A stretch of DNA of 64,000 bases from an uncultured Desulfobulbaceae bacterium (GTDB lineage Bacteria > Desulfobacterota > Desulfobulbia > Desulfobulbales > CALZHT01), in assembly GCA_945787445.1 (NCBI GenBank), contig CALZHT010000001.1:22460-86459 (forward strand), in the 5' to 3' direction. The notes below the pieces were generated by a model that did no database searches, was not told the origin of the DNA, and saw nothing but the letters and a program-made list of their open reading frames with translations. Below, piece by piece: positions 1 to 64,000 of the stretch. The stretch's first letter is position 1; every line of letters starts with the position of its first letter. The position numbers and the translations under genes were made by a program.

Positions 1-677
1 GCGGCGTAGATAAACCAAGTAATTAACGACCATGTTTCCTTTGGATCCCATTGCCAATATGACCCCCATGCCTGCTTGGCCCAGACCGAACCGGTAATTA
101 TCCCCAATGTCATAAGTGGAAAGCCTATGGCCAGGCAATGGTGATTCAAGCTGTCAAGCGCTTCAAGGGAAGGAAGCCGGCTATAAAACATGCCGAAACG
201 TTTCTTTTTTATTTCTTTTTCCTGCAGCAGATACATAATCCCGCCGCAGAATGCCAAGGCAAGAAAGCTATTGGCTATTAAAGCAATGCTGGCATGAACC
301 GGCAGCCAATTGCTTTGCAGGGCGGGTGGCAGTTCATTTATTTGATTCGATGAAAGTAATGCAACCAACATTAATAAAGAAATCAACGGACTGACAAATG
401 TTCCAAAGTTCTTTACCTGATAGCGCCAGCGAAAAGAAAGATAGCCCCATGTCATGGCAAGAGCAAAGAAGGAAACGGCTTCGTGGTTACTGGTGAGGGG
501 AGTATGACCGGCCATGATATAACGGGATATAAGATAGACCAGATGAAGCACACCAGTTGCCAGCAGAATTGAACGCGCAACTGTTCTGAACTGCTTGTTT
601 TGGTTGTAAAAAAAGATAACATAATTGCTGGAGGCCAGCACATAACCAAAAAATATGATTGAGAAAAATAATGCCAT
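1..677 (-). CDS. ccsA: Cytochrome c biogenesis protein CcsA/CcsB (HemX-like), 3' end runs off the window
   Basis: Manual minus-strand translation from ATG at 677: [17 protein letters not shown]...[15 protein letters not shown]...[35 protein letters not shown], carrying the tryptophan-rich WGxxWxWDPKET motif. Not in the ORF track because it is truncated. Confidence 0.9.
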   Translation of the reverse strand, partial: [225 protein letters not shown]

Positions 678-714
678 GGTTAATGCTTACGTATTTTTTC
701 GATTTGTTTGATGT

Positions 715-1365
715 TTACTTAACTGACAATTCCACATCCATCCCTGTAACGGCCTGAATATGCTTCGCAATTTTTCCCCATTCCTTGTTACTGGCCCATG
801 TGAGCATATCAGAGGAGAGCACGGCATTAAAAATCTTTTTATTGTCTTCATGTGAATTTCCTTGCTCTAATATTGTTTGCCGCACGTTCCCCATAATATC
901 TAAGAGTAAACCATATTCATCGCCAAACTGCTCTTCAAGTTCTTGTCGCAAACGTCTTGCAAGAGCAGGGCTTTTGCCGCCGGTTGAAATTGAAATGGCC
1001 AGATCCCCTCGTCTCAGACTGGCAGGAAGGATAAAATTGCACCATTGTGGAGCATCGGCAACATTAAGTAAGATATTTTTCGCTTCGGCCTCTGCAAAGA
1101 CCGCTTTTTGGACCTCCTGGTCATCCGTCGCCGCGATGACCAGGAATGCTCCTTCAAGATCGCCGTGCTTGTAAACACGATTTTGCCACTGGAATTTACC
1201 GGCTTCTCTAAGAACAGCCAGCTCAGCAGTCAGGTCTGGGCTGATAATCCTAAGCCTGGCGCCACATTCGAGCAAGCTTATCGATTTTCTTTCAGCAACT
1301 GGGCCTCCGCCGATTACAATGCACAAACGATTGGATATATCTAGATTGACGGGAAAGTAATGCAT
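715..1365 (-). CDS. sirC: Precorrin-2 dehydrogenase / sirohydrochlorin ferrochelatase (CysG N-terminal, SirC-like)
   Basis: Rossmann IGGGPVAERK, ATDD, NVAD and ISTGGKSPALAR motifs; sits upstream of ccsA. Confidence 0.9.
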   Translation of the reverse strand: MHYFPVNLDISNRLCIVIGGGPVAERKSISLLECGARLRIISPDLTAELAVLREAGKFQWQNRVYKHGDLEGAFLVIAATDDQEVQKAVFAEAEAKNILLNVADAPQWCNFILPASLRRGDLAISISTGGKSPALARRLRQELEEQFGDEYGLLLDIMGNVRQTILEQGNSHEDNKKIFNAVLSSDMLTWASNKEWGKIAKHIQAVTGMDVELSVK

Positions 1366-1624
1366 TATCCAATAGTATCGCCAATAAAGGCGCCGATTTT
1401 TACCTTTTTATATCAAGGGAAATTATATATTTTATTTTGAAGAGCATAGTAACACAATTAATTTGATTTTACATCCTCCTTGCGCCATATAAGCATGGAG
1501 AGCGATTCAGGTGATTCGCATACAAATTGACAGGCAGGAGTAAATTGTATTACAGATAAACAGATCACTGGTTCGTTTTGTTTTCTTAGAGGCAAATTTT
1601 AATCGGCATGGTAAGAGGTCTTTT

Positions 1625-2020
1625 ATGCAAAAAGGAATATTCAGCATCTCAACTTCAAAAAAAATGGAATTCGCTGATATCACATCTAAAATCGCCCATG
1701 AAATCTCAAATTTGGGTGTTGAAAGCGGTGTCTGCTTTGTGTACAACCCTCATACCACGGCCGGCCTTACCATTAATGAAGGCGCCGATCCGGCGGTCCA
1801 AGAGGACATCATTTCTGTGCTTAAAGAGATTGTGCCCCAGAAATTTCACTATAAACATCTTGAAGGCAACTCCCCCTCCCATGTTAAGGCCTCTTTAATG
1901 GGCAGTTCCATTTCGGTTTTTATTGAAAACGGCGAATTGCAGCTTGGAACCTGGCAAAGGATCTTTTTCTGTGAATTTGATGGGCCACGAACAAGGAAGG
2001 TATATTGGAAAGTACTTTAA
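1625..2020 (+). CDS. yjbQ: YjbQ/UPF0047 family protein (secondary thiamine-phosphate synthase)
   Basis: PHTTAGLTINE, H-x-EGNSPSHVKASL and LGTWQRIFFCEFDGPR motifs. Confidence 0.9.
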   Translation: MQKGIFSISTSKKMEFADITSKIAHEISNLGVESGVCFVYNPHTTAGLTINEGADPAVQEDIISVLKEIVPQKFHYKHLEGNSPSHVKASLMGSSISVFIENGELQLGTWQRIFFCEFDGPRTRKVYWKVL

Positions 2021-2042
2021 CGGCTTGATTTAATGAGAAATA

Positions 2043-2288
2043 ATGGAAAACTCGAAATATTCGTCTGAAAAAAGAACAAACATCCATGAAATATGTTTCG
2101 GCTTAAATAGAGAAACAGATGAACAATCTCTTATCGCATTTCTCAAGCGCTTCACAAATGATGCACTTATTGATACCTTAATTCCTCGGTTGGAATCTCA
2201 AGAAATCAATGATCTTGTCGACTTTCTCACCGGATTAATGCATGCCCATATCACAAAAGAAGAATATCACAGACTGTTTCTTAAATAG
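2043..2288 (+). CDS. Small hypothetical cytoplasmic protein
   Basis: 81-aa ORF packed between yjbQ and the UbiD gene on the same strand; C-terminus EEYHRLFL. Confidence 0.7.
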   Translation: MENSKYSSEKRTNIHEICFGLNRETDEQSLIAFLKRFTNDALIDTLIPRLESQEINDLVDFLTGLMHAHITKEEYHRLFLK

Positions 2289-2366
2289 CGTAAAACAGGG
2301 GTAACAAGCTTATAAAGCATATACTTTTTTTACAGGAAATTCATTAACAAGGGACGAATTACTACT

Positions 2367-4157
2367 TTGCGAAATTCAAAAAATAGAGAAGTCATTAAAG
2401 ATCTCCACAGTTTTCTAGTATTGCTACAAAAGGAATCCGAACTCCACGAAATAGATATCCCTGTTGATCCCTATTTGGAAATTGCTGAAATACACCGTAG
2501 AGTTATCGCCCAAGGCGGACCGGCTCTGCTGTTTACCAATGTGAAGGGCAGCCGGTTTCCGGTGGCTACCAATCTTTTCGGTTCACACCGCCGGCTTGAG
2601 CTTGCGTTCGGCCGTCGCCCCCAACAGTTTGTCACCGATGTGGTAAGGGCGGCCGAAACCCTCTTGCCGCCGTCCTTTTCGAAGATATGGTCTTTTCGTC
2701 ACCTATTTGTGCAAGGCCTTAAGATAGGGACCAAAAGAATCTCCACCGCCCCTATTCTCGAAGAAAAACAAGTCCCTGCGAGACTTATGGAACTGCCTCT
2801 GCTCACCTCATGGCATACGGATGGCGGCGCTTTTGTCACCTTACCCTTGGTCTACACCGAACATCCGGGCGGAAAAGGCCATAACCTCGGGATGTACAGA
2901 ATCCAACGCTATGATGACCAAACAACCGGTATCCATTGGCAAATTCATAAAGGAGGAGGCTATCACTATCATGAAGCGGAACTACGCGATGAGCCTCTGC
3001 CTCTCTCTCTTTTTATTGGCGGCCCACCTGCGCTTATGATGGCAGCCATTGCTCCTCTTCCTGAAAACATACCCGAGCTGATGCTTGCTTCGTTGCTTTT
3101 GGGAGATAAATTGCCTTTGATCAATGATCCTGCCGGTGGCCATCCCCTTGTTGCCTCTGCTGAGTTTACTGCAAAGGGCGTTGTGCCCCCCCACCTCAGA
3201 CGGCCTGAAGGACCATTTGGCGACCATTACGGTTATAATTCACTAACCCACGATTATCCTGTTTTTCAAGTTGATCGGCTCTACCACCGAAAAAATGCGA
3301 TTTATCCGGCCACGGTTGTGGGCCGGCCCCGCCAGGAAGATTTTTATATCGGCGATTTTCTGCAGGACCTACTTTCGCCATTATTCCCGTTGGTTATGAG
3401 CGGAGTGCGACAGCTCAAGACCTTCGGAGAAACTGGCTTTCACTGCCTGGCTGCGGCACGAGTTCAGGACCGCTATCCCAGAGAAGCTTTTGCTTCAGGC
3501 CTTCGCATTCTTGGTGAAGGGCAATTGTCTTTGACTAAATTTCTCATCATAACCGATGGAGATATTGATGTTGCTGACTTCAAAAAACTTTGGGTCCATG
3601 TGCTTGAGCGGGTCGACTGGCAAAAGGACCTGTTTGTTTTTGCCAATGTCTCGCAAGATACCCTGGATTATACTGGTCCTTCGGTGAATACCGGCTCAAA
3701 GGGGATGCTTATGGGTCTTGGCAAAGATCCCAGAAACATTCTGCCTGAAAAATTTACTGGCGATCTTCCCCATGGTTGCAGCGCTCCCAAAGTCTTTCTG
3801 CCCGGCACCCTGGTAATTCAAGGTGATACTTTTCAAGCTGATAACGGTTTCGCAGATCGTCTGGCAAAATCGCAGGAACTAAAAGATTGGCCCATTGTCT
3901 TGCTGGTCGACAGCACTGCTCAAGCAACAGAAAGTCTGCAGGAATTTTTATGGGCCTTCTTTACCCGGTTTGAACCGGCTGCAGATATTCATGCCAGTTT
4001 AAGAACTGAAAAACGTTTTCATGTAGGGCTCAAGTCGCCCATTGTTTTTGACTGCCGCCTGAAGCCCTGGTATCCACATGTTCTTGAAGTTGATCCCAAT
4101 ACCAAAGCTTTGGTTGATGAAAAAATGGTCAAAATATTACCTTCCCAATGGCGCTAA
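2367..4157 (+). CDS. UbiD family prFMN-dependent decarboxylase (probably menaquinone/futalosine pathway)
   Basis: GGPALLF, NLGMYR and EGPFGDHYGY motifs; 596 aa. Confidence 0.85.
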   Translation: MRNSKNREVIKDLHSFLVLLQKESELHEIDIPVDPYLEIAEIHRRVIAQGGPALLFTNVKGSRFPVATNLFGSHRRLELAFGRRPQQFVTDVVRAAETLLPPSFSKIWSFRHLFVQGLKIGTKRISTAPILEEKQVPARLMELPLLTSWHTDGGAFVTLPLVYTEHPGGKGHNLGMYRIQRYDDQTTGIHWQIHKGGGYHYHEAELRDEPLPLSLFIGGPPALMMAAIAPLPENIPELMLASLLLGDKLPLINDPAGGHPLVASAEFTAKGVVPPHLRRPEGPFGDHYGYNSLTHDYPVFQVDRLYHRKNAIYPATVVGRPRQEDFYIGDFLQDLLSPLFPLVMSGVRQLKTFGETGFHCLAAARVQDRYPREAFASGLRILGEGQLSLTKFLIITDGDIDVADFKKLWVHVLERVDWQKDLFVFANVSQDTLDYTGPSVNTGSKGMLMGLGKDPRNILPEKFTGDLPHGCSAPKVFLPGTLVIQGDTFQADNGFADRLAKSQELKDWPIVLLVDSTAQATESLQEFLWAFFTRFEPAADIHASLRTEKRFHVGLKSPIVFDCRLKPWYPHVLEVDPNTKALVDEKMVKILPSQWR

Positions 4158-4247
4158 AGATGCAATTGCTCTTTTAATAAATTCTTTAATGCTTGACCAA
4201 AAATATGCCGACCAGATACTATACAGGAGAAAATAGGAGGAAGGCTC

Positions 4248-4688
4248 ATGAAAATAAACGAACTGTTCGGTAAAAAATTTGCCGACGTCATACAACCTGG
4301 TAATAATAAATCATCATCAAGCCAACTGTTTGACGATATACTTAGGCAAGAAGTTGAGCGTGGTGGCCAGGCAGCGCAAACCTCTGAAATCTCTGGAACC
4401 AGAAATGAAGTTACCCCCATCTCCGCTGAACTGCGACTTAAAGGGTTGGAGTTAACAGAAAATACCTTATCTACCCTTGCCACCTATAGCCGTGCTCTTG
4501 AAAATATACAGCACAAAGCTTCGGACCTGGAACCCTTTATAGCGGCTCTCGAACTAGAGACCGCTTCACTTCTCGAAGTGAAAAGCCAACTGGACCAAAA
4601 TGATCCTTTGGCAAAACTCCTTGACCAGGTGTCAACGGTTAGTTATGTGGAAACCGTCAAATACCGGAGAGGCGACTATACCGCCTGA
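4248..4688 (+). CDS. Hypothetical helical protein
   Basis: Strong RBS (AGGAGG) upstream; 146 aa, ends ETVKYRRGDY. Confidence 0.7.
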   Translation: MKINELFGKKFADVIQPGNNKSSSSQLFDDILRQEVERGGQAAQTSEISGTRNEVTPISAELRLKGLELTENTLSTLATYSRALENIQHKASDLEPFIAALELETASLLEVKSQLDQNDPLAKLLDQVSTVSYVETVKYRRGDYTA

Positions 4689-4720
4689 TTTTTCCCTCTT
4701 TTCGCATCCCCCTTGTATCC

Positions 4721-5455
4721 ATGGAAGAACGGCTTCAAAAAATTTTAGCCCGTGCTGGTATAGGATCGCGCCGGAAATCAGAAGAATTCATAAAGCAGGG
4801 AAAGGTTGCCGTTGATGGTCGTATCATTACTGAGCTTGGCTTTAAAGTTGACCCACAACGACACTCCATCTCTTTTGAGGGAAAGCCTCTGTCCCTTGAT
4901 GAAAAAAAAACATATATCTTACTGAATAAGCCGAAAGGCTATGTCACAACGCTGCATGATCCCCAGAAACGGCCCATTATCTCTGCTCTATGTGCAGATA
5001 TTCCTGTTCGTTTGTATCCTGTGGGAAGACTCGATATAGATACCGAAGGAGCATTACTCCTAACTAATGATGGCGAATTGGCACATAAAGTCCTGCATCC
5101 TCGTTATGAAGTAAGAAAAACATATATTGCCAAAGTTTATGGACATCCTTCAGCAAAAAAATTGCAGCAGCTTGCAAAGGGTATTGCCATTGAAGGCAAG
5201 GTGACCGCGCCGGCCTCCCTGAGGATTTTAGAAAAAAAGCAGTCAACAACCTCTCTTGAGATAATCATTCATGAAGGACGCAAACGGCAGGTACGTAAAA
5301 TGTTTACAGCTATTGGGCATCATGTAATTGCTTTAAAAAGAGTTGCTTACGGCAACCTGAAACTAGGAAAGCTACCCCTTGGAAAATATCGTGTTTTAGG
5401 AAAAAAAGATATTGCCAGAATATTTTCTTATAAAAATCCTCTTTACAATCCATAA
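4721..5455 (+). CDS. rluB: 23S rRNA pseudouridine synthase, RsuA/RluB family
   Basis: S4 domain (ERLQKILARAGIGSRRKSEE), NKPKG, catalytic GRLD, EGRKRQVR. Confidence 0.85.
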   Translation: MEERLQKILARAGIGSRRKSEEFIKQGKVAVDGRIITELGFKVDPQRHSISFEGKPLSLDEKKTYILLNKPKGYVTTLHDPQKRPIISALCADIPVRLYPVGRLDIDTEGALLLTNDGELAHKVLHPRYEVRKTYIAKVYGHPSAKKLQQLAKGIAIEGKVTAPASLRILEKKQSTTSLEIIIHEGRKRQVRKMFTAIGHHVIALKRVAYGNLKLGKLPLGKYRVLGKKDIARIFSYKNPLYNP

Positions 5456-5540
5456 GTTACTGGTATAAGATATTGTAACAATCTGTATTTAATTGGTTTT
5501 ATTAAATTTAACAGCGCCCAACCGTTTAAGGAGTCTTGCA

Positions 5541-5819
5541 ATGAACAAATCTGAACTCATAGAAACCCTTGCCCAGGAGATCAACATGCCCCTTCGTGAG
5601 GCCAGTTCTGTTATCAACACCATCCTAGAGTCAATGATCGAAGCATTGGCCTCCGGCGATCATATTGAAATACGGGGATTTGGTAGCTTCATGATCAAAG
5701 AGTATGAATCATACCACGGCAGGAACCCGAAAACAGGCGAAAAAATCAAAGTGCCACCCAAGAAGCTGCCCTTCTTTAAAGTTGGTAAAGAACTCAAAGA
5801 GCGTGTAAACAACCTGTAA
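5541..5819 (+). CDS. ihfB: Integration host factor beta / HU family DNA-binding protein
   Basis: MNKSELIE...IEIRGFGSF...GRNPKTGE...PFFKVGKELKERVN; start placed at ATG 5541 after AAGGAG. Confidence 0.85.
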   Translation: MNKSELIETLAQEINMPLREASSVINTILESMIEALASGDHIEIRGFGSFMIKEYESYHGRNPKTGEKIKVPPKKLPFFKVGKELKERVNNL

Positions 5820-5833
5820 TATTAAAAATAACC

Positions 5834-7189
5834 TTATCCTTTCTTTTCTTGGGTGCCAACTATTTCGCCAACTAAATCATAGGTGTGCGCTTCCGTGATT
5901 TTGACGTTGACAATCTCTCCTGGGGAACTGACTCCGTCTGTTATATAAACACAGCCATCAACATCAGGTGCCTGGTATTTCGTACGGCCCTCAAGGAGTA
6001 AATCTGTTTCAGAGCTTACTCCTTCCACCAAAACCTTCAGGTTGTGCCCGACCCATTTGTTATTCTGTGCAAAGGAAATGTCGGCCTGAATTTCCATGAT
6101 CTGTTGCCGACGCGCCTCTTTTTCTTCATCCGGCACCTGATCTGCATATTCTGAAGCTGCACTTCCCTCTTCATTGCAATAGGTAAAAACACCAACATGA
6201 TCGAGCTTGGCACTCTTGATAAAATCTATGAGTTCTGCATGATCATCTTCTGTTTCACCCGGAAATCCTACCATAAAGGTGGTACGAATGGCCACGGGAG
6301 ACAATTGTTCCCTTATTTTCTTAAGCAGCAGCGCAATGTCATTTTTTCCATAAGGCCTTTTCATAGCATGCAATACATGATCACTGACGTGCTGAAATGG
6401 GACATCAAGGTAAGGCACTATCCTCGGATTGTCTTGCATTACTGCGAGCACGCTATCATCCACTTTGGATGGATAGAGGTAAAGCAGCCTGATCCATGGA
6501 ATCGAACAATTTTTGAGTAAAATCGTTAATAATTCAGGAAGTCGAGGTCCATTATCCCCCTGCTCAGATCCATAGGCTGTTAGGTCTTGGCCAATAAGGG
6601 TAAGCTCTTTAACACCAGATTCCTGCAAGGCGCAAGCTTCAAAAACAAGATCATCTATGGATCTGCTCCGCAAATTTCCACGAATTGACGGGATCAGGCA
6701 ATACGAACATCGATTTATACACCCTTCTGTTATTTTTAAAAAAGCACGGTGCGATGGAGTAGACAGACGCCGCGGGGTATTATGGGTCATTATGTATGAC
6801 GGGCTACGCAATGCAAACACCGGCTTCTTTGCCTGCTCCATTTGGTTAATTTTATCGACAATGCGATGAAAACCTTCTGTGCCGAGAAACAAATCAACCT
6901 CCGGCAGCTCTGCCTGCAATTTCTTGCCATAGCGTTGAACCATACAACCGGTAACAACAAGCTTTTTTGTTGGATTTTCTTTTTTAATCCGTGCCAAGGC
7001 CAGTATTTCGTCAATCCCCTCCTCAAGGGCCGGCTGAATAAAGCCACAGGTATTGACCAATAAAAGATCTGCCTCTTCCGCAGTTTTGCTGATTTGAAAC
7101 CCATCCCGAGACAAAAGGCCAAGCATAACTTCGGAATCGACCAGATTTTTTGAGCACCCTAAGCTAATGAGAAAACACTTCTTATTCAC
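5834..7189 (-). CDS. rimO: Ribosomal protein S12 methylthiotransferase
   Basis: SLGCSKNLVDSE, NTCGFI, radical SAM CxxxCxxC (GCINRCSYC), C-terminal TRAM domain with QAPDVDG. Confidence 0.93.
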   Translation of the reverse strand: MNKKCFLISLGCSKNLVDSEVMLGLLSRDGFQISKTAEEADLLLVNTCGFIQPALEEGIDEILALARIKKENPTKKLVVTGCMVQRYGKKLQAELPEVDLFLGTEGFHRIVDKINQMEQAKKPVFALRSPSYIMTHNTPRRLSTPSHRAFLKITEGCINRCSYCLIPSIRGNLRSRSIDDLVFEACALQESGVKELTLIGQDLTAYGSEQGDNGPRLPELLTILLKNCSIPWIRLLYLYPSKVDDSVLAVMQDNPRIVPYLDVPFQHVSDHVLHAMKRPYGKNDIALLLKKIREQLSPVAIRTTFMVGFPGETEDDHAELIDFIKSAKLDHVGVFTYCNEEGSAASEYADQVPDEEKEARRQQIMEIQADISFAQNNKWVGHNLKVLVEGVSSETDLLLEGRTKYQAPDVDGCVYITDGVSSPGEIVNVKITEAHTYDLVGEIVGTQEKKG

Positions 7190-7226
7190 AACTATCCTGA
7201 CTTTATGGTATTTTTTTGCTTGTTTC

Positions 7227-7435
7227 CTAACCCGTATTTCTCACAAAGATTGTAGCGAGATCCTGGAAAGTACTGTGGATACAAGGCGCGGGAAGGAAAA
7301 CACCCGCAGGCATACTTTCAGTACGTTGAGGATGTTTTTCAAGCACCCCAAGAGTATTTGCTTCGCGGCACGCAACGCAGTAGACGCAATACTTTCCGGA
7401 ATCGCAGTAGATCGCTTGTGAGAAATGCGGGCTAA
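7227..7435. mobile_element. MITE-like non-autonomous element (~200 bp)
   Basis: TIRs CCCGTATTTCTCACAA (7231-7246) and TTGTGAGAAATGCGGG (7416-7431) match 15/16; CTAA directly repeated on both flanks (7227-7230, 7432-7435); a further subterminal inverted repeat lies inside. Confidence 0.75.
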
Positions 7436-8175
7436 GCAATCTTTCCAGCAAACTGACAATAATCAAACAATACGTTCATGACTTGGCTGCTTCGCTTCTT
7501 GAATTCTCTAGTATTGAAACCCTTCTGCCAATGTCCGCTCCACAGCGCATCTGATACCAACGATACGGCACAGATGGAAATATTTCGAAAGGCAGCAACG
7601 GTACAGAGGGCGGTGAACTCCATATCTACGCCGAGAACACCTTGATTTTTATACCCAATCACCTTGTCTATCGTTTCTCGATAAGGTGCATCCGTGGTCC
7701 AAATAGGTCCTTCTATCACATTCATATTATTTTTTTGCAAAATTTTCCTGATTTTGCCTCTGGATTTTTTGCTCGACTCAGGCTGCTCAAAAAGGGGATA
7801 ATGCTGGGATGTCCCTTCTTCGCTGACTCCCCAGGTAGGTATCAGTATGTCGCCAATTTTCAGTTCAGGAGTCAGTGTCCCGCACCATCCGAACACAATA
7901 ATTTCCCTTGCGCCTATGGCAATAAGCTTTTCCAAGGTCATTACCGCCATCGGCGCGCCAACAGCAGGACCAGTCACAAAAAAGGGCTTTCTGTCGCTAT
8001 CTGAAGCCACGTGCATAAGTTGTGCATTAAAGATTCTATACTGCCTGCCACCAAGATCCTGGGCCGTTTTTATCCCTTTAATGGTCTCTGTCGGATTGAT
8101 GATCAATATGCCGGTAACGGGCAGCAGCGGATCTTTCTTGTCTCTTATTGGCTCAATAAGTACTTCTTTTTGCAT
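7432..8175 (-). CDS. Nucleoside phosphorylase (PNP/UDP family 1)
   Basis: VGAP, GWCGTL, EEGTSQHY, WTTDAPYRET and VDME motifs; start taken at MQKEV (8175). Confidence 0.85.
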   Translation of the reverse strand: MQKEVLIEPIRDKKDPLLPVTGILIINPTETIKGIKTAQDLGGRQYRIFNAQLMHVASDSDRKPFFVTGPAVGAPMAVMTLEKLIAIGAREIIVFGWCGTLTPELKIGDILIPTWGVSEEGTSQHYPLFEQPESSKKSRGKIRKILQKNNMNVIEGPIWTTDAPYRETIDKVIGYKNQGVLGVDMEFTALCTVAAFRNISICAVSLVSDALWSGHWQKGFNTREFKKRSSQVMNVLFDYCQFAGKIA

Positions 8176-8376
8176 TTTTGCGCCCGAGTAAAGATAATCA
8201 CGAATAAATCGGCAACCTGGCACCTGTGCCTTGTGGTTTCGAGGAATTGAAACAGATTACTTTGATGAATCTATACTTGTGGGAGTTAATAGTGTTTGTT
8301 TCATTAGCAGATGATTCAATAAAAAACAGGTTTTGTTTTTATCCGTTTTCCATCCACAATACAATGATTTCCGGTC

Positions 8377-8411
8377 AAAAAAAAAGGCCACGGGAAAATT
8401 CCCGTGGCCTT
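8377..8411 (-). terminator. Rho-independent terminator of the atp F0 operon
   Basis: Stem AAGGCCACGGGAA / TTCCCGTGGCCTT (8384-8411) followed on the minus strand by a U9 tract. Confidence 0.85.
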
Positions 8412-8460
8412 CAAGTGCTAAAAAGCTGGATATAGCTGATCGTTGCTATCTGTTTTTTTA

Positions 8461-8823
<363 letters not shown>

Positions 8824-8884
8824 TTATTTGTTTGGCCTTCTTCCACTATTTTTTCTGTAAACCAAAAGGTATTCTTTCATATTG

Positions 8885-9607
8885 TTAATGGGCGTGCTCC
8901 ATGGCGGCGGAAAAGTACAGGATTGAAAGGAGCACAAAAACCAGCGCCTGTACAACTGATACGAATACGCCCAGGCACAGGATCGGCAGCGGTGCAAAAT
9001 AGGCGCCGGCCAGCATAAAGAGGATGCCGAGCAGGGTCTCTTTTGCCATGATATTGCCAAAAAGTCGAATGGACAGGGAAAGAATACGTGCCAAATGGCT
9101 GATAACTTCGATGGGAAATATTAACGGAATCAGCCAGGGAACAGGTCCGAGAAAATGCTTAATATAGCCAACACCATGGAACTTCAGGCCGAGAATATGG
9201 GTGGTCGTGAATACAATAAGTGTGCATCCAAGGGTAACATTCAAATTGGAGGTGGGCGACATGAAGCCCGGCATTAAACCTATAATATTGGCGACAAGAA
9301 TATAAAAAGCAAAGGTGGCGAGCATGGGAAACATCATTCTGGCGCCCTCTTTGCCCATGTTTTCTGCCATAAATCCTTCAAGGCCGCCTATAACCGCCTC
9401 CCAGAAGTTCTGGCCCTTGCCTGGAATCATCTCCATTTTGCCCATGGTAAGCTTGGGGATGAGGATTAAAAAAGCCATAGCCAACCAGGTATAGGTCATG
9501 TGCGGCGATACAAGTTTCGCCAGAAGGGTTTCCCCAACCAAGGTATGGGGGACAGGGAGCCCCAATGCTTCCAAAATAACAGAGATAAATAAAATCGGAT
9601 GTTCCAT
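8885..9607 (-). CDS. atpB: ATP synthase F0 subunit a
   Basis: SLSIRLFGNI with the essential Arg; VQALVF...LSILY. Confidence 0.95.
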   Translation of the reverse strand: MEHPILFISVILEALGLPVPHTLVGETLLAKLVSPHMTYTWLAMAFLILIPKLTMGKMEMIPGKGQNFWEAVIGGLEGFMAENMGKEGARMMFPMLATFAFYILVANIIGLMPGFMSPTSNLNVTLGCTLIVFTTTHILGLKFHGVGYIKHFLGPVPWLIPLIFPIEVISHLARILSLSIRLFGNIMAKETLLGILFMLAGAYFAPLPILCLGVFVSVVQALVFVLLSILYFSAAMEHAH

Positions 9608-9613
9608 GGTCTC

Positions 9614-10030
9614 TTACGAAGCCTCCTTAGCCTTGAAAAATATTCTTTTTGCCTCGCTGGCAACTGCTATCATAACACTCAGAACAACAGTCGATAATCC
9701 TGCCAGAAGGCCCATTGTATGGACGTCTTGGTGCTTTATGAGCACATATAGTATCACTGCAAGCAGTGTAAATCGTGCGTAATATTTTATAAAAAACCGT
9801 ATCTTTACAACTTTTAACGGCCCGCCCAGCAATGCTGTCAGATCTTTTTTAAGCAGCGCAAAACTCAGATTGGCTACTATTCCGCCAATGAGTATCGAGA
9901 GTGCTATGTGCAGTGAAAACGTCAGCCACCCTGCCGCTGTCATCGCAGCTAACAGAATCCAGGTATATGCCTGGATTCTTGATAGGGAAAATTCGGCATC
10001 AATCTGCGTTATTTCCGCCATGCGCTTCAA
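9614..10030 (-). CDS. atpI: ATP synthase subunit I
   Basis: Four-TM protein immediately upstream of atpB. Confidence 0.8.
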   Translation of the reverse strand: MKRMAEITQIDAEFSLSRIQAYTWILLAAMTAAGWLTFSLHIALSILIGGIVANLSFALLKKDLTALLGGPLKVVKIRFFIKYYARFTLLAVILYVLIKHQDVHTMGLLAGLSTVVLSVMIAVASEAKRIFFKAKEAS

Positions 10031-10251
10031 AGATCCTTTCTCTTGGCCATCCTAAAAAGATTTAAAAAAGCTGCCGCAATTCCAAATCCTAAAAATATCA
10101 AGGTCAGCCACGGAGAAGTTCGGCCCTTAAAAACCTTGTGGTCCAAGTAATAACCAATACCTACGCCAATAAAAATGGAGAAGGCAACGGTCATCCCAAT
10201 AGTGCTGAAATCCGCCAACAGTTTCATTATTTCTTTGCGGTCGTTGGACAT
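10027..10251 (-). CDS. atpZ: AtpZ/AtpI family (ATPase gene 1) membrane protein
   Basis: GVGIGYYLD...PWLTLIFLGFGIAAAF motif; first gene of the operon. Confidence 0.85.
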   Translation of the reverse strand: MSNDRKEIMKLLADFSTIGMTVAFSIFIGVGIGYYLDHKVFKGRTSPWLTLIFLGFGIAAAFLNLFRMAKRKDL

Positions 10252-10353
10252 CTGATTTTTCTTTACATCACTTTCAGTATGAGATGACCAAAAATGAATA
10301 ACGCTTCATTTCCTATCATGGCCAATCCTCAAAGTCAACGGATTTTTTTGCTC

Positions 10354-11652
10354 TCAGGACAATTTTTTGAATGACGATTCATTTTTTTCCAGGGCAAAAT
10401 TAAGGTCGTCCGAACTATGAGCCGCCGAGATAAAAGCGGCTTCAAACTGTGAGGGCGCCAGATATACCCCCTGTGCCAGCATCTCTCTATAATAGGCGCC
10501 GTATTTTTCAGCGTCAGCCTTCATGGCAGAATCATAGTCTGTCACTGCCTCGGCGGTGAAAAAGCCGGTCATGGCTGAACCAACTCTATTTAAGGTTATA
10601 TCCATGGAGTATTTCTGCGCCAGCGCCTTTAATTCCTCGGCATAGGAGGCCGATTTTTCCTCCAATTTTTTATAGAAATCCTTCTCTTTCAACACATTAA
10701 GCGTTGCAACTCCAGCAGCCATAGCCAGAGGATTACCTGACAATGTACCTGCTTGATACACCGGGCCAACCGGAGAAATCAATTGCATGATTTCTTTTTT
10801 GCCGCCATAGGCTCCCACCGGCAGCCCACCACCGATAATTTTACCAAGACATGTCAGATCGGGCATGATGCCGAATCTTTCCTGGGCCCCGCCATAGCTG
10901 AGACGAAAACCGGTAATTACTTCATCAAAAATAAGGATTATATTATTTTGTGAAGTGAGATCCCGGAGTTTTTGTAGAAACTCTTTGGCAGGTGGTACAA
11001 TTCCCATATTACCGGCTACCGGCTCAATAATGACACAGGCAATGTCCTGCTCTTCGCCCAATGTTTTTTCTAGAATGTCCGTATTATTATAAGGAATAGA
11101 AATGGTATTTCTTACTATGTCTTCAGGGACTCCCGGGCTTCCCGGTATTCCCAGAGTTATTACGCCTGAGCCTGCTTTTACAAGAAAGGAATCGGCATGG
11201 CCATGGTAGCAACCATCGAATTTAACGACTTTTTTCTTGTCTGTGTATCCTCGCGCCAACCGTATAGCGCTCATTGTTGCTTCAGTTCCTGAATTTACGA
11301 AACGCACGCTTTCTATTGACGGCACTGCATCGATAACAAGCTCGGCAAGTTCTATCTCAAGCGGAGTGGGTGCACCATAACTTGTACCATTGGCAAGAGC
11401 TTTGGCCACCGCCTCTTCAACTGCCGGATGATTATGACCAAGAATCATCGGGCCCCAAGAGCAGACAAAATCAACATATTCATTGCCGTCAACATCATAA
11501 ATTTTTGATCCAGCGGCTTTTTGGATAAAAACCGGATCACAGCCCACTGATTTACACGCTCGCACAGGGCTATTTACTCCCCCCGGTATAAGTTCTTTCG
11601 CTCTTGAAAACAATTTATCTGAGATATCTCTTTTCATAATATTATCTCCCAT
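10354..11652 (-). CDS. hemL: Glutamate-1-semialdehyde 2,1-aminomutase
   Basis: [55 protein letters not shown]. Confidence 0.96.
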
Positions 11653-11655
11653 GGT

Positions 11656-12366
11656 TCATTTTGCCGTTTCATATTCGTAATCTATCAATTCGTTGAAATA
11701 GTATATTGAAATAAAATCATCAGATAAGGTAACCGTCCCTCTGCTGCTTGATTTTGCTATAAATATTAAGTGTTTCATCCCATATTCTTTTGCCGACTGT
11801 AAAACTTTTTCAGTATCATCTGCAAGCAATGTTCTCTCAGGGTCGAAGCGTATTTTGACCTGCAGTTTTTTCCAAAACAAAGGATCTTCTTTTGCCATTC
11901 CTATATCGGCTGACAATACTATCCCATCAAAAAAAGGGCCAAGATCGGTTTTTTTCATTTTTATGTCTAATGTCTTTCCATGAGCATTTGAAACCAAGTA
12001 GATTTTTTTTGCATTTTCTTTACAAAAAGTCAAAAAATCAATGACATATGGATGAACTTTGATGAGATGATCTATTTTTATCTTTAAAATCGGGATATCG
12101 AGACCCAATTCATTAGACCAATAGTCAAGATCTGTCCATGCCAACTTACCTTCCTGTCTTTTGTATTTGGCGAGTAATATATCTTTTGCCTCAGCAACGG
12201 TAATTTTGTTTTTCAGGGAATAATGTTCCGGTACATACTGCTCCCAGAAATAATCATCAAAGTGTTTGTCCAGCAGGGTACCATCCATGTCTAACAGGAC
12301 AGTCTCAATTTGTTGCCAATTGACCGGTTTGTTGTTTGTTTTTTGTATACCTGTTGATACTGACAT
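11656..12366 (-). CDS. HAD-superfamily hydrolase, YrfG-like nucleotidase
   Basis: DMDGTLLDKHFDDYFW motif I, K..P.FW, ADD motif IV. Confidence 0.8.
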   Translation of the reverse strand: MSVSTGIQKTNNKPVNWQQIETVLLDMDGTLLDKHFDDYFWEQYVPEHYSLKNKITVAEAKDILLAKYKRQEGKLAWTDLDYWSNELGLDIPILKIKIDHLIKVHPYVIDFLTFCKENAKKIYLVSNAHGKTLDIKMKKTDLGPFFDGIVLSADIGMAKEDPLFWKKLQVKIRFDPERTLLADDTEKVLQSAKEYGMKHLIFIAKSSSRGTVTLSDDFISIYYFNELIDYEYETAK

Positions 12367-12554
12367 ATTCTTCTTTCTTTGTAAAAATTCTACCCAAAAT
12401 TGCGAACTGCAACAATTTAGTGTTAAACGCGACTTCGTCGCTATAAAGTTTCAACTCAACCTGCGCCTGCTGTAGCAAGCTGATTTAACAAGACAAACAT
12501 CAACATCGACTAAATTTTTGTTATTATTAGGCGCAGAACGCTCAAAAATTACGG

Positions 12555-13322
12555 CTACTCTGCTGGCAGCAAACACTTTTCAAGTGATAAACTGCAATGC
12601 TCGGCAAATGGTTTCCCGGCTATTTCCTCCTGAAACAGGCGGGTTATTATTTGTCGTACTCTTCCTAATTCTTCTTGAGGAATTAAAAATCCCCCTATTT
12701 TCTCATTTTTCAGGAGTCGATCATTTGCAAATCGCACGGCCGTTGCCTTGGCTTTATTTTTTTGCTGTTCCACAATTTTGTCTTCATTTGACATCACGAA
12801 AATAACGTCATTCAAGGTTCCCCAATACTCCCCCGCATCGATGTGCTCTATGAGCTGCATCCAGACCGTATTCAAGGTAAGAAATAGAGGCGGAATCTCA
12901 GCGCTGCCAAATTCTACGCAATTCTTCAGGGAGATAAAACTTCTACACCCAAAAGGCCTCACCGGATAGATACTGCATGAATCTTCTTTTAAAAAAATGC
13001 ATGGCTTGAAATTCCAGGTCTCTTTTGCCTCATTTTCAGGTAAATTTTGATTGAGGTAATAGGTGGCGAACTGATTGGTTGTCATCAAAGGCTTTACAGG
13101 TTCATTTTCGATAATTACCAACTTTTGCTCACGGTATTTTTTACATAACCTCTTGTTATTATAAATAAAATTTAAAATTTCCCTGCTTTCAACACTGGTA
13201 ATTGTCACGCTTTGCGTGCAGCAATAAGCGCACCCTTTTTCGCATACTATTGAAGAGCTTTTGCACCATGTTGCATGTTTGTATAAGGCCATTAAAAGTT
13301 GCTTTCGGATTTTTTGTCGCAT
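12555..13322 (-). CDS. YkgJ-family (CxxCxxCC) putative Zn/Fe-chelating protein
   Basis: CEKGCAYCC and CIFL...CSIYPVRPFGCR motifs. Confidence 0.8.
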   Translation of the reverse strand: MRQKIRKQLLMALYKHATWCKSSSIVCEKGCAYCCTQSVTITSVESREILNFIYNNKRLCKKYREQKLVIIENEPVKPLMTTNQFATYYLNQNLPENEAKETWNFKPCIFLKEDSCSIYPVRPFGCRSFISLKNCVEFGSAEIPPLFLTLNTVWMQLIEHIDAGEYWGTLNDVIFVMSNEDKIVEQQKNKAKATAVRFANDRLLKNEKIGGFLIPQEELGRVRQIITRLFQEEIAGKPFAEHCSLSLEKCLLPAE

Positions 13323-13343
13323 GAATACATATGGTCAGAGGGC

Positions 13344-14267
13344 TCAAACTTTAAGAGACCCTATTATTTTTCTTACTGAATCAATTTCATGTTCCTGTAA
13401 ATAGTTTTTGATCCCAGTAATTATTTGTTCTGTTATTTGGGGATTTATGAAATTTGCCGTGCCGATTTGAATTGCTGAGGCTCCGGCTATCAAGAACTCA
13501 ATAGCATCAGCAGCAGATGATATTCCTCCAATCCCAATCACCGGCACGTTTACACATTGTGCTACTTGCCATACCATACGCAGTGCCACTGGCTTGATTG
13601 CCGGCCCGGAAAGTCCGCCAACCACATTCCTGAGCTTAGGCGTGCGGCTTTGTATGTCTATCGCCATGCCTAACAAAGTATTAATGAGCGAAATGGCATC
13701 GCACCCGGCTTCCTCAACAGCTTTGGCGATAAGCGCAATATCAGTGACATTGGGAGAGAGTTTTACAATTAACGGTAGAGAGGTCGCCTTTCTGACCTTC
13801 GCAGTTACTTCAGCCGCCATTTTATGGTCAGTGCCAAATGCCACCCCGCCCTTTTTAACATTCGGACATGAAATGTTTATTTCTATGGCACCAATCCCTT
13901 TGTGGTCGGAAAGCTTTTGTGCGAGTTCAGCATACTCTTCAACACAATCGCCCAAAATATTTACAATAACTTTTGTACGTGTTTCCAGCAGAAAAGGGAG
14001 TTTATCTGAAATAAATGTATCAAGACCAACATTTTCAAGGCCTATTGAATTGAGCATCCCACAAGGTGTTTCAACTATTCGTGGCGGAGGATTTCCCTTT
14101 CGGGGTTGTAAAGATATCCCTTTAACAATGATTGCTCCCAAACGATGCAAATTGACATATGGTGAAAATTCCTCGCCATACCCAAAAGTGCCAGAAGCTG
14201 TCATTACCGGGTTCTGTAAAGCAAGCCCGCCAATGGCAACCCGTAAATCAACAGTATCTATATCCAT
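13344..14267 (-). CDS. pyrD: Dihydroorotate dehydrogenase B, catalytic subunit
   Basis: NPVMTASGTFGYG, EINISCPN, VKLSPN, GGLSGPAIKP. Confidence 0.95.
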   Translation of the reverse strand: MDIDTVDLRVAIGGLALQNPVMTASGTFGYGEEFSPYVNLHRLGAIIVKGISLQPRKGNPPPRIVETPCGMLNSIGLENVGLDTFISDKLPFLLETRTKVIVNILGDCVEEYAELAQKLSDHKGIGAIEINISCPNVKKGGVAFGTDHKMAAEVTAKVRKATSLPLIVKLSPNVTDIALIAKAVEEAGCDAISLINTLLGMAIDIQSRTPKLRNVVGGLSGPAIKPVALRMVWQVAQCVNVPVIGIGGISSAADAIEFLIAGASAIQIGTANFINPQITEQIITGIKNYLQEHEIDSVRKIIGSLKV

Positions 14268-15046
14268 GCTAATTCTCGTGCATCAAAAACAGGACCATCC
14301 TTGCAGGTGTGTAAATATCCAATTTCTTCTGCAGCTGCCGGGATGGCACAACCAAGACAAGCTGCAACACCGCAGGCCATCATTGTTTCCATTGAAACCT
14401 GACATTCCCAGCCATATTCATCGCAGATCTTTGCAACGGCTTTTAGCATTGGATAAGGTCCACAGCTAAAAACAGTCCACCCTGCGTCTTGATCCCTAAT
14501 TTCACCCATCAATTCTGTAACCGGTCCCTTATGGCCCATGCTGCCATCATCAGTGGCCACCCCAAGTTCCACTCCCAATTTTTCAAAGTCCTGGGTGATT
14601 CCCAGCATCTCTTCACGAGATCGTGCCCCCATCAGAACTGTAACTTTCGAAGGATGTGGTGACCGCAACACCCTTTTCATCAAATGAAATAATGGCGCAA
14701 CCCCTATTCCTCCGCCAACAATGCAAATCTTGCTCCTATCAAAGGCAAACCCCCTGCCAAGAGGTCCTATGATATCAATGTGCTGCTCAGGTTTCATGCC
14801 CGCTAATAACTTGGTCCCTTTACCGATTACCTTATACAGCAACTGGAGGTTACCATTGTCGGTAACTTGATATATAGAAAAAGGACGCCGCAAAAGAGGA
14901 TCAAAACCATTAAATGCCTTGACCATAACGAATTGGCCAGGTCTGGCTGCTCTTGCAACCTCAGGAGACTCAAGGGTAATTTTATATATATCTTCAGTAA
15001 CCTTTTTATTTTGCAGAAGTATTGCTTTTTTTTGAAATTGAGGCAT
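14258..15046 (-). CDS. pyrK: Dihydroorotate dehydrogenase electron-transfer subunit
   Basis: RRPFS, GGGIGVAP, CGP and [2Fe-2S] motif MACGVAACLGC...CKDGPVF; overlaps pyrD start. Confidence 0.92.
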   Translation of the reverse strand: MPQFQKKAILLQNKKVTEDIYKITLESPEVARAARPGQFVMVKAFNGFDPLLRRPFSIYQVTDNGNLQLLYKVIGKGTKLLAGMKPEQHIDIIGPLGRGFAFDRSKICIVGGGIGVAPLFHLMKRVLRSPHPSKVTVLMGARSREEMLGITQDFEKLGVELGVATDDGSMGHKGPVTELMGEIRDQDAGWTVFSCGPYPMLKAVAKICDEYGWECQVSMETMMACGVAACLGCAIPAAAEEIGYLHTCKDGPVFDARELAWI

Positions 15047-15243
15047 TTGTATTTGTCTGAGCTATTGAATAGTTACGATAAATTACGATATCATTGAAAT
15101 ACCCAGCTGTGCCGCTGCAGCAGAATAGGAATCCTTGAAATGCATGATATTTTATACTCACCCGCTGCCGATTGTGGGCTACTCCCCAGTAAACGAGATC
15201 TTTGTCTGCTCCGATACATTATAGAAATGCTTCCCTGGCGTGT

Positions 15244-16140
15244 TCATCTTGTGATGAGCACATCTACAAGGCGCTCAAGGTCATCAATGGAATAATACTC
15301 TATTTCTACTTTGCCCCTTGCTCCCTGTTGAACTATTCTGCAATTTGTGCCAAGATATCGAACAAGGTCATGGGTTAATGCCTTGCAATATGACTCTGGA
15401 ATTTCTTCCGACTTTTTCCTCTTACCCCTCTTTTGCTGCTGAATCCCTGCCTTATTCTTTTTAATCTTTTTCACAAAAGCCTCTGTTTGTCTGACGGAAA
15501 AGCCCTGTGATATTATCTGATTGGTTAATTCCTTGAGATCATCTTCATCCTCAATACTAACCAGTACCCGCGCATGACCAAGGGTTAAATTGCCGCTTGC
15601 CAATTCATCTTTAACAAATTGGGGAAGATGTAAAATTCGTAAAAAGTTTGCGACTGTTGATCGATCTTTGCCGACTTTTTTGGCAATCTTCTCCTGGGTA
15701 AGCCCAAATTCCTTGAAAAGCCGGTGATAGGCTTCAGCTTCTTCAAGAGGATTTAAGTTTTGCCTCTGGATATTTTCAATTATCGCCAACTCCAGCCGGT
15801 CTACCCTTGAAACATCCTCTTTAAGAATTACCGGCACTTCATTAAGGCCAGCCAGCTGCGAAGCCCGCCACCTGCGCTCTCCCGCAATCAATTCAAAACG
15901 CTCATCATCCTCATCTGTTTTTCTTACAACCAAAGGCTGAAGTACCCCTTTCTCTTTAATGGAGTCGGCAAGTTGTTCCAAGCCATCTTCATTTATTACC
16001 TTTCGTGGCTGATAAGGATTCGGAGAGATGGCCTCTAAAGGACAGATAAAATATTTTGTCCCGGTAAGTGCGTCATTTCCTTCGGAGATCGGTAGCAAAG
16101 CCTTTAACCCTTTGCCCAAAGCCTTTGGCCTTTTCATCAC
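15244..16140 (-). CDS. parB: Chromosome partitioning protein ParB
   Basis: ALGKGLKAL, NPYQPRK, GERRWRA, IENIQRQNLNPLEEA, HTH GKDRSTVANFLR. Confidence 0.95.
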   Translation of the reverse strand: MMKRPKALGKGLKALLPISEGNDALTGTKYFICPLEAISPNPYQPRKVINEDGLEQLADSIKEKGVLQPLVVRKTDEDDERFELIAGERRWRASQLAGLNEVPVILKEDVSRVDRLELAIIENIQRQNLNPLEEAEAYHRLFKEFGLTQEKIAKKVGKDRSTVANFLRILHLPQFVKDELASGNLTLGHARVLVSIEDEDDLKELTNQIISQGFSVRQTEAFVKKIKKNKAGIQQQKRGKRKKSEEIPESYCKALTHDLVRYLGTNCRIVQQGARGKVEIEYYSIDDLERLVDVLITR

Positions 16141-16940
16141 GCTTCACCTTTCTTGTTCTTTTGCTTTTTTAAGAATTCTTTACCAAGCATGTCATAGCTT
16201 CTCGCACCGCTTGAGGATGGATCATATTGTTGTATTGGCTTACCGTAACTCGGACTTTCCGATAGCCTCACGTTTCTGGGTATCACTGTATCAAAAACGA
16301 GTTTAGTAAAATGGCTTTTGACTTCATTGGCAACATGGAAGGTGAGATTATTTCTTTTATCAAACATGGTCAAAAGGAGTCCTTCAATATAAAGCCCCTT
16401 GTTATACGTATTTTTCACCAAACGTATCGTCCGTATGAGTTGACTTAATCCCTCTAAAGCAAAATACTCACACTGAAGCGGAATAATAATTGAATCTGAA
16501 GCTGTTAAGGCATTTATTGTCAAAAGACCCAAAGAGGGGGGGCAATCCACAAGAACAAAATCATAGTTTTTTTTAACCTGCTGCAGAAGAGCAGCAAGAT
16601 ATTTTTCCCTTTTCTTTGCTGACATCAATTCGACCTCAACGCCAATCAAGTCTATATTTGTTGGGAGTACATGAAGGCTCTTAAAACCATCAACACTGCA
16701 AATAGCTTTTTGGGCATCAACCCCATCTACGTAACAGTGATACAAAAGATCTTTTTTCTTCTTTGCCACCATCCCCAATCCGCTCGATGCATTACCTTGG
16801 GGATCAGAATCAACAACAAGAACTTTTTTCCCCATCTTTGCCAGTGACGACGCCAGGTTTATCGCTGTTGTTGTTTTTCCAACCCCACCCTTCTGGTTTG
16901 CAAGCGACACGACCTTTGCTGTATTTTTTGATTTCGCCAT
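16137..16940 (-). CDS. parA: Chromosome partitioning ATPase ParA/Soj
   Basis: Deviant Walker A NQKGGVGKTTT, DPQGNAS, DCPPSLG, PRNVRLSESPSYG. Confidence 0.95.
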   Translation of the reverse strand: MAKSKNTAKVVSLANQKGGVGKTTTAINLASSLAKMGKKVLVVDSDPQGNASSGLGMVAKKKKDLLYHCYVDGVDAQKAICSVDGFKSLHVLPTNIDLIGVEVELMSAKKREKYLAALLQQVKKNYDFVLVDCPPSLGLLTINALTASDSIIIPLQCEYFALEGLSQLIRTIRLVKNTYNKGLYIEGLLLTMFDKRNNLTFHVANEVKSHFTKLVFDTVIPRNVRLSESPSYGKPIQQYDPSSSGARSYDMLGKEFLKKQKNKKGEA

Positions 16941-17200
16941 AACACAGAACCTCTACCTTTTTCTCATTTTTTATACCGAAACAAAGCAACGCCAGGCGCA
17001 ACCACAATCTTTTCCAACATGCCAAAACCCAAAGGCGCCCTAAAATACAAGGCTGGCCGCTCGCCCAAACCAACATCCGCCAACCATTTCACGAACAACC
17101 ACAAGAAGCAGAATTGTCTTTTTACCACAAGAACGCCAAACTTGCTTCCTTTTCAGCTTAGCAATTTACTGTTTTTTGTGGTAAAAACCTTCACACAGAA

Positions 17201-17216
17201 TGTTTCACGTGAAACA
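17201..17216. promoter_or_regulatory. parS centromere site
   Basis: Perfect consensus palindrome TGTTTCACGTGAAACA (extends to 17199-17218), 260 bp upstream of parA. Confidence 0.95.
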
Positions 17217-17337
17217 TTTACATTTTTTCCTATAATTTCAATTATTTATAGTTTATTGTCCATAGTATTGGATCAGTTTCAACGCCACTGAAATAAAAAA
17301 TTTACATTCTTAGAGTATTCTCAAGGAGCTTTCTTTG

Positions 17338-17904
17338 ATGGACATTATCACCATTACGGTTATTGCGGTTGCCCTGGCACTGGATGCTTTCACTGTTGCC
17401 CTTGTAACCGGAGTTGTTCTGCCTAATGTCGGTATTCGTCACACCTTCAGGCTTTCCTGGCATTTCGGTTTGTTTCAGGGGCTTATGAGTGTCGTAGGTT
17501 GGGCGACCGGTCTTACTGTTCGATCATTTATTGAAAATTTTGGCCATTGGGTCGCTTTTTTGTTATTAACATTAATAGGGATGAGAATGATTATTGAAGC
17601 ATTAAGCAAAAAATCCAAACCTACAAAAAGGGATCCTACCAGAGGCGGAACGCTCATAGCACTTTCTATCGCTACAAGTATTGATGCTCTTGCGGTTGGC
17701 CTCAGTTTTGCCCTGATCAACATAGATATTTGGCTTCCTGCCTTAATTATAGCTGTAGTTGCGGCAACCTTTACTGCTGTGGGCATTCATTTAGGTCATG
17801 CGATAAAGAATATCACCCGGCTCGGCAGATACATTGAAGTAACCGGGGGGCTTGTGTTAATACTTATTGGAACGAAGATATTGCTTGGTAAAATTGCGCT
17901 TTAA
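17338..17904 (+). CDS. mntP: Manganese efflux pump MntP
   Basis: ALALDAF and ATSIDALAVG repeated motifs, six TM segments; RBS AAGGAG. Confidence 0.88.
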   Translation: MDIITITVIAVALALDAFTVALVTGVVLPNVGIRHTFRLSWHFGLFQGLMSVVGWATGLTVRSFIENFGHWVAFLLLTLIGMRMIIEALSKKSKPTKRDPTRGGTLIALSIATSIDALAVGLSFALINIDIWLPALIIAVVAATFTAVGIHLGHAIKNITRLGRYIEVTGGLVLILIGTKILLGKIAL

Positions 17905-18072
17905 AGGAATTTGCCGGATAGGTAATTCTTTTGGCATTGACAGTAATCATTCTCCCCTGTTATTTTTATAAGTTTCATAAAAAAACCCTGCGTACACTTT
18001 TCTGCAAAGATTTGCTACTAAAAGCCGCTCAGTCAGGAGAAGGCTAATCGATTTTGGAGATTTATAAAGAAG

Positions 18073-19371
18073 ATGACAATCCGTGAAGATGCAATAAACA
18101 AAAAAACCACCTCTCTTTTCAACCAATGTGCGAAAAATGAGGGAATATCTCAAGAAAACCTTGTGAAAGGCGTTGCCGAAGGGACCATAGCCATTCCCAA
18201 AAACAAACATCATAAATTTGAAAACATAATGGCCATTGGCGCTGGGGTATCAACAAAAATAAATGCAAATATTGGCTCTTCTAAAGATTATCCTAATGCA
18301 GAACAAGAAGTGCAAAAACTTTGTGTGGCAATCAAGGCCGGTGCTGATACGGTAATGGATCTGAGCATGGGTGGTGATTTGAATGAAGTGCGCAGGGAAA
18401 TTCTTAAAAGCTGCCCGGTTCCTTTAGGCACGGTGCCAATTTATCAAGCAGTTGCTGAAACCGTTGAAAACGAAAAGAAACAAATCGGGGAGGTAACTGT
18501 TGATCATATTTTTAAAACCATTGAGACACAGGCGCTTGATGGCGTGGATTTTATGACGATCCACTGTGGGATAACCAAGGATACCTTGGAAAGAGTGCGG
18601 GCCCACGATCGTATTATGGGGGTAGTAAGCCGTGGAGGTTCCTTTACCATTGAGTGGATGAGCCATAACCACAAAGAAAATCCTTTATTTGAACATTTTG
18701 ACGATCTATTGAGCATACTTAAAGAACATGAGGTGACCTTAAGCTTGGGTGACGGTATTCGGCCCGGCTGTTTAGCAGATGCAACCGACAGGGGGCAGGT
18801 CCAGGAGCTTATTCATTTGGGAGAGCTTACCCAAAGAGCATGGGAAGCAGGTGTTCAGGTTATAATTGAAGGGCCTGGGCATATGCCGATGAATCAGATA
18901 GAATCTAATATCCTTCTGCAAAAAAGACTGTGTCATGGTGCGCCATTTTATGTGCTTGGTCCTCTGGTTACTGACATTGCTCCGGGATATGACCATATTA
19001 CCGGGGCTATTGGCGGTGCCATAGCCGCAGCTTCCGGAGCTGACTTCCTGTGCTATGTGACACCGGCTGAGCACCTTAAGCTGCCAAACCCGGAAGATGT
19101 TAGAGAAGGAGTAATAGCATCAAAGATAGCTGCCCATGCAGCTGACATTGTCAAAGGTCTTTCCGGAGCAATGGACAAAGATATTGCCATGGCCAAATGC
19201 CGAAATAATCTTGATTGGAAGGGGCAGATCGAATTGTCCCTGGATCCTGAAAAAGCAAGAAGATTCCGTGATGAAGGAGGCACATATAAGGGAGATGCAT
19301 GTAGTATGTGTGGTTCATATTGTGCGATAAAGGTCTATAAACGGGCAACTTCAAAACAAAAAGCAAAATAG
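18073..19371 (+). CDS. thiC: Phosphomethylpyrimidine synthase ThiC (short type; Bza paralog not excluded)
   Basis: [41 protein letters not shown]-terminal CSMCGSYC. Confidence 0.85.
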
Positions 19372-19382
19372 GGGAACAGGGC

Positions 19383-19715
19383 ATGGCAGGATTTTTCCAA
19401 AAAATTGGCTTGTGGATCGACTCGACAAACCTTCCTCAGCAAATTAAAGAAGTTGATTACGTAGGATTGTTTACAAATCCTTGGTTTCTTCTGCCTTTCA
19501 TCGGATTTTTGATATATTTACTCTATAAACAATCATGGAATTCAGTAATCATGATTGGTGTAGGTATTGGCGTGTGGATATTCTCCGGCAGCTCTTTCAT
19601 GCAAAATTTAATTGTTGATGGGGAATTGCAGCTTGAAAAAATACTGCCAATTTTAGCTGTAGGAATAGTCGCCCTTGGCATCATTGTGTATCTCTTGTTT
19701 ATCAGATCTGAATAG
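19383..19715 (+). CDS. Hypothetical membrane protein (3 TM)
   Basis: 110-aa hydrophobic ORF 11 nt after thiC. Confidence 0.7.
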   Translation: MAGFFQKIGLWIDSTNLPQQIKEVDYVGLFTNPWFLLPFIGFLIYLLYKQSWNSVIMIGVGIGVWIFSGSSFMQNLIVDGELQLEKILPILAVGIVALGIIVYLLFIRSE

Positions 19716-19762
19716 CCATCTCAAAACATCCCTATATAATTCATCACATCTCACATCGCAGG

Positions 19763-20455
19763 GTGAAAACTAAACTTCTTGAAATTTATGACATTCTGCA
19801 CTGTTTTTTTGGTCCGCAAAAATGGTGGCCCGGAGATACTCCATTTGAGGTGATGCTTGGTGCGGTGTTGACCCAAAACACAAGCTGGACCAATGCAAGC
19901 AGGGCGATTGATAATTTAAGAGAAGACAAACTTTTGTCGTTTGGCGCTTTAGACTCTTTGCCCCTTGAACTCCTGGCCGCAAAGATACGGCCGTCAGGAT
20001 ATTACAATCAAAAAGCATTACGGATCAAAAGCCTTCTCAAGAGCATCAGAAACTTCGTCAACCGGAACGAACTCTGCCGGCACGGATCAATGGGAAGCAT
20101 TGATTATGGGGAAAATGACCTTCTCGATATCTACTTTAACAATGATTTAAGAATGTTGCGCGAGTTATTGCTGTCGGTCAAGGGGATCGGACCTGAAACA
20201 GCTGATAGTATTATCCTGTATGCAGCCAATAAACCGACGTTCGTTATTGATGCTTACACTCACAGAATTCTAGCCAGACACAGCGTTGTAGAGGAGGATG
20301 CAGATTACGACGAACTTCAGGCTTTATTTATGGATAGCCTGCCCTGTGATGTAGAACTTTTTAATGAATATCATGCGTTATTTGTCATGACTGGAAAAAA
20401 TTTTTGCAAAAAAACCACCCCATTATGCGACAAATGCCCATTAAGGGATATTTAG
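19763..20455 (+). CDS. Endonuclease III-related HhH-GPD DNA glycosylase
   Basis: WWPGDTPFEVMLGAVLTQNTSW, KGIGPETADSI, DAYTHR, C-terminal Cys cluster. Confidence 0.85.
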   Translation: MKTKLLEIYDILHCFFGPQKWWPGDTPFEVMLGAVLTQNTSWTNASRAIDNLREDKLLSFGALDSLPLELLAAKIRPSGYYNQKALRIKSLLKSIRNFVNRNELCRHGSMGSIDYGENDLLDIYFNNDLRMLRELLLSVKGIGPETADSIILYAANKPTFVIDAYTHRILARHSVVEEDADYDELQALFMDSLPCDVELFNEYHALFVMTGKNFCKKTTPLCDKCPLRDI

Positions 20456-20519
20456 ATCGATCTGGAAAGTAGAGGATAGTGCATATACTGAGATATAGTG
20501 GTCCCAATTCGGTAATTAT

Positions 20520-20897
20520 TCATTTTTCCAGATGTGTATTCTTGCAAAGAAATTTATCAAGCTGGTCAAGCTGATGACTGGATAACTCTCCAAATTTAAC
20601 ACCTCTACGCCGGATTAAGGTGGCTGAAAAGTCGGAAGACTCCGCTATAACAAGATCGAAAACGGTTTGATAAGGTAACCGTTCAATATAAAAGGAATGG
20701 TCGGTGCAAAAAAGATCCAGCTCCAATTGATCTTGTATATTTTCCCCATCCGCAAGATATATGAAGGAGAGGCCCTGTTTGCTGATATCTGCAAGTTGCC
20801 CGACTTTTGTGGAAATAACGATATAGGAGCCCTCTTGAGGACAATATCTGAGTACTTTTCTTCTCTCTTGCTTCGCAGAAATTAAGCCCATTATCAC
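20520..20897 (-). CDS. PilZ-like c-di-GMP-binding protein
   Basis: RxxxR (RRKVLR) and DxSxxG (DISKQG) motifs, GVKF near the C-terminus. Confidence 0.7.
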   Translation of the reverse strand: MIMGLISAKQERRKVLRYCPQEGSYIVISTKVGQLADISKQGLSFIYLADGENIQDQLELDLFCTDHSFYIERLPYQTVFDLVIAESSDFSATLIRRRGVKFGELSSHQLDQLDKFLCKNTHLEK

Positions 20898-21009
20898 CCC
20901 TCCCTTCCCCTGAGCAGAACATGCTGAATAGCTGCACTACTATTACATCATGCTCTCGCAAACTTGTCAAAACAAAAGTTAGGCTATTGTAAAAAACAGG
21001 CCCATGGAG

Positions 21010-21774
21010 TTACACCCTAATGAGTTCAATTTCTCCCCAGGCACCAAGATTTTTTCCACAGACTATGAGTATACCCAAAATGCCAGGGATCTTCTGGCCA
21101 AAATCAAGACCACGCGCAATATCTGATACATCACTAATTTTATTGCAAATACTAGTAGCTGCTGCGTCAGCCAAACCGGTAGATTTGGCAACAACTGTTA
21201 CAGCATCCGCTCTGCCGAAACTTAAAGAATGCCCGACAGTACCGGATGAAGTACAAACACCAAGCGGCATTTTGCCAAAAGGCACCTTAATACCAATACG
21301 GTTGGATAGGGGTGAAGATCCGGCAAAAAGTAAAACCCGACAATCTTTCTGGCGAGCGATGAAAATATCGCCTCCATTTTCAATGATAATTTCGGAAACA
21401 CCGGAGACCAGCAGTTGAAGCCCGACAAATTCGGCTATTGCGCCAGCAACAGCAGCCATTGGACCGACATGAGAAGCATGGGCCACCTTCTGCATATTCT
21501 TCACAATGGGAGGTGCAAGAGGATCCAGCGGCAAAGGATCCAATGCTGTTAAGAATTGTGGGTGCTTTGATATATACCTTTCAAGATGGTTCCGAAATTG
21601 GACAACCAGGTGATGTGCTTCAGATGAAACATCTTGGCTGGCAAGAATATGCAGATCTGTTTCTCGTACTTTACATTCACAAGCAAGCAATTGCGATATA
21701 TCAAGAATCTGCCTGTAAAATCTTTCTTTATACGTACGAGGATCTTTTGCTGTAAGTTTACTTTTTTTAGTCAA
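21010..21774 (-). CDS. UPF0280 / ApbE-like protein
   Basis: VGPMAAVAGAIAE, ENGGDI, CTSSGTVGHSLSFG, ADAAAT. Confidence 0.85.
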   Translation of the reverse strand: MTKKSKLTAKDPRTYKERFYRQILDISQLLACECKVRETDLHILASQDVSSEAHHLVVQFRNHLERYISKHPQFLTALDPLPLDPLAPPIVKNMQKVAHASHVGPMAAVAGAIAEFVGLQLLVSGVSEIIIENGGDIFIARQKDCRVLLFAGSSPLSNRIGIKVPFGKMPLGVCTSSGTVGHSLSFGRADAVTVVAKSTGLADAAATSICNKISDVSDIARGLDFGQKIPGILGILIVCGKNLGAWGEIELIRV

Positions 21775-21890
21775 CTTTGCAGATCCCGAAAAAAATTCAC
21801 CTACTACCCTTTGGCAGTTGCTTCATATTACTTTTAACAATATCCTTGAAAAATTATATTCCATACTAACCATCAGAAAGTAGATAAAAC

Positions 21891-22532
21891 ATGCTTTTTA
21901 ACAACAAGGAAAGAAACAAAGAACGATTAATTCTTTTTACCCGTTATCCTGAACCGGGAAAAACCAAAACCCGCCTTATTCCGAAATTAGGTCCACTAGG
22001 CGCGGCGCTGTTGCAGCAGCAAATGACAGAAAAGTGTTTTGCCGTGGCCCAAAAAGCTGCGGCTTACAGGAAATTAGATCTAGAGATTCGATACACCGGC
22101 GGCACGATTTCACTTTTCAAAAATTGGCTTAAAGATCCCCAAATTATCCTGAACGACCAAGGGAAAGGAGAGCTGGGCGAACGCCTGCGGCTGGCATTTA
22201 TAGATGCTTTCCGGGCGCATAAAGACCGGGTAATCATAATTGGCTCTGATTGTCCCGGGCTTTCTCTGAAAATTATCAATAATGCTTTCGACCATCTGCG
22301 AGAAAAAGAACTTGTCCTCGGGCCTGCCAATGACGGAGGATATTACCTCATTGGTCTGTCAAAGCCTTGCCGAGATCTGTTTGCCAATATATCATGGGGC
22401 ACGGAGAAGGTCTTGCCAACAACCTTAGAACGAGCGCAAAAATTAGGCTTAACCATACATTTGCTTGAGTCACTATCAGATATTGATCGCCCAGAAGACC
22501 TCAAACATGTGAATAATAATCCCAACAGGTAA
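21891..22532 (+). CDS. DUF2064 / TIGR04282-type transferase (CofC-like fold)
   Basis: FTRYPEPGKTKTRL, QGKGELGERL, IGSDCP, LGPANDGGYYLIG, DIDRPEDL. Confidence 0.85.
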   Translation: MLFNNKERNKERLILFTRYPEPGKTKTRLIPKLGPLGAALLQQQMTEKCFAVAQKAAAYRKLDLEIRYTGGTISLFKNWLKDPQIILNDQGKGELGERLRLAFIDAFRAHKDRVIIIGSDCPGLSLKIINNAFDHLREKELVLGPANDGGYYLIGLSKPCRDLFANISWGTEKVLPTTLERAQKLGLTIHLLESLSDIDRPEDLKHVNNNPNR

Positions 22533-22710
22533 ATAAAGAACGAGCCCGTAGTTTTAAAATCAGCGGAGCGAAATTAGCGTTATCAAGGGTTGGTGTTTAG
22601 GAAACCAAGAAACAAAATCATAAGATCGTCAGGAATTGAAAAATCGGCTGATGCTAACTGAGGCATCGGCCAACATGAGGTCTAACTAAGGAGCCCTTTG
22701 AAAGTCCCCC

Positions 22711-23313
22711 CTACTCCGGGGATATTTCTTCACCATTTCTTATAATATCTTGCCCAGGTGGAATGGATCTGGCCAGAAGAGGCGGAATGGCTGGTTCCAA
22801 GGCAACAAATTGTGAGCGGAAATCATCGCCTTTAAGCAGGGAAAGCATCATTTTTGAACTCTGGATGAGAAAAGGATAAAAGAGTGATTGTTGTATACGA
22901 TCAGAAGCTTTGGGAGCAAAACTGGAAACAACAACGAATATCAGAGAAACAATAAAAGCAGCTTTGAAAGCCCCAAATACTCCGCCCATAAATCGATCAA
23001 ACCAGCCTAAAAGTATCACACTCATTACGTTTTTCATGAGAAAACCAAGGCCGTAAATAAATAAGTAAATGACCAGGAACAGAAAGGTGTAGGCAAGAAC
23101 AAAGCCTACTTTGGGGCTTGTGATATAGGGAGCTATATACTGGGCGCATGCGCCATAATACTTGCCGGCAATCACAAATGCCAAGAGCAGAGCAATGATA
23201 GAGGTCACCTGCTTAATAAAGCCGGTCCATAAACCTCGAACAAGCAAGGCCATGCCGAAAACCAAAATTGCTACATCCAAATAAATAATATTTTCCATAA
23301 ACGACACCTTCAT
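22711..23313 (-). CDS. cvpA: CvpA (colicin V production) family membrane protein
   Basis: RGLWTGFIKQ and DRFMGGVFG motifs; hydrophobic. Confidence 0.8.
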   Translation of the reverse strand: MKVSFMENIIYLDVAILVFGMALLVRGLWTGFIKQVTSIIALLLAFVIAGKYYGACAQYIAPYITSPKVGFVLAYTFLFLVIYLFIYGLGFLMKNVMSVILLGWFDRFMGGVFGAFKAAFIVSLIFVVVSSFAPKASDRIQQSLFYPFLIQSSKMMLSLLKGDDFRSQFVALEPAIPPLLARSIPPGQDIIRNGEEISPE

Positions 23314-23410
23314 GGTTGATATAAGAACAAACCCGTTTTATGCTAAAATTTCAACTATCTTTTTAGTAAAACCTTAAAACAATTCCGCACTTTTCAAAGC
23401 AAGGAAGCCA

Positions 23411-24193
23411 TTGACAAAAAACGATGTGCTGATCGAAAACTTTTTGCCGAAAACACATACTACAACCATCAAGAAAATTTACTCCTATTCAGGTAAGCTT
23501 ATTCTGAGTGGTGTTAATTTGAATGTGGTTGATAAAAACATAAAGAAAGATGATAACGGTGTTTGGGCAAAAACATTTCTTCTGCCGCATGAGTATGGTC
23601 GTTTCCAGAATTTTACGTTCAGCAAACGTAAAGCTGAATGGCTTGGTGGCCGCATTGCGGCAAAATATGCTGGAAACAGGCTCTTACAGGGTAGGGGAAG
23701 TCTGAAGAAAACAAATTATTGGCATGAATTACAAGTATGCCAAGACGAACACGGCAAGCCCTTTCTGGAAATCATGTCCGGGCATGATCAGGCGCCGCCG
23801 CCGGATATATCCATTTCGCACAGCGCAGGGTATGCTTTTGCGCTGGCAACAGAAAGGCCATGCGGCATGGACCTGCAAAATATCACGCCACGGATTATAA
23901 CTATCCAAGATCGCTATATGAATGAGGACGAAAAGAGGGTAATAGATCAATTGAACCAGATAAGCGGATTGCAGGAAATTGCTGGTCTTACCCTTCTATG
24001 GGCGGCAAAAGAGGCAGTACGAAAACTCCATGCCATACAACCGCTTCCTTCTTTTCGTAACATAACACTGCGTAAGTTCTCCGGATCATTTCAAGATGGA
24101 TTCTGTCTTCATCTCAAGAACCAAAACACCATTAAAGCGTTTGGTTTTTTCAAGGATGACTATGCTTTTGCAATAACCTTAAAGACAAAATAA
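23411..24193 (+). CDS. Sfp-type 4'-phosphopantetheinyl transferase
   Basis: EWLGGRIAAK, GKP, ISISHS, GMDLQ, WAAKEA. Confidence 0.8.
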   Translation: MTKNDVLIENFLPKTHTTTIKKIYSYSGKLILSGVNLNVVDKNIKKDDNGVWAKTFLLPHEYGRFQNFTFSKRKAEWLGGRIAAKYAGNRLLQGRGSLKKTNYWHELQVCQDEHGKPFLEIMSGHDQAPPPDISISHSAGYAFALATERPCGMDLQNITPRIITIQDRYMNEDEKRVIDQLNQISGLQEIAGLTLLWAAKEAVRKLHAIQPLPSFRNITLRKFSGSFQDGFCLHLKNQNTIKAFGFFKDDYAFAITLKTK

Positions 24194-24246
24194 ATCCCTT
24201 TTCCAATTTTGAAACGCTCAATTTAGGTAAATGTAAAGGATTATTA

Positions 24247-24933
24247 ATGGCTCTCCACGAAATATTTTCCCAAATTCCCCTGTTTTCAGGCCTTTCTCCT
24301 CAACAAATTGATGAACTGGCCATGATCGTTACTGACCAGGAATTCAGAAAAGGGCAGCCAATTTTCTCTGAAGGTGATGAAGGTGTTGGCTTTTATGTCG
24401 TCATTACAGGATTGGTCAAAATTTTCAAGCTTTCTATGGACGGAAAAGAGCAAATTCTCCACATTTTTGGGCCAGGTGAACCTTTTGCCGAAGTGGCGGT
24501 CTTCACTGGCTCCCCATATCCTGCTCATGCAGAGGCCCTCCAAAACAGCAGGGTCTTTTTCTTTCCTCGAAAGTCTTTTTCCGAGCTGATCGCCAATAAT
24601 CCTACTCTTGCCATGAAAATGTTGGCCGCATTGTCCATGCGCCTGAAAAAATTCGCTAATATGATTGAAAATCTCTCATTAAAGGAGGTGCCGGGAAGAC
24701 TGGCCGCTCACCTTCTCTACTTGAGCAGTCAAAAAGAAAATTCGGACAATTTACGGTTGAACATCCCAAAATCTCAGCTTGCCAGCCTGCTAGGGACAAT
24801 ACCCGAGACCCTTTCCCGAATTTTGGCAAGAATGGATAAACAGGGATTATTAAGCATAGATGGCCCGTCCATTACCATTTTAGACCGGGAAAGCCTGGAA
24901 GAGCTGGCATCAGGGGAAGTAAAGCTTGGATGA
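24247..24933 (+). CDS. Crp/Fnr family transcriptional regulator (HcpR/Dnr-like)
   Basis: cNMP-type domain plus HTH LASLLGTIPETLSR. Confidence 0.88.
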   Translation: MALHEIFSQIPLFSGLSPQQIDELAMIVTDQEFRKGQPIFSEGDEGVGFYVVITGLVKIFKLSMDGKEQILHIFGPGEPFAEVAVFTGSPYPAHAEALQNSRVFFFPRKSFSELIANNPTLAMKMLAALSMRLKKFANMIENLSLKEVPGRLAAHLLYLSSQKENSDNLRLNIPKSQLASLLGTIPETLSRILARMDKQGLLSIDGPSITILDRESLEELASGEVKLG

Positions 24934-24971
24934 TTTGCCGGAGGCCTTTCCTGAGAAGATCCAATACTTTT

Positions 24972-27086
24972 TTAGAGCTCAAGGTCGAATTCAATATGCA
25001 TTCCGCTTTTTGTAAAATGGGAAAGAATATTTTTTAGACCCTTCAAATTAGCAACAGTAAAATTAATTTCCCATGGTGATTTACTTGAGGGTCTACGGGA
25101 GAGCGCAATTACTTCGACTATCTTCATCTCCTCAGGAGCAACGCCAAGCATCATCAGCACTCTGTTTCTACTGGTACTCTCAACGATTAATAGGGTCTGG
25201 GCTTTGATAATATCCGTGTCTTTAAGCCGCCAACTCAATCCTATCATCTCTTCTCTCATTACGTTGAGGGAACGAAACTTCTTGCAGGCAGGACGATGAA
25301 CCGAAAGCCCCCGTTCGCTGAGCAGCCCCACCAATCCCTGTTCCGTCGGTATGGGATTACAGCAGCGGGATAGCTTAATACACGCAGGATCAAGGTTGTC
25401 CAGTTCAAATCTATTTAAAGAATCCTCCGGCGGTGTAATGACCTTCTCACCCTCATAGGGTCCTTGGGCAATTTCAAGCATCAATTCCTTTAAATGTAAA
25501 CGCCCCTCGCCTAGAGCAAGATAAAGGTCTTCGAGGTTTTCCAGATCAAAAAAGCCAAGCACCTCCTCCATCTCGTCATTATTCAATAGAGTCCTTGGGA
25601 TACCACGCCATTTCATTTCCTGCTCTACAATAGACCGGCCGATTTGAGTGGCTAGAATTTCGCGGCGAAAGCGGAACATCTTTGATAATTCTGCGCGTGC
25701 CCGGGGAGTTTGACAAAGTTCCTGGATGTCGGGATGGAAATGTACCGGATCTTTTAAGGATAAAATTTCAACCTGGTCGCCATCATTGAGGACATAGCCA
25801 GGTTTCACAATTTTTTGGCCAATTTTTGCATGGGCGCAACGGTTGCCGATTTCCGTGTGGATTTTAAAAGCAAAATCAAGGACTATGCTTTGCTTGGGAA
25901 GAATTATAGTATCCCCCTTCGGGGTATAGGTATAAATTTCTTTGGTGCCGCTTGCCGCGATCATATCACGGTAGGAGATTTCGTCCTCAGATCCGAGAAT
26001 ATTAAACATATCGCGAATTTCCCTTTCAAAGCTGCTTGGAACTTTGCGGTATGAAGACCACTCCTTGAGAATTCCGGATCTTCCGGATTTGAGCATCTCA
26101 TTGGTTCTGATTTTAAACAGATAATTTTTCCCCTTTATATTAGCCCTGGTATGCAAGCTCTGATACCCCGTAGCCTTAGGGTTGACGATGAAATCTCGAA
26201 TGGTCCTTGGGATGGGGGGAAAGAGCTGGTTGACAATGCCTAGCGCCCGGTAACAGCTCTGGATATCATCCGTTGCAATCAATATTTCCAAGGGATTATC
26301 AATCTTCTTGGCAAGAACCTTTTGCACAGGGTCAAAATAGGCCCAAAGCCCTTTGACCCGGAAGCCAATTTCACAATTTACCCAGGAGCGCTCCATTTCT
26401 TCCTTCAGTCTCTTTTGAATAGTCAACACTTCTTCATCGTCAAAAAGACGTCTGATTGTGGCGAGAACCTTTTGGCTCTGTCTGGGAAATTTAAAGGTGA
26501 GAGCCAGGTCATAAAGCTCTCTTTTTAGGCCATATAGTCCTATGACTTTGGCCATGGGAGCATAAACATCAAGAGTCTCCTCAGCTATTTTTTGACGCTT
26601 ATGTTTGGGGAGGGAATTCAGGGTGCGCAGATTATGCAGGCGGTCAGCAAGCTTGACCAGCATGATTTCAACATGGGAGGCAGCACCGGAAAAAATCTTC
26701 CGGTGAACCAGCTTATAAAAATTCTGTTTGTCGCCTGAAAAAGTTGTTATCTTTGTTAATCCTTCTACGATGACTTCAACATCCTTGCCGAATATTTCGC
26801 CAATAACCTCGCTGGTAACCTCGGGTACATCCTCCATGGTGTCATGCAAAACAGCTGCGGCAAGTGTTACAGGATCCCTCACTTCAAGTTCATCCACCAG
26901 TATCTGCGCTACCATGCACGGATGACTCACATACACCTCGCCGGATTTACGCTTCTGCCCCTCATGGGCGGAAACGGCGAAGGAAATCGCCTGCCAGAAA
27001 AGTTTCGCTTCTCCCTCCTGGCCGCCTAAGATGTCCTCCATATGCTCACAAAAGGCAGCTATATTAAAATAGTTTTTTCGCGCCAT
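24972..27086 (-). CDS. Long RelA/SpoT homolog: intact HD hydrolase, degenerate synthetase, TGS and C-terminal regulatory domains
   Basis: HEGQKRKSGEVYVSHP, LHDTMED, KLADRLHN, GYQSLHT, TGS (YTPKGD...DFAFKIHTEIG), SRCCNPIP. Confidence 0.88.
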   Translation of the reverse strand: MARKNYFNIAAFCEHMEDILGGQEGEAKLFWQAISFAVSAHEGQKRKSGEVYVSHPCMVAQILVDELEVRDPVTLAAAVLHDTMEDVPEVTSEVIGEIFGKDVEVIVEGLTKITTFSGDKQNFYKLVHRKIFSGAASHVEIMLVKLADRLHNLRTLNSLPKHKRQKIAEETLDVYAPMAKVIGLYGLKRELYDLALTFKFPRQSQKVLATIRRLFDDEEVLTIQKRLKEEMERSWVNCEIGFRVKGLWAYFDPVQKVLAKKIDNPLEILIATDDIQSCYRALGIVNQLFPPIPRTIRDFIVNPKATGYQSLHTRANIKGKNYLFKIRTNEMLKSGRSGILKEWSSYRKVPSSFEREIRDMFNILGSEDEISYRDMIAASGTKEIYTYTPKGDTIILPKQSIVLDFAFKIHTEIGNRCAHAKIGQKIVKPGYVLNDGDQVEILSLKDPVHFHPDIQELCQTPRARAELSKMFRFRREILATQIGRSIVEQEMKWRGIPRTLLNNDEMEEVLGFFDLENLEDLYLALGEGRLHLKELMLEIAQGPYEGEKVITPPEDSLNRFELDNLDPACIKLSRCCNPIPTEQGLVGLLSERGLSVHRPACKKFRSLNVMREEMIGLSWRLKDTDIIKAQTLLIVESTSRNRVLMMLGVAPEEMKIVEVIALSRRPSSKSPWEINFTVANLKGLKNILSHFTKSGMHIEFDLEL

Positions 27087-27325
27087 ACTGTACGTTTCTA
27101 TCCACTATGCAATGTCATCGCCCCAAGTCGGCCACTCTTCATGGTACAATATATTAGTTTAATTCAATTCGATATGATATTATCGCCTTTTAAAAAAATA
27201 ATACGCAAATACACTTTCGGCCAGCATGAGAGACAGCCCATCTCCATCTTTGTTGCCATGGGTACGAAAAACTCAATTTTATAAAATTCCTTTACAATAA
27301 AAGCAAATTATATAGGAAAATTTCT

Positions 27326-29584
27326 TTGGCTCATCGAAGACGATTCGGGAAAAAACATACGAGCCGTTCCAGGTTCGAATACCGCAGAAAAAAAAGAAAG
27401 ACCCCCTATCTTCATAATCAAAGCTTCCCGGCCAAAAGAAGAAAAAAAGAAGAAAGCCTCTTTGTTGCAGCGGACGATATAATAGGATTCATATACACTC
27501 ACGATGGGATAGGCTCCCTTAAAGAAATTATCATCGGCCTCGATCTTCCGAGAACCGCCAGAAAGGAAGCGCAAAACCTCCTGGCTGCTTTATGCCATGA
27601 AAAGGTATTAAGCTGCGATAAAAAAGGATACTATTCTCTATCCCGTAAAATAATTTTGATGGAAGGCATTATCAGTGCCCATCCTCGTGGTTTTGCCTTT
27701 GCAGCTGTTGAAAATCCACCCCCGGGTCTGGAAATTGACAGAGACGTTTTTATTCCTGCCCAAGAACTGCGCACAGCGCATCATGGTGACCGGGTCCTCT
27801 TAACCGTAATTGCTAAACGGCGAAACAGGGTCGAGGCCAGGGTAGTAAGGGTTTTGGAGCGCACTGCCTCCAAGCTGGTGGGCATCTTTATGACCGGCAG
27901 AACAACAGGCCTTGTTATTCCGGAAGACGACCGCTTTGCTTTTCAAATAGTGGTACAGCGGAAAGATTCTCGCGGAGCCAGGAACGGCGAAGCAGTGGTG
28001 ACTGAAATCCACCATTTTCCCCTCGGCCATCGAAATCCATCCGGCAAGATTGTGGAAATCCTGGGTGACCCCGATGATCTCAACGTGCAGAATGAAATAG
28101 TAGTCCACAAGTTTGATATCCCTCATGAATTCAGCGACGAGGCAGCGCAACAGATAGCCCGTTTTGATGATGCTATCACCCTTGAGCCCGGCCGTAGTGA
28201 TTTGCGTGATATTCTTCATGTAACCATTGATGGAGAAACGGCAAAGGATTTTGATGATGCTGTTGGCATTGAAAAGATACGAAATGGACACCGGCTCTAT
28301 GTTTCCATCGCCGATGTAGGGAAATACGTTTCACCAGGCACACCCCTTGATAAGGAGGCTTACCTGCGTGGTACCAGCGTCTATTTTCCAAACCGCGTGG
28401 TGCCCATGCTGCCGGAAAGGCTTTCCAATGATCTATGCAGTCTTGTTCCCAATCAGGACCGCTATGCCTTTACCGCTGTTCTTGACTTCGATCGTTCCGG
28501 CAAGCGCAAAAAGAAAACCTTTGCCCGATCCCTTATTAAAAGCAGTTACAGGCTCACCTATACTGTAGTCAAAAATATACTGGTGGACAGAGATGCTTCG
28601 GTCAGAGGGAAACACAAGCCCTTGCTTACCCCATTACAATGGATGGCCGAATTAGCGGAGCAGCTGGAAAAACGCAGGATGGAGCGGGGCAGTCTCGGTT
28701 TTGAGATTCCTGAAGCAGAATTTGTGATTGACTCGGCAGGAAAGGTTTCCTCTATAAAACGGTTCGAAAGAAACATGGCCCACAAACTTATCGAAGAATT
28801 CATGCTGGCAGCCAATGAGGCGGTAGCGGAAACCCTGGCCAAAGAATCCGCCAATAAAGCTGAAGTACTGTACCGCATCCATGAAGCGCCTGATCCTGTA
28901 AAAGTCGCAGAGTTTACCTCCTTTTCCCATTCTCTTGGCCTGAAACTGCCCGCAAACAGTGGTACTCCCCAATGGTTTGCCAATGTCCTCACCCAGGTTG
29001 CCGGCACACCAAGAGAGTACATAATCAACAATCTTCTTTTGCGAGCCATGCAGCAGGCCCGTTACTCTTCCGAGAATGTGGGACATTTTGGACTGGCGGC
29101 CTCCCATTACACCCATTTTACCTCACCGATCAGAAGATATCCTGACTTAATGGTGCACCGTGCTTTGGCAAAATATATTGCTACAAAAAAAATCAAGAAG
29201 CTGGAAAAACGGCCCAGCTCTGCAACATCAGAAGCGGGCGACTTCCTCTCAAAAAGGGAAAGGGTGGCTGTGGACGCGGAACGGGAAATGGTCGACCGTC
29301 TCAAAGTGAGATTTATGGCGGACAAAGAGGGCGAAACCTTTGAAGGTGTCATCTCCGGAGCCACCGGTTTCGGTCTCTTCGTTGAGCTGCTCGAATGGTT
29401 TGTCAGCGGTGGAGTCGATATTACTGATCTCAGCGATGATTATTACAATTTGGACGAAAAAAATCACCGCCTCATCGGCTCCAGGACTGGCAATATTTAT
29501 CAGGTCGGTGATCTTGTAAATGTCACAGTGGCTAAGGTTGATGTAGCACGCCGAAGGATAAACTTCACAATAGCCGGCCCATGA
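27326..29584 (+). CDS. rnr: Ribonuclease R
   Basis: Cold-shock domains (HPRGFAF, HGDRV), RNB catalytic TIDGETAKDFDDA, YTHFTSPIRRYPDL, C-terminal S1; TTG start uncertain. Confidence 0.93.
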   Translation: MAHRRRFGKKHTSRSRFEYRRKKRKTPYLHNQSFPAKRRKKEESLFVAADDIIGFIYTHDGIGSLKEIIIGLDLPRTARKEAQNLLAALCHEKVLSCDKKGYYSLSRKIILMEGIISAHPRGFAFAAVENPPPGLEIDRDVFIPAQELRTAHHGDRVLLTVIAKRRNRVEARVVRVLERTASKLVGIFMTGRTTGLVIPEDDRFAFQIVVQRKDSRGARNGEAVVTEIHHFPLGHRNPSGKIVEILGDPDDLNVQNEIVVHKFDIPHEFSDEAAQQIARFDDAITLEPGRSDLRDILHVTIDGETAKDFDDAVGIEKIRNGHRLYVSIADVGKYVSPGTPLDKEAYLRGTSVYFPNRVVPMLPERLSNDLCSLVPNQDRYAFTAVLDFDRSGKRKKKTFARSLIKSSYRLTYTVVKNILVDRDASVRGKHKPLLTPLQWMAELAEQLEKRRMERGSLGFEIPEAEFVIDSAGKVSSIKRFERNMAHKLIEEFMLAANEAVAETLAKESANKAEVLYRIHEAPDPVKVAEFTSFSHSLGLKLPANSGTPQWFANVLTQVAGTPREYIINNLLLRAMQQARYSSENVGHFGLAASHYTHFTSPIRRYPDLMVHRALAKYIATKKIKKLEKRPSSATSEAGDFLSKRERVAVDAEREMVDRLKVRFMADKEGETFEGVISGATGFGLFVELLEWFVSGGVDITDLSDDYYNLDEKNHRLIGSRTGNIYQVGDLVNVTVAKVDVARRRINFTIAGP

Positions 29585-30360
29585 ATACTAAGCGTGATAA
29601 TGCGAATCTTTTAGCTCATGTCGCCATTGTTTTGATGGAGCCCAAATATCCTGAAAATATTGGGGCAGCTGCCCGAGCTGCCATGAATATGGGTTTTTCA
29701 AGGCTGATTGTTGTACGACATGAACCGCCGGACCGTGAAAAAATGCTGAAAATGGCTACCCATAATGCGACGCACCTTATTGATGCCATGGAGCTTCATA
29801 CTGATCTTGCAGAGGCATTGGCGTCGTTTTCCTATATCATCGGCACAACCGCGAGAAAGGGGCGCAGCAGGCGAAACGTCAGCCACCCCCGTGATATGGT
29901 TGAAAAGATTGTACCGCTCCTGCCAAACAACCATATTGCCCTGCTTTTTGGCCCGGAACATCGAGGCTTAACCAACGAAGACCTGAATTTCTGCGATTTG
30001 ACAACCACCATTCCGACCGCTGACTTTTCTTCTCTAAACCTGGCACAGGCCGTGGCAATCCATTGCTATGAGCTCTACTCCGGCGTGGTGCACATGGCAG
30101 ATGAAAAAAAACGTTTTGTGCCGAAACTTGCAGATTCATACGAACTTGAAGGAATGTATTCCCATGTGGAAGTGGTGCTTCGACAAATTGGCTTTCTCAA
30201 ACAGGCGGATTATGAATACTGGATGCGCTCCATCCGCCGCTTTTTGGGAAGGTACCATATCCGATCAAAAGAAGTAAAGGCAATTCGGGGTGTTTGCCGG
30301 CAATTTCTTTGGCATGAAAACCAGCAGCAAGAAACCACTGGTTCTAAAGAAACGAAGTAG
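29581..30360 (+). CDS. trmJ: TrmJ/LasT SPOUT RNA methyltransferase
   Basis: PENIGAAARAAMNMG, FGPEHRGL, SLNLAQAV. Confidence 0.8.
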   Translation: MNTKRDNANLLAHVAIVLMEPKYPENIGAAARAAMNMGFSRLIVVRHEPPDREKMLKMATHNATHLIDAMELHTDLAEALASFSYIIGTTARKGRSRRNVSHPRDMVEKIVPLLPNNHIALLFGPEHRGLTNEDLNFCDLTTTIPTADFSSLNLAQAVAIHCYELYSGVVHMADEKKRFVPKLADSYELEGMYSHVEVVLRQIGFLKQADYEYWMRSIRRFLGRYHIRSKEVKAIRGVCRQFLWHENQQQETTGSKETK

Positions 30361-30367
30361 CCCTTTT

Positions 30368-31027
30368 CTATCGCCGTCCTTTAACGGCAAGGTGCCTACC
30401 GCTAACCGCCTCGACGGTAAGATGCGATAACCCGGCCTTATCAAGCTGGACCCGCACTTCCTCAACCTCATAGGCAGCCAGCAGCGAGTTATAAAAATCC
30501 TTGCGCAGTATTTCCGGCTCGTCGCCGGAATACTTTTCCACGATGGCAAAGGCGTCTTCCTCTTTTTCCGGGCGCATAAGATCCATTATTAATATGGGGG
30601 CTCCTTTATTGGCACAGGTATGCACGGCTTCCCACAAAATCATGGGATCCTGCAAATGATGAAGCAGGCTGTTTGACACCACCGCATCATATAGTGCACG
30701 CGGCAGGTTTATTCCCGGTAAGGTTCCTGAAAGTAATACAACCCGGTTTTGCAACCCTTTGCCCGCTATGTTTTTTCGTCCTAAGCGGAGCATATTGGCC
30801 GCGCCGTCAACGCCATGCACCTGACACGCTGGAAACTCCTCGACGAACAGGATCGGGATGTCGGCAGGACCGCACCCCAAATCAAGCATAACTCCGGTAA
30901 AATCTGTTGAAAATGTCTCTTTAAACAAGCGGACAAACAACGAATTGGGCTCGGTAAAATCAGCTTGGGCATAGGCCAATGTCTGGTCTTTACCATCCAT
31001 GATTTCGTGTTCCGGTGTTCTTTCCAA
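30368..31027 (-). CDS. Class I SAM-dependent methyltransferase
   Basis: LDLGCGPAD, GVDG, SNSLLHH. Confidence 0.85.
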   Translation of the reverse strand: MERTPEHEIMDGKDQTLAYAQADFTEPNSLFVRLFKETFSTDFTGVMLDLGCGPADIPILFVEEFPACQVHGVDGAANMLRLGRKNIAGKGLQNRVVLLSGTLPGINLPRALYDAVVSNSLLHHLQDPMILWEAVHTCANKGAPILIMDLMRPEKEEDAFAIVEKYSGDEPEILRKDFYNSLLAAYEVEEVRVQLDKAGLSHLTVEAVSGRHLAVKGRR

Positions 31028-31197
31028 GGGTACACCTTTTTCAAATTGAATAGTCTACGTCCTGACAATATATAGTCAGAAAATGATAGAAAAAGAAGGT
31101 ATTACACAGAATTATTTTGCGAAACCACGATGTATTGATTAATAACATTAGCAATGGAAAATATTCAATCTCAGTATTTCATGTTAGGGAAACACTC

Positions 31198-31734
31198 GTG
31201 AAATACCAGAAAATTCTTATAAAAAAAGATAATATCGTCGAGGTTCAATGCCCGAAATGCTTGACGAGAAGAACTTTTCCCGCGTCCAAGCTCGGCATAC
31301 AGAAACATTATGTAAAATTGAAATGTACCTGTGGTTTTATCTTTCTGGTCGAACTCGAATTCAGACAAAAAAATCGTAAAACAACCAACCTTGAAGGCTA
31401 TTTTTTCAATCTTTCTCTGTCGTCACGCATCGGTGATCCTATTAAGAAAATATCGGAAACCCATTTATATCATGACGGCAGATTTTTAAAGCCCGCCAAT
31501 TGCCAAATTAAAAGCATGTCAAAAAGTGGAGTGGGTTTTATCACCAAAAAACCACCCCCGCATGGTATCGAAACAGGGAACGAACTGCGCCTCATATTTA
31601 TCCTTGATAATTCCGCCAAAACCGAAATTATCAAAAAGGTTGTCGTGCGCTATGTGAAACAAAACTATATAGGGTGCGAGTTTGTTGAAAAAGACAAATA
31701 CGACACCGCTCTCGGCTTTTACTTCCTTTCCTGA
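31198..31734 (+). CDS. Zinc-ribbon plus PilZ-like domain protein
   Basis: CPKC...CTCG, then FRQKNRK, SMSKSGVGF, IGCEF; GTG at 31198 taken as start. Confidence 0.7.
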   Translation: MKYQKILIKKDNIVEVQCPKCLTRRTFPASKLGIQKHYVKLKCTCGFIFLVELEFRQKNRKTTNLEGYFFNLSLSSRIGDPIKKISETHLYHDGRFLKPANCQIKSMSKSGVGFITKKPPPHGIETGNELRLIFILDNSAKTEIIKKVVVRYVKQNYIGCEFVEKDKYDTALGFYFLS

Positions 31735-31794
31735 TCTTACCGCGGCATACCAATTTAGCTTAAAACTACATGGCAAAGAGCTTTACCTACCAAA

Positions 31795-32478
31795 TCAAAC
31801 CATCTTCTCCTTAGACCAATCATTATGCTCAAACTGGCTGTGGTCCGGTTTGGGTGGCTTAACTTCATTGAGCCTTGCCTGCAACCAAGTAAGAATCTTG
31901 TCGAACTCGCCAACAACCTCGGCAAGAGCCTTGCCTCGATGGCTCACCTTGTTTTTCTCTTCAGCCGAACATTCGGCAAAGGTTTTGCCATACGGAGTAT
32001 AATAAAAAACCGGGTCATAACCGAAACCTTGCTCCCCCATGGGCTCTGTGGTTATTTCTCCTTCACAGCGCCCCTCATAGGTAAGAGCCGGTCCGCTTGG
32101 CACAGCTATGGATATCACACATTCAAAGGCGGCCTTGCGATTAGTTTTTCCTGCCATTTCCTGTAAAAGCTTGGCGATATTGTCTTCATCCGCAGCATTT
32201 TCGCCGGCATAACGGGCAGATTTTACTCCTGGCGCCCCGTTCAGCGCTTCAACCACAAGACCGGAATCATCGGATATGGCAGGCAACCCTAGCACTTTTG
32301 CGGTGAAAGAGGCTTTTTTATAGGCATTGTCATCAAACGTTTCTCCGTCTTCCACCGCCTCAGGTATGGGGCCGAAATCATTTAAACTTCTCAGCTCGAT
32401 TGGAAATCCCTTTAATAACTCCCGAAACTCTTTGACCTTTCCTTCATTGCGGGTTGCCAAAACAATTATGCTCTCCAT
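31795..32478 (-). CDS. rdgB: XTP/dITP diphosphatase (RdgB/Ham1)
   Basis: ATRNEGKVKE, DDSGL, GAPGVKSAR, GFGYDPVF, SHRGKA. Confidence 0.93.
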   Translation of the reverse strand: MESIIVLATRNEGKVKEFRELLKGFPIELRSLNDFGPIPEAVEDGETFDDNAYKKASFTAKVLGLPAISDDSGLVVEALNGAPGVKSARYAGENAADEDNIAKLLQEMAGKTNRKAAFECVISIAVPSGPALTYEGRCEGEITTEPMGEQGFGYDPVFYYTPYGKTFAECSAEEKNKVSHRGKALAEVVGEFDKILTWLQARLNEVKPPKPDHSQFEHNDWSKEKMV

Positions 32479-32833
32479 ATATATTCTCCTCCGTTCTCTT
32501 AGAGTTTTTTTCGATGCGCAAAAAGAATATTATACCTGCACCATGATAAATCAACAAAATAAAGCGGCTCTGCCTCACCATTGATTGACAGTAAGCCAGT
32601 AAATAACGTAAAGTTTCCTCTATGCAAAATGCAAAAGATAAAGGTATTATAACGGGATACAAAGTCATGGAAAGAAGGGTATATTTCCGAAAAGCTAATG
32701 ACCTATTCACCAAAATGGCGGGCCAATGCTCGTTATTATGCGGCAGAGGAATCCCGCACGAAAAGAAAACCATAGTTTCCGAGAAAAATAGTTAGTGGAA
32801 AATCACAAATCAATAAATATGGAATAGCAACCA

Positions 32834-33886
32834 ATGGCAGGAAATACATTTGGCACGGTTTTCAGGATTACAACATGGGGGGAATCCCATGGTACAGCGA
32901 TCGGGGCTGCCATTGACGGGTGCCCGCCCGGCCTGGAACTCTCCCCTGCAGATATTCAGAAAGACATGGACCGGCGCCGTCCCGGTACAGGTGGGCCGGC
33001 AAGCCCGCGCAAGGAGCCGGACAAGGTGGAAATCCTCTCCGGCACCTTTGAGGACCGTACCACCGGGACCCCCATTTCCCTGATAATTTATAACAAGGAT
33101 GCCCACAGTAAATCCTATGATCACTTGAAAACCGTCTTCCGGCCGGGTCACGGCGACATTACCTATCTCAAGAAGTACGGTATCCGTGATCATCGCGGCG
33201 GCGGCCGGGCATCGGCACGGGAAACCGCCGCCCGGGTGGCGGCAGGCGCGGTGGCCAGAAAAATACTGGCCGTCCACAATATTTCCGTACTGGCCTATAC
33301 CATTGCCATGGGCGGTATTACCACGGAGAAACGGGCTGTTGCCGAAATTACCCAAAACAGGCTATGCTGCCCTGATAATGAAACCGCCGCCAAGATGGAA
33401 AAAAAAATCGACCAGGTCCGCAAACAGGGAGATTCCCTTGGCGGCATTGTAGAAATAACAGCAAGCGGATGTCCAGCAGGTCTTGGCGAACCTGTGTTTG
33501 ACAAACTTGATGCCGAGCTTGCCAAGGCCCTCATGTCCATAGGTGCGGTAAAAGGGGTGGAAATCGGCTCGGGTTTTGCAGCAGCTCATCTCACTGGTTC
33601 CCAGAATAACGATCCCATTACTCCGGCAGGCTTTGCCTCAAACCGGTCCGGCGGCATCCTCGCAGGTCTATCAAATGGCGATGATATCATTGCCAGGGTT
33701 GCTGTAAAACCTATTCCTTCGATAAGCATTGAGCAGCAAACCATAGACCTTGATAATAAGCCGGTACCTGTTAAAATTGGCGGGCGGCACGATATCTCTG
33801 CCATACCCAGAATCATTCCGGTTTGTGAAGCCATGGTATGCCTGACCCTTGCAGATCACTACTTGCGGCAAAAAGCGATCACGTGA
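32834..33886 (+). CDS. aroC: Chorismate synthase
   Basis: TWGESHG, RPGHGD, GGGRASARETAARVAAGA, GRHD. Confidence 0.96.
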   Translation: MAGNTFGTVFRITTWGESHGTAIGAAIDGCPPGLELSPADIQKDMDRRRPGTGGPASPRKEPDKVEILSGTFEDRTTGTPISLIIYNKDAHSKSYDHLKTVFRPGHGDITYLKKYGIRDHRGGGRASARETAARVAAGAVARKILAVHNISVLAYTIAMGGITTEKRAVAEITQNRLCCPDNETAAKMEKKIDQVRKQGDSLGGIVEITASGCPAGLGEPVFDKLDAELAKALMSIGAVKGVEIGSGFAAAHLTGSQNNDPITPAGFASNRSGGILAGLSNGDDIIARVAVKPIPSISIEQQTIDLDNKPVPVKIGGRHDISAIPRIIPVCEAMVCLTLADHYLRQKAIT

Positions 33887-33939
33887 TATGCAAAAAATTA
33901 CTACGAAATGTCTAGGCCAAATTCTCCAGGAAGTTCTTG

Positions 33940-35562
33940 ATGGTCAATAAACGTCAAAAAAATTCCATAAAAAACATTTGGATGGTAACCAGAGAATACG
34001 ACGGTATCGCCGGAGCTGGAGGCGTAAAGGATGTTTCCAAACAACTGGCAGATGCCCTTGCCAACAAGGCAAAAAAAATAAGCGTTATTCTCCCATTATA
34101 CGGCTTTATGAATCCCGAGGAGCATGGCTTCAAGCCTCTGGACATCACCTTTGATGTGGATATGGACTATGTCGGTCTTGAGCGCCAGGAACATGTACAG
34201 TTATGGGAGCGACATAAGAATAAGGTGCGAATCTATCTGGTTGATAGCCAGCGGTTTCGAGAAAAAAGAAGCATCTATACATATACGGCAGAAGAGGAAG
34301 CGGAGAACCCGGCCAACCTTCAGGGAAAAGGGCATAGCGATTATTTCGCCATGAATGTTCTGCTGCAAAAATCAGCTATCGCTGCCATGATCCACCTTGA
34401 TGAAAGGCCGGACATCATTCATTGCCAGGACGGCCATACCGCTATTTTGCCTGCCCTGACCAGAGAGACAGAAGGATACCGCCATTTTTTCAATAAAACA
34501 GGTTTTGTCGTTACGATTCACAATGCCGGTTTCGGACACCATCAGGAAGTGGGAGATCTACCCTTTGCCCAGACCATCTGTGGCTTGCCATCCCGCACCA
34601 TCAAGAGCAGCTTGCTTGATAATATGTTTGACCCTTTTCTTGCTGCTGCTCCCCATGCTGTTTTAAACACGGTCAGCGAAAACTATGCCCGTGAGCTCCA
34701 GGAAACGTCTGATGATGCTCTCACCGGCTGGCTGGGCCACCACCTGAAAAGCAAAGGTATACAACTGGCAGGTATAACCAATGGTATTAATCCGGAGAAT
34801 TATAATCCTGCAAACCCTAAAAAAATGGGGACATTCGCTGCTTTTGATCCTCTGGCAGGAAAGTTCGCAGGAAAAAAGAAATGCAAACACAACTTATTAG
34901 AGGCACTGAATAACCACAAGCACGACCACATTCTCCAGTTTGGAAATTTGGAAAATAAAGACAATTGTCCACTGTTTACTTTTATTGGCCGGCTCTCTGT
35001 GCAAAAAGGAGTGGATAAACTTGTTGAAGCCCTGGAAGCCTTGTTTCACACGGAAGATAACTTTCAGGTTCTGGCCCTGGGCACAGGCACCAAAGACCTG
35101 GAAGGTGACCTTGTCCGTTTGACAACATCTGCAGAGAGGCAAGGCAGAATATGCGTGCTTCTTGGATATGACCCGGTACTAGCCAATCAAATTTATGCTG
35201 CGGGAGATTTTTTTGTTATACCATCACAGTACGAACCTTGCGGATTAACGGATTTCCTTGCCCAGTTGTTTGGCAATGTTCCCATTGTCCACCATGTAGG
35301 GGGACTTGTTAAGGTCATAAACGGTGTTACAGGTTTTACTTATGACGATCACAGCTCTGCTGCTCTTATGGCAAGCATGCAGAAAGCCTTGCAGGTTTAC
35401 CGCAATTCCCCTCAAACCATAAAAAAGCTGCAACGGGCCGCCGTAAAACATCTGCATGAAAATTATACATGGGACAAAGTTGTAGAGCGGTATCTTGTCC
35501 TGTATCAAGAGGCCCTTGCCCTTGCAGGATTAACAAAAGTAAATATTGCTCATATAAATTGA
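33940..35562 (+). CDS. glgA: Glycogen/starch synthase (GT5), divergent
   Basis: HCQDGHT, TIHN, NTVSENYA, GITNGI, GRLSVQKG, PSQYEPCGL; N-terminal motif is AGAGGVKDV instead of KTGGLGDV. Confidence 0.8.
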   Translation: MVNKRQKNSIKNIWMVTREYDGIAGAGGVKDVSKQLADALANKAKKISVILPLYGFMNPEEHGFKPLDITFDVDMDYVGLERQEHVQLWERHKNKVRIYLVDSQRFREKRSIYTYTAEEEAENPANLQGKGHSDYFAMNVLLQKSAIAAMIHLDERPDIIHCQDGHTAILPALTRETEGYRHFFNKTGFVVTIHNAGFGHHQEVGDLPFAQTICGLPSRTIKSSLLDNMFDPFLAAAPHAVLNTVSENYARELQETSDDALTGWLGHHLKSKGIQLAGITNGINPENYNPANPKKMGTFAAFDPLAGKFAGKKKCKHNLLEALNNHKHDHILQFGNLENKDNCPLFTFIGRLSVQKGVDKLVEALEALFHTEDNFQVLALGTGTKDLEGDLVRLTTSAERQGRICVLLGYDPVLANQIYAAGDFFVIPSQYEPCGLTDFLAQLFGNVPIVHHVGGLVKVINGVTGFTYDDHSSAALMASMQKALQVYRNSPQTIKKLQRAAVKHLHENYTWDKVVERYLVLYQEALALAGLTKVNIAHIN

Positions 35563-35604
35563 ATCGCAAGAAACGGAAAGGGAAACAAAAAAAGGAGGTC
35601 ACGT

Positions 35605-36609
35605 ATGGCTGTACGAATCGGAATCAACGGTTTTGGGAGAATTGGCCGCAACATATTCAGGGCCATTGACAAAGACAAGACTTTTGCAGATCTCGAGGTC
35701 GTGGCCATTAACGACCTTACGGACAAGACCACATCCGCACATCTGCTCAAATACGACTCGGTCATGGGAGTGTACGACAGGGATGTAAAAGCGACCGACC
35801 AGGGACTCGAAGTGGATGGCAACAACATAGAAATATTCAGCCACCGAAACCCTGCGGATATCCCTTGGGGCAACATTGGTGTAGATTATGTCCTAGAATC
35901 CACCGGTTTGTTCACCAGTGACGAAAAGGCCCAGGCCCATCTTGATGCCGGAGCAAAAAAAGTGATCATTTCCGCCCCAGCAAAGGGCAATGTCAAAACC
36001 ATTGTTATGGGGGTTAATGAACATGAATATGATCCGACCGAACACCATATCATTTCAAACGCTTCCTGCACCACAAACTGCCTTGCTCCTTTTGCCAAAG
36101 TTATCATGGACCGGTTCGGCATCAAACGGGGTCTTATGACCACCATTCATGCGTACACCAACGACCAGCGCATCCTTGACTTCCCACACAGCGATCTGCG
36201 GCGGGCCAGAGCCGCCGCTTTATCAATGATACCGACAAAAACGGGCGCGGCAGCGGCCGTGTCTCTTGTGATCCCTGAATTAAAAGGAAAATTTGACGGC
36301 ATGGCAATCAGGGTTCCGACCCCCAATGTCTCGGTTGTTGATGCGGTTATGGAAGTTGAAAAAGAAACCACGGTTCCGGAAGTCAATCAGGCCTTGAAAG
36401 AGGCGGCCAACCGCTATCTCGGCTATTCGGAAGAACCTCTTGTCTCCATTGACTATCAGGGAAATCCCCATTCTTCAGTGGTGGACGCCATGTCAACCAA
36501 AGTGATAGGATCCATGGTCAAGGTTCTTAGTTGGTATGACAATGAATGGGGCTACTCAAACAGGATGCTCGACTTGATCCTGCTGATGGAATCCCTCAAG
36601 CCTCTATAA
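35605..36609 (+). CDS. gap: Glyceraldehyde-3-phosphate dehydrogenase, type I
   Basis: [28 protein letters not shown]; RBS AAGGAGG. Confidence 0.97.
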
Positions 36610-36659
36610 ACAGTGGATAAAGGACGAACAAACAACTACCCCCCATTGTCCATATAAAC

Positions 36660-39600
36660 ATGAGCATGAGCAGCCAAAGCAAGCTTGTCATAGAGTCCGA
36701 TGCCCTGAAGGCAAACCTCCTGGAAACAGCGGTCGAAGATGTTTTCATTGACCCTTCCTATGGAGTTCTTCTGGATATTGCTGCGAACTATAAAGGGATC
36801 CTCAACAATCTCAATGAATTGCTCTATGAAGTGAGCCATCCTTTCCGCAACTGGAACCTGATTCTCCCCAGACTGCGGGCCTTTGTCCTCAAAAACTGCG
36901 ACATGTACCGCCGCCATGAGCGCGGACCCGAGGCTTTTGCAAAATTCTCCCTTATCTTTTTTGCTGCCATAGACGGATCCAAAAAAAATGAAGCCCTTCT
37001 CTTTCAAGCCATTGAATCTTTCTTGGGTTATGCGGATAAATTGATCAGTTCCCTTGAGCCGCAAGATCTCCCGGTTTATGAACAGGCTTTGGCCTCCTTT
37101 TTTTCCCAGCTGCATGACCTCAATGAAATAGAAATGATGTATGTCGTCCAAGGCCATCATCCGGTAAAAAAAATAAGTCTTCGTTTGCTTGACCTGGGGG
37201 AGAGGCTAGCAACTACCAAGGGCAAATATAACTTCACCCCTCTCGTCCGATTGATGAAAAGGATCCTGTCCTTGAACTATCAATACTGGCTGAAAGAAGA
37301 TGATCCCTTGCCATGGTTCACCACCCAGTGTGGTGAAATGTGCCGGGGCTGGGAGGCGGGAAAACTCTTTAATGCCATATCCCATAACCAGATCCGCAGC
37401 CATTCCCAGAACCTTGAAAAAATGGAAGAGGGATCATCTTCCGAGAGTTTGATGGCCATTTTAGAGCTTCCTTCCCACATGGATATTGTCCGGTTCTATA
37501 AACAGGTGCCGGAAAAGCTCATTGAAGAAATGGGCCCTGGGGAAGAAATAGAAAAAGAGGGTTTATCGGTGGACCGCTTTTCAGAAAACCGCAAACTCCT
37601 TTTTCTCTTCCGGATCATGGAAACCGCCGGCCTCTTCCTTATTCACGAAGAAACCCTGCGGGAGATCAACCGCAGCCTGGTCCAGCTCATTCGCCAGCAG
37701 ACCTTTGAGGAGATAGAACGATTCCTGCTCACCACCTTTAAACTATTGAAGCGTAATGTCCGGAAATACCCCCACACCTCTTTGCAATGCATCCAGGTAC
37801 TGGGAACAGAGGTCTTTAATCGAGGAAACAGCAGGCTTGTCGAAGCTTTTTTGTGGGAAACCGTCCGGTTCGGATTTCAATATGCCAATGTCAGCGGGGT
37901 TAATGAAGACTGGCAGCCCATTGCCAATCCAGCGCATCTTGCCAATATCCGGGTGTGGCTCAACCTGATCATACAGGAGCCCAAATGGTGCGCTACCTTG
38001 TTTTCCGCTCTGATCATCAATATCAAGCTCACCGATACTTGTATAAAGGATACAGATCTTTTCCAAAAAGATATCAGCCAGCTCCTCAACCATCCCATAG
38101 GACCTGTATACAACTTGGTCAAACAGTTTGCCAAGCTCATGCCGGTCTTTTACAATGAGATTGGCGCAGAAGGGCTGCTGCGCGACGTTTCCACCGATGT
38201 TGATGAAATTCACAACCGCAAAGACAAGCTCATCCATTTTCTCCGCAAACAGAGCCACGTTGAAAGCAGCAACCTGATTGTTGATTTTATCGAGGCCATC
38301 TTTGCGTTCTGGAAAACCAGAGACAAAAACGTGCTCGCCCCGTTTCTCCCGCAAGAAGTCTTGCGGGACATAGAATCCCACGGTCCCTATGTCGATGACA
38401 TGCACCGCTTGATGCAGAAGATTCTTAGGCTGCCCAATATTCGCGACCTTGAAGATCTGCTGGAATGGGAAGACCATAAACTTGAAATGTTTCTGGCAAC
38501 CCAAAAAGATATTCCGGAGAAGGAACGTCAACGATTCCGGCTCATGATCCGGATGTACAATCTCCTGCACCAGAAATACAACCTTGGCTTGCAGGAACTT
38601 CGCCACCAGTTGGAGCAGGCTGCCAATTCAGGCTTTCCGGAAATGGAGCAATTGCTCGGTGACCTTGAAATATGCGACACTTTCCAATGCCTGGCTGCCC
38701 TGTTGGATCACCTGGAAAATCTCAAAGAGATTATTTTAAGCGAGAAGCAGTATGAGGCCAAAGAAGATATCTATTTCAAAAGGCATATTGCCGTTGATAT
38801 CCCATCGGTGTATGGCCGCTACCGGGAAAGAAAATTCGATGCCCTGGGATTAACTTTCAGGCTGGAGAACCTCGCCAATATCTATCTGGAAAAATTGCCG
38901 GCCACCATAAACCTTTCCTTCATCACCAAAGCCACCTTCAACCGGATTATCAAATGTTTGAACCTGTATTTGCGCGCCTTACGAATTGACGGAGTCTCGA
39001 GTCGAAAACTGGAAACGTATCTTTCGCTTCTCTCCAGCTCATCTGATATCAAGCGTTTTTCCTATACCCAATATATTGATATCATCAGGGGCCTTTCAGA
39101 AGGAGTAAAGGACGTCATCTACGCCTATTACACCAATATTCACCAGAACAATCTTTCCATCATCATTCCCCAGATCGGCCACCAAAACCTGCTGCCGAAA
39201 TTCAAATCCCTCTGGGAGGAAACCGGCAAACAGTTCCATGACCCAGCTGACATCGCGGGTACGAAATTATCAACTAAAGAACAGAAGGGAGCCAAGGTCG
39301 ATCCTGTTCTTTCCCAGCGTATTTTCGGGTTGTCAGAATCATTCATGCGAGACCTTATCGCCGGCACCTTTGGTCTGCAGCTATTGGATAATTTCATTAC
39401 TCGGATATACCAGACCCTTGAGCATCAAAAGGATCTCCTGGACGAAAAAAGCCTCGATCTTCTGATGACCTATAACCCGGATAATGCAATCAGCTATTTA
39501 CACAAACACAACCAGCACACCAACAATCTGATCCATCTCGGCAACAAGGGTTATAATCTTGCCCAGCTTGCCATGGAAGGCAAACCGATCCCTTCGGGTT

Positions 39601-41018
39601 TTATTATCACCACGGAGATATACCGGTGCTGGCCGGTAATCAAAAACTTCAGCCGGGCCCGCAATGAATTGATGAACCAGATCCGGCAATCATTAAACGA
39701 GCTGGAAAAAGCCACCGGCCGCCAGTTCGGTGATCCGGAAAATCCCCTGTTGCTCTCGGTGCGCAGCGGTGCCGCCATTTCCATGCCCGGCATGATGGCA
39801 ACCATTCACAATGTCGGCCTGAATCAAGAGATCGTGCAAGAATTCGCCAAACACTCCGGCAAAGAATATCTGGCCTGGGACAACTACCGCCGTTTTCTGC
39901 AATCTTGGGCGATGAGCAAAGGAGTAGGGCGTGAGGTATTCCAAAAACTTATGAATGGCGCCAAAAAACAGCATGGCGTCACGGTCAAAAAAGATTTCAC
40001 CCCGGAACAGATGAAGGAACTGGCCCTTAGTTACCAAAAAACCGTGCGTAATCTCGGGATCGGTTTTCCGGATGATCCCTGGCTGCAGCTCACTGGTGCG
40101 GTGGAAATGGTGCTGGATTCCTGGAATACCAATAAAACCAGGGAATACCGGTCTTTGATGGATGTGTCCGAATCCTGGGGCACGGCGGTAATTGTGCAGG
40201 TCATGGTGTTCGGCAATTTAAGCCAAGAGGCGGGCAGCGGCGTCTCCTTTACCGCCCACCCCTATAGAAAAGTAAGCAGGGTGGCGCTGTGGGGCGATTA
40301 CGCGCCGGGCGATCAAGGCGAGGATATTGTCAGCGGCCTGGTAACCACGCACCCCGTCTCGGTTGAACAGGCGGAAATTGACGGGCGTTCCAAGGAAAAC
40401 ACCCTGGAACTCCGTTTTCCTGAGGTATACAATGAGCTGTTACGGCTCTCCCGTGAATTGGTCTATGAAAAAAGCTGGAATCCCCAGGAAATCGAGTTCA
40501 CCTTTGAAGGCCCGAAGGCAGAGGATCTTTATATCTTGCAGACTCGTGACATGATAACCATCAAAAAGAAGGAGACCTTCCATGTCTTTGAAGAGTCTGG
40601 CGGTTTTGAAAAATACATCCTTGGAAAAGGTATTGGGGTAAGCGGCAGCGCTTTATCCGGCCGGGCGGTGTTTACTGCGGATAACATAAAAGCCCTCCGC
40701 CAGGAAGACCCAGACACTCCTCTCATTCTTATCCGCCAGGACACCGTGCCTGAGGATATCAAGGAAATCTCCATGGCGGACGGCCTGCTCACCGCCCGGG
40801 GCGGACAAACCTCCCATGCTTCGGTAGTTGCCCTGCGGCTGGATAAGACCTGCATGGTCGGCTGTGATACCCTGAAGGTTTTTGAAACCCGAGAGTACGC
40901 TGAAATCGGCGGGCAGGTCATCCGGTTTGGTGATCCGGTCAGCATCGACGGCCGCAAGGGCCTACTCATAAAAGGCATGCACCAGACAAAAAAGGAAATG
41001 CACATCCTGCCCATGTAA
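36660..41018 (+). CDS. Large PPDK-related dikinase: ~950-aa unknown N-terminus, ATP-grasp domain and phospho-His swivel domain; no pyruvate-binding barrel
   Basis: GNKG (~aa 961), GFIITTE, LLSVRSGAAISMPGMM, QGEDIVSG, EIEFT, LQTR, TARGGQTSHASVVA (His ~1386); the protein ends 66 aa after the His. Confidence 0.85.
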   Translation: MSMSSQSKLVIESDALKANLLETAVEDVFIDPSYGVLLDIAANYKGILNNLNELLYEVSHPFRNWNLILPRLRAFVLKNCDMYRRHERGPEAFAKFSLIFFAAIDGSKKNEALLFQAIESFLGYADKLISSLEPQDLPVYEQALASFFSQLHDLNEIEMMYVVQGHHPVKKISLRLLDLGERLATTKGKYNFTPLVRLMKRILSLNYQYWLKEDDPLPWFTTQCGEMCRGWEAGKLFNAISHNQIRSHSQNLEKMEEGSSSESLMAILELPSHMDIVRFYKQVPEKLIEEMGPGEEIEKEGLSVDRFSENRKLLFLFRIMETAGLFLIHEETLREINRSLVQLIRQQTFEEIERFLLTTFKLLKRNVRKYPHTSLQCIQVLGTEVFNRGNSRLVEAFLWETVRFGFQYANVSGVNEDWQPIANPAHLANIRVWLNLIIQEPKWCATLFSALIINIKLTDTCIKDTDLFQKDISQLLNHPIGPVYNLVKQFAKLMPVFYNEIGAEGLLRDVSTDVDEIHNRKDKLIHFLRKQSHVESSNLIVDFIEAIFAFWKTRDKNVLAPFLPQEVLRDIESHGPYVDDMHRLMQKILRLPNIRDLEDLLEWEDHKLEMFLATQKDIPEKERQRFRLMIRMYNLLHQKYNLGLQELRHQLEQAANSGFPEMEQLLGDLEICDTFQCLAALLDHLENLKEIILSEKQYEAKEDIYFKRHIAVDIPSVYGRYRERKFDALGLTFRLENLANIYLEKLPATINLSFITKATFNRIIKCLNLYLRALRIDGVSSRKLETYLSLLSSSSDIKRFSYTQYIDIIRGLSEGVKDVIYAYYTNIHQNNLSIIIPQIGHQNLLPKFKSLWEETGKQFHDPADIAGTKLSTKEQKGAKVDPVLSQRIFGLSESFMRDLIAGTFGLQLLDNFITRIYQTLEHQKDLLDEKSLDLLMTYNPDNAISYLHKHNQHTNNLIHLGNKGYNLAQLAMEGKPIPSGFIITTEIYRCWPVIKNFSRARNELMNQIRQSLNELEKATGRQFGDPENPLLLSVRSGAAISMPGMMATIHNVGLNQEIVQEFAKHSGKEYLAWDNYRRFLQSWAMSKGVGREVFQKLMNGAKKQHGVTVKKDFTPEQMKELALSYQKTVRNLGIGFPDDPWLQLTGAVEMVLDSWNTNKTREYRSLMDVSESWGTAVIVQVMVFGNLSQEAGSGVSFTAHPYRKVSRVALWGDYAPGDQGEDIVSGLVTTHPVSVEQAEIDGRSKENTLELRFPEVYNELLRLSRELVYEKSWNPQEIEFTFEGPKAEDLYILQTRDMITIKKKETFHVFEESGGFEKYILGKGIGVSGSALSGRAVFTADNIKALRQEDPDTPLILIRQDTVPEDIKEISMADGLLTARGGQTSHASVVALRLDKTCMVGCDTLKVFETREYAEIGGQVIRFGDPVSIDGRKGLLIKGMHQTKKEMHILPM

Positions 41019-41031
41019 AGGCACATCACCC

Positions 41032-42168
41032 ATGATTATTGGCATACCAAAGGAAGTAAAAAACAATGAATACAGAGTATCCCTTATTCCCGCCGGAGCA
41101 AAATCCCTGGTTTCCCATGGCCATACGGTACTCATTGAGAAAGGCGCCGGTCGGGGATGCGGCATAAGTGACAACGAATTCAAAAAGGCCGGCGCCCGCA
41201 TCGTATCCTCCGCAAAGGAGGTTTTCGGCCGAGCCGAGATGATCATCAAGGTCAAAGAACCAATGCCGAAGGAATTCTCCTTACTGCGGCCGGACCTTAT
41301 TCTGTTTACTTTTTTGCACTTGGCGCCTTTACCGGAACTGACGGATGCCCTCCTGCAACAAAAGGTGATTGGCATCGGTTTTGAAACAGTGCAGCCTGAC
41401 GACGGCTCTCTGCCTTTGCTCGCCCCGATGAGCGAAGTAGCAGGCCGCATGGCTGTCCAGATCGGCGCCCATTATCTGGAAAAAAACAACGGCGGCAGGG
41501 GAGTATTGCTGGGCGGCATCACCGGAGTTGAAAAAGGCCATGTCCTGATTCTCGGCAGCGGCAGTGTGGGTTCCAATGCAGCACAAATGGCTGTTGGCTT
41601 AGGTGCTTCCGTTACTGTTCTAGGAAAAAGCCGCGCCCACTTAGCGCACTTGGAAAATTCTTTACACAGCAGAATCAATACGCTTATTTCAAATGAGCAC
41701 AATATTGAAGAGGAGCTCAAAAAGGCCGATCTGGTGGTCGGAGCAGTGCTTATTCCCGGCGCCCAGGCTCCCAAGCTCATCACCAGAAAAATGCTTTCCA
41801 TCATGAAAAAAGGGGCTGTCCTTGTTGATGTGTCCATCGACCAGGGCGGTTGCGCAGAAACCTCAAAGCCCACCACCCATTCTGATCCGGTGTACGAAGT
41901 TGACTCCGTTCTCCATTACTGTGTAGCCAATATGCCGGGCGCTGTTCCTAGAACGTCAACATTTGCACTGGCAAGCGTAACCCTTCCCTTTGCTCTTGAA
42001 ATCGCCGACAAAGGCGTTGAGCGCGCCCTCACTGAAAACAGGGCGTTACAAAGAGGGGTGAATGTGTACAAAGGCAAGCTGGTGAATAAAGACGTGGCGG
42101 CAGCGCAGGGCAAAAAATTTGCAGAGTTTCCGAAAAGCCACAAAGTCCCATTGGATAATCTTTTTTAA
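41032..42168 (+). CDS. ald: Alanine dehydrogenase
   Basis: GIPKEVKNNEYRV, KVKEP, FTFLHLA, PMSEVAGR, IDQGGC, YCVANMPGAVPRTST. Confidence 0.95.
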   Translation: MIIGIPKEVKNNEYRVSLIPAGAKSLVSHGHTVLIEKGAGRGCGISDNEFKKAGARIVSSAKEVFGRAEMIIKVKEPMPKEFSLLRPDLILFTFLHLAPLPELTDALLQQKVIGIGFETVQPDDGSLPLLAPMSEVAGRMAVQIGAHYLEKNNGGRGVLLGGITGVEKGHVLILGSGSVGSNAAQMAVGLGASVTVLGKSRAHLAHLENSLHSRINTLISNEHNIEEELKKADLVVGAVLIPGAQAPKLITRKMLSIMKKGAVLVDVSIDQGGCAETSKPTTHSDPVYEVDSVLHYCVANMPGAVPRTSTFALASVTLPFALEIADKGVERALTENRALQRGVNVYKGKLVNKDVAAAQGKKFAEFPKSHKVPLDNLF

Positions 42169-43436
42169 ATTTTGGAAACCGCAAATATAGGAAATCCAAT
42201 TGTCACGTTTGTTCCCTTACCTGGAAGACTATCTATCTTTATACTGCCTCGATGTTCTTCTACAATCTGTTTTACGATGGGAAGTCCCAAGCCAATTCTA
42301 TTTGGCTTAGTGGTAATAAAAGACTCAAAGATATTTTCAAGCTTTTCCGACGGGATCCCTGTCCCATTATCCTCGATCTCGACCACAAAGCTTTTAAAAG
42401 TTTTGTTAATTCTGATAGCCACATCTCCTCCACTTTCGGAGGCTTCTAAAGCATTCCTGAGAATATGAATCAAAGCTACTTTAAGCATTCCTTTATCAGC
42501 CTCGATCATGAATGGTCCATTTTCTGGTTCAAATTTTAACCCAACATCTTTTTTGGCAGATTCATTCCTTAAAATTTCAATACTTTCTCTGATCATTTCA
42601 ATCAGGTCCTCGGACTTGAGGTAAAATCTCCTCTGTGCAGCCAACCTTTCAAAGTTATTGACAATTTCCTCCAGCTTCCGAATTTGCTCAAGAATAGTTT
42701 CGATTTTTGCTGTTGTTTTTTCATCGGATGGCATCTTTTTGACTAATGATTTGACTAGGCCCCCCACAATGGTTGCAGGATTTCTGATCTCATGAGCCAC
42801 TTTTAAGGCCATCTCACTCATAGCTCTCTCTACTGCAACTGCCTCCAAGTCTCGATTTAGATGGAATAGTTCCACATTAATGCGGTCGAGTTCCTCGTTT
42901 TGCCTGGACCTTTCCTCTAACATTCTAAGAAGCTCTTCATGTTTTGCTCTCAAATTTTCAAGGCAGGAATCCTCTGTTTTAGCGAATAAGTTTTCTCCCG
43001 TCTTTCCTTCTCCTTTATCCATTTCTTCGAAACGCAAACGAGATCCCCACTTGTGGATTCGCAATTTCGAACTTCCATGAGGTTCTTCTATCTCTATGTG
43101 ATCCATAATTTTCTTTAAACCCTGCAAAATCTTCGGAGACTGTTCATCCTTAGGAATATCATAATTCCTTTGGGGGTCAGAAAAATTTTCAATGGTTATT
43201 TCCATTCCCCCTTTTCCTTGAGGGCTCCTAATCAAATTCCAGCATATCTTCCCTATGTTATTCTTTACTATACTCTGGGCTGTTCCTAAGACATTTTCTG
43301 TGATCTGTTCCACCTCAGGGGCACTAAAACGGCACATCTTTGCAATTATCTCGGATTTTTCCCTTATAATGGGAAGATCCTTATCACTTCTAAAGATAAA
43401 AGAAATAAGGTGGAGTCGTTCTTGTATTGTTACCAT
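42165..43436 (-). CDS. Soluble sensor histidine kinase with degenerate RsbT-like N-terminal domain
   Basis: H-box AHEIRNP, N-box RNALEA, DNGTGI, GLGLPIV; no TM segment; coiled coil before HisKA. Confidence 0.85.
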   Translation of the reverse strand: MVTIQERLHLISFIFRSDKDLPIIREKSEIIAKMCRFSAPEVEQITENVLGTAQSIVKNNIGKICWNLIRSPQGKGGMEITIENFSDPQRNYDIPKDEQSPKILQGLKKIMDHIEIEEPHGSSKLRIHKWGSRLRFEEMDKGEGKTGENLFAKTEDSCLENLRAKHEELLRMLEERSRQNEELDRINVELFHLNRDLEAVAVERAMSEMALKVAHEIRNPATIVGGLVKSLVKKMPSDEKTTAKIETILEQIRKLEEIVNNFERLAAQRRFYLKSEDLIEMIRESIEILRNESAKKDVGLKFEPENGPFMIEADKGMLKVALIHILRNALEASESGGDVAIRINKTFKSFVVEIEDNGTGIPSEKLENIFESFITTKPNRIGLGLPIVKQIVEEHRGSIKIDSLPGKGTNVTIGFPIFAVSKI

Positions 43437-43582
43437 CGAAACTCCCCCTGGTCTGAATAGCTATCACGAAAAATGACAAACAGCTTTATTCAAGGCCTAT
43501 TTTGATCTCTTCCTAGCTCTACACTTTGCATGTTCATTTTCTTAAGTCAAAAGACATATGCAAAGGTTATGGACTCGTTGCA

Positions 43583-43813
43583 TCATTCCAGCAATCCAAC
43601 AATTGGGATTCTTTCCAGCAGGTCCTCATTATGGGGCGCTTGTTGAATTGCTTCGGAAAGATCTTCTCCCGCGCTATGCAACACCTGATGTTTGCCGCCC
43701 TTCCAATGCCAGCTTCCGGATACATCGTAGACTTTCCCCTGAAACGCTATATAAGATGGAGCACCATGTAATCCATTACATCTGCTCAAATCTTTTTTGG
43801 TAATCTTTTTCAT
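43583..43813 (-). CDS. Cytochrome b5-like heme/steroid-binding protein
   Basis: NG...YIAFQGKVYDVS..W.GGKH...AGEDLS......APH motif. Confidence 0.85.
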   Translation of the reverse strand: MKKITKKDLSRCNGLHGAPSYIAFQGKVYDVSGSWHWKGGKHQVLHSAGEDLSEAIQQAPHNEDLLERIPIVGLLE

Positions 43814-43843
43814 CTGCCGTTTCTATAAATGGGTGTAAAAAAG

Positions 43844-43875
43844 TAAGGGTGCCTAAGATACGGGAGGCACCCTTA
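43844..43875 (-). terminator. Probable terminator downstream of the dpsL pseudogene
   Basis: Stem TAAGGGTGCCT / AGGCACCCTTA followed on the minus strand by CTTTTTT. Confidence 0.6.
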
Positions 43876-43885
43876 TAAACCCTCA

Positions 43886-44437
43886 TCACTTAAGGAATTT
43901 TGAGACAAACGGTGATGTGTCACCGCGCCGCATGAAGTGGCCGGACGGTCCTTCGCCAAGAAATTCTGAAAACCACGATTCATGCTCAATTTCTTCGTTC
44001 AGAATGGAAAGCGACAGGTCATAGGTCCTATGGTCCTTACCGGCCGTCATGTTGCAGATCTGGGTGTATCCCCGCACTGCGCATCTTTCCGCTTCTACCA
44101 GAACCTTCAGCATGGCATGCACATCCCGCGGGTCTTGGGGAAGACTTGCCGGCGGACAGGCTGAAATGTCATGAAAATCATTCATTCGTGCCGGCAGTTC
44201 GCCACCAAGCTCATAAATTCTCGGTACCAGGGCCTCAAAATGATTCCGATCTTCTATACGGGCAACTTCGGCGATCTTTTTTATCCCCTCACCATCAAGG
44301 CCTATCAGGTTGACCCTCAGGATCGTTTAGTAATAGAAGGTTGTCAGCTCCGCGGAAGCGTTTTTCACCGGCAGCTCCAATAACTGATCAACCTCGATTC
44401 CTGCCTTTTCCACCATTTCCCGTGCGACTCTTGCCAT
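43886..44437 (-). pseudogene. DpsL-type (thioferritin) ferritin-like DNA-protection protein interrupted by an in-frame TAA
   Basis: RBS AAGGAGGT and ATG 44437: MARVAREMVEKAG...AELTTFYY*TILRVNLIG...ARIEDRNHFEALVPRIYELGG...ACPPA...AERCAV...EEIEHE; stop at 44327-44329 (codon 37), frame otherwise continuous. Confidence 0.88.
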
Positions 44438-44633
44438 GACATACCTCCTTTGTTAATGCATTAATGGTTTCGTTACATCAGTGAAGAAATGAGAACGAAA
44501 AACCAATTTTTCTTCATTGTTATCCAGAATCTTTATCTGTTTTATCGAATGGAATCTCCTCTTCGCGCAACTTTAAAATGTGCTGTTTTTTTTCAGCGTA
44601 TAGTCTGACTAAAATTGATGTCAATGCAAAAGA

Positions 44634-44734
44634 GATATACCCGCAAAAAGTCTGGAAAGCGGTTAACGTGCAAGCAATTTCAATTAGCAACAAAGCATTG
44701 CATCGATAAAATCGTCATTTTTCGAGTTCATCAA
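44634..44734 (+). repeat. ~100-bp dispersed repeat / degenerate MITE, copy A
   Basis: Aligns end to end with 55246-55349; identical 18-mer GGAAAGCGGTTAACGTGC (44654-44671); ends TTTTTCGAGTTCATCAA. Confidence 0.7.
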
Positions 44735-44900
44735 AAAATGGAAGTTTACGGAATTATCTTAGGACGGCTAAAAGGGATTAAAATATTAATTTGTAGCCTT
44801 ACATTGCAAGGGAATGACCAATACTTATAGTATAGAGTAGGAATATTGGTGATAGTGCTTCATTTAGTTCTGTATCACCAAATAATACATGTGGGGTGCC

Positions 44901-46562
44901 ATGAGTATTGATACCAAAGAGAGCGGCATTCTGGAAAATCTCTATTTTCATTCGTTCAACAAGCAGAAATTTGCTACGTTCTCACCATTTATACTTGACC
45001 CCAAAACCGAAGATATTATCAAGAGCTATGAAGAGCTGATCAAAGAATATCCCCCTGAAAAACTTGAAAAAGAGGGTAAAATCCCTGACCGGTTATGGCA
45101 CGGCCTCAAAAAAATAGGGTTGTTCGGTTTGAACATACCGGAAGAGCATGGGGGGCAAGGATTGGCTCTGAACCAGTATCTCAAAGTGCTTGAAACCATA
45201 GCACGCCGGGATTTGGCCCTGGCCATCATTCCCACCGCCCATCTTTCCATTGGCATTAAAGGGATCCTCCTTTTCGGCAATAATGAGCAGCAAAAGAAAT
45301 ACCTGCCCCGGGCGGCAACCGGGGAAATGATTTTCGCCTATGCGCTCACCGAGCCAAACAGAGGATCCGATGCCCAGCATATTGAAACCAGGGCAGACCT
45401 TTCTGCAGATGGCAAATATTACATGCTGAATGGCATGAAAACCTATATCACCAACGGCGGCTATGCTGACGGCCTTACTGTGTTCGCTCAGCTTGATCCG
45501 GATCAAGCTGGGGATATGGGCGCTTTTATTGTTGAAACAGCCTGGGATGGTGTACACGTAGGCAAACCCATGCCCAAGATGGGGCTTACCATCAGTTCCA
45601 CCACCTTGATTGCCTTTACAGATGTGAAAGTACCTGTGGAAAATATGTTGGGTAAGCCTGGCGACGGATTTAAGATCGCCATGACCATTCTCAACTATGG
45701 CCGTTTGGGGCTGGGTGCGGCTTCAGTTGGGGTGATGAACCAGGCAATTGCCGACATGATCAAAAGGGCATCAACCCGAACCCAGTTCGGTGTCCCTATC
45801 AAAAATTTTGAACTGATTCAGGAAAAAATCGTCAACGCCAGGGTAAGGAGTTTTGCCGCCGAAGCCATGACCCTTTTCACCGCCCACCTGCTCAAAGATG
45901 CGCCGACCGCCAACGTGGCCACTGAAAGTTCCCATACCAAATTGTTCGGCACCACCAGGGGTTGGGAGACTCTGTATGACGCCATGCAGGTTGCCGGCGG
46001 GGCCGGATACTTGTCATCCTTACCGTATGAAAAGCGCCTGCGGGATTTCCGGGTATCAACTATTTTTGAGGGCACCACTGAAATCCACTCCATGTATCCG
46101 ACCGCGCACCTCTTGCGGGTCCTTGGCAAGGAGTTCCAGAAAATCGGCAAAAGCAAATTGAAAATAATGCTTTTCATGCTGACGGCAATAATGAAATCCC
46201 CCAAAATCCACTTGGCTTTTGAAGATACTGTGATGCGGGAGGCTCTATCTTTTGTGCAAAAATCCGTGAAAAAGATACGGTATCTTCTGTTCAGAGGCCT
46301 TGCCCTTTACGGTGAAAAAATAATCTCCAGAGAATTTTTCCTGCGCAGAATCACCCATCTGAGCCTTTACGTATACGCGCTTATCAGCATGCTGGCCAAG
46401 ATGCACGCTGACCAGCAACAGGGACAAGGAAATGATATTGATCCGAAGCTGCTGGGCTATTTCCTGGAACAGGCAAAAGGGTCGTTTACAGTAAACAACC
46501 GTTATCGCGAAGGAAAACTTGAGGAGTTCCATAGTGATATCTTCAAGGAATTGGCAGAGTAA
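44901..46562 (+). CDS. fadE: Acyl-CoA dehydrogenase (long-chain, ACAD9/VLCAD-like)
   Basis: AYALTEPNRGSDA, NGMKTYITNG, R.QFG, IFEGTTEI; start 44889 or 44901. Confidence 0.88.
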   Translation: MSIDTKESGILENLYFHSFNKQKFATFSPFILDPKTEDIIKSYEELIKEYPPEKLEKEGKIPDRLWHGLKKIGLFGLNIPEEHGGQGLALNQYLKVLETIARRDLALAIIPTAHLSIGIKGILLFGNNEQQKKYLPRAATGEMIFAYALTEPNRGSDAQHIETRADLSADGKYYMLNGMKTYITNGGYADGLTVFAQLDPDQAGDMGAFIVETAWDGVHVGKPMPKMGLTISSTTLIAFTDVKVPVENMLGKPGDGFKIAMTILNYGRLGLGAASVGVMNQAIADMIKRASTRTQFGVPIKNFELIQEKIVNARVRSFAAEAMTLFTAHLLKDAPTANVATESSHTKLFGTTRGWETLYDAMQVAGGAGYLSSLPYEKRLRDFRVSTIFEGTTEIHSMYPTAHLLRVLGKEFQKIGKSKLKIMLFMLTAIMKSPKIHLAFEDTVMREALSFVQKSVKKIRYLLFRGLALYGEKIISREFFLRRITHLSLYVYALISMLAKMHADQQQGQGNDIDPKLLGYFLEQAKGSFTVNNRYREGKLEEFHSDIFKELAE

Positions 46563-46588
46563 CCTCATAGAGGAGATAAAGCAGACCA

Positions 46589-47875
46589 ATGCCCTCAAAA
46601 ATAGCAATCACAGGCGGAGTACGAACTCCCTATATCCATGTGGACACGGTATTTAAGGACTATACCGCGGTGGACCTCGGACGATTGGCGGTCACGGAGG
46701 TTATTGCCCGCAGCGGTATTGATGCAGGTGCGCTTGATTCGGTTATTGTCGGTAATGTGGCCCAGCCCGTGGAAGCGGTGAACATCGCCCGGGTTATTGG
46801 ACTGATGTCTGGAGTACCTGAACATGTGCCTGCCTTTACCGTCCACCGCAATTGCGCTTCCGGTATCCAATCGGTAATAGGTGCGGCTCAGTCCATTGCC
46901 ACCGGAGAAGCTGAACTTGTACTGGCGGCCGGGGTGGAGTCCATGTCCAACATTCCCTTGTTTCTTTCCAAGAAATTTAAGGATGTTCTCAGCCATTATT
47001 GGCATGCGAAAACCCTTAAAAATAGAATCAGGGCGCTTATGGAATTACGCCCGCGAGATTTTATCCCCCGAATCGGTCTGTTGCTCGGCCTCTCCGACCC
47101 CACCTGCGGCCTCAATATGGGACAGACAGCAGAAGTCTTGGCGCGCGAGCTTAAGATCAGCCGGGGGGCTCAGGACGAGTTCGCCCTCCTGAGCCATCAA
47201 CGAGCTATTGCTGCCCAGAAACGGGGCCGATTTGCCGGCGAGATCATGCCGGTTCTCATCCCGCCTGATTATGAAAAAGCGATCGATTACGATAATGGGG
47301 TGCGGCCGGAGGAAACCATGGAGATACTGGCCCGGTTACGGCCGGTTTTTGACAGAAAATACGGCACCATCACGGCGGGTAATTCCGCCCAGATAACCGA
47401 TGGCGCTGCCGCGGTGATCTTGGCAAGCGAGAAAGCTCTGACAAAATATAACCTTGAGCCGCTGGGCTATATCGGGGAGCATGCCTTTGCCGGTCTATCC
47501 CCAAAACGCATGGGACTTGGGCCGTCATATGCCACCTCTATTCTGCTGGAAAAGACCGGGATTGATTTCAATGATATCGGCCTCATCGAAATGAATGAAG
47601 CGTTCGCAGCCCAAATCATTGCCAATGAGATGGTCTTTTGTGATGACAAGTGGTCCGACCATTTTCTAAACCGCAAGGCCATTGGCTGCATTGACCGCAA
47701 TATTATGAATGTGAACGGCGGCGCCATTGCCATGGGGCATCCCGTGGGGTCGAGCGGCACACGACTCATTCTGACTTTGCTGTTGGAAATGCAACAGCGG
47801 TCCGTTGACCTGGGCCTGGCCACCCTGTGTGTGGGCGGCGGTCAGGGTGCGGCTCTTTTTCTCGAGAGGGCTTGA
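46589..47875 (+). CDS. fadI: 3-ketoacyl-CoA thiolase (FadI-like)
   Basis: RNCASG, NEAFAAQ, GHPVGSSG, LCVGGGQG. Confidence 0.9.
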   Translation: MPSKIAITGGVRTPYIHVDTVFKDYTAVDLGRLAVTEVIARSGIDAGALDSVIVGNVAQPVEAVNIARVIGLMSGVPEHVPAFTVHRNCASGIQSVIGAAQSIATGEAELVLAAGVESMSNIPLFLSKKFKDVLSHYWHAKTLKNRIRALMELRPRDFIPRIGLLLGLSDPTCGLNMGQTAEVLARELKISRGAQDEFALLSHQRAIAAQKRGRFAGEIMPVLIPPDYEKAIDYDNGVRPEETMEILARLRPVFDRKYGTITAGNSAQITDGAAAVILASEKALTKYNLEPLGYIGEHAFAGLSPKRMGLGPSYATSILLEKTGIDFNDIGLIEMNEAFAAQIIANEMVFCDDKWSDHFLNRKAIGCIDRNIMNVNGGAIAMGHPVGSSGTRLILTLLLEMQQRSVDLGLATLCVGGGQGAALFLERA

Positions 47876-47876
47876 G

Positions 47877-49991
47877 ATGGGTGCGATTTTCAAGATTGAT
47901 ATAGCCGATCATGTGGCCACGATAACCTTTGATCTGCCGGGCAGCAAGGTCAACATCCTGAATCAGGAGGTCCTGCAGGAGTTCGAGCAGGTCCTTGATG
48001 GATTGCGCTCAAATAATCATCTCAAAGGAGCGATAATCCTTTCAGGCAAAAAGGATACTTTTATTGCCGGTGCCGATATTTCAGTGCTTGAGCAGATGCG
48101 TGATACAGATGCGGCAACAGCGCTGGCCAAGCAGGGACAGCGAATTTTTGATACCCTGGCCCATTTGCCTTTTCCGGTGGTGGCTGCAGTCCACGGTGCT
48201 TGCCTGGGCGGCGGCATGGAACTTGCCCTTGCCTGCCATTACCGGGTGGTGAGCAATTCCCCTAAAACATTTCTGTCCCAGCCCGAAGTGCAGCTTGGCA
48301 TCATCCCAGGCTTTGGAGGCACCCAGCGACTACCCAGACTGATCGGCATTATCGAAGCCCTGAAGATGATTACCACCGGCAGCCGTGTTTTTGCCAAAAA
48401 GGCTGTGCGCATCGGTCTGGTAGACGAAATGGTTGAACAAGAGCATCTCCTGGCTGCCGCATTTAAGCTGGTTAAAAAAGGAAAACCAACCAGGCCCAAA
48501 AATAGAAGGGTACAGCTCCAGAAATTGTTGTTCGAATCAAACCCGCTTGGCAGAAACATGATTTTTTCCAAAACACGGGCAGCAGTCATTAAAAAGGGTG
48601 GCGACCATTATCCGGCGCCTTGTGCCGCCATTAATGCGGTAGAAACCGGTCTTGCTCAAGGCATCCAGAAAGGGTTGGAGCTTGAAGCCCGATTGCTTGG
48701 CGAACTGGCGGTTAGCGATACGGCAAAGAGAATGATCAGTGTGTTTCGGTTACGGGAGCAATTTACCAAGGTGGATAGATCGGTTGCCGACCGGATACAC
48801 AGTATCGGCGTGATTGGTGCCGGAGTGATGGGTGGCGGTATTGCCATACTGGCAGCGGAAAACAGCATGCAAGTGCGGTTGATTAACCGGTCAACCCGCG
48901 GTCTTGGCAGGGTGATCCGCGCATTGCAGAAAACAACCAGCAAAAAGCGGCGCAAGGGCATCTATTCTCCCGTCCTCGCCGACTGGATCAAATCAAGATT
49001 TGCCTATGACACTGCTGTGCGGGGATTAGGCAATGCGGATGCGGTGATTGAAGCAGTAGCTGAAGAGATGGACACCAAAAAAATGATACTTACCGATGTG
49101 GCGGAAAATGTTTCCAAGCACGCTTTACTGCTGTCAAACACTTCCTCCTTGTCAATCTCCGACCTGGCCGAAGTTATCCCGAATCCATCCCGGGTTGCCG
49201 GACTGCATTTTTTTAATCCGGTGGAAAAGATGAAGCTGGTGGAGATAATCAGGGGCAGGGAAACAACAGATGAAACCGTAGACAAACTCAAAATTCTTGC
49301 GCGTACGCTCGGCAAAATTCCGGTAGTCACGCGAGACAGCCCGGGTTTTCTAGTAAACCGGTTGCTCATGCCGTATCTGAACGAGGCCGCCAGGATGCTT
49401 GAAGATGGTGTTTCCATGCAGGCAATAGACGAGGCTCTGCTGCGTTTTGGCATGCCCATGGGTGCTTTTATTCTGCTTGATGTTATCGGACTTGATATCG
49501 CCTCCCATGTTGGCGGGATTCTCCACAAAGAACTCGGAGATCGCCTGCAACCTTCACCCATTCTGGCAGCACTCTGTGAAGCCAAGCGATTGGGACAAAA
49601 AAGCGGCCAGGGATTTTACCGTTATACAAAAAACGGCAGGCGCGAACAGGACCCGGAACTTCCATCATTACTCAAGCAGCATATTATTGGCAATCTGGTA
49701 GTAAATGAGCAGCAAATCGTGGATCGCAATATTCTGGCTATGGTTAACGAGGCTGCCTATTGTCTGGAAGAAAAGGTGGTGGACGGCCCGGCTGCCGTTG
49801 ATGCGGCAATGATTTTCGGTGCCGGTTTTCCGCCGTACACTGGGGGGCTCTTGCGTTATGCAGATGCAGAGGGAATTCCCAATGTGGTTAGAAATTTGAC
49901 CACCCTTGCTGAAACGGCTGGAAAACGTTTTATTCCAGCGAATTTACTTAAAAAAATGGCGGAAAATGGAGATCTTTTTCACCCCATGTAG
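47877..49991 (+). CDS. fadJ: Fatty-acid oxidation multifunctional enzyme (enoyl-CoA hydratase / 3-hydroxyacyl-CoA dehydrogenase)
   Basis: AGADI, GGGMEL, PEVQLG, GAGVMGGGIA, SNTSSL, HFFNPV, PGFLVNR; start at ATG 47877. Confidence 0.9.
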   Translation: MGAIFKIDIADHVATITFDLPGSKVNILNQEVLQEFEQVLDGLRSNNHLKGAIILSGKKDTFIAGADISVLEQMRDTDAATALAKQGQRIFDTLAHLPFPVVAAVHGACLGGGMELALACHYRVVSNSPKTFLSQPEVQLGIIPGFGGTQRLPRLIGIIEALKMITTGSRVFAKKAVRIGLVDEMVEQEHLLAAAFKLVKKGKPTRPKNRRVQLQKLLFESNPLGRNMIFSKTRAAVIKKGGDHYPAPCAAINAVETGLAQGIQKGLELEARLLGELAVSDTAKRMISVFRLREQFTKVDRSVADRIHSIGVIGAGVMGGGIAILAAENSMQVRLINRSTRGLGRVIRALQKTTSKKRRKGIYSPVLADWIKSRFAYDTAVRGLGNADAVIEAVAEEMDTKKMILTDVAENVSKHALLLSNTSSLSISDLAEVIPNPSRVAGLHFFNPVEKMKLVEIIRGRETTDETVDKLKILARTLGKIPVVTRDSPGFLVNRLLMPYLNEAARMLEDGVSMQAIDEALLRFGMPMGAFILLDVIGLDIASHVGGILHKELGDRLQPSPILAALCEAKRLGQKSGQGFYRYTKNGRREQDPELPSLLKQHIIGNLVVNEQQIVDRNILAMVNEAAYCLEEKVVDGPAAVDAAMIFGAGFPPYTGGLLRYADAEGIPNVVRNLTTLAETAGKRFIPANLLKKMAENGDLFHPM

Positions 49992-51809
49992 ATGAAGGGC
50001 GGAGAAGCGGAATTCATGCGCGAATATGACACCATCCCACATATGTTTTTCAGCCAGGTACAAAGATATGGTGATAGAACCGCACTCCTTCATAAGAAGG
50101 GAGGCAGTTATCAGTCTATTACCTGGAATGAGTTCGGCCACATGGTCCGGGAAGTGGCCTGTGGGCTTATTGAACTGGGGGTGAAGGCCGGCGACCACAT
50201 AGGGCTCATGTCATATAACCGGCCGGAATGGGCAATTGCCGATCTTGCCATTATGTCGGTCGGCGCCATAACTGTGCCAATCTACCACACCAGCTCCACA
50301 GTCAGGACCAATTTTATTTTGGATAAAACCAAAGCAGATCTAGCTTTTGTTGCCCGATCTGAAAAAGCTGAAATGCTTTCCACCTGTAAGGCCCCGGTGC
50401 AGAGCATCATATCACTGGATCCAAAAGGTGCTGATTCTCCAGGAATCTGCGGCTATGATTATCCGGAGCTTCGTGATTTGGGAGCAAAACATCTGCAAAA
50501 GTTTGCGGATAATCAATTGGTCACTAGAATGCGGCAATTACAGGCGAATAACTGCGCCACCATAATCTTTACTTCCGGCACAACCGGAGAACCCAAGGGC
50601 GTCATGCTCTCCCATAAAAATATCCTGGAAAATGCTGGCGCAGGCCTTGCGTCAGCCCCTGTTGACGATGATGATATTTATCTGTCCTTCCTGCCCCTGA
50701 GCCATGCCTTTGAACGGACTGTCGGCCATTTTCTCATGCTGATGGCGGGCGCCACCATTGCTTACGCTGCCTCAATGCGCACGGTGGCGGACAACATTCT
50801 CGAAGTCCGGCCGACAATAATGCTCGGCGTGCCCCGCTTTTATGAAAAACTGTATGCCGGGGTGATGGAAAAGATTCATTCCGCTCCTGCCACACGTCAA
50901 GCTTTCTTCCATTGGGGGATTTCCAAGGGGCACCAAAAACGGATCCAGGTAGAGCAGGGACAGAAACCCGGCTGGGACCTGCGGCTGCAGCTGTGGATCG
51001 CCGAATGTCTTATTTTTTCCAAACTGAAAAAACGGCTGGGCGGCAGACTGAAATATTTTGTTTCGGGCGGCGCTCCTTTAACCCGTGAAATTGTTGAGTT
51101 CTTTCTAGATGCAGGAATTGATATCCTGGAAGGATACGGCCTCACGGAATTTTCACCGGTTATCTCGGTGAACAGACTGGGGAAAATTCGGCCCGGAACA
51201 GTTGGCCTCCCATTCCCCGGAGTTGAAGTAAAAATAGCAGACGATGGGGAGATTGCCGTGCGTGGTCCATCCATTATGCTTGGGTATTATCAGGATGAAA
51301 AGGCCACCACAGATGTTATCAGGGACGGCTGGCTCCACACCGGGGATATGGGCGAACTGGAAAATGGCTACTTGCGCATAGTTGATCGGAAGAAGGACAT
51401 CATTATTACCTCCGGCGGTAAGAACATCCCGCCGCAGTTTGTCGAAAATCTTGTTGAGACCGATGAATTTATCGCCCAGATTATGCTCTATGGCGACCGG
51501 AAAAAATTTGTTTCCGCCCTGGTCATTCCAGATTACAAACACCTCGCTACCGAGTTGCCAAAAATAAGGATTCAGGAAGACCTTTCCCCGGAAAAATTGG
51601 CCGCCAAATATGAAATATATGACTTTCTGATGGAAAGGATAAATGAGAAAACGAAAGACCTGCCGGAGTATGAGAAAATAAAAAAAATCGTTGTGCTCTC
51701 CGATCCCTTTACTGAAGAAAAAGGCGAACTCACCCCGACAATGAAGATCCGAAGAAAAAAGATCACAGAGAAATATATTGACCGGCTTGAAGCCTTGTAT
51801 GAGGATTGA
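49992..51809 (+). CDS. fadD: Long-chain fatty acid-CoA ligase (AMP-dependent)
   Basis: FTSGTTGEPKG, EGYGLTE, LHTGD, DRKKD, LTPTMK. Confidence 0.9.
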   Translation: MKGGEAEFMREYDTIPHMFFSQVQRYGDRTALLHKKGGSYQSITWNEFGHMVREVACGLIELGVKAGDHIGLMSYNRPEWAIADLAIMSVGAITVPIYHTSSTVRTNFILDKTKADLAFVARSEKAEMLSTCKAPVQSIISLDPKGADSPGICGYDYPELRDLGAKHLQKFADNQLVTRMRQLQANNCATIIFTSGTTGEPKGVMLSHKNILENAGAGLASAPVDDDDIYLSFLPLSHAFERTVGHFLMLMAGATIAYAASMRTVADNILEVRPTIMLGVPRFYEKLYAGVMEKIHSAPATRQAFFHWGISKGHQKRIQVEQGQKPGWDLRLQLWIAECLIFSKLKKRLGGRLKYFVSGGAPLTREIVEFFLDAGIDILEGYGLTEFSPVISVNRLGKIRPGTVGLPFPGVEVKIADDGEIAVRGPSIMLGYYQDEKATTDVIRDGWLHTGDMGELENGYLRIVDRKKDIIITSGGKNIPPQFVENLVETDEFIAQIMLYGDRKKFVSALVIPDYKHLATELPKIRIQEDLSPEKLAAKYEIYDFLMERINEKTKDLPEYEKIKKIVVLSDPFTEEKGELTPTMKIRRKKITEKYIDRLEALYED

Positions 51810-51951
51810 GTTTCCGGTGGCTTATGATCCAAATGCAGCAAAGGCGGTTTGTGTCATCAATATATCGCAACCCATCTGAAATGGATTGTCATTCTTCTCA
51901 GGCAAGCAAAAAAAAGTAGTCTCACGAGAAAAATTTGTGGGAGCTGAGAAA

Positions 51952-52866
51952 TTACAAAGCGCCAAAGAATCTTCGGACCAGGGAGGATTTTTCTGCATAT
52001 TTTTTTCTAATTTCCGGGAGCGCCTTTCTGGCCGCTTCTTCGCCTTGCAGGAAGCATCCACCCACACATTCAAAAGTTGCCCAACTAACATTTCCCATAT
52101 CAGGTATGATTATAACATCAGCATCTTTGCTCTTTAATTTTGTGAGGGTCGCTCTGGTTATGGCATTGGTTCTCTGCAATATGTCCAGGCCGGTGTCTGT
52201 GGAAAATTCCTGTTCAAGTTCACCGGCAACATCTACGCCAATGACAAAGTCGGCGCCCAATTTGCTGCAGGCGCTGGTGGGCAGCTGGTTGACCCAACCG
52301 CCGTCAAGCAGGGTTCTGCCCTGAAAGTCAATGGGCGGAAAAACACCTGGTATTGCCGATGAGGCTGCCACGGCAAGCCTCAGTGGACCTTCGGTAAGAA
52401 TTACTTCCTCACCGTTATTGACATCGGTACACACAATGGCAAGAGGAATTCTGGTATCTTTGATATCGATATCATCGATGAGAAAGGAGATGTTTTCCAT
52501 GTAAACATCGAGGGGCACATACGATTGCTGACGGGCTAAAGCAACATTGAAAAATATTTTCTTGCGTAAAAATCGGGACAGGGCATCAAACAGGCCTTCA
52601 CTGTTGGTGCTTTCATCCTGTTCAGCCAGGAAATCCAGTTTTATGCGGTCAAAACAATCACAGGTAAAATAATCATGGACCTTTTCAACAACGCTGTCAA
52701 TATCAAGACTGCTCGCAAAGAGAGCGCCGGCTATGGCACCGATGCTTGTTCCGACGATAAGGTCCGGCTGTATGCCTTCGCTCAGAAGAACTTTGACAAC
52801 GCCGACATGGGCAAGTCCTCTACCGCCACCACCGCCAAGGGCAAAACCGATCTTTTTTTTCCCCAT
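51952..52866 (-). CDS. Patatin-like phospholipase
   Basis: GGGGGRGLAH, GTSIG, DGG. Confidence 0.9.
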   Translation of the reverse strand: MGKKKIGFALGGGGGRGLAHVGVVKVLLSEGIQPDLIVGTSIGAIAGALFASSLDIDSVVEKVHDYFTCDCFDRIKLDFLAEQDESTNSEGLFDALSRFLRKKIFFNVALARQQSYVPLDVYMENISFLIDDIDIKDTRIPLAIVCTDVNNGEEVILTEGPLRLAVAASSAIPGVFPPIDFQGRTLLDGGWVNQLPTSACSKLGADFVIGVDVAGELEQEFSTDTGLDILQRTNAITRATLTKLKSKDADVIIIPDMGNVSWATFECVGGCFLQGEEAARKALPEIRKKYAEKSSLVRRFFGAL

Positions 52867-53169
52867 AATATAACTCTAACAGTATAAAATCGTTCAAATT
52901 ATTCACCGTATGGCATCCGGTAGAGAAAGGCAAGGTATTTTTTTAAGAAAAGTCCTTATGGTTATGGTTGGAGAATCAATGGGACGCTGCCTTATGCTAT
53001 GCTTAGCCGATAAAGGGGGCGACCATCCAACCACTCTTTGCAATGTTCATCACGATCAAGGTAATAAAGTTTATTGCCATTTGGCATAATTATAGGCGGA
53101 CTCCGCCGGATCCTCGCTCGTTCCTTTCCTGGCTCGACTCCTCGAACTTATGTCGCTCTGCATAAGATG

Positions 53170-54447
53170 TTATTTCATCCAATGCGGTCTGCTGGCCATC
53201 CATTCTTGAACTGTCTCCTGAAGCCACTCGGCAAGGTCCGGGACAAGATAGAAACGCGGCACCAGCAGATCTTCCTCTGCACCAATTATGCCATGTTCCC
53301 AGGCCATTTCGGCTAATTTGGTTTTGGGATAAATGCGAATTCCAATGGTGATCTTCATGGCCTCCAGCTCTAACGAGTCGGCAAACTGCATACTCTCCAG
53401 GGCAGTATGTTTTGTTTCACCCGGACCACCCAGCAACAGAAAACCGAGGCGGGCAATGCCCTTTTCACCAAGGATGCTGGCGACACGGCGCACATCCGCT
53501 GTGGAAAATCCCTTACCCATACTCTTCAAAATCGTATTGGAACCGCTTTCAAACCCCAGAGCTACCTGTTTACAGCCGGATTTGGCCATCAGGTCCGCCA
53601 ATTCCTCATCAACGACCTTTGGATAGATAATACAGCGCCAGCTCAGGGGCTCTTGAAGTTCTGTAAGAATTTGGCGGCAGAGGTCCTTGGCATATTGGAG
53701 TGGCAGGTTAAAGGTGTTATCGACAAAAAAGAAGTTCCTGAAACCGGCAGCCTGCCAGTGGGCAAGCCATTTCATAACCATTGCAATGGATCGCTTTCTT
53801 GTTATCCGTCCTTCAATGGATGAAGTGGAACAATAGCTGCATTGCATAGGGCATCCTCGCCTGGTCTGCACCGGCATCCATCGTTCTTCTTCGTGAAGAA
53901 ATGGAGGCAACCAAAGGTTGGAGTCCGGCAAAGGAAAACTGTCCATATCAGGCTTTTCTGTTAATGGTATAAAGGATGGCTTTCCCAGTATAACAAGCCC
54001 GGGAATTGTAGAGACCTTTTCATTATTTCTTAATTTGTCCAGTAGGGCAGGAAAAACATATTCACCCTCCCCATGCACACCGAAATCTGCGCCCAGATAT
54101 TGCAGAACGCGCACCGGAAAGATGGAATAGCCTGCGCCGCCCAGCACCACCGGTACCGGAGTCAACGATTTACAAACATTGATGATTTCCTTTATGGGTT
54201 CCAAAAGAAAACGGGGCTCTGCTGACTGTTGGTCGTCAATATTGCGGACGGAAATACCGATAACCTCTGGTTGGAAGGCAGTAATGGTCTGGGTGATGCG
54301 ATCGATTGGTGATTCTTCAGTTAACAGGTCCAATAACAGGGTCTCATGACCAGCGGCTCTGGTGGCTGCAGCGACGCAAGCCAGGCCGAGCGGCAGGGTG
54401 GCCATGTTTATTTGTTCTGTGTTGGCAGAGATAAATAAAATTTTCAA
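53170..54447 (-). CDS. Cobalamin-binding radical SAM protein
   Basis: N-terminal B12 domain (PLGLACV, IGISVRNID, LGGAGYS, GEGE) and RGCPMQCSYC. Confidence 0.88.
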   Translation of the reverse strand: MKILFISANTEQINMATLPLGLACVAAATRAAGHETLLLDLLTEESPIDRITQTITAFQPEVIGISVRNIDDQQSAEPRFLLEPIKEIINVCKSLTPVPVVLGGAGYSIFPVRVLQYLGADFGVHGEGEYVFPALLDKLRNNEKVSTIPGLVILGKPSFIPLTEKPDMDSFPLPDSNLWLPPFLHEEERWMPVQTRRGCPMQCSYCSTSSIEGRITRKRSIAMVMKWLAHWQAAGFRNFFFVDNTFNLPLQYAKDLCRQILTELQEPLSWRCIIYPKVVDEELADLMAKSGCKQVALGFESGSNTILKSMGKGFSTADVRRVASILGEKGIARLGFLLLGGPGETKHTALESMQFADSLELEAMKITIGIRIYPKTKLAEMAWEHGIIGAEEDLLVPRFYLVPDLAEWLQETVQEWMASRPHWMK

Positions 54448-54459
54448 ATTTCCTCTCTC

Positions 54460-55215
54460 TTACTGCATATACAACCCACCGCATACCGGAATATATTCTC
54501 CTGTCAAGTAATCGGACAGAGAAGAAGCGAGAAAAACAACAACCTTGGCCATATCATCCGCCTGGCCCACTCTTTTGAGCGGCGTAATGGCGGCAACTTG
54601 CTCTTTTATATCCTGCGGCAGACCAGCGGTGGCATCAGTCTCGGTCAAACCAGGGCCGATGGTATTTGCCGTAATTCCAAGCGGCCCCAATTCGGTTGCC
54701 ATGACCCGGACGATACTATCCATTGCCGCCTTTGCTGCGGCATGGGCCGCAAAGCCATAGTCTGGCGAGCGCGAAAGGGTGCTGCTGATAAAAATCAATT
54801 TTCCTGACTTTTTTGGTAGCATGTCCTTCAGAACCGCTTGGGAACAATTATATAAAGATTTCATTTCATCGATGATCTTGGTTTCGATTTCATTCCAGGA
54901 CAATTCTATGAATGGTTTCATGGGAAAATCAATATTTGCATTATTTACCAGGATGTCGACCTTCCCATATTCCTTGACTACAGAATCAACCATGCGGTCA
55001 ACCTCGCCGCGGTCTCGCACATCTGCCTTGATAGCCATTCCGCGTCCGTTGTTTTGCCTGATTTCCTCTAAGAGCTTGTCTGCCTTATCTTTGGACTGGA
55101 AATAATTAATGATTACTATTGCTCCAGAAGCTGCAAGCGCTTTGGCGGAAGCAGCCCCTATGCCTCTACTGGCGCCGGTTATCAGCGCAACTCTATCCTT
55201 CAGACCAATATCCAT
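54460..55215 (-). CDS. SDR family oxidoreductase with HxxxK active site
   Basis: TGASRGIG, NNA, S...AAHAAAK, PGLTET. Confidence 0.88.
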   Translation of the reverse strand: MDIGLKDRVALITGASRGIGAASAKALAASGAIVIINYFQSKDKADKLLEEIRQNNGRGMAIKADVRDRGEVDRMVDSVVKEYGKVDILVNNANIDFPMKPFIELSWNEIETKIIDEMKSLYNCSQAVLKDMLPKKSGKLIFISSTLSRSPDYGFAAHAAAKAAMDSIVRVMATELGPLGITANTIGPGLTETDATAGLPQDIKEQVAAITPLKRVGQADDMAKVVVFLASSLSDYLTGEYIPVCGGLYMQ

Positions 55216-55245
55216 ATTTCCTCCTCAGGTTTCTCCTCTTTAAAA

Positions 55246-55349
55246 TTGATAGTCCGGTAAAAATCGGGAAAGCGGTTAACGTGCCATGTAATTTCAAGGA
55301 TTTACACAGTAATACAACGATGAATTTGGATTTTTTACGAATTCATCAA
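55246..55349 (+). repeat. ~100-bp dispersed repeat / degenerate MITE, copy B
   Basis: Imperfect TIRs TTGATAGTCCGGTAAAAATC / GATTTTTTACGAATTCATCAA; shares the 18-mer at 55267-55284 with copy A. Confidence 0.7.
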
Positions 55350-55629
55350 TATTGACATAATATTTGTAATTCTTTTGGTCAGAATCATCCATGTTGGAGA
55401 ATGATGTCAAGCAGGAGTTAGCCGTTAAAAACAAAAAAGTGGCAGTGGAACAGAAAAAACAATAATTAATTTGGATTTTTATGATGAACATGGTCCGGTA
55501 AAGACCTTTACGAGACCTTCGCATTTGATTCAGTTCCATATTGTAATAATGTAGGACAATCCAGGGACTTCTTTACCAACTCCATGCCTGAAATACTACA
55601 ATCCGGACCATGGTTTTTTACGTATCGCC

Positions 55630-55646
55630 GTGATACTTTTGTGATA
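55630..55646 (+). promoter_or_regulatory. Putative response-regulator box GTGATA-N5-GTGATA (autoregulatory)
   Basis: GTGATACTTTT GTGATA, 11-bp spacing, ~90 bp upstream of the regulator ATG; the same motif recurs at 57966-58004. Confidence 0.65.
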
Positions 55647-55734
55647 AGTAATACTTACAATTGAACCAAGGGAATGATTGAAGTTAGTGCAACACCAGGG
55701 CTTTAAAGGATCCAATGCAGCTATCGGAGTAATT

Positions 55735-56454
55735 ATGGCACGTCGAATTCTTGTTATAGAAGACAATAAGGATCTAGCAAAACTTCTTGAAATGCACTTA
55801 CGAGATCTCTCCTTGGAAGTAGACCTGGCCCACGATGGTGTTGCCGGTCTTACCAAAGCTGACGCCGTACAGTATGACCTTGTAATTCTCGATCTGATGC
55901 TGCCCGGTTTGGATGGCATAGAAATCTGCCGGCATCTTCGCACAAAAAAAACCTATACCCCTATTCTGATGCTGACTTCCAAATCTTCAGAGCTGGACAG
56001 GATACTCGGTCTGGAAATAGGGGCTGATGATTATGTCACCAAACCCTTCAGCATCAAGGAATTGATGGCCAGGGTAAAGGCCATCCTCCGTCGATCTGAA
56101 AAGATGCAAACTCCGAGCGCGCAAAATACCATGGAGATATTACGGACCGGCGATCTGGTAATCAACTCGGCACAACGGACCGTAAATCGCCGGGGTATGA
56201 CCATTGATCTCACCGCCAAGGAGTTCGATCTCCTGCTCCATTTTGCCCGACACCCCGGGCGGGTTTACACTCGTGCCCAGTTGCTGGATACCATCTGGGG
56301 TTATGGGCACGATGGTTACGAACACACGGTCAATTCGCACATGAACCGGTTGCGCGCAAAAATAGAGGAAAATCCTTCCAAGCCCCGATACATTCTGACT
56401 GTCTGGGGTGTGGGCTATAAATTTAACGACCCCGATCAAAACTCCACGGAATAG
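55735..56454 (+). CDS. OmpR/PhoB family response regulator
   Basis: IEDN, LDLMLPGLDG, GADDYVTKPF, winged helix LTAKEFDLL...TVNSHMNRLRAK...TVWGVGYKF; start at ATG 55735. Confidence 0.93.
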   Translation: MARRILVIEDNKDLAKLLEMHLRDLSLEVDLAHDGVAGLTKADAVQYDLVILDLMLPGLDGIEICRHLRTKKTYTPILMLTSKSSELDRILGLEIGADDYVTKPFSIKELMARVKAILRRSEKMQTPSAQNTMEILRTGDLVINSAQRTVNRRGMTIDLTAKEFDLLLHFARHPGRVYTRAQLLDTIWGYGHDGYEHTVNSHMNRLRAKIEENPSKPRYILTVWGVGYKFNDPDQNSTE

Positions 56455-56456
56455 AA

Positions 56457-57941
56457 ATGTTACGATCTCTCTATTCAAAATTTGCCGCTGTCCTAATGAT
56501 CCTATTTATCATAGTGGGGATATTCGCCCTGGCAGTGATTTTTTTCGCCACTGATATGTATCACCAGGAGGTAAACCAGAAACTCAACCGTAATTTGGCC
56601 CGCAATATCGTTGCTGAAAAACTGCTGATTCAAGACAAGCGCATCAACCACGCAGCCCTTGAGGAGGTTTTTCATATGCTAATGGTTATCAACCCTGCTA
56701 TCGAACTCTACCTTCTCGACCCGGAAGGAAAAATCATGGCCTTCTCCGCCGATCCCGGTAAAGTCAAGCGCCAACACATCAACCTGGCGCCGGTCCGGCA
56801 ATGGCTTGCCGATGACCCGGCCATTCCGCTTCTCGGTGAAGATCCCCGCGATCCAGGCAGGCAAAAGGTTTTTTCCGCTGCCCCCATCCCCAGCAGCGGA
56901 AAACCGGAAGGATATCTCTACATTATTCTGGGAGGAGAGGACTATGACAACATAGCTCAGAAAATTCAGTCCAGTTATATCCTCAAGCTCTCCAGCCGGC
57001 TGATCGGCGCCGGCTTGGTTTTTGCCCTGGTGGCTGGTTTGCTGGTTTTTGCCTTATTGACCGGCAGACTCAAAAAACTGGCTGCAGCTATGGATGCATT
57101 TACAAAAGGCAAACCGCTTTCCTCCATTGAGTTGCTACCAGTGAACAAGCAGGCTGGCCATGGCGATGAAATCGATCATTTTTCACTGACTTTCAGGGAC
57201 ATGGCGGCCCGTATCGAAGAACAGATTGACAGATTGCAGCAAAGCGATCTACTGCGGCGCGAACTGGTTGCCAATGTTTCCCACGACCTGCGCACTCCAC
57301 TTGCCACTCTTACCGCATACATTGAAACCCTTGTCCTTAAAGAAGGTGATCTGAACACGGAAGAGCGCCGCAACTACCTGAAGATTGCCGGGAAACATTG
57401 TGAGAGGCTGAATACTCTGGTAAGCGATCTTTTTGAATTGGCCAGGCTTGATGCCGAAGAAAGCCACCTCCAGCAGGAATCTTTCAGCATTGCCGAACTG
57501 GTCCAGGATGTGGTGCAGAACTATGAACTAACGGCCAATGACCAACAGCTTAACCTGATTACCAATATCGGTCAGGAGGTCCCTTTTGTGTTCGCCGATA
57601 TCGGCCTCGTGCAGCGGGTTCTTGAAAACCTTATCACCAATGCCATGCGGCATACGCCGAAAGATGGTACCGTCAGTATTATCCTAACTCCTGAAAAGGA
57701 TAGTGTCAAAATCCAGGTACTGGACACCGGCTCCGGCATCCCTCAGGATGCTTTACCCCACATCTTTAAACGTTTTTACAAAATAAGCGCTTCCGGGTCC
57801 CACCATCCTTCCTATGCCGGACTGGGGCTGGCAATCACCAAGCGCATCCTGGAGTTGCACGGCAGCGACATTGAGGTGCAGAGTGAACTTCATGCCGGCA
57901 CATGCTTTACCTTCAGGCTACCTGTCCATACTACGGGCTGA
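56457..57941 (+). CDS. Membrane sensor histidine kinase (2 TM, periplasmic domain, HAMP)
   Basis: ANVSHDLRTPL, NLITNAMRHT, DTGSGI, GLGLAI. Confidence 0.93.
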   Translation: MLRSLYSKFAAVLMILFIIVGIFALAVIFFATDMYHQEVNQKLNRNLARNIVAEKLLIQDKRINHAALEEVFHMLMVINPAIELYLLDPEGKIMAFSADPGKVKRQHINLAPVRQWLADDPAIPLLGEDPRDPGRQKVFSAAPIPSSGKPEGYLYIILGGEDYDNIAQKIQSSYILKLSSRLIGAGLVFALVAGLLVFALLTGRLKKLAAAMDAFTKGKPLSSIELLPVNKQAGHGDEIDHFSLTFRDMAARIEEQIDRLQQSDLLRRELVANVSHDLRTPLATLTAYIETLVLKEGDLNTEERRNYLKIAGKHCERLNTLVSDLFELARLDAEESHLQQESFSIAELVQDVVQNYELTANDQQLNLITNIGQEVPFVFADIGLVQRVLENLITNAMRHTPKDGTVSIILTPEKDSVKIQVLDTGSGIPQDALPHIFKRFYKISASGSHHPSYAGLGLAITKRILELHGSDIEVQSELHAGTCFTFRLPVHTTG

Positions 57942-57965
57942 TCTTTCCACTACCTTTCTCTTCCC

Positions 57966-58004
57966 GTGATACAAAAGTGATACTTTCGTGAATTTTCTGT
58001 GATC
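57966..58004 (+). promoter_or_regulatory. Four tandem GTGA(TA) half-sites at 11-bp period; putative operator for the spondin-msrAB genes
   Basis: GTGA starts at 57966, 57977, 57988 and 57999. Confidence 0.7.
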
Positions 58005-58070
58005 CTTCGGGCTTATGGTTGATTTATGGCCATAGTGAGGCGGCTGGAAATGGATATGGGCCGTCAAGTG

Positions 58071-58221
58071 ATACTAAATTGCATTCAAAGAGATAACAAG
58101 GCGTTAAGGAGGAAGCTCCGGAGGTGTATATGAAATACGTCGAGGAAGCTGACGACGCAGCCAATTCAGTTCAATCCCCCCTGGAGGGGGACAAGGTTCG
58201 AATTTGAATGCGACTTGGTAT
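58071..58221. mobile_element. MITE-like element (~150 bp)
   Basis: TIRs ATACTAAATTGCATTCAAA / TTTGAATGCGACTTGGTAT match 16/19 with TA at both ends; internal core shared with the 7.2-kb element. Confidence 0.65.
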
Positions 58222-58322
58222 GAGATCAATCAACAACCATAGGCAAAGGAGGTGAGGGAAAACACAAACGCTGAAACAGTTTGAGGCATGGTCAAATAAT
58301 TAACAATCGTGGAGGGAAAACT

Positions 58323-59006
58323 ATGAACAGAACATTGAAGGTATCACTTAGATTATTGATTGTATTCAGTCTGTTGGTCGGCCTTGCTCCTGCAACAGTC
58401 AACGCCGATGACGGCGCTGTCCACTACGAAGTAACCGTTACCAACGCAACCCGGGACCAGATCTTCACTCCTATTCTGGTGGCCACCCACAAAAAGGGGG
58501 TCAGGCTTTTCAGTTTGGGTGATCCTGCTTCCGAGGAATTGGCCCAATTAGCCGAGGGGGGCGCCACTGCACCACTGGCCGAACATCTGATGGCCATACC
58601 CTCCGTCGGTCAGGTCGTGGATTCGGGCGGACTGCTCATGCCCGGAGAAACCGTGACTGTGACCGTTAAAGCAGGCCGCGGCTATAAATATATCAGCCTG
58701 GCTGCCATGCTGGTGCCGACCAACGACGGGTTTATCGCCTTGAACAGCGCAAAAGCGCCAAGGGGCGCGAAAATGGTGCGCTATTTTTCACCGGTTTATG
58801 ATGCAGGCAGTGAGATGAACGATGAATTATGCGAGAGTATCCCGGCCGGTGGTGGTTGCGCCGGGGAAGGGCACAACGTTGAGAGCGGTGAAGGGTATGT
58901 TCATATTCATGCAGGCATCCATGGCATTGGCGACCTGGATGCCGACCAATATGACTGGCGCAACCCTGCTGCAAAGGTAACAATCAAACGCATTGTTCAA
59001 TGGTAA
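58323..59006 (+). CDS. Secreted Spondin_N domain protein
   Basis: Signal peptide (..APATVNA/DD), [50 protein letters not shown]. Confidence 0.8.
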
Positions 59007-59134
59007 AACTGCAAGGAATGACAAGGGCAGGTTTTCGGTCTAACACGGTGATGGGAATTCCGACAATGGAGTGTCCCGGTCACCTGCACCGGAAAAATGT
59101 CTGTACCAGATACCAGGTATTATCAGCAAAAATA

Positions 59135-59177
59135 GGGGCCCGGTCAATCTCAGGCTTCGCGCCGGGCCCCACCTTTT
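59135..59177 (+). terminator. GC-rich hairpin between the spondin gene and msrAB
   Basis: GGGGCCCGG...CCGGGCCCC followed by ACCTTTT; may be a partial terminator or mRNA stabiliser. Confidence 0.45.
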
Positions 59178-59191
59178 CCGGAGGTAACATT

Positions 59192-60259
59192 ATGAAAAGC
59201 ATATTCATATTCTGCTTGATGCTGTTTGCCGTGGTCATGATGCTGGCCTCTGCAGAGGCGGACAATACCATGACCATGAAAAAACAGGAAAAAGCCACGT
59301 TGGCGGGCGGCTGTTTCTGGTGCATGGAAAAGCCCTTTGAAAAGCTCGAGGGAGTTATTGACGTTTCCTCCGGGTATATGGGAGGTTCCAGCCAGGATCC
59401 CACCTATGAGAATTACGCGGCTGCTAACCATATCGAGGTTGTTGAAATTGTGTATGATCCGGACAGGATTCCCTATAATAAGCTTCTGGATGTTTTCTGG
59501 CGGCAGATTGATCCCACTGATCCGGCTGGTCAATTTGCTGATCGGGGCAGGGCATACTCGACCGCGATCTTTTACCATAACGACGAACAGAAGAGGCTGG
59601 CGGAGCGGTCGAAAAAAGAATTGCAGGAAAGAAATATCTTCGGCAAGCCCATTGTTACGCCCATTCTGCCGGCCCAGACCTTTTACAGAGCAGAGGAATA
59701 TCATCAGGATTACTACAAAAAGAACCCCCTACGCTACAAGTATTACAGATCAGGTTCGGGCCGCGATCAGTTTCTCGAAAAAATCTGGGGCAAGAATGGA
59801 AAAATAAAGAAATGGAGCCGCTCTGAACTACAGAGCAGATTAACACCCTTGCAGTATAAGGTCACCCAGGAAGAAGGAACCGAACCACCGTTTAACAATG
59901 AATACTGGGATAACAAAAGTCCAGGCATATACGTGGATATCGTTTCGGGCGAACCTCTTTTCAGTTCCCTGGATAAATATGCATCCGGCACCGGCTGGCC
60001 CAGTTTCAGTAAATCCCTGGCACCTGAAAATATTGTCGAGCGGGTGGACAGAAAATTGTTCATCAAGAGAACGGAAGTACGGAGCAGGCAGGGTGACTCA
60101 CACTTGGGCCATGTTTTTGATGACGGCCCGCCGCCATCCGGCCAACGCTATTGCATCAACTCCGCAGCCTTGCGCTTTGTTCCCATTGAAAAACTGAAAA
60201 GCGAAGGGTATGGAGAATTTCTTGCTCTTTTCACCAGGCAGGGTACCAAGGACCTATAA
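59192..60259 (+). CDS. msrAB: Exported bifunctional methionine sulfoxide reductase MsrA-MsrB
   Basis: RBS GGAGG, signal peptide [23 protein letters not shown], MsrA GCFWC and AEEYHQDY, MsrB GTGWPSF, HLGHVF, RYCINS. Confidence 0.92.
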
Positions 60260-60321
60260 TACCCCACAGAACATCAATACCCATAAGCGCCAAATTGGAT
60301 TCTCCCCAAAAAGCTTTGGCG

Positions 60322-61149
60322 CTAAAGCTTTGCCCCACAATATTGGCAGTACTCAGCCTCAGCGATATGGTCGCTGGCCCCGCAATCGGGGCAGGGCCGG
60401 TTGCTGAGCTCCCTGTTGAAACGTTGGGTGATTTCCGCCGTAACAATTCCGGTTGGCACCGCGATAATACTGTAGCCGATGATCATCACCACTGCGGCCA
60501 GGGCCTGGCCGAGACTGGTTTGTGGCGAAATATCACCATAGCCCACCGTGGTCATGGTAACGATGGCCCAGTAAATGGAGCGGGGAATGCTGGTAAACCC
60601 GTTTTCCTCACCTTCGAGGAGATAGATAAGAGAGCCGAAGACGATCGTCAGGATAAGGACAGTGAACAGAAATACCATGATTTTACGGCTGCTCCCCTTG
60701 AGCGCCTGGATGAGAAGATTTGCCTCCCCGATATACGGCACCAGTTTGAGAACCCGGAAAACCCTCAATACTCGGATGATGCGGATGACCAGCAGAAATT
60801 GGGTGCCGGGAAGCAACACACTCAGGTAGGTAGGGAGAATAGCGAGCAGGTCAATCACGCCGAAAAAGCTGGTTGCATAGCGGATGGGGCGTCCAACGCA
60901 AAAGAGGCGCAGGAGGTATTCAATGGTAAAAAGAACGGTGAAAAACCATTCCAGGCCGTAAAGAAAATCACCGTATTCTGCGGCAACCGCCTTAACGCTG
61001 TCAAGCATCACCACCATTACGCTGATAATGATGCTGGCAATGAGAAGAACGTCAAATGTTTTTCCGGCCGCGGTTTCAGTGCCAAAGATAATGATACGCA
61101 GCCGTTGTCGCCAGCCCCTCGATACCTGATTCTGATATGTATTATGCAT
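60322..61149 (-). CDS. 6-TM voltage-gated-type potassium channel with C-terminal zinc ribbon
   Basis: S4 RIIRVLRVFRVLK, selectivity filter TTVGYGD, CPDC...CQYC. Confidence 0.9.
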   Translation of the reverse strand: MHNTYQNQVSRGWRQRLRIIIFGTETAAGKTFDVLLIASIIISVMVVMLDSVKAVAAEYGDFLYGLEWFFTVLFTIEYLLRLFCVGRPIRYATSFFGVIDLLAILPTYLSVLLPGTQFLLVIRIIRVLRVFRVLKLVPYIGEANLLIQALKGSSRKIMVFLFTVLILTIVFGSLIYLLEGEENGFTSIPRSIYWAIVTMTTVGYGDISPQTSLGQALAAVVMIIGYSIIAVPTGIVTAEITQRFNRELSNRPCPDCGASDHIAEAEYCQYCGAKL

Positions 61150-61573
61150 TGGTTATGCTCCGCACAGGGGGATAATTTTCATTGATTATAATAACGTGGA
61201 TACCCTGTATCCGTCCCAACAGCTTCGTGAAGTTATATCGTGTTGGGGGAGATTCCCCAAGAGAAATTTATATCTTTTAATTATCGTGTAACTGCCTACC
61301 TTGCTTGCGGTCCGCCCCCTTAACCTTGTCCTGTTTTTAAGTGCATCAACAGGATTCATGATCAGAGGCCCTCCCCTTTCCTTTACGCTCATTATTTCAT
61401 CTGCTAACCGAAGAGGGCGTTCGCACCCATATTCTCTTTTATCATCTTCATTCATGTAAACTTGGCGCTGTTTTGTTTCAAATAGAAAAGAATCTATACT
61501 TTACTCTCCTTTTTATGATAGGCTTATAAAAGATGATTATTACGTTCAAATATCAATAACGGAGATCAGAAGA

Positions 61574-62479
61574 ATGGGAAAAAGCGATTCAGTCCAGCTT
61601 TTAAAAAACCTTGAGCGCCATGCAAAAGCGAAAAACCCTATCGATGCCAACCTCTTGGAAAAAATCCCATATTTTACAAATATTTTCCCAGACAAAAAAC
61701 TATGGTCGGTTTTGGTGCGCCTTGCGAAAAAAGATTTGATTACCCATGAAGAAGGAATTGCCTATATTGAACATAAAAAATATGAGGCAGGAGAACACCT
61801 CATAACAAAGGGACTGTATGATCAGATGATCTATTGGGTTCTGTCCGGCCATGCCCATATTGTCGGCACGATTAAAGATCAACCCAAGACAATCTATGAA
61901 GCAAAAGAGGGAGAATGCATCGGTGAACTGTCAGTATTAAGAAGTGCCATGCGGACGGCTGATGTGGTGGCCGGAGAGGGGGGGGTCAGTGTATTACAGA
62001 TAGACTGGTCCATTATCGAGAAGAGTTCGGAATTGGGAAAGAACCTCTATCACCTTATCACTCTTCATTTGGCTGACAAACTGGATATGGCTTATAAAAG
62101 GCAGTTGAAAATTATTTCCAATTCAATCAACGTACTTGAACAAAAAATCACCGGACTTTTCGAAAGAAATAAACAACTTGAAAAATTATTGCTCAAAAGC
62201 AAAAAAACCGAAGTGAAAGCCGAACCCCAAACCGAACAGAATGAATCCCTGATTCAAGCCATCAATAATATCAAAGAAAGTTTAGCACTCCTCGAATCAC
62301 ACAAGGGTAAAGACAAGACCAAGGTCAAAGGCAAGGGCAAAGGCAAGGGCAAGGACAAAAGCAAAGTCAAAAGTAAGGTCAAAAGTAAGGTCAAAAGCAA
62401 GGGCAAGGACAAGGGCGAGGACAAAGGCAAGAACAAAGACAAAGACAAGGACAAATTGGATGTTCTTGGAATAATTTAA
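61574..62479 (+). CDS. Cyclic-nucleotide-binding domain protein with coiled coil and Lys-rich repeat tail
   Basis: GECIGELSVL...RTADVVA phosphate-binding cassette; no HTH; (K-X)n tail. Confidence 0.8.
   Translation: MGKSDSVQLLKNLERHAKAKNPIDANLLEKIPYFTNIFPDKKLWSVLVRLAKKDLITHEEGIAYIEHKKYEAGEHLITKGLYDQMIYWVLSGHAHIVGTIKDQPKTIYEAKEGECIGELSVLRSAMRTADVVAGEGGVSVLQIDWSIIEKSSELGKNLYHLITLHLADKLDMAYKRQLKIISNSINVLEQKITGLFERNKQLEKLLLKSKKTEVKAEPQTEQNESLIQAINNIKESLALLESHKGKDKTKVKGKGKGKGKDKSKVKSKVKSKVKSKGKDKGEDKGKNKDKDKDKLDVLGII
62303..62455 (+). repeat. Degenerate hexanucleotide coding repeat encoding (K-X)25
   Basis: AAR-NNN units, e.g. AAGGGC, AAAGAC, AAAAGTAAGGTC. Confidence 0.85.
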
Positions 62480-62853
62480 GATACCTTTTACCGTCTTTAG
62501 TAGATGATACAGTATACATTCGGGCAAGGATCTGAATCCTTAAAATTTTTAAACCCACCACGTAAATATTCAACGGCCATTTCATCACCAAGCCACCCTC
62601 AATTGGAAAAAAATATCTTGGCCGCTGTCGCCAAGAAGAAATACCGTGAGTAGACAATCTCGGTATGTAAGGAACTTTAATTATTTTAATGCGCTCGCTG
62701 CTCCTGTTGAGCGCTTCCCGCTTCAACAACTCCTATTTTCTAAGTTTTTTCTTTGTTTTACAGCACATTTTATTGGATAATTAAATGTTTTGGGCCGATG
62801 AGAGAAAAAGTAGCGACACGCGCTTTTTATTTTCCATACACAAGGAGGAATGG

Positions 62854-64000
62854 ATGAGGAATAACAATGGCAATAACAGATGGACCGTGGTAGCCGGTGG
62901 GCTGCTTGTCCAGATAGTACTCGGTACGGTGTATGCCTTTAGTGTTTTTGTCAAACCATTGGAAGCCGAGTTTGGTTGGGACCGCACCACAACACAGTGG
63001 GCCTTTTCCTTTGCCCTTGCCACCTTTGCCATTGTTATGATCCCGGCCGGCCGCCTGCAGGACAGGATCGGTCCCCGGAAAGTGGCAACCATGGGGGGTG
63101 TGCTTCTTGGACTCTCATTTATCTTGAGCGCCCTTCTGGTTCGGCCCGAATATCCCTGGATCCTCTATCTGACCTATGGTGTTGTGGGAGGTGCCGGTAT
63201 CGGCTTTGCCTATGTCTGTCCAATTTCCGCGGCGATGAAATGGTATCCGGACAAAAGAGGGCTGATCACCGGATTTGCCGTAGCCGGCTTTGGAGCAGGC
63301 GCCCTATTCTTTGCCGGTCCAGCCTCGACCCTGTTATTACCCACTGCCAAGGGAGGGGCTGAGGCCATGGGTATCTCGCAGGTGCTATTGGTCGGACTCG
63401 GTATCAAACACGGACATGGTTTTGGCATAGGCTGGCAAGCCTTTTTTGTCCTGCATGGCGTAGTGTGCTCCAGCATTGTAGTGCTTGGATCCATGTTTCT
63501 GCGCAATCCCCCTGCCGGGTGGTTGCCGGAAGGATGGTCACCGCCGCGCGGTAAGGAAAAACATACCAAGCTCGATGTGGACTGGCATGCCATGCTGGAT
63601 ACGCCTCTAGCCTGTATGATCTGGTTGACCTTCATTTTTGGCGCGACCTCTGGTCTCATGGCGATTGGCCAATGGAAACCGATGATGAGCGCCATCCTGC
63701 AGGGCCAGTCCTTTGCCCCGGAATGGATGGGAACGTTTGGCAGGTTTGTTGAACCGGTCGGCATTCTCGCAATCTTTAACGCCCTGGGCCGCATATTCTG
63801 GGGAAAAATTAGCGATATCATCGACCGACCCCGAGCCATGATGATGATGTTTTTGGCCCAAGGCATGGCGTTTATGATGCTGGCAAGTGTGGAATCAGTG
63901 ACCGCCGTATTTCTCGCTTCAGCCTGGGTGGGTCTCAACTTCGGCGGTAATTTCGCCCTATTCCCATCCTCAGCCGCCGATTACTTCGGCACCAAAAACC
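62854..64000 (+). CDS. MFS transporter, oxalate/formate antiporter (OFA) family, runs off the window
   Basis: Manual translation after RBS AAGGAGG: MRNNNGNNRWTVVAGG...GTVYAFSVF...AGRLQDRIGPR...KWYPDKRGLITG...NALGRIFWGKISD...ADYFGTKN. Confidence 0.88.
   Translation, partial: MRNNNGNNRWTVVAGGLLVQIVLGTVYAFSVFVKPLEAEFGWDRTTTQWAFSFALATFAIVMIPAGRLQDRIGPRKVATMGGVLLGLSFILSALLVRPEYPWILYLTYGVVGGAGIGFAYVCPISAAMKWYPDKRGLITGFAVAGFGAGALFFAGPASTLLLPTAKGGAEAMGISQVLLVGLGIKHGHGFGIGWQAFFVLHGVVCSSIVVLGSMFLRNPPAGWLPEGWSPPRGKEKHTKLDVDWHAMLDTPLACMIWLTFIFGATSGLMAIGQWKPMMSAILQGQSFAPEWMGTFGRFVEPVGILAIFNALGRIFWGKISDIIDRPRAMMMMFLAQGMAFMMLASVESVTAVFLASAWVGLNFGGNFALFPSSAADYFGTKN

Follow-up and report, generated by a model that had tools for sequence, protein, structure and literature searches.

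A barrel-less PPDK-like gene and its neighbours

The gene considered here, gene X, lies in the window (the whole stretch of 64,000 nucleotides that was analysed), where it is the only open reading frame listed at 36660..41018 of the forward strand, with an ATG start and a translation without internal stops. The features of the locus are as follows, with the evidence for each in brackets.

33937..35562, +: glycogen-synthase-like GT5 glycosyltransferase, 541 aa (Pfam; TIGR02095, 283 bits, below the cut-off of 328)
35605..36609, +: canonical type I GAPDH, 334 aa, 50 bp upstream of X (Pfam; TIGR01534, 446 bits, above the cut-off of 367)
36660..41018, +: gene X, whole, predicted barrel-less PPDK-like dikinase, 1452 aa (ORF list, translation, Pfam, NCBIfam)
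36660..39224, +: N-terminal domain of X (N-domain), aa 1-~855, predicted all-alpha with one beta-hairpin at aa 701-722 (AF2, Foldseek, invariant columns)
39297..39509, +: aa ~880-950 of X, three conserved helices leading into the ATP-grasp domain (AF2 secondary structure, pLDDT)
39510..40550, +: aa ~951-1297 of X, PPDK-type nucleotide-binding (ATP-grasp) domain (Pfam PPDK_N, PPDK alignment, invariant columns)
40614..40991, +: aa ~1319-1444 of X, phospho-histidine swivel (PEP-utilizers mobile) domain (PF00391, PPDK alignment)
40815..40817, +: His1386 codon in GGQTSH, counterpart of the PPDK catalytic His in GGMTSHAAV (motif search, alignment)
41032..42168, +: alanine dehydrogenase, 13 bp downstream of X (Pfam)

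More than 1600 homologues share the length and architecture of X; therefore, it is a real gene and not a chance ORF. The family was defined as proteins of ~1350-1540 aa combining the N-domain, PPDK_N and PEP-utilizers, and the window protein carries the N-domain motifs and has a GAPDH of the gap2 type (see below) in the same genome. A canonical gap gene precedes X in 12 of 20 phylum loci and 49 of 80 Desulfobulbales loci, and the GT5 gene lies ahead of gap-X in the window as in the majority of Desulfobulbales loci; the aroC-GT5-gap-X block is conserved solely within the window's order and its close kin. Alanine dehydrogenase is not conserved beside X, being found downstream in 4 of the 80 Desulfobulbales loci (L068, L071, L072 and L098). 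Upstream of X, two lineages (L049 and L057) have GNAT, rapZ and hpf genes.

The C-terminal dikinase module

All PPDK motifs named in the original prediction were located in the protein, namely GNKG (961), VRSG (1034), MPGMM (1042), QGEDIVSG (1219), EFT (1279), LQTR (1293) and GGQTSH (1381), and the phospho-histidine is His1386, 66 aa from the C-terminal end, as had been read from the sequence. The claimed lack of a pyruvate barrel was likewise borne out: the GTNDL motif is missing, and PEP-utilizers_C (PF02896) was unmatched at E<=0.1 in Pfam. The Pfam matches to X comprise PPDK_N (PF01326; residues 1002-1306, 99 bits against a cut-off of 27) and PEP-utilizers (PF00391; residues 1354-1434, 57 bits). 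In a phmmer search of the PDB, residues ~954-1297 and ~1319-1444 aligned to residues 15-338 and 390-513 of Clostridium symbiosum PPDK (E 1e-86 to 2e-88); since the alignment runs up to PPDK residue 513, X ends at the start of the linker to the barrel of PPDK.

Among 21 sequences of 46-70% identity, the C-terminal module contains 103 invariant columns, including K13, R85, the His of GGxTSH and the ATP-grasp D/E/Q residues; T434, S435 and H436 (numbered within the C-terminal part) show no variation in the 21 sequences, and the swivel motif of X, which includes His1386, reads GGQTSHAS. The best explanation is that X is an ATP-driven phospho-histidine dikinase with probably intact, conserved catalytic machinery, and homology shows that its C-terminal ~500 aa are expected to perform the first partial reactions of PPDK.

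Four candidate assignments were rejected after comparison with NCBIfam models: PPDK (TIGR01828, EC 2.7.9.1; 387 bits against a cut-off of 843.45, barrel missing), PEP synthase (TIGR01418; 64 against 739.75, no barrel), rifamycin phosphotransferase (NF041857; 30 against 999, the extra domain being N-terminal and having no PDB match) and PTS Enzyme I (TIGR01417; 12.6 against 341.7, no barrel, and PF00381 not found in the window genome, G000).

The N-terminal helical domain

An important question is what the long N-terminus represents. Residues 1-950 had been described as Leu/Glu-rich and probably helical; their Leu content is 14.2% and their Glu content 8.0%, and helix is predicted almost throughout. 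They hold zero Pfam domains, and aa 1-~855 gave no sequence match in Pfam, NCBIfam or the PDB. The AF2 model of the N-domain (pLDDT 90.2, pTM 0.87; sub-model pLDDT 88.5) returned 0 Foldseek matches at E<=1e-3, with TM<=0.21 and no solved relative, its structural resemblance being limited to alpha-solenoid scaffolds. The N-domain is, as modelled, a confidently predicted fold without a solved relative, and a permuted pyruvate barrel, which would have contradicted the original prediction, is excluded by the predicted structure (all-alpha, one hairpin, no Foldseek match). A low-confidence loop (aa ~860-880, AF2 pLDDT) precedes the three-helix connector, in which residues 886-949 form a separate conserved match segment in most genomes.

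Invariant motifs of the N-domain include KDTDLF (464), NEIGAEG..R..D (499-516), HFLRKQ.H (526-533) and KRH..D.PS.YG.Y.E (707-723). In the 21 sequences, ~70 N-domain columns are invariant and mostly polar, and 31 columns within aa 305-860 stay invariant after the addition of homologues of 29-36% identity; the invariant residues are rich in H, D, R, K, E, S and T and are grouped in three segments. Such ~70 mostly polar invariant columns are what is expected of a functional site, and thus the N-domain behaves as a functional domain. We infer that it may form the acceptor site.

Distribution of the family and its partnership with gap2

The X family comprises 578 clusters at 50% identity and occurs in at least 589 species genomes. 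Full-length X (E<1e-40) was found in 80 of the 301 genomes of the phylum sample, about a quarter, and in 60 of 201 genera when weak matches are counted, with scattered members in other phyla. Some homologues (P0165, P0171 and P0199) carry a fused N-terminal hemerythrin sensor domain. As the original prediction had anticipated, databases mislabel the family, annotating it as "PPDK/PEP synthase". No publication on it was found; this is a large, uncharacterised family.

A divergent long GAPDH, gap2, is present (E<=1e-90) in all 80 genomes of the sample with full-length X, while a gap2-like gene occurs in 6 of the 221 X-less genomes; four of these six are only 61-79% complete, and the two complete ones have aberrant forms without ETHTRT. 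Outside the window's order, gap2 adjoins X in 64 of 70 X-bearing genomes (hand tally of coordinates). It follows X in 13 of 20 fetched phylum loci and directly in 12 of 13 distant metagenome loci of the hemerythrin type longer than 6 kb; the 13th locus ends at X, which makes 12 of the 12 that could be assessed. The operon of genome G106 reads rapZ-GNAT-gap-X-gap2-pgk-tpiA. Within the order to which the window belongs, gap2 and X are not linked: gap2 sits with pgk elsewhere (at C113 in G000, the window genome), and the gap gene upstream of X is the canonical one. No GAPDH was found near X in loci of the Desulfobulbus and Electrothrix types.

In the alignment, the Cys/His catalytic pair is retained in gap2, together with counterparts of Thr179, Arg195 and Arg231, the phosphate-site residues of GAPDH, and gap2 is the sole Gp_dh_C match in the complete genome G030. 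Judged by these residues, gap2 is a predicted working phosphorylating GAPDH. The X-associated form is marked by ETHTRT and an insertion of 25-45 aa; the exact ETHTRT occurs in 23 of 25 X-associated gap2 sequences, in 0/2 gap2-like sequences of X-less genomes and in 0/13 canonical GAPDHs. This strict X-gap2 partnership, which was overlooked earlier, is the decisive clue, and not the glycogen-synthase-like neighbour.

Pyruvate, PEP and phosphorelay

Could X still act on pyruvate and PEP, either because the N-domain holds a non-homologous site for pyruvate or because another gene provides the barrel in trans? Genuine PPDK is the nearest relative of its C-terminal module, and X sits among gluconeogenic genes. 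However, the modelled N-domain is all-alpha and barrel-less, and a normal barrel-bearing gene of PpsA length is present in G000 and in every complete X-bearing genome checked (G030, G104, G264, G106 and G278), so that nothing is missing; the window genome also has PGK and enolase. In four of these six genomes (G000, G030, G104 and G278), the PpsA-length frame of 816-863 aa accounts for the sole PEP-utilizers_C match, and no barrel gene standing alone was found. Such an activity would also leave the strict gap2 link without a reason, and we consider it very unlikely.

Even less credible is that X, driven by ATP, takes the place of PTS Enzyme I at the head of a His phosphorelay (HPr/NPr, EIIA-Ntr). 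Its swivel domain is homologous to the Enzyme I His domain (PF00391), and in the two lineages with hpf and rapZ upstream X takes the position of proteobacterial ptsN/npr, which proteobacteria keep in the hpf-rapZ operon. Nevertheless, no partner is visible: a search of the 95.6%-complete G000 for PTS-HPr (PF00381) and EIIA(Ntr)/PTS_EIIA_2 (PF00359) found neither, and ordinary barrel proteins of Enzyme I length coexist with X in G106 and G264. Taken as a whole, the original prediction is thus partly supported: the barrel-less architecture, the novel N-domain and the mislabelling stand, while the His-phosphorelay alternative is not supported.

Proposed role of X

We tentatively propose, with a probability of about 0.38, that X is a phospho-His dikinase with a non-barrel acceptor and gap2 as its dedicated partner, most likely phosphorylating 3-phosphoglycerate (3-PG) to 1,3-bisphosphoglycerate (1,3-BPG). 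ATP, with Pi or water, would phosphorylate His1386 on the swivel domain, and the phosphoryl group would then move to a substrate site other than a pyruvate barrel, made or organised by the ~855-aa helical N-domain. The reaction would be the reversible conversion of 3-PG to the acyl phosphate 1,3-BPG, which gap2 would then reduce; X and gap2 would constitute a 'kinase + acyl-phosphate reductase' pair with AMP (+PPi/Pi) stoichiometry. Run forward, it would drive gluconeogenesis more strongly at this step, possibly with channelling; run in reverse, it would regenerate ATP from AMP. Phosphate passes from phospho-His to a carboxylate, giving an acyl phosphate, in succinyl-CoA synthetase, and to our knowledge the acceptors of every characterised ATP-grasp + swivel-His enzyme are small molecules or glucans.

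Several points count against the 3-PG reading. PGK is present in 294 of the 301 sampled genomes, often in the same operon as X, and in all 80 X-bearing ones; therefore, X replaces nothing obvious, and standard PGK + GAPDH gluconeogenesis is thermodynamically feasible. Alpha-solenoid scaffolds, which the N-domain resembles, usually bind proteins; the hemerythrin fusions and the upstream GNAT, rapZ and hpf genes have a regulatory flavour; and there are the GAPDH-less Desulfobulbus/Electrothrix-type loci and the unlinked gap2 of the window's order. Moreover, any GAPDH could use free 1,3-BPG, so that a tie to one subtype fits a protein-protein relation, either channelling or regulation, equally well. 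An X-gap2 complex might be an enzyme new to central metabolism, acting as an ATP(AMP)-dependent 3-phosphoglycerate reductase or, in reverse, as a GAPDH-coupled ATP synthase from AMP + PPi/Pi, the swivelling phospho-His giving its phosphate to 3-PG at or beside the GAPDH active site; this we regard as rather doubtful.

The main rival, possible but somewhat doubtful, is that X regulates gap2 and is not a pathway enzyme. The phosphorylated His1386 would read the adenylate and PPi/Pi state, the helical scaffold would bind the gap2 tetramer, and gap2 would be controlled allosterically or by phosphotransfer, e.g. to the gap2-specific His of ETHTRT, with redox or O2 as a possible input. This is favoured by the strict co-occurrence of X with one GAPDH subtype bearing its own insertions and ETHTRT, by the loss of that motif in the two complete X-less genomes and by the ubiquity of PGK, which leaves no pathway gap to fill; the likeness of the N-domain solely to alpha-solenoid scaffolds, the hemerythrin fusions and the GNAT, rapZ and hpf genes point the same way. 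However, we know of no characterised ATP-grasp + swivel-His enzyme that is a protein kinase (Enzyme I phosphorylates a protein, but via PEP and a barrel), the invariant charged residues in three short N-domain segments resemble a small-molecule site more than an interface, and 160 kDa is large for controlling one enzyme.

It is unlikely that X is a dikinase for another triose or storage-carbon compound (glycerate, glyceraldehyde, dihydroxyacetone or, as in plant glucan-water dikinase, glucan), with only a pathway-level link to GAPDH. The superfamily has repeatedly swapped acceptors, which include rifampin, glucan, phenol and flavonoids, and the GT5 gene ahead of gap-X, the tpiA gene in the G106 operon and the three-domain logic of rifampin phosphotransferase (RPH; PMC4844700) would agree with a further swap. 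Against this, the GT5/aroC linkage is limited to one order and its close kin, whereas the gap2 link is family-wide; no carbohydrate-binding module was detected in X by Pfam; and both phosphate sites are retained in gap2, as would be expected of an enzyme that handles G3P/1,3-BPG.

Implications

Lower glycolysis/gluconeogenesis is regarded as fully known, and yet a strongly conserved, enzyme-like protein of 160 kDa, tied one-to-one to a special GAPDH, has no assigned reaction. The X-gap2 co-occurrence hints that this pathway has a step or control point not yet described. Should X act on 3-PG or control GAPDH, a step or switch with a different ATP/AMP/PPi balance is absent from the metabolic models of cable bacteria, sulfate reducers and sulfur disproportionators; were an X-gap2 complex to act as the reductase or ATP synthase outlined above, it would bypass free 1,3-BPG and PGK in anaerobes numbering hundreds of species, cable bacteria and sulfur disproportionators among them. 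The PPDK/PEP synthase label that annotation pipelines give X is wrong and can make a pathway reconstruction show a pyruvate-to-PEP step as complete when it is not.

Comparison with known systems

The ATP-grasp and swivel domains of X align with those of PPDK (Clostridium symbiosum, 1KBL/1DIK), and the catalytic His of GGxTSH is conserved. Unlike PPDK, X ends at the linker without the C-terminal PEP/pyruvate TIM barrel and adds the novel helical domain of ~855 aa and a connector of ~95 aa at the N-terminus. The swivel His domain of PTS Enzyme I is homologous to that of X, but Enzyme I uses PEP and a barrel, has no ATP-grasp domain and phosphorylates HPr, which was not found in G000.

Plant-type GWD/PWD are likewise barrel-less dikinases extended by large N-terminal regions, and the window has a storage-glucan gene close to X. 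GWD has its His domain ahead of the nucleotide domain and possesses carbohydrate-binding modules; in X, no such module was detected, and the glycogen-synthase-like neighbour is conserved in one order only.

By functional analogy only, X and gap2 may be compared with PGK + GAPDH, ProB/ProA and ArgB/ArgC, gene pairs of a phosphotransferase and a GAPDH-family dehydrogenase, and the X-gap2 pair often lies within a gap-pgk-tpi operon. X shares neither sequence nor fold with PGK and the amino-acid kinases, and its expected stoichiometry is AMP-forming via phospho-His.

RPH (PMC4844700) combines a substrate domain that is not a barrel with an ATP-grasp domain and, at the C-terminus, a swivel His domain, and X appears to share this logic with RPH and its flavonoid- and phenol-phosphorylating kin. 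In RPH, however, the substrate domain lies between the ATP-grasp and His domains, whereas the extra domain of X is N-terminal, lies at ten times the usual score distance and has a different fold with no solved relative; the ATP-grasp domain of X is PPDK-like, not RPH-like.

Domain composition of the dikinase-like protein

The gene under study, which we refer to as X, is an unbroken open reading frame of 1452 aa according to the ORF list and its translation. The gene order around it in the window is as follows:

32834-33886, +, aroC
33937-35562, +, glycogen-synthase-like GT5 (GT5/GT1) protein, 541 aa (TIGR02095, 283 bits against a cut-off of 328)
35605-36609, +, canonical (type I) GAPDH gene, gap; 50-bp gap before X
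36660-41018, +, X
41032-42168, +, alanine dehydrogenase, 13 bp after X

The GT5 protein scores under every GlgA cut-off. Elsewhere in the window lie a small protein with a zinc-ribbon-like N-terminus (weak match) and a PilZ c-di-GMP-binding domain (31117-31734, +) and a beta-oxidation cluster (44889-49991, +) of acyl-CoA dehydrogenase (557 aa), thiolase (428 aa) and a fused enoyl-CoA hydratase/3-hydroxyacyl-CoA dehydrogenase (728 aa).

The original prediction described X as a PPDK-like protein without the PEP/pyruvate TIM barrel, and its motifs were recovered where it had placed them: GNKG 961, VRSG 1034, MPGMM 1042, QGEDIVSG 1219, EFT 1279, LQTR 1293 and GGQTSH 1381, the His of the latter being residue 1386, with 66 aa left to the C-terminus. 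The barrel is indeed absent, as neither the GTNDL motif nor a Pfam PEP-utilizers_C match was present in X. Pfam placed PPDK_N at 1002-1306 and a PEP-utilizers mobile domain at 1354-1434, with no match in residues 1-950, and X was far under the cut-offs of the NCBIfam models for PPDK, PEP synthase, rifampin phosphotransferase and Enzyme I. In a search of PDB sequences, the counterparts of residues ~954-1297 and ~1319-1444 were residues 15-338 and 390-513 of Clostridium symbiosum PPDK (E ~1e-86 to 2e-88). Judging from the PDB and Pfam alignments, X corresponds to PPDK residues 1 to ~515 with ~950 extra residues in front, and its C-terminus falls at the linker that in PPDK leads into the barrel. 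The C-terminal module contains 103 invariant columns across 21 sequences, the GGxTSH His among them; homology shows the PPDK-type ATP-grasp domain and the swivel His domain to be intact.

The annotated ATG (window 36630-36662) lacks an upstream Shine-Dalgarno-like purine run. A second ATG lies two codons into X and conservation among homologues starts near residue 13; the start position is therefore known only to within a few codons. A promoter and terminator scan of window positions 32500-44500 gave counts no higher than those of shuffled sequence.

The N-terminal region

A key question is whether the long N-terminal region could be a permuted barrel. The AlphaFold2 model of aa 1-950, built from a 64-sequence alignment, is confident (pLDDT 90.2, pTM 0.87). 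It comprises 48 helices plus one beta-hairpin (701-708/715-722), and its loops at ~290-305 and ~860-880 are weak. A separate model of aa 305-860 (pLDDT 88.5) is in agreement. Foldseek searches with both models against 350,542 PDB chains returned no match at E<=1e-3, the top matches being importins, ATR and designed repeat proteins (TM 0.10-0.21). A 21-sequence profile of the N-domain (aa 1 to ~855) reached a best E of 0.29 against PDB sequences, and Pfam scans of each profile member gave nothing credible (best single-member E=0.024). The best score in an ESM Atlas search with the N-terminal region was an uninformative 0.82. The predicted fold and these null results indicate that the region is not a permuted barrel, in line with the original prediction. 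According to the models, the N-domain is a helical domain of ~855 aa without a recognisable solved relative, and three conserved helices (aa ~880-950) link it to the ATP-grasp domain.

Sequence conservation suggests that the N-domain is no bland scaffold. Among 21 sequences of 34-68% identity, 70 columns are invariant, and within aa 305-860 31 columns remained so after homologues of 29-36% identity were added. The invariant clusters are KDTDLF (464), NEIGAEG..R..ST..DE (499-516), HFLRKQ.H.E (526-535), KY (639-640) and K-R-H..(D)IPS.YG.Y.E...F (707-726). A complex prediction of the N-domain (13-860) with the swivel domain scored 0.00 without controls, gave no verdict and carries no weight for or against binding.

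Size and spread of the family

Of 8000 candidates scored in a word-seeded search, 1604 proteins matched at E<=1e-3. Those in the top 120 are mostly 1410-1458 aa long and 63-69% identical to X; five are shorter, three of them labelled partial or hypothetical. The expected mislabelling was evident, since every named homologue among these 120 goes by PPDK, PEP synthase or 'PEP/pyruvate-binding domain-containing protein'. When aa 1-950 were used in an exhaustive HMMER search, this yielded 578 clusters at 50% identity, 199 of them at E<=1e-30, and most full-length members have 1350-1540 aa. In a one-genome-per-species scan, at least 598 stretches matched and at least 589 were confirmed; the best 80 of these species matches all carry Desulfobulbales-type names (Desulfurivibrio, Desulfocapsa, Desulfobulbus, Candidatus Electrothrix, Electronema). 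The labels of distant family members include Miltoncostaeaceae/Thermoleophilia, Myxococcota and Dehalococcoidia. Three of six distant representatives tested (P0165, P0171, P0199) begin with a hemerythrin (HHE) domain, a module that typically senses O2, iron or redox state.

In a sample of 301 genomes of the window's phylum, the N-domain was matched in 86, which represent 60 of 201 genera. Of these matches, 80 are strong, near-full-length, single-ORF matches; the other six comprise four weak ones (E 1e-4 to 4e-5), a partial one and a 183-aa fragment. In one genome (G069:C1:682947-685593), X is split over two adjoining ORFs (frames of 652 and 809 aa). Full-text searches, judged from listings without supplements, found no paper on the X family or on a 3-phosphoglycerate (3-PG) dikinase; X belongs to an uncharacterised family.

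Gene neighbourhood and association with a second GAPDH

The regions ±8 kb around X were fetched in 20 genomes picked for diversity from the 86 matches. A canonical GAPDH (57-83% identical to that of the window) lies beside X in 12 of the 20 loci, and a divergent long GAPDH of 405-459 aa (31-38% identical to the window's), which we call gap2, lies just downstream of X in 13; three loci have neither near X. The GT5 and aroC genes were near X in the three closest genomes only; the aroC-GT5-gap-X block is conserved in most Desulfobulbales loci, not in other orders. Canonical gap is upstream of X in 49 of 80 Desulfobulbales loci and is missing from the Desulfobulbus and Electrothrix types; 6 of the 31 loci without it have <1.2 kb of upstream sequence. 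Among 24 metagenome loci found for the hemerythrin-type P0171 (N-domain 28-32% identical to X), 13 longer than 6 kb were examined: gap2 comes immediately after X in 12 of them, and the remaining one stops at X. Although they bear the hemerythrin domain, these distant metagenome relatives (P0165, P0171, P0199; loci L145-L163) still have gap2 as the next gene.

Two distant lineages, G106 (locus L049) and G030 (locus L057), carry hpf (S30AE), rapZ and a small GNAT acetyltransferase gene directly 5' of (gap-)X-gap2, the order in G106 being rapZ-GNAT-gap-X-gap2-pgk-tpiA. Proteobacterial rpoN operons keep ptsN/npr at the hpf-rapZ position. On contig C1 of G106, gap2-pgk is duplicated, the copies at ~505-508 kb and ~1777-1780 kb being almost identical.

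To assess co-occurrence, gap2 of the window's own genome (contig C113, directly upstream of pgk) was searched against the same 301 genomes. At E<=1e-90 it matched 86 genomes, which include all 80 with a strong X. The remaining six have a gap2-like gene without X, and four of them are only 61-79% complete. In the two complete ones (G112 and G279), the gap2-like genes are intact but aberrant: that of G112 is without the large C-terminal insertion and has ETETTF in place of the X-associated ETHTRT motif, and that of G279 has ETYAAP. No remnant of X was detected within 9 kb of either gene. Stop counts had raised the possibility of a pseudogene in G112, which translation rejected. The exact ETHTRT is present in 23 of 25 readable X-associated gap2 sequences (the variants being LNHTRT and ETHSRT), in neither of two gap2-like genes from X-less genomes and in none of 13 canonical GAPDHs.

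Outside the window's order, X and gap2 share a contig and are no more than 4 kb apart in 64 of 70 strong-X genomes (hand tally of coordinates). Among the exceptions, five are fragmented assemblies with the genes on separate contigs, and in G206 the genes are 445 kb apart. In the window's order (the window's genome and nine others), gap2 is unlinked from X; it adjoins pgk in the window's genome, G220, G278 and G190. The link persists through inversions, gap2 being convergent with X in several families, and the pattern spans ~60 genera and identities down to ~28%, related genomes not being independent samples. G109 has two X-gap2 pairs (contigs C41 and C139; reported contamination 4%). An apparent gap2-PGK fusion in G170 (835-aa open frame) proved to be two genes in different frames.

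According to the alignment, gap2 retains the Cys-His catalytic pair, together with residues equivalent to Thr179, Arg195 and Arg231, which bind both substrate phosphates in GAPDH. It carries five insertions and scores 331-340 bits on TIGR01534, slightly below the cut-off of 367. At the site of the canonical N-D-L, whose Asp favours NAD, gap2 has N-x-G-R; loss of this Asp suggests NADP(H) use. In the complete 1.8-Mb genome G030, which also encodes PGK, gap2 is the only Gp_dh_C match and thus serves as a working housekeeping GAPDH.

Possible roles of X

Pyruvate chemistry seems a poor explanation. A normal barrel-bearing gene of PpsA length exists in the window's genome and in each of five complete X-bearing genomes, so X would be dispensable for the pyruvate-to-PEP step, and residual pyruvate activity is very improbable. 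This gene is the only barrel in four of the six genomes, which therefore have no stand-alone barrel; supply of the domain in trans was not found in the genomes checked. The window's genome has further PPDK_N genes (C22 17449-18354, 1194-aa frame; C68 27890-29023, 1003-aa frame; C171 7127-7816, contig end) and, because it contains a single PEP-utilizers_C match, appears to carry several other barrel-less dikinase-like paralogues. Bypass of a missing enolase was rejected, enolase being present there, as was replacement of PGK, found in the window's genome, in all 80 genomes with X and in 294 of the 301 overall.

The original prediction also offered a His-phosphorelay, and this option fared badly: neither HPr nor EIIA(Ntr) was found in the window's genome (95.6% complete), which leaves an Enzyme-I-like relay without a visible acceptor. 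Substitution for Enzyme I was rejected on this ground and is the least probable role considered.

We rank first, at a probability of about 0.38, a reversible dikinase acting between 3-PG and 1,3-bisphosphoglycerate in partnership with gap2, perhaps with channelling to it. The reading follows the gene-pair logic of ProB/ProA, ArgB/ArgC and PGK/GAPDH. Phosphorylated His1386 would hand its phosphate to a site that the N-domain forms or organises, and gap2 would be the physiological partner; transfer from phospho-His to a carboxylate has precedent in succinyl-CoA synthetase. However, PGK coexists with X, a thermodynamic need is not obvious, and a protein-protein relationship would account just as well for the bond to a single GAPDH subtype. 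The N-domain fold, moreover, resembles scaffolds only, and both the hemerythrin fusions and the neighbouring GNAT/rapZ genes hint at a regulatory function. For these reasons a regulatory role of X is a serious, if somewhat less probable, competitor, and action on another small-molecule or glucan acceptor is rather unlikely. The X-gap2 pair could prove to be a new central-metabolic reaction.

Comparison with known dikinases

To judge from its sequence, X would share the first half-reactions of PPDK, PEP synthase and rifampin phosphotransferase. It nevertheless falls outside all three, because it is without the barrel, scores far under their cut-offs and has a third domain that differs in position and fold. 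We rate X as a dikinase variant whose third domain is new and whose probable partner is a dedicated GAPDH.
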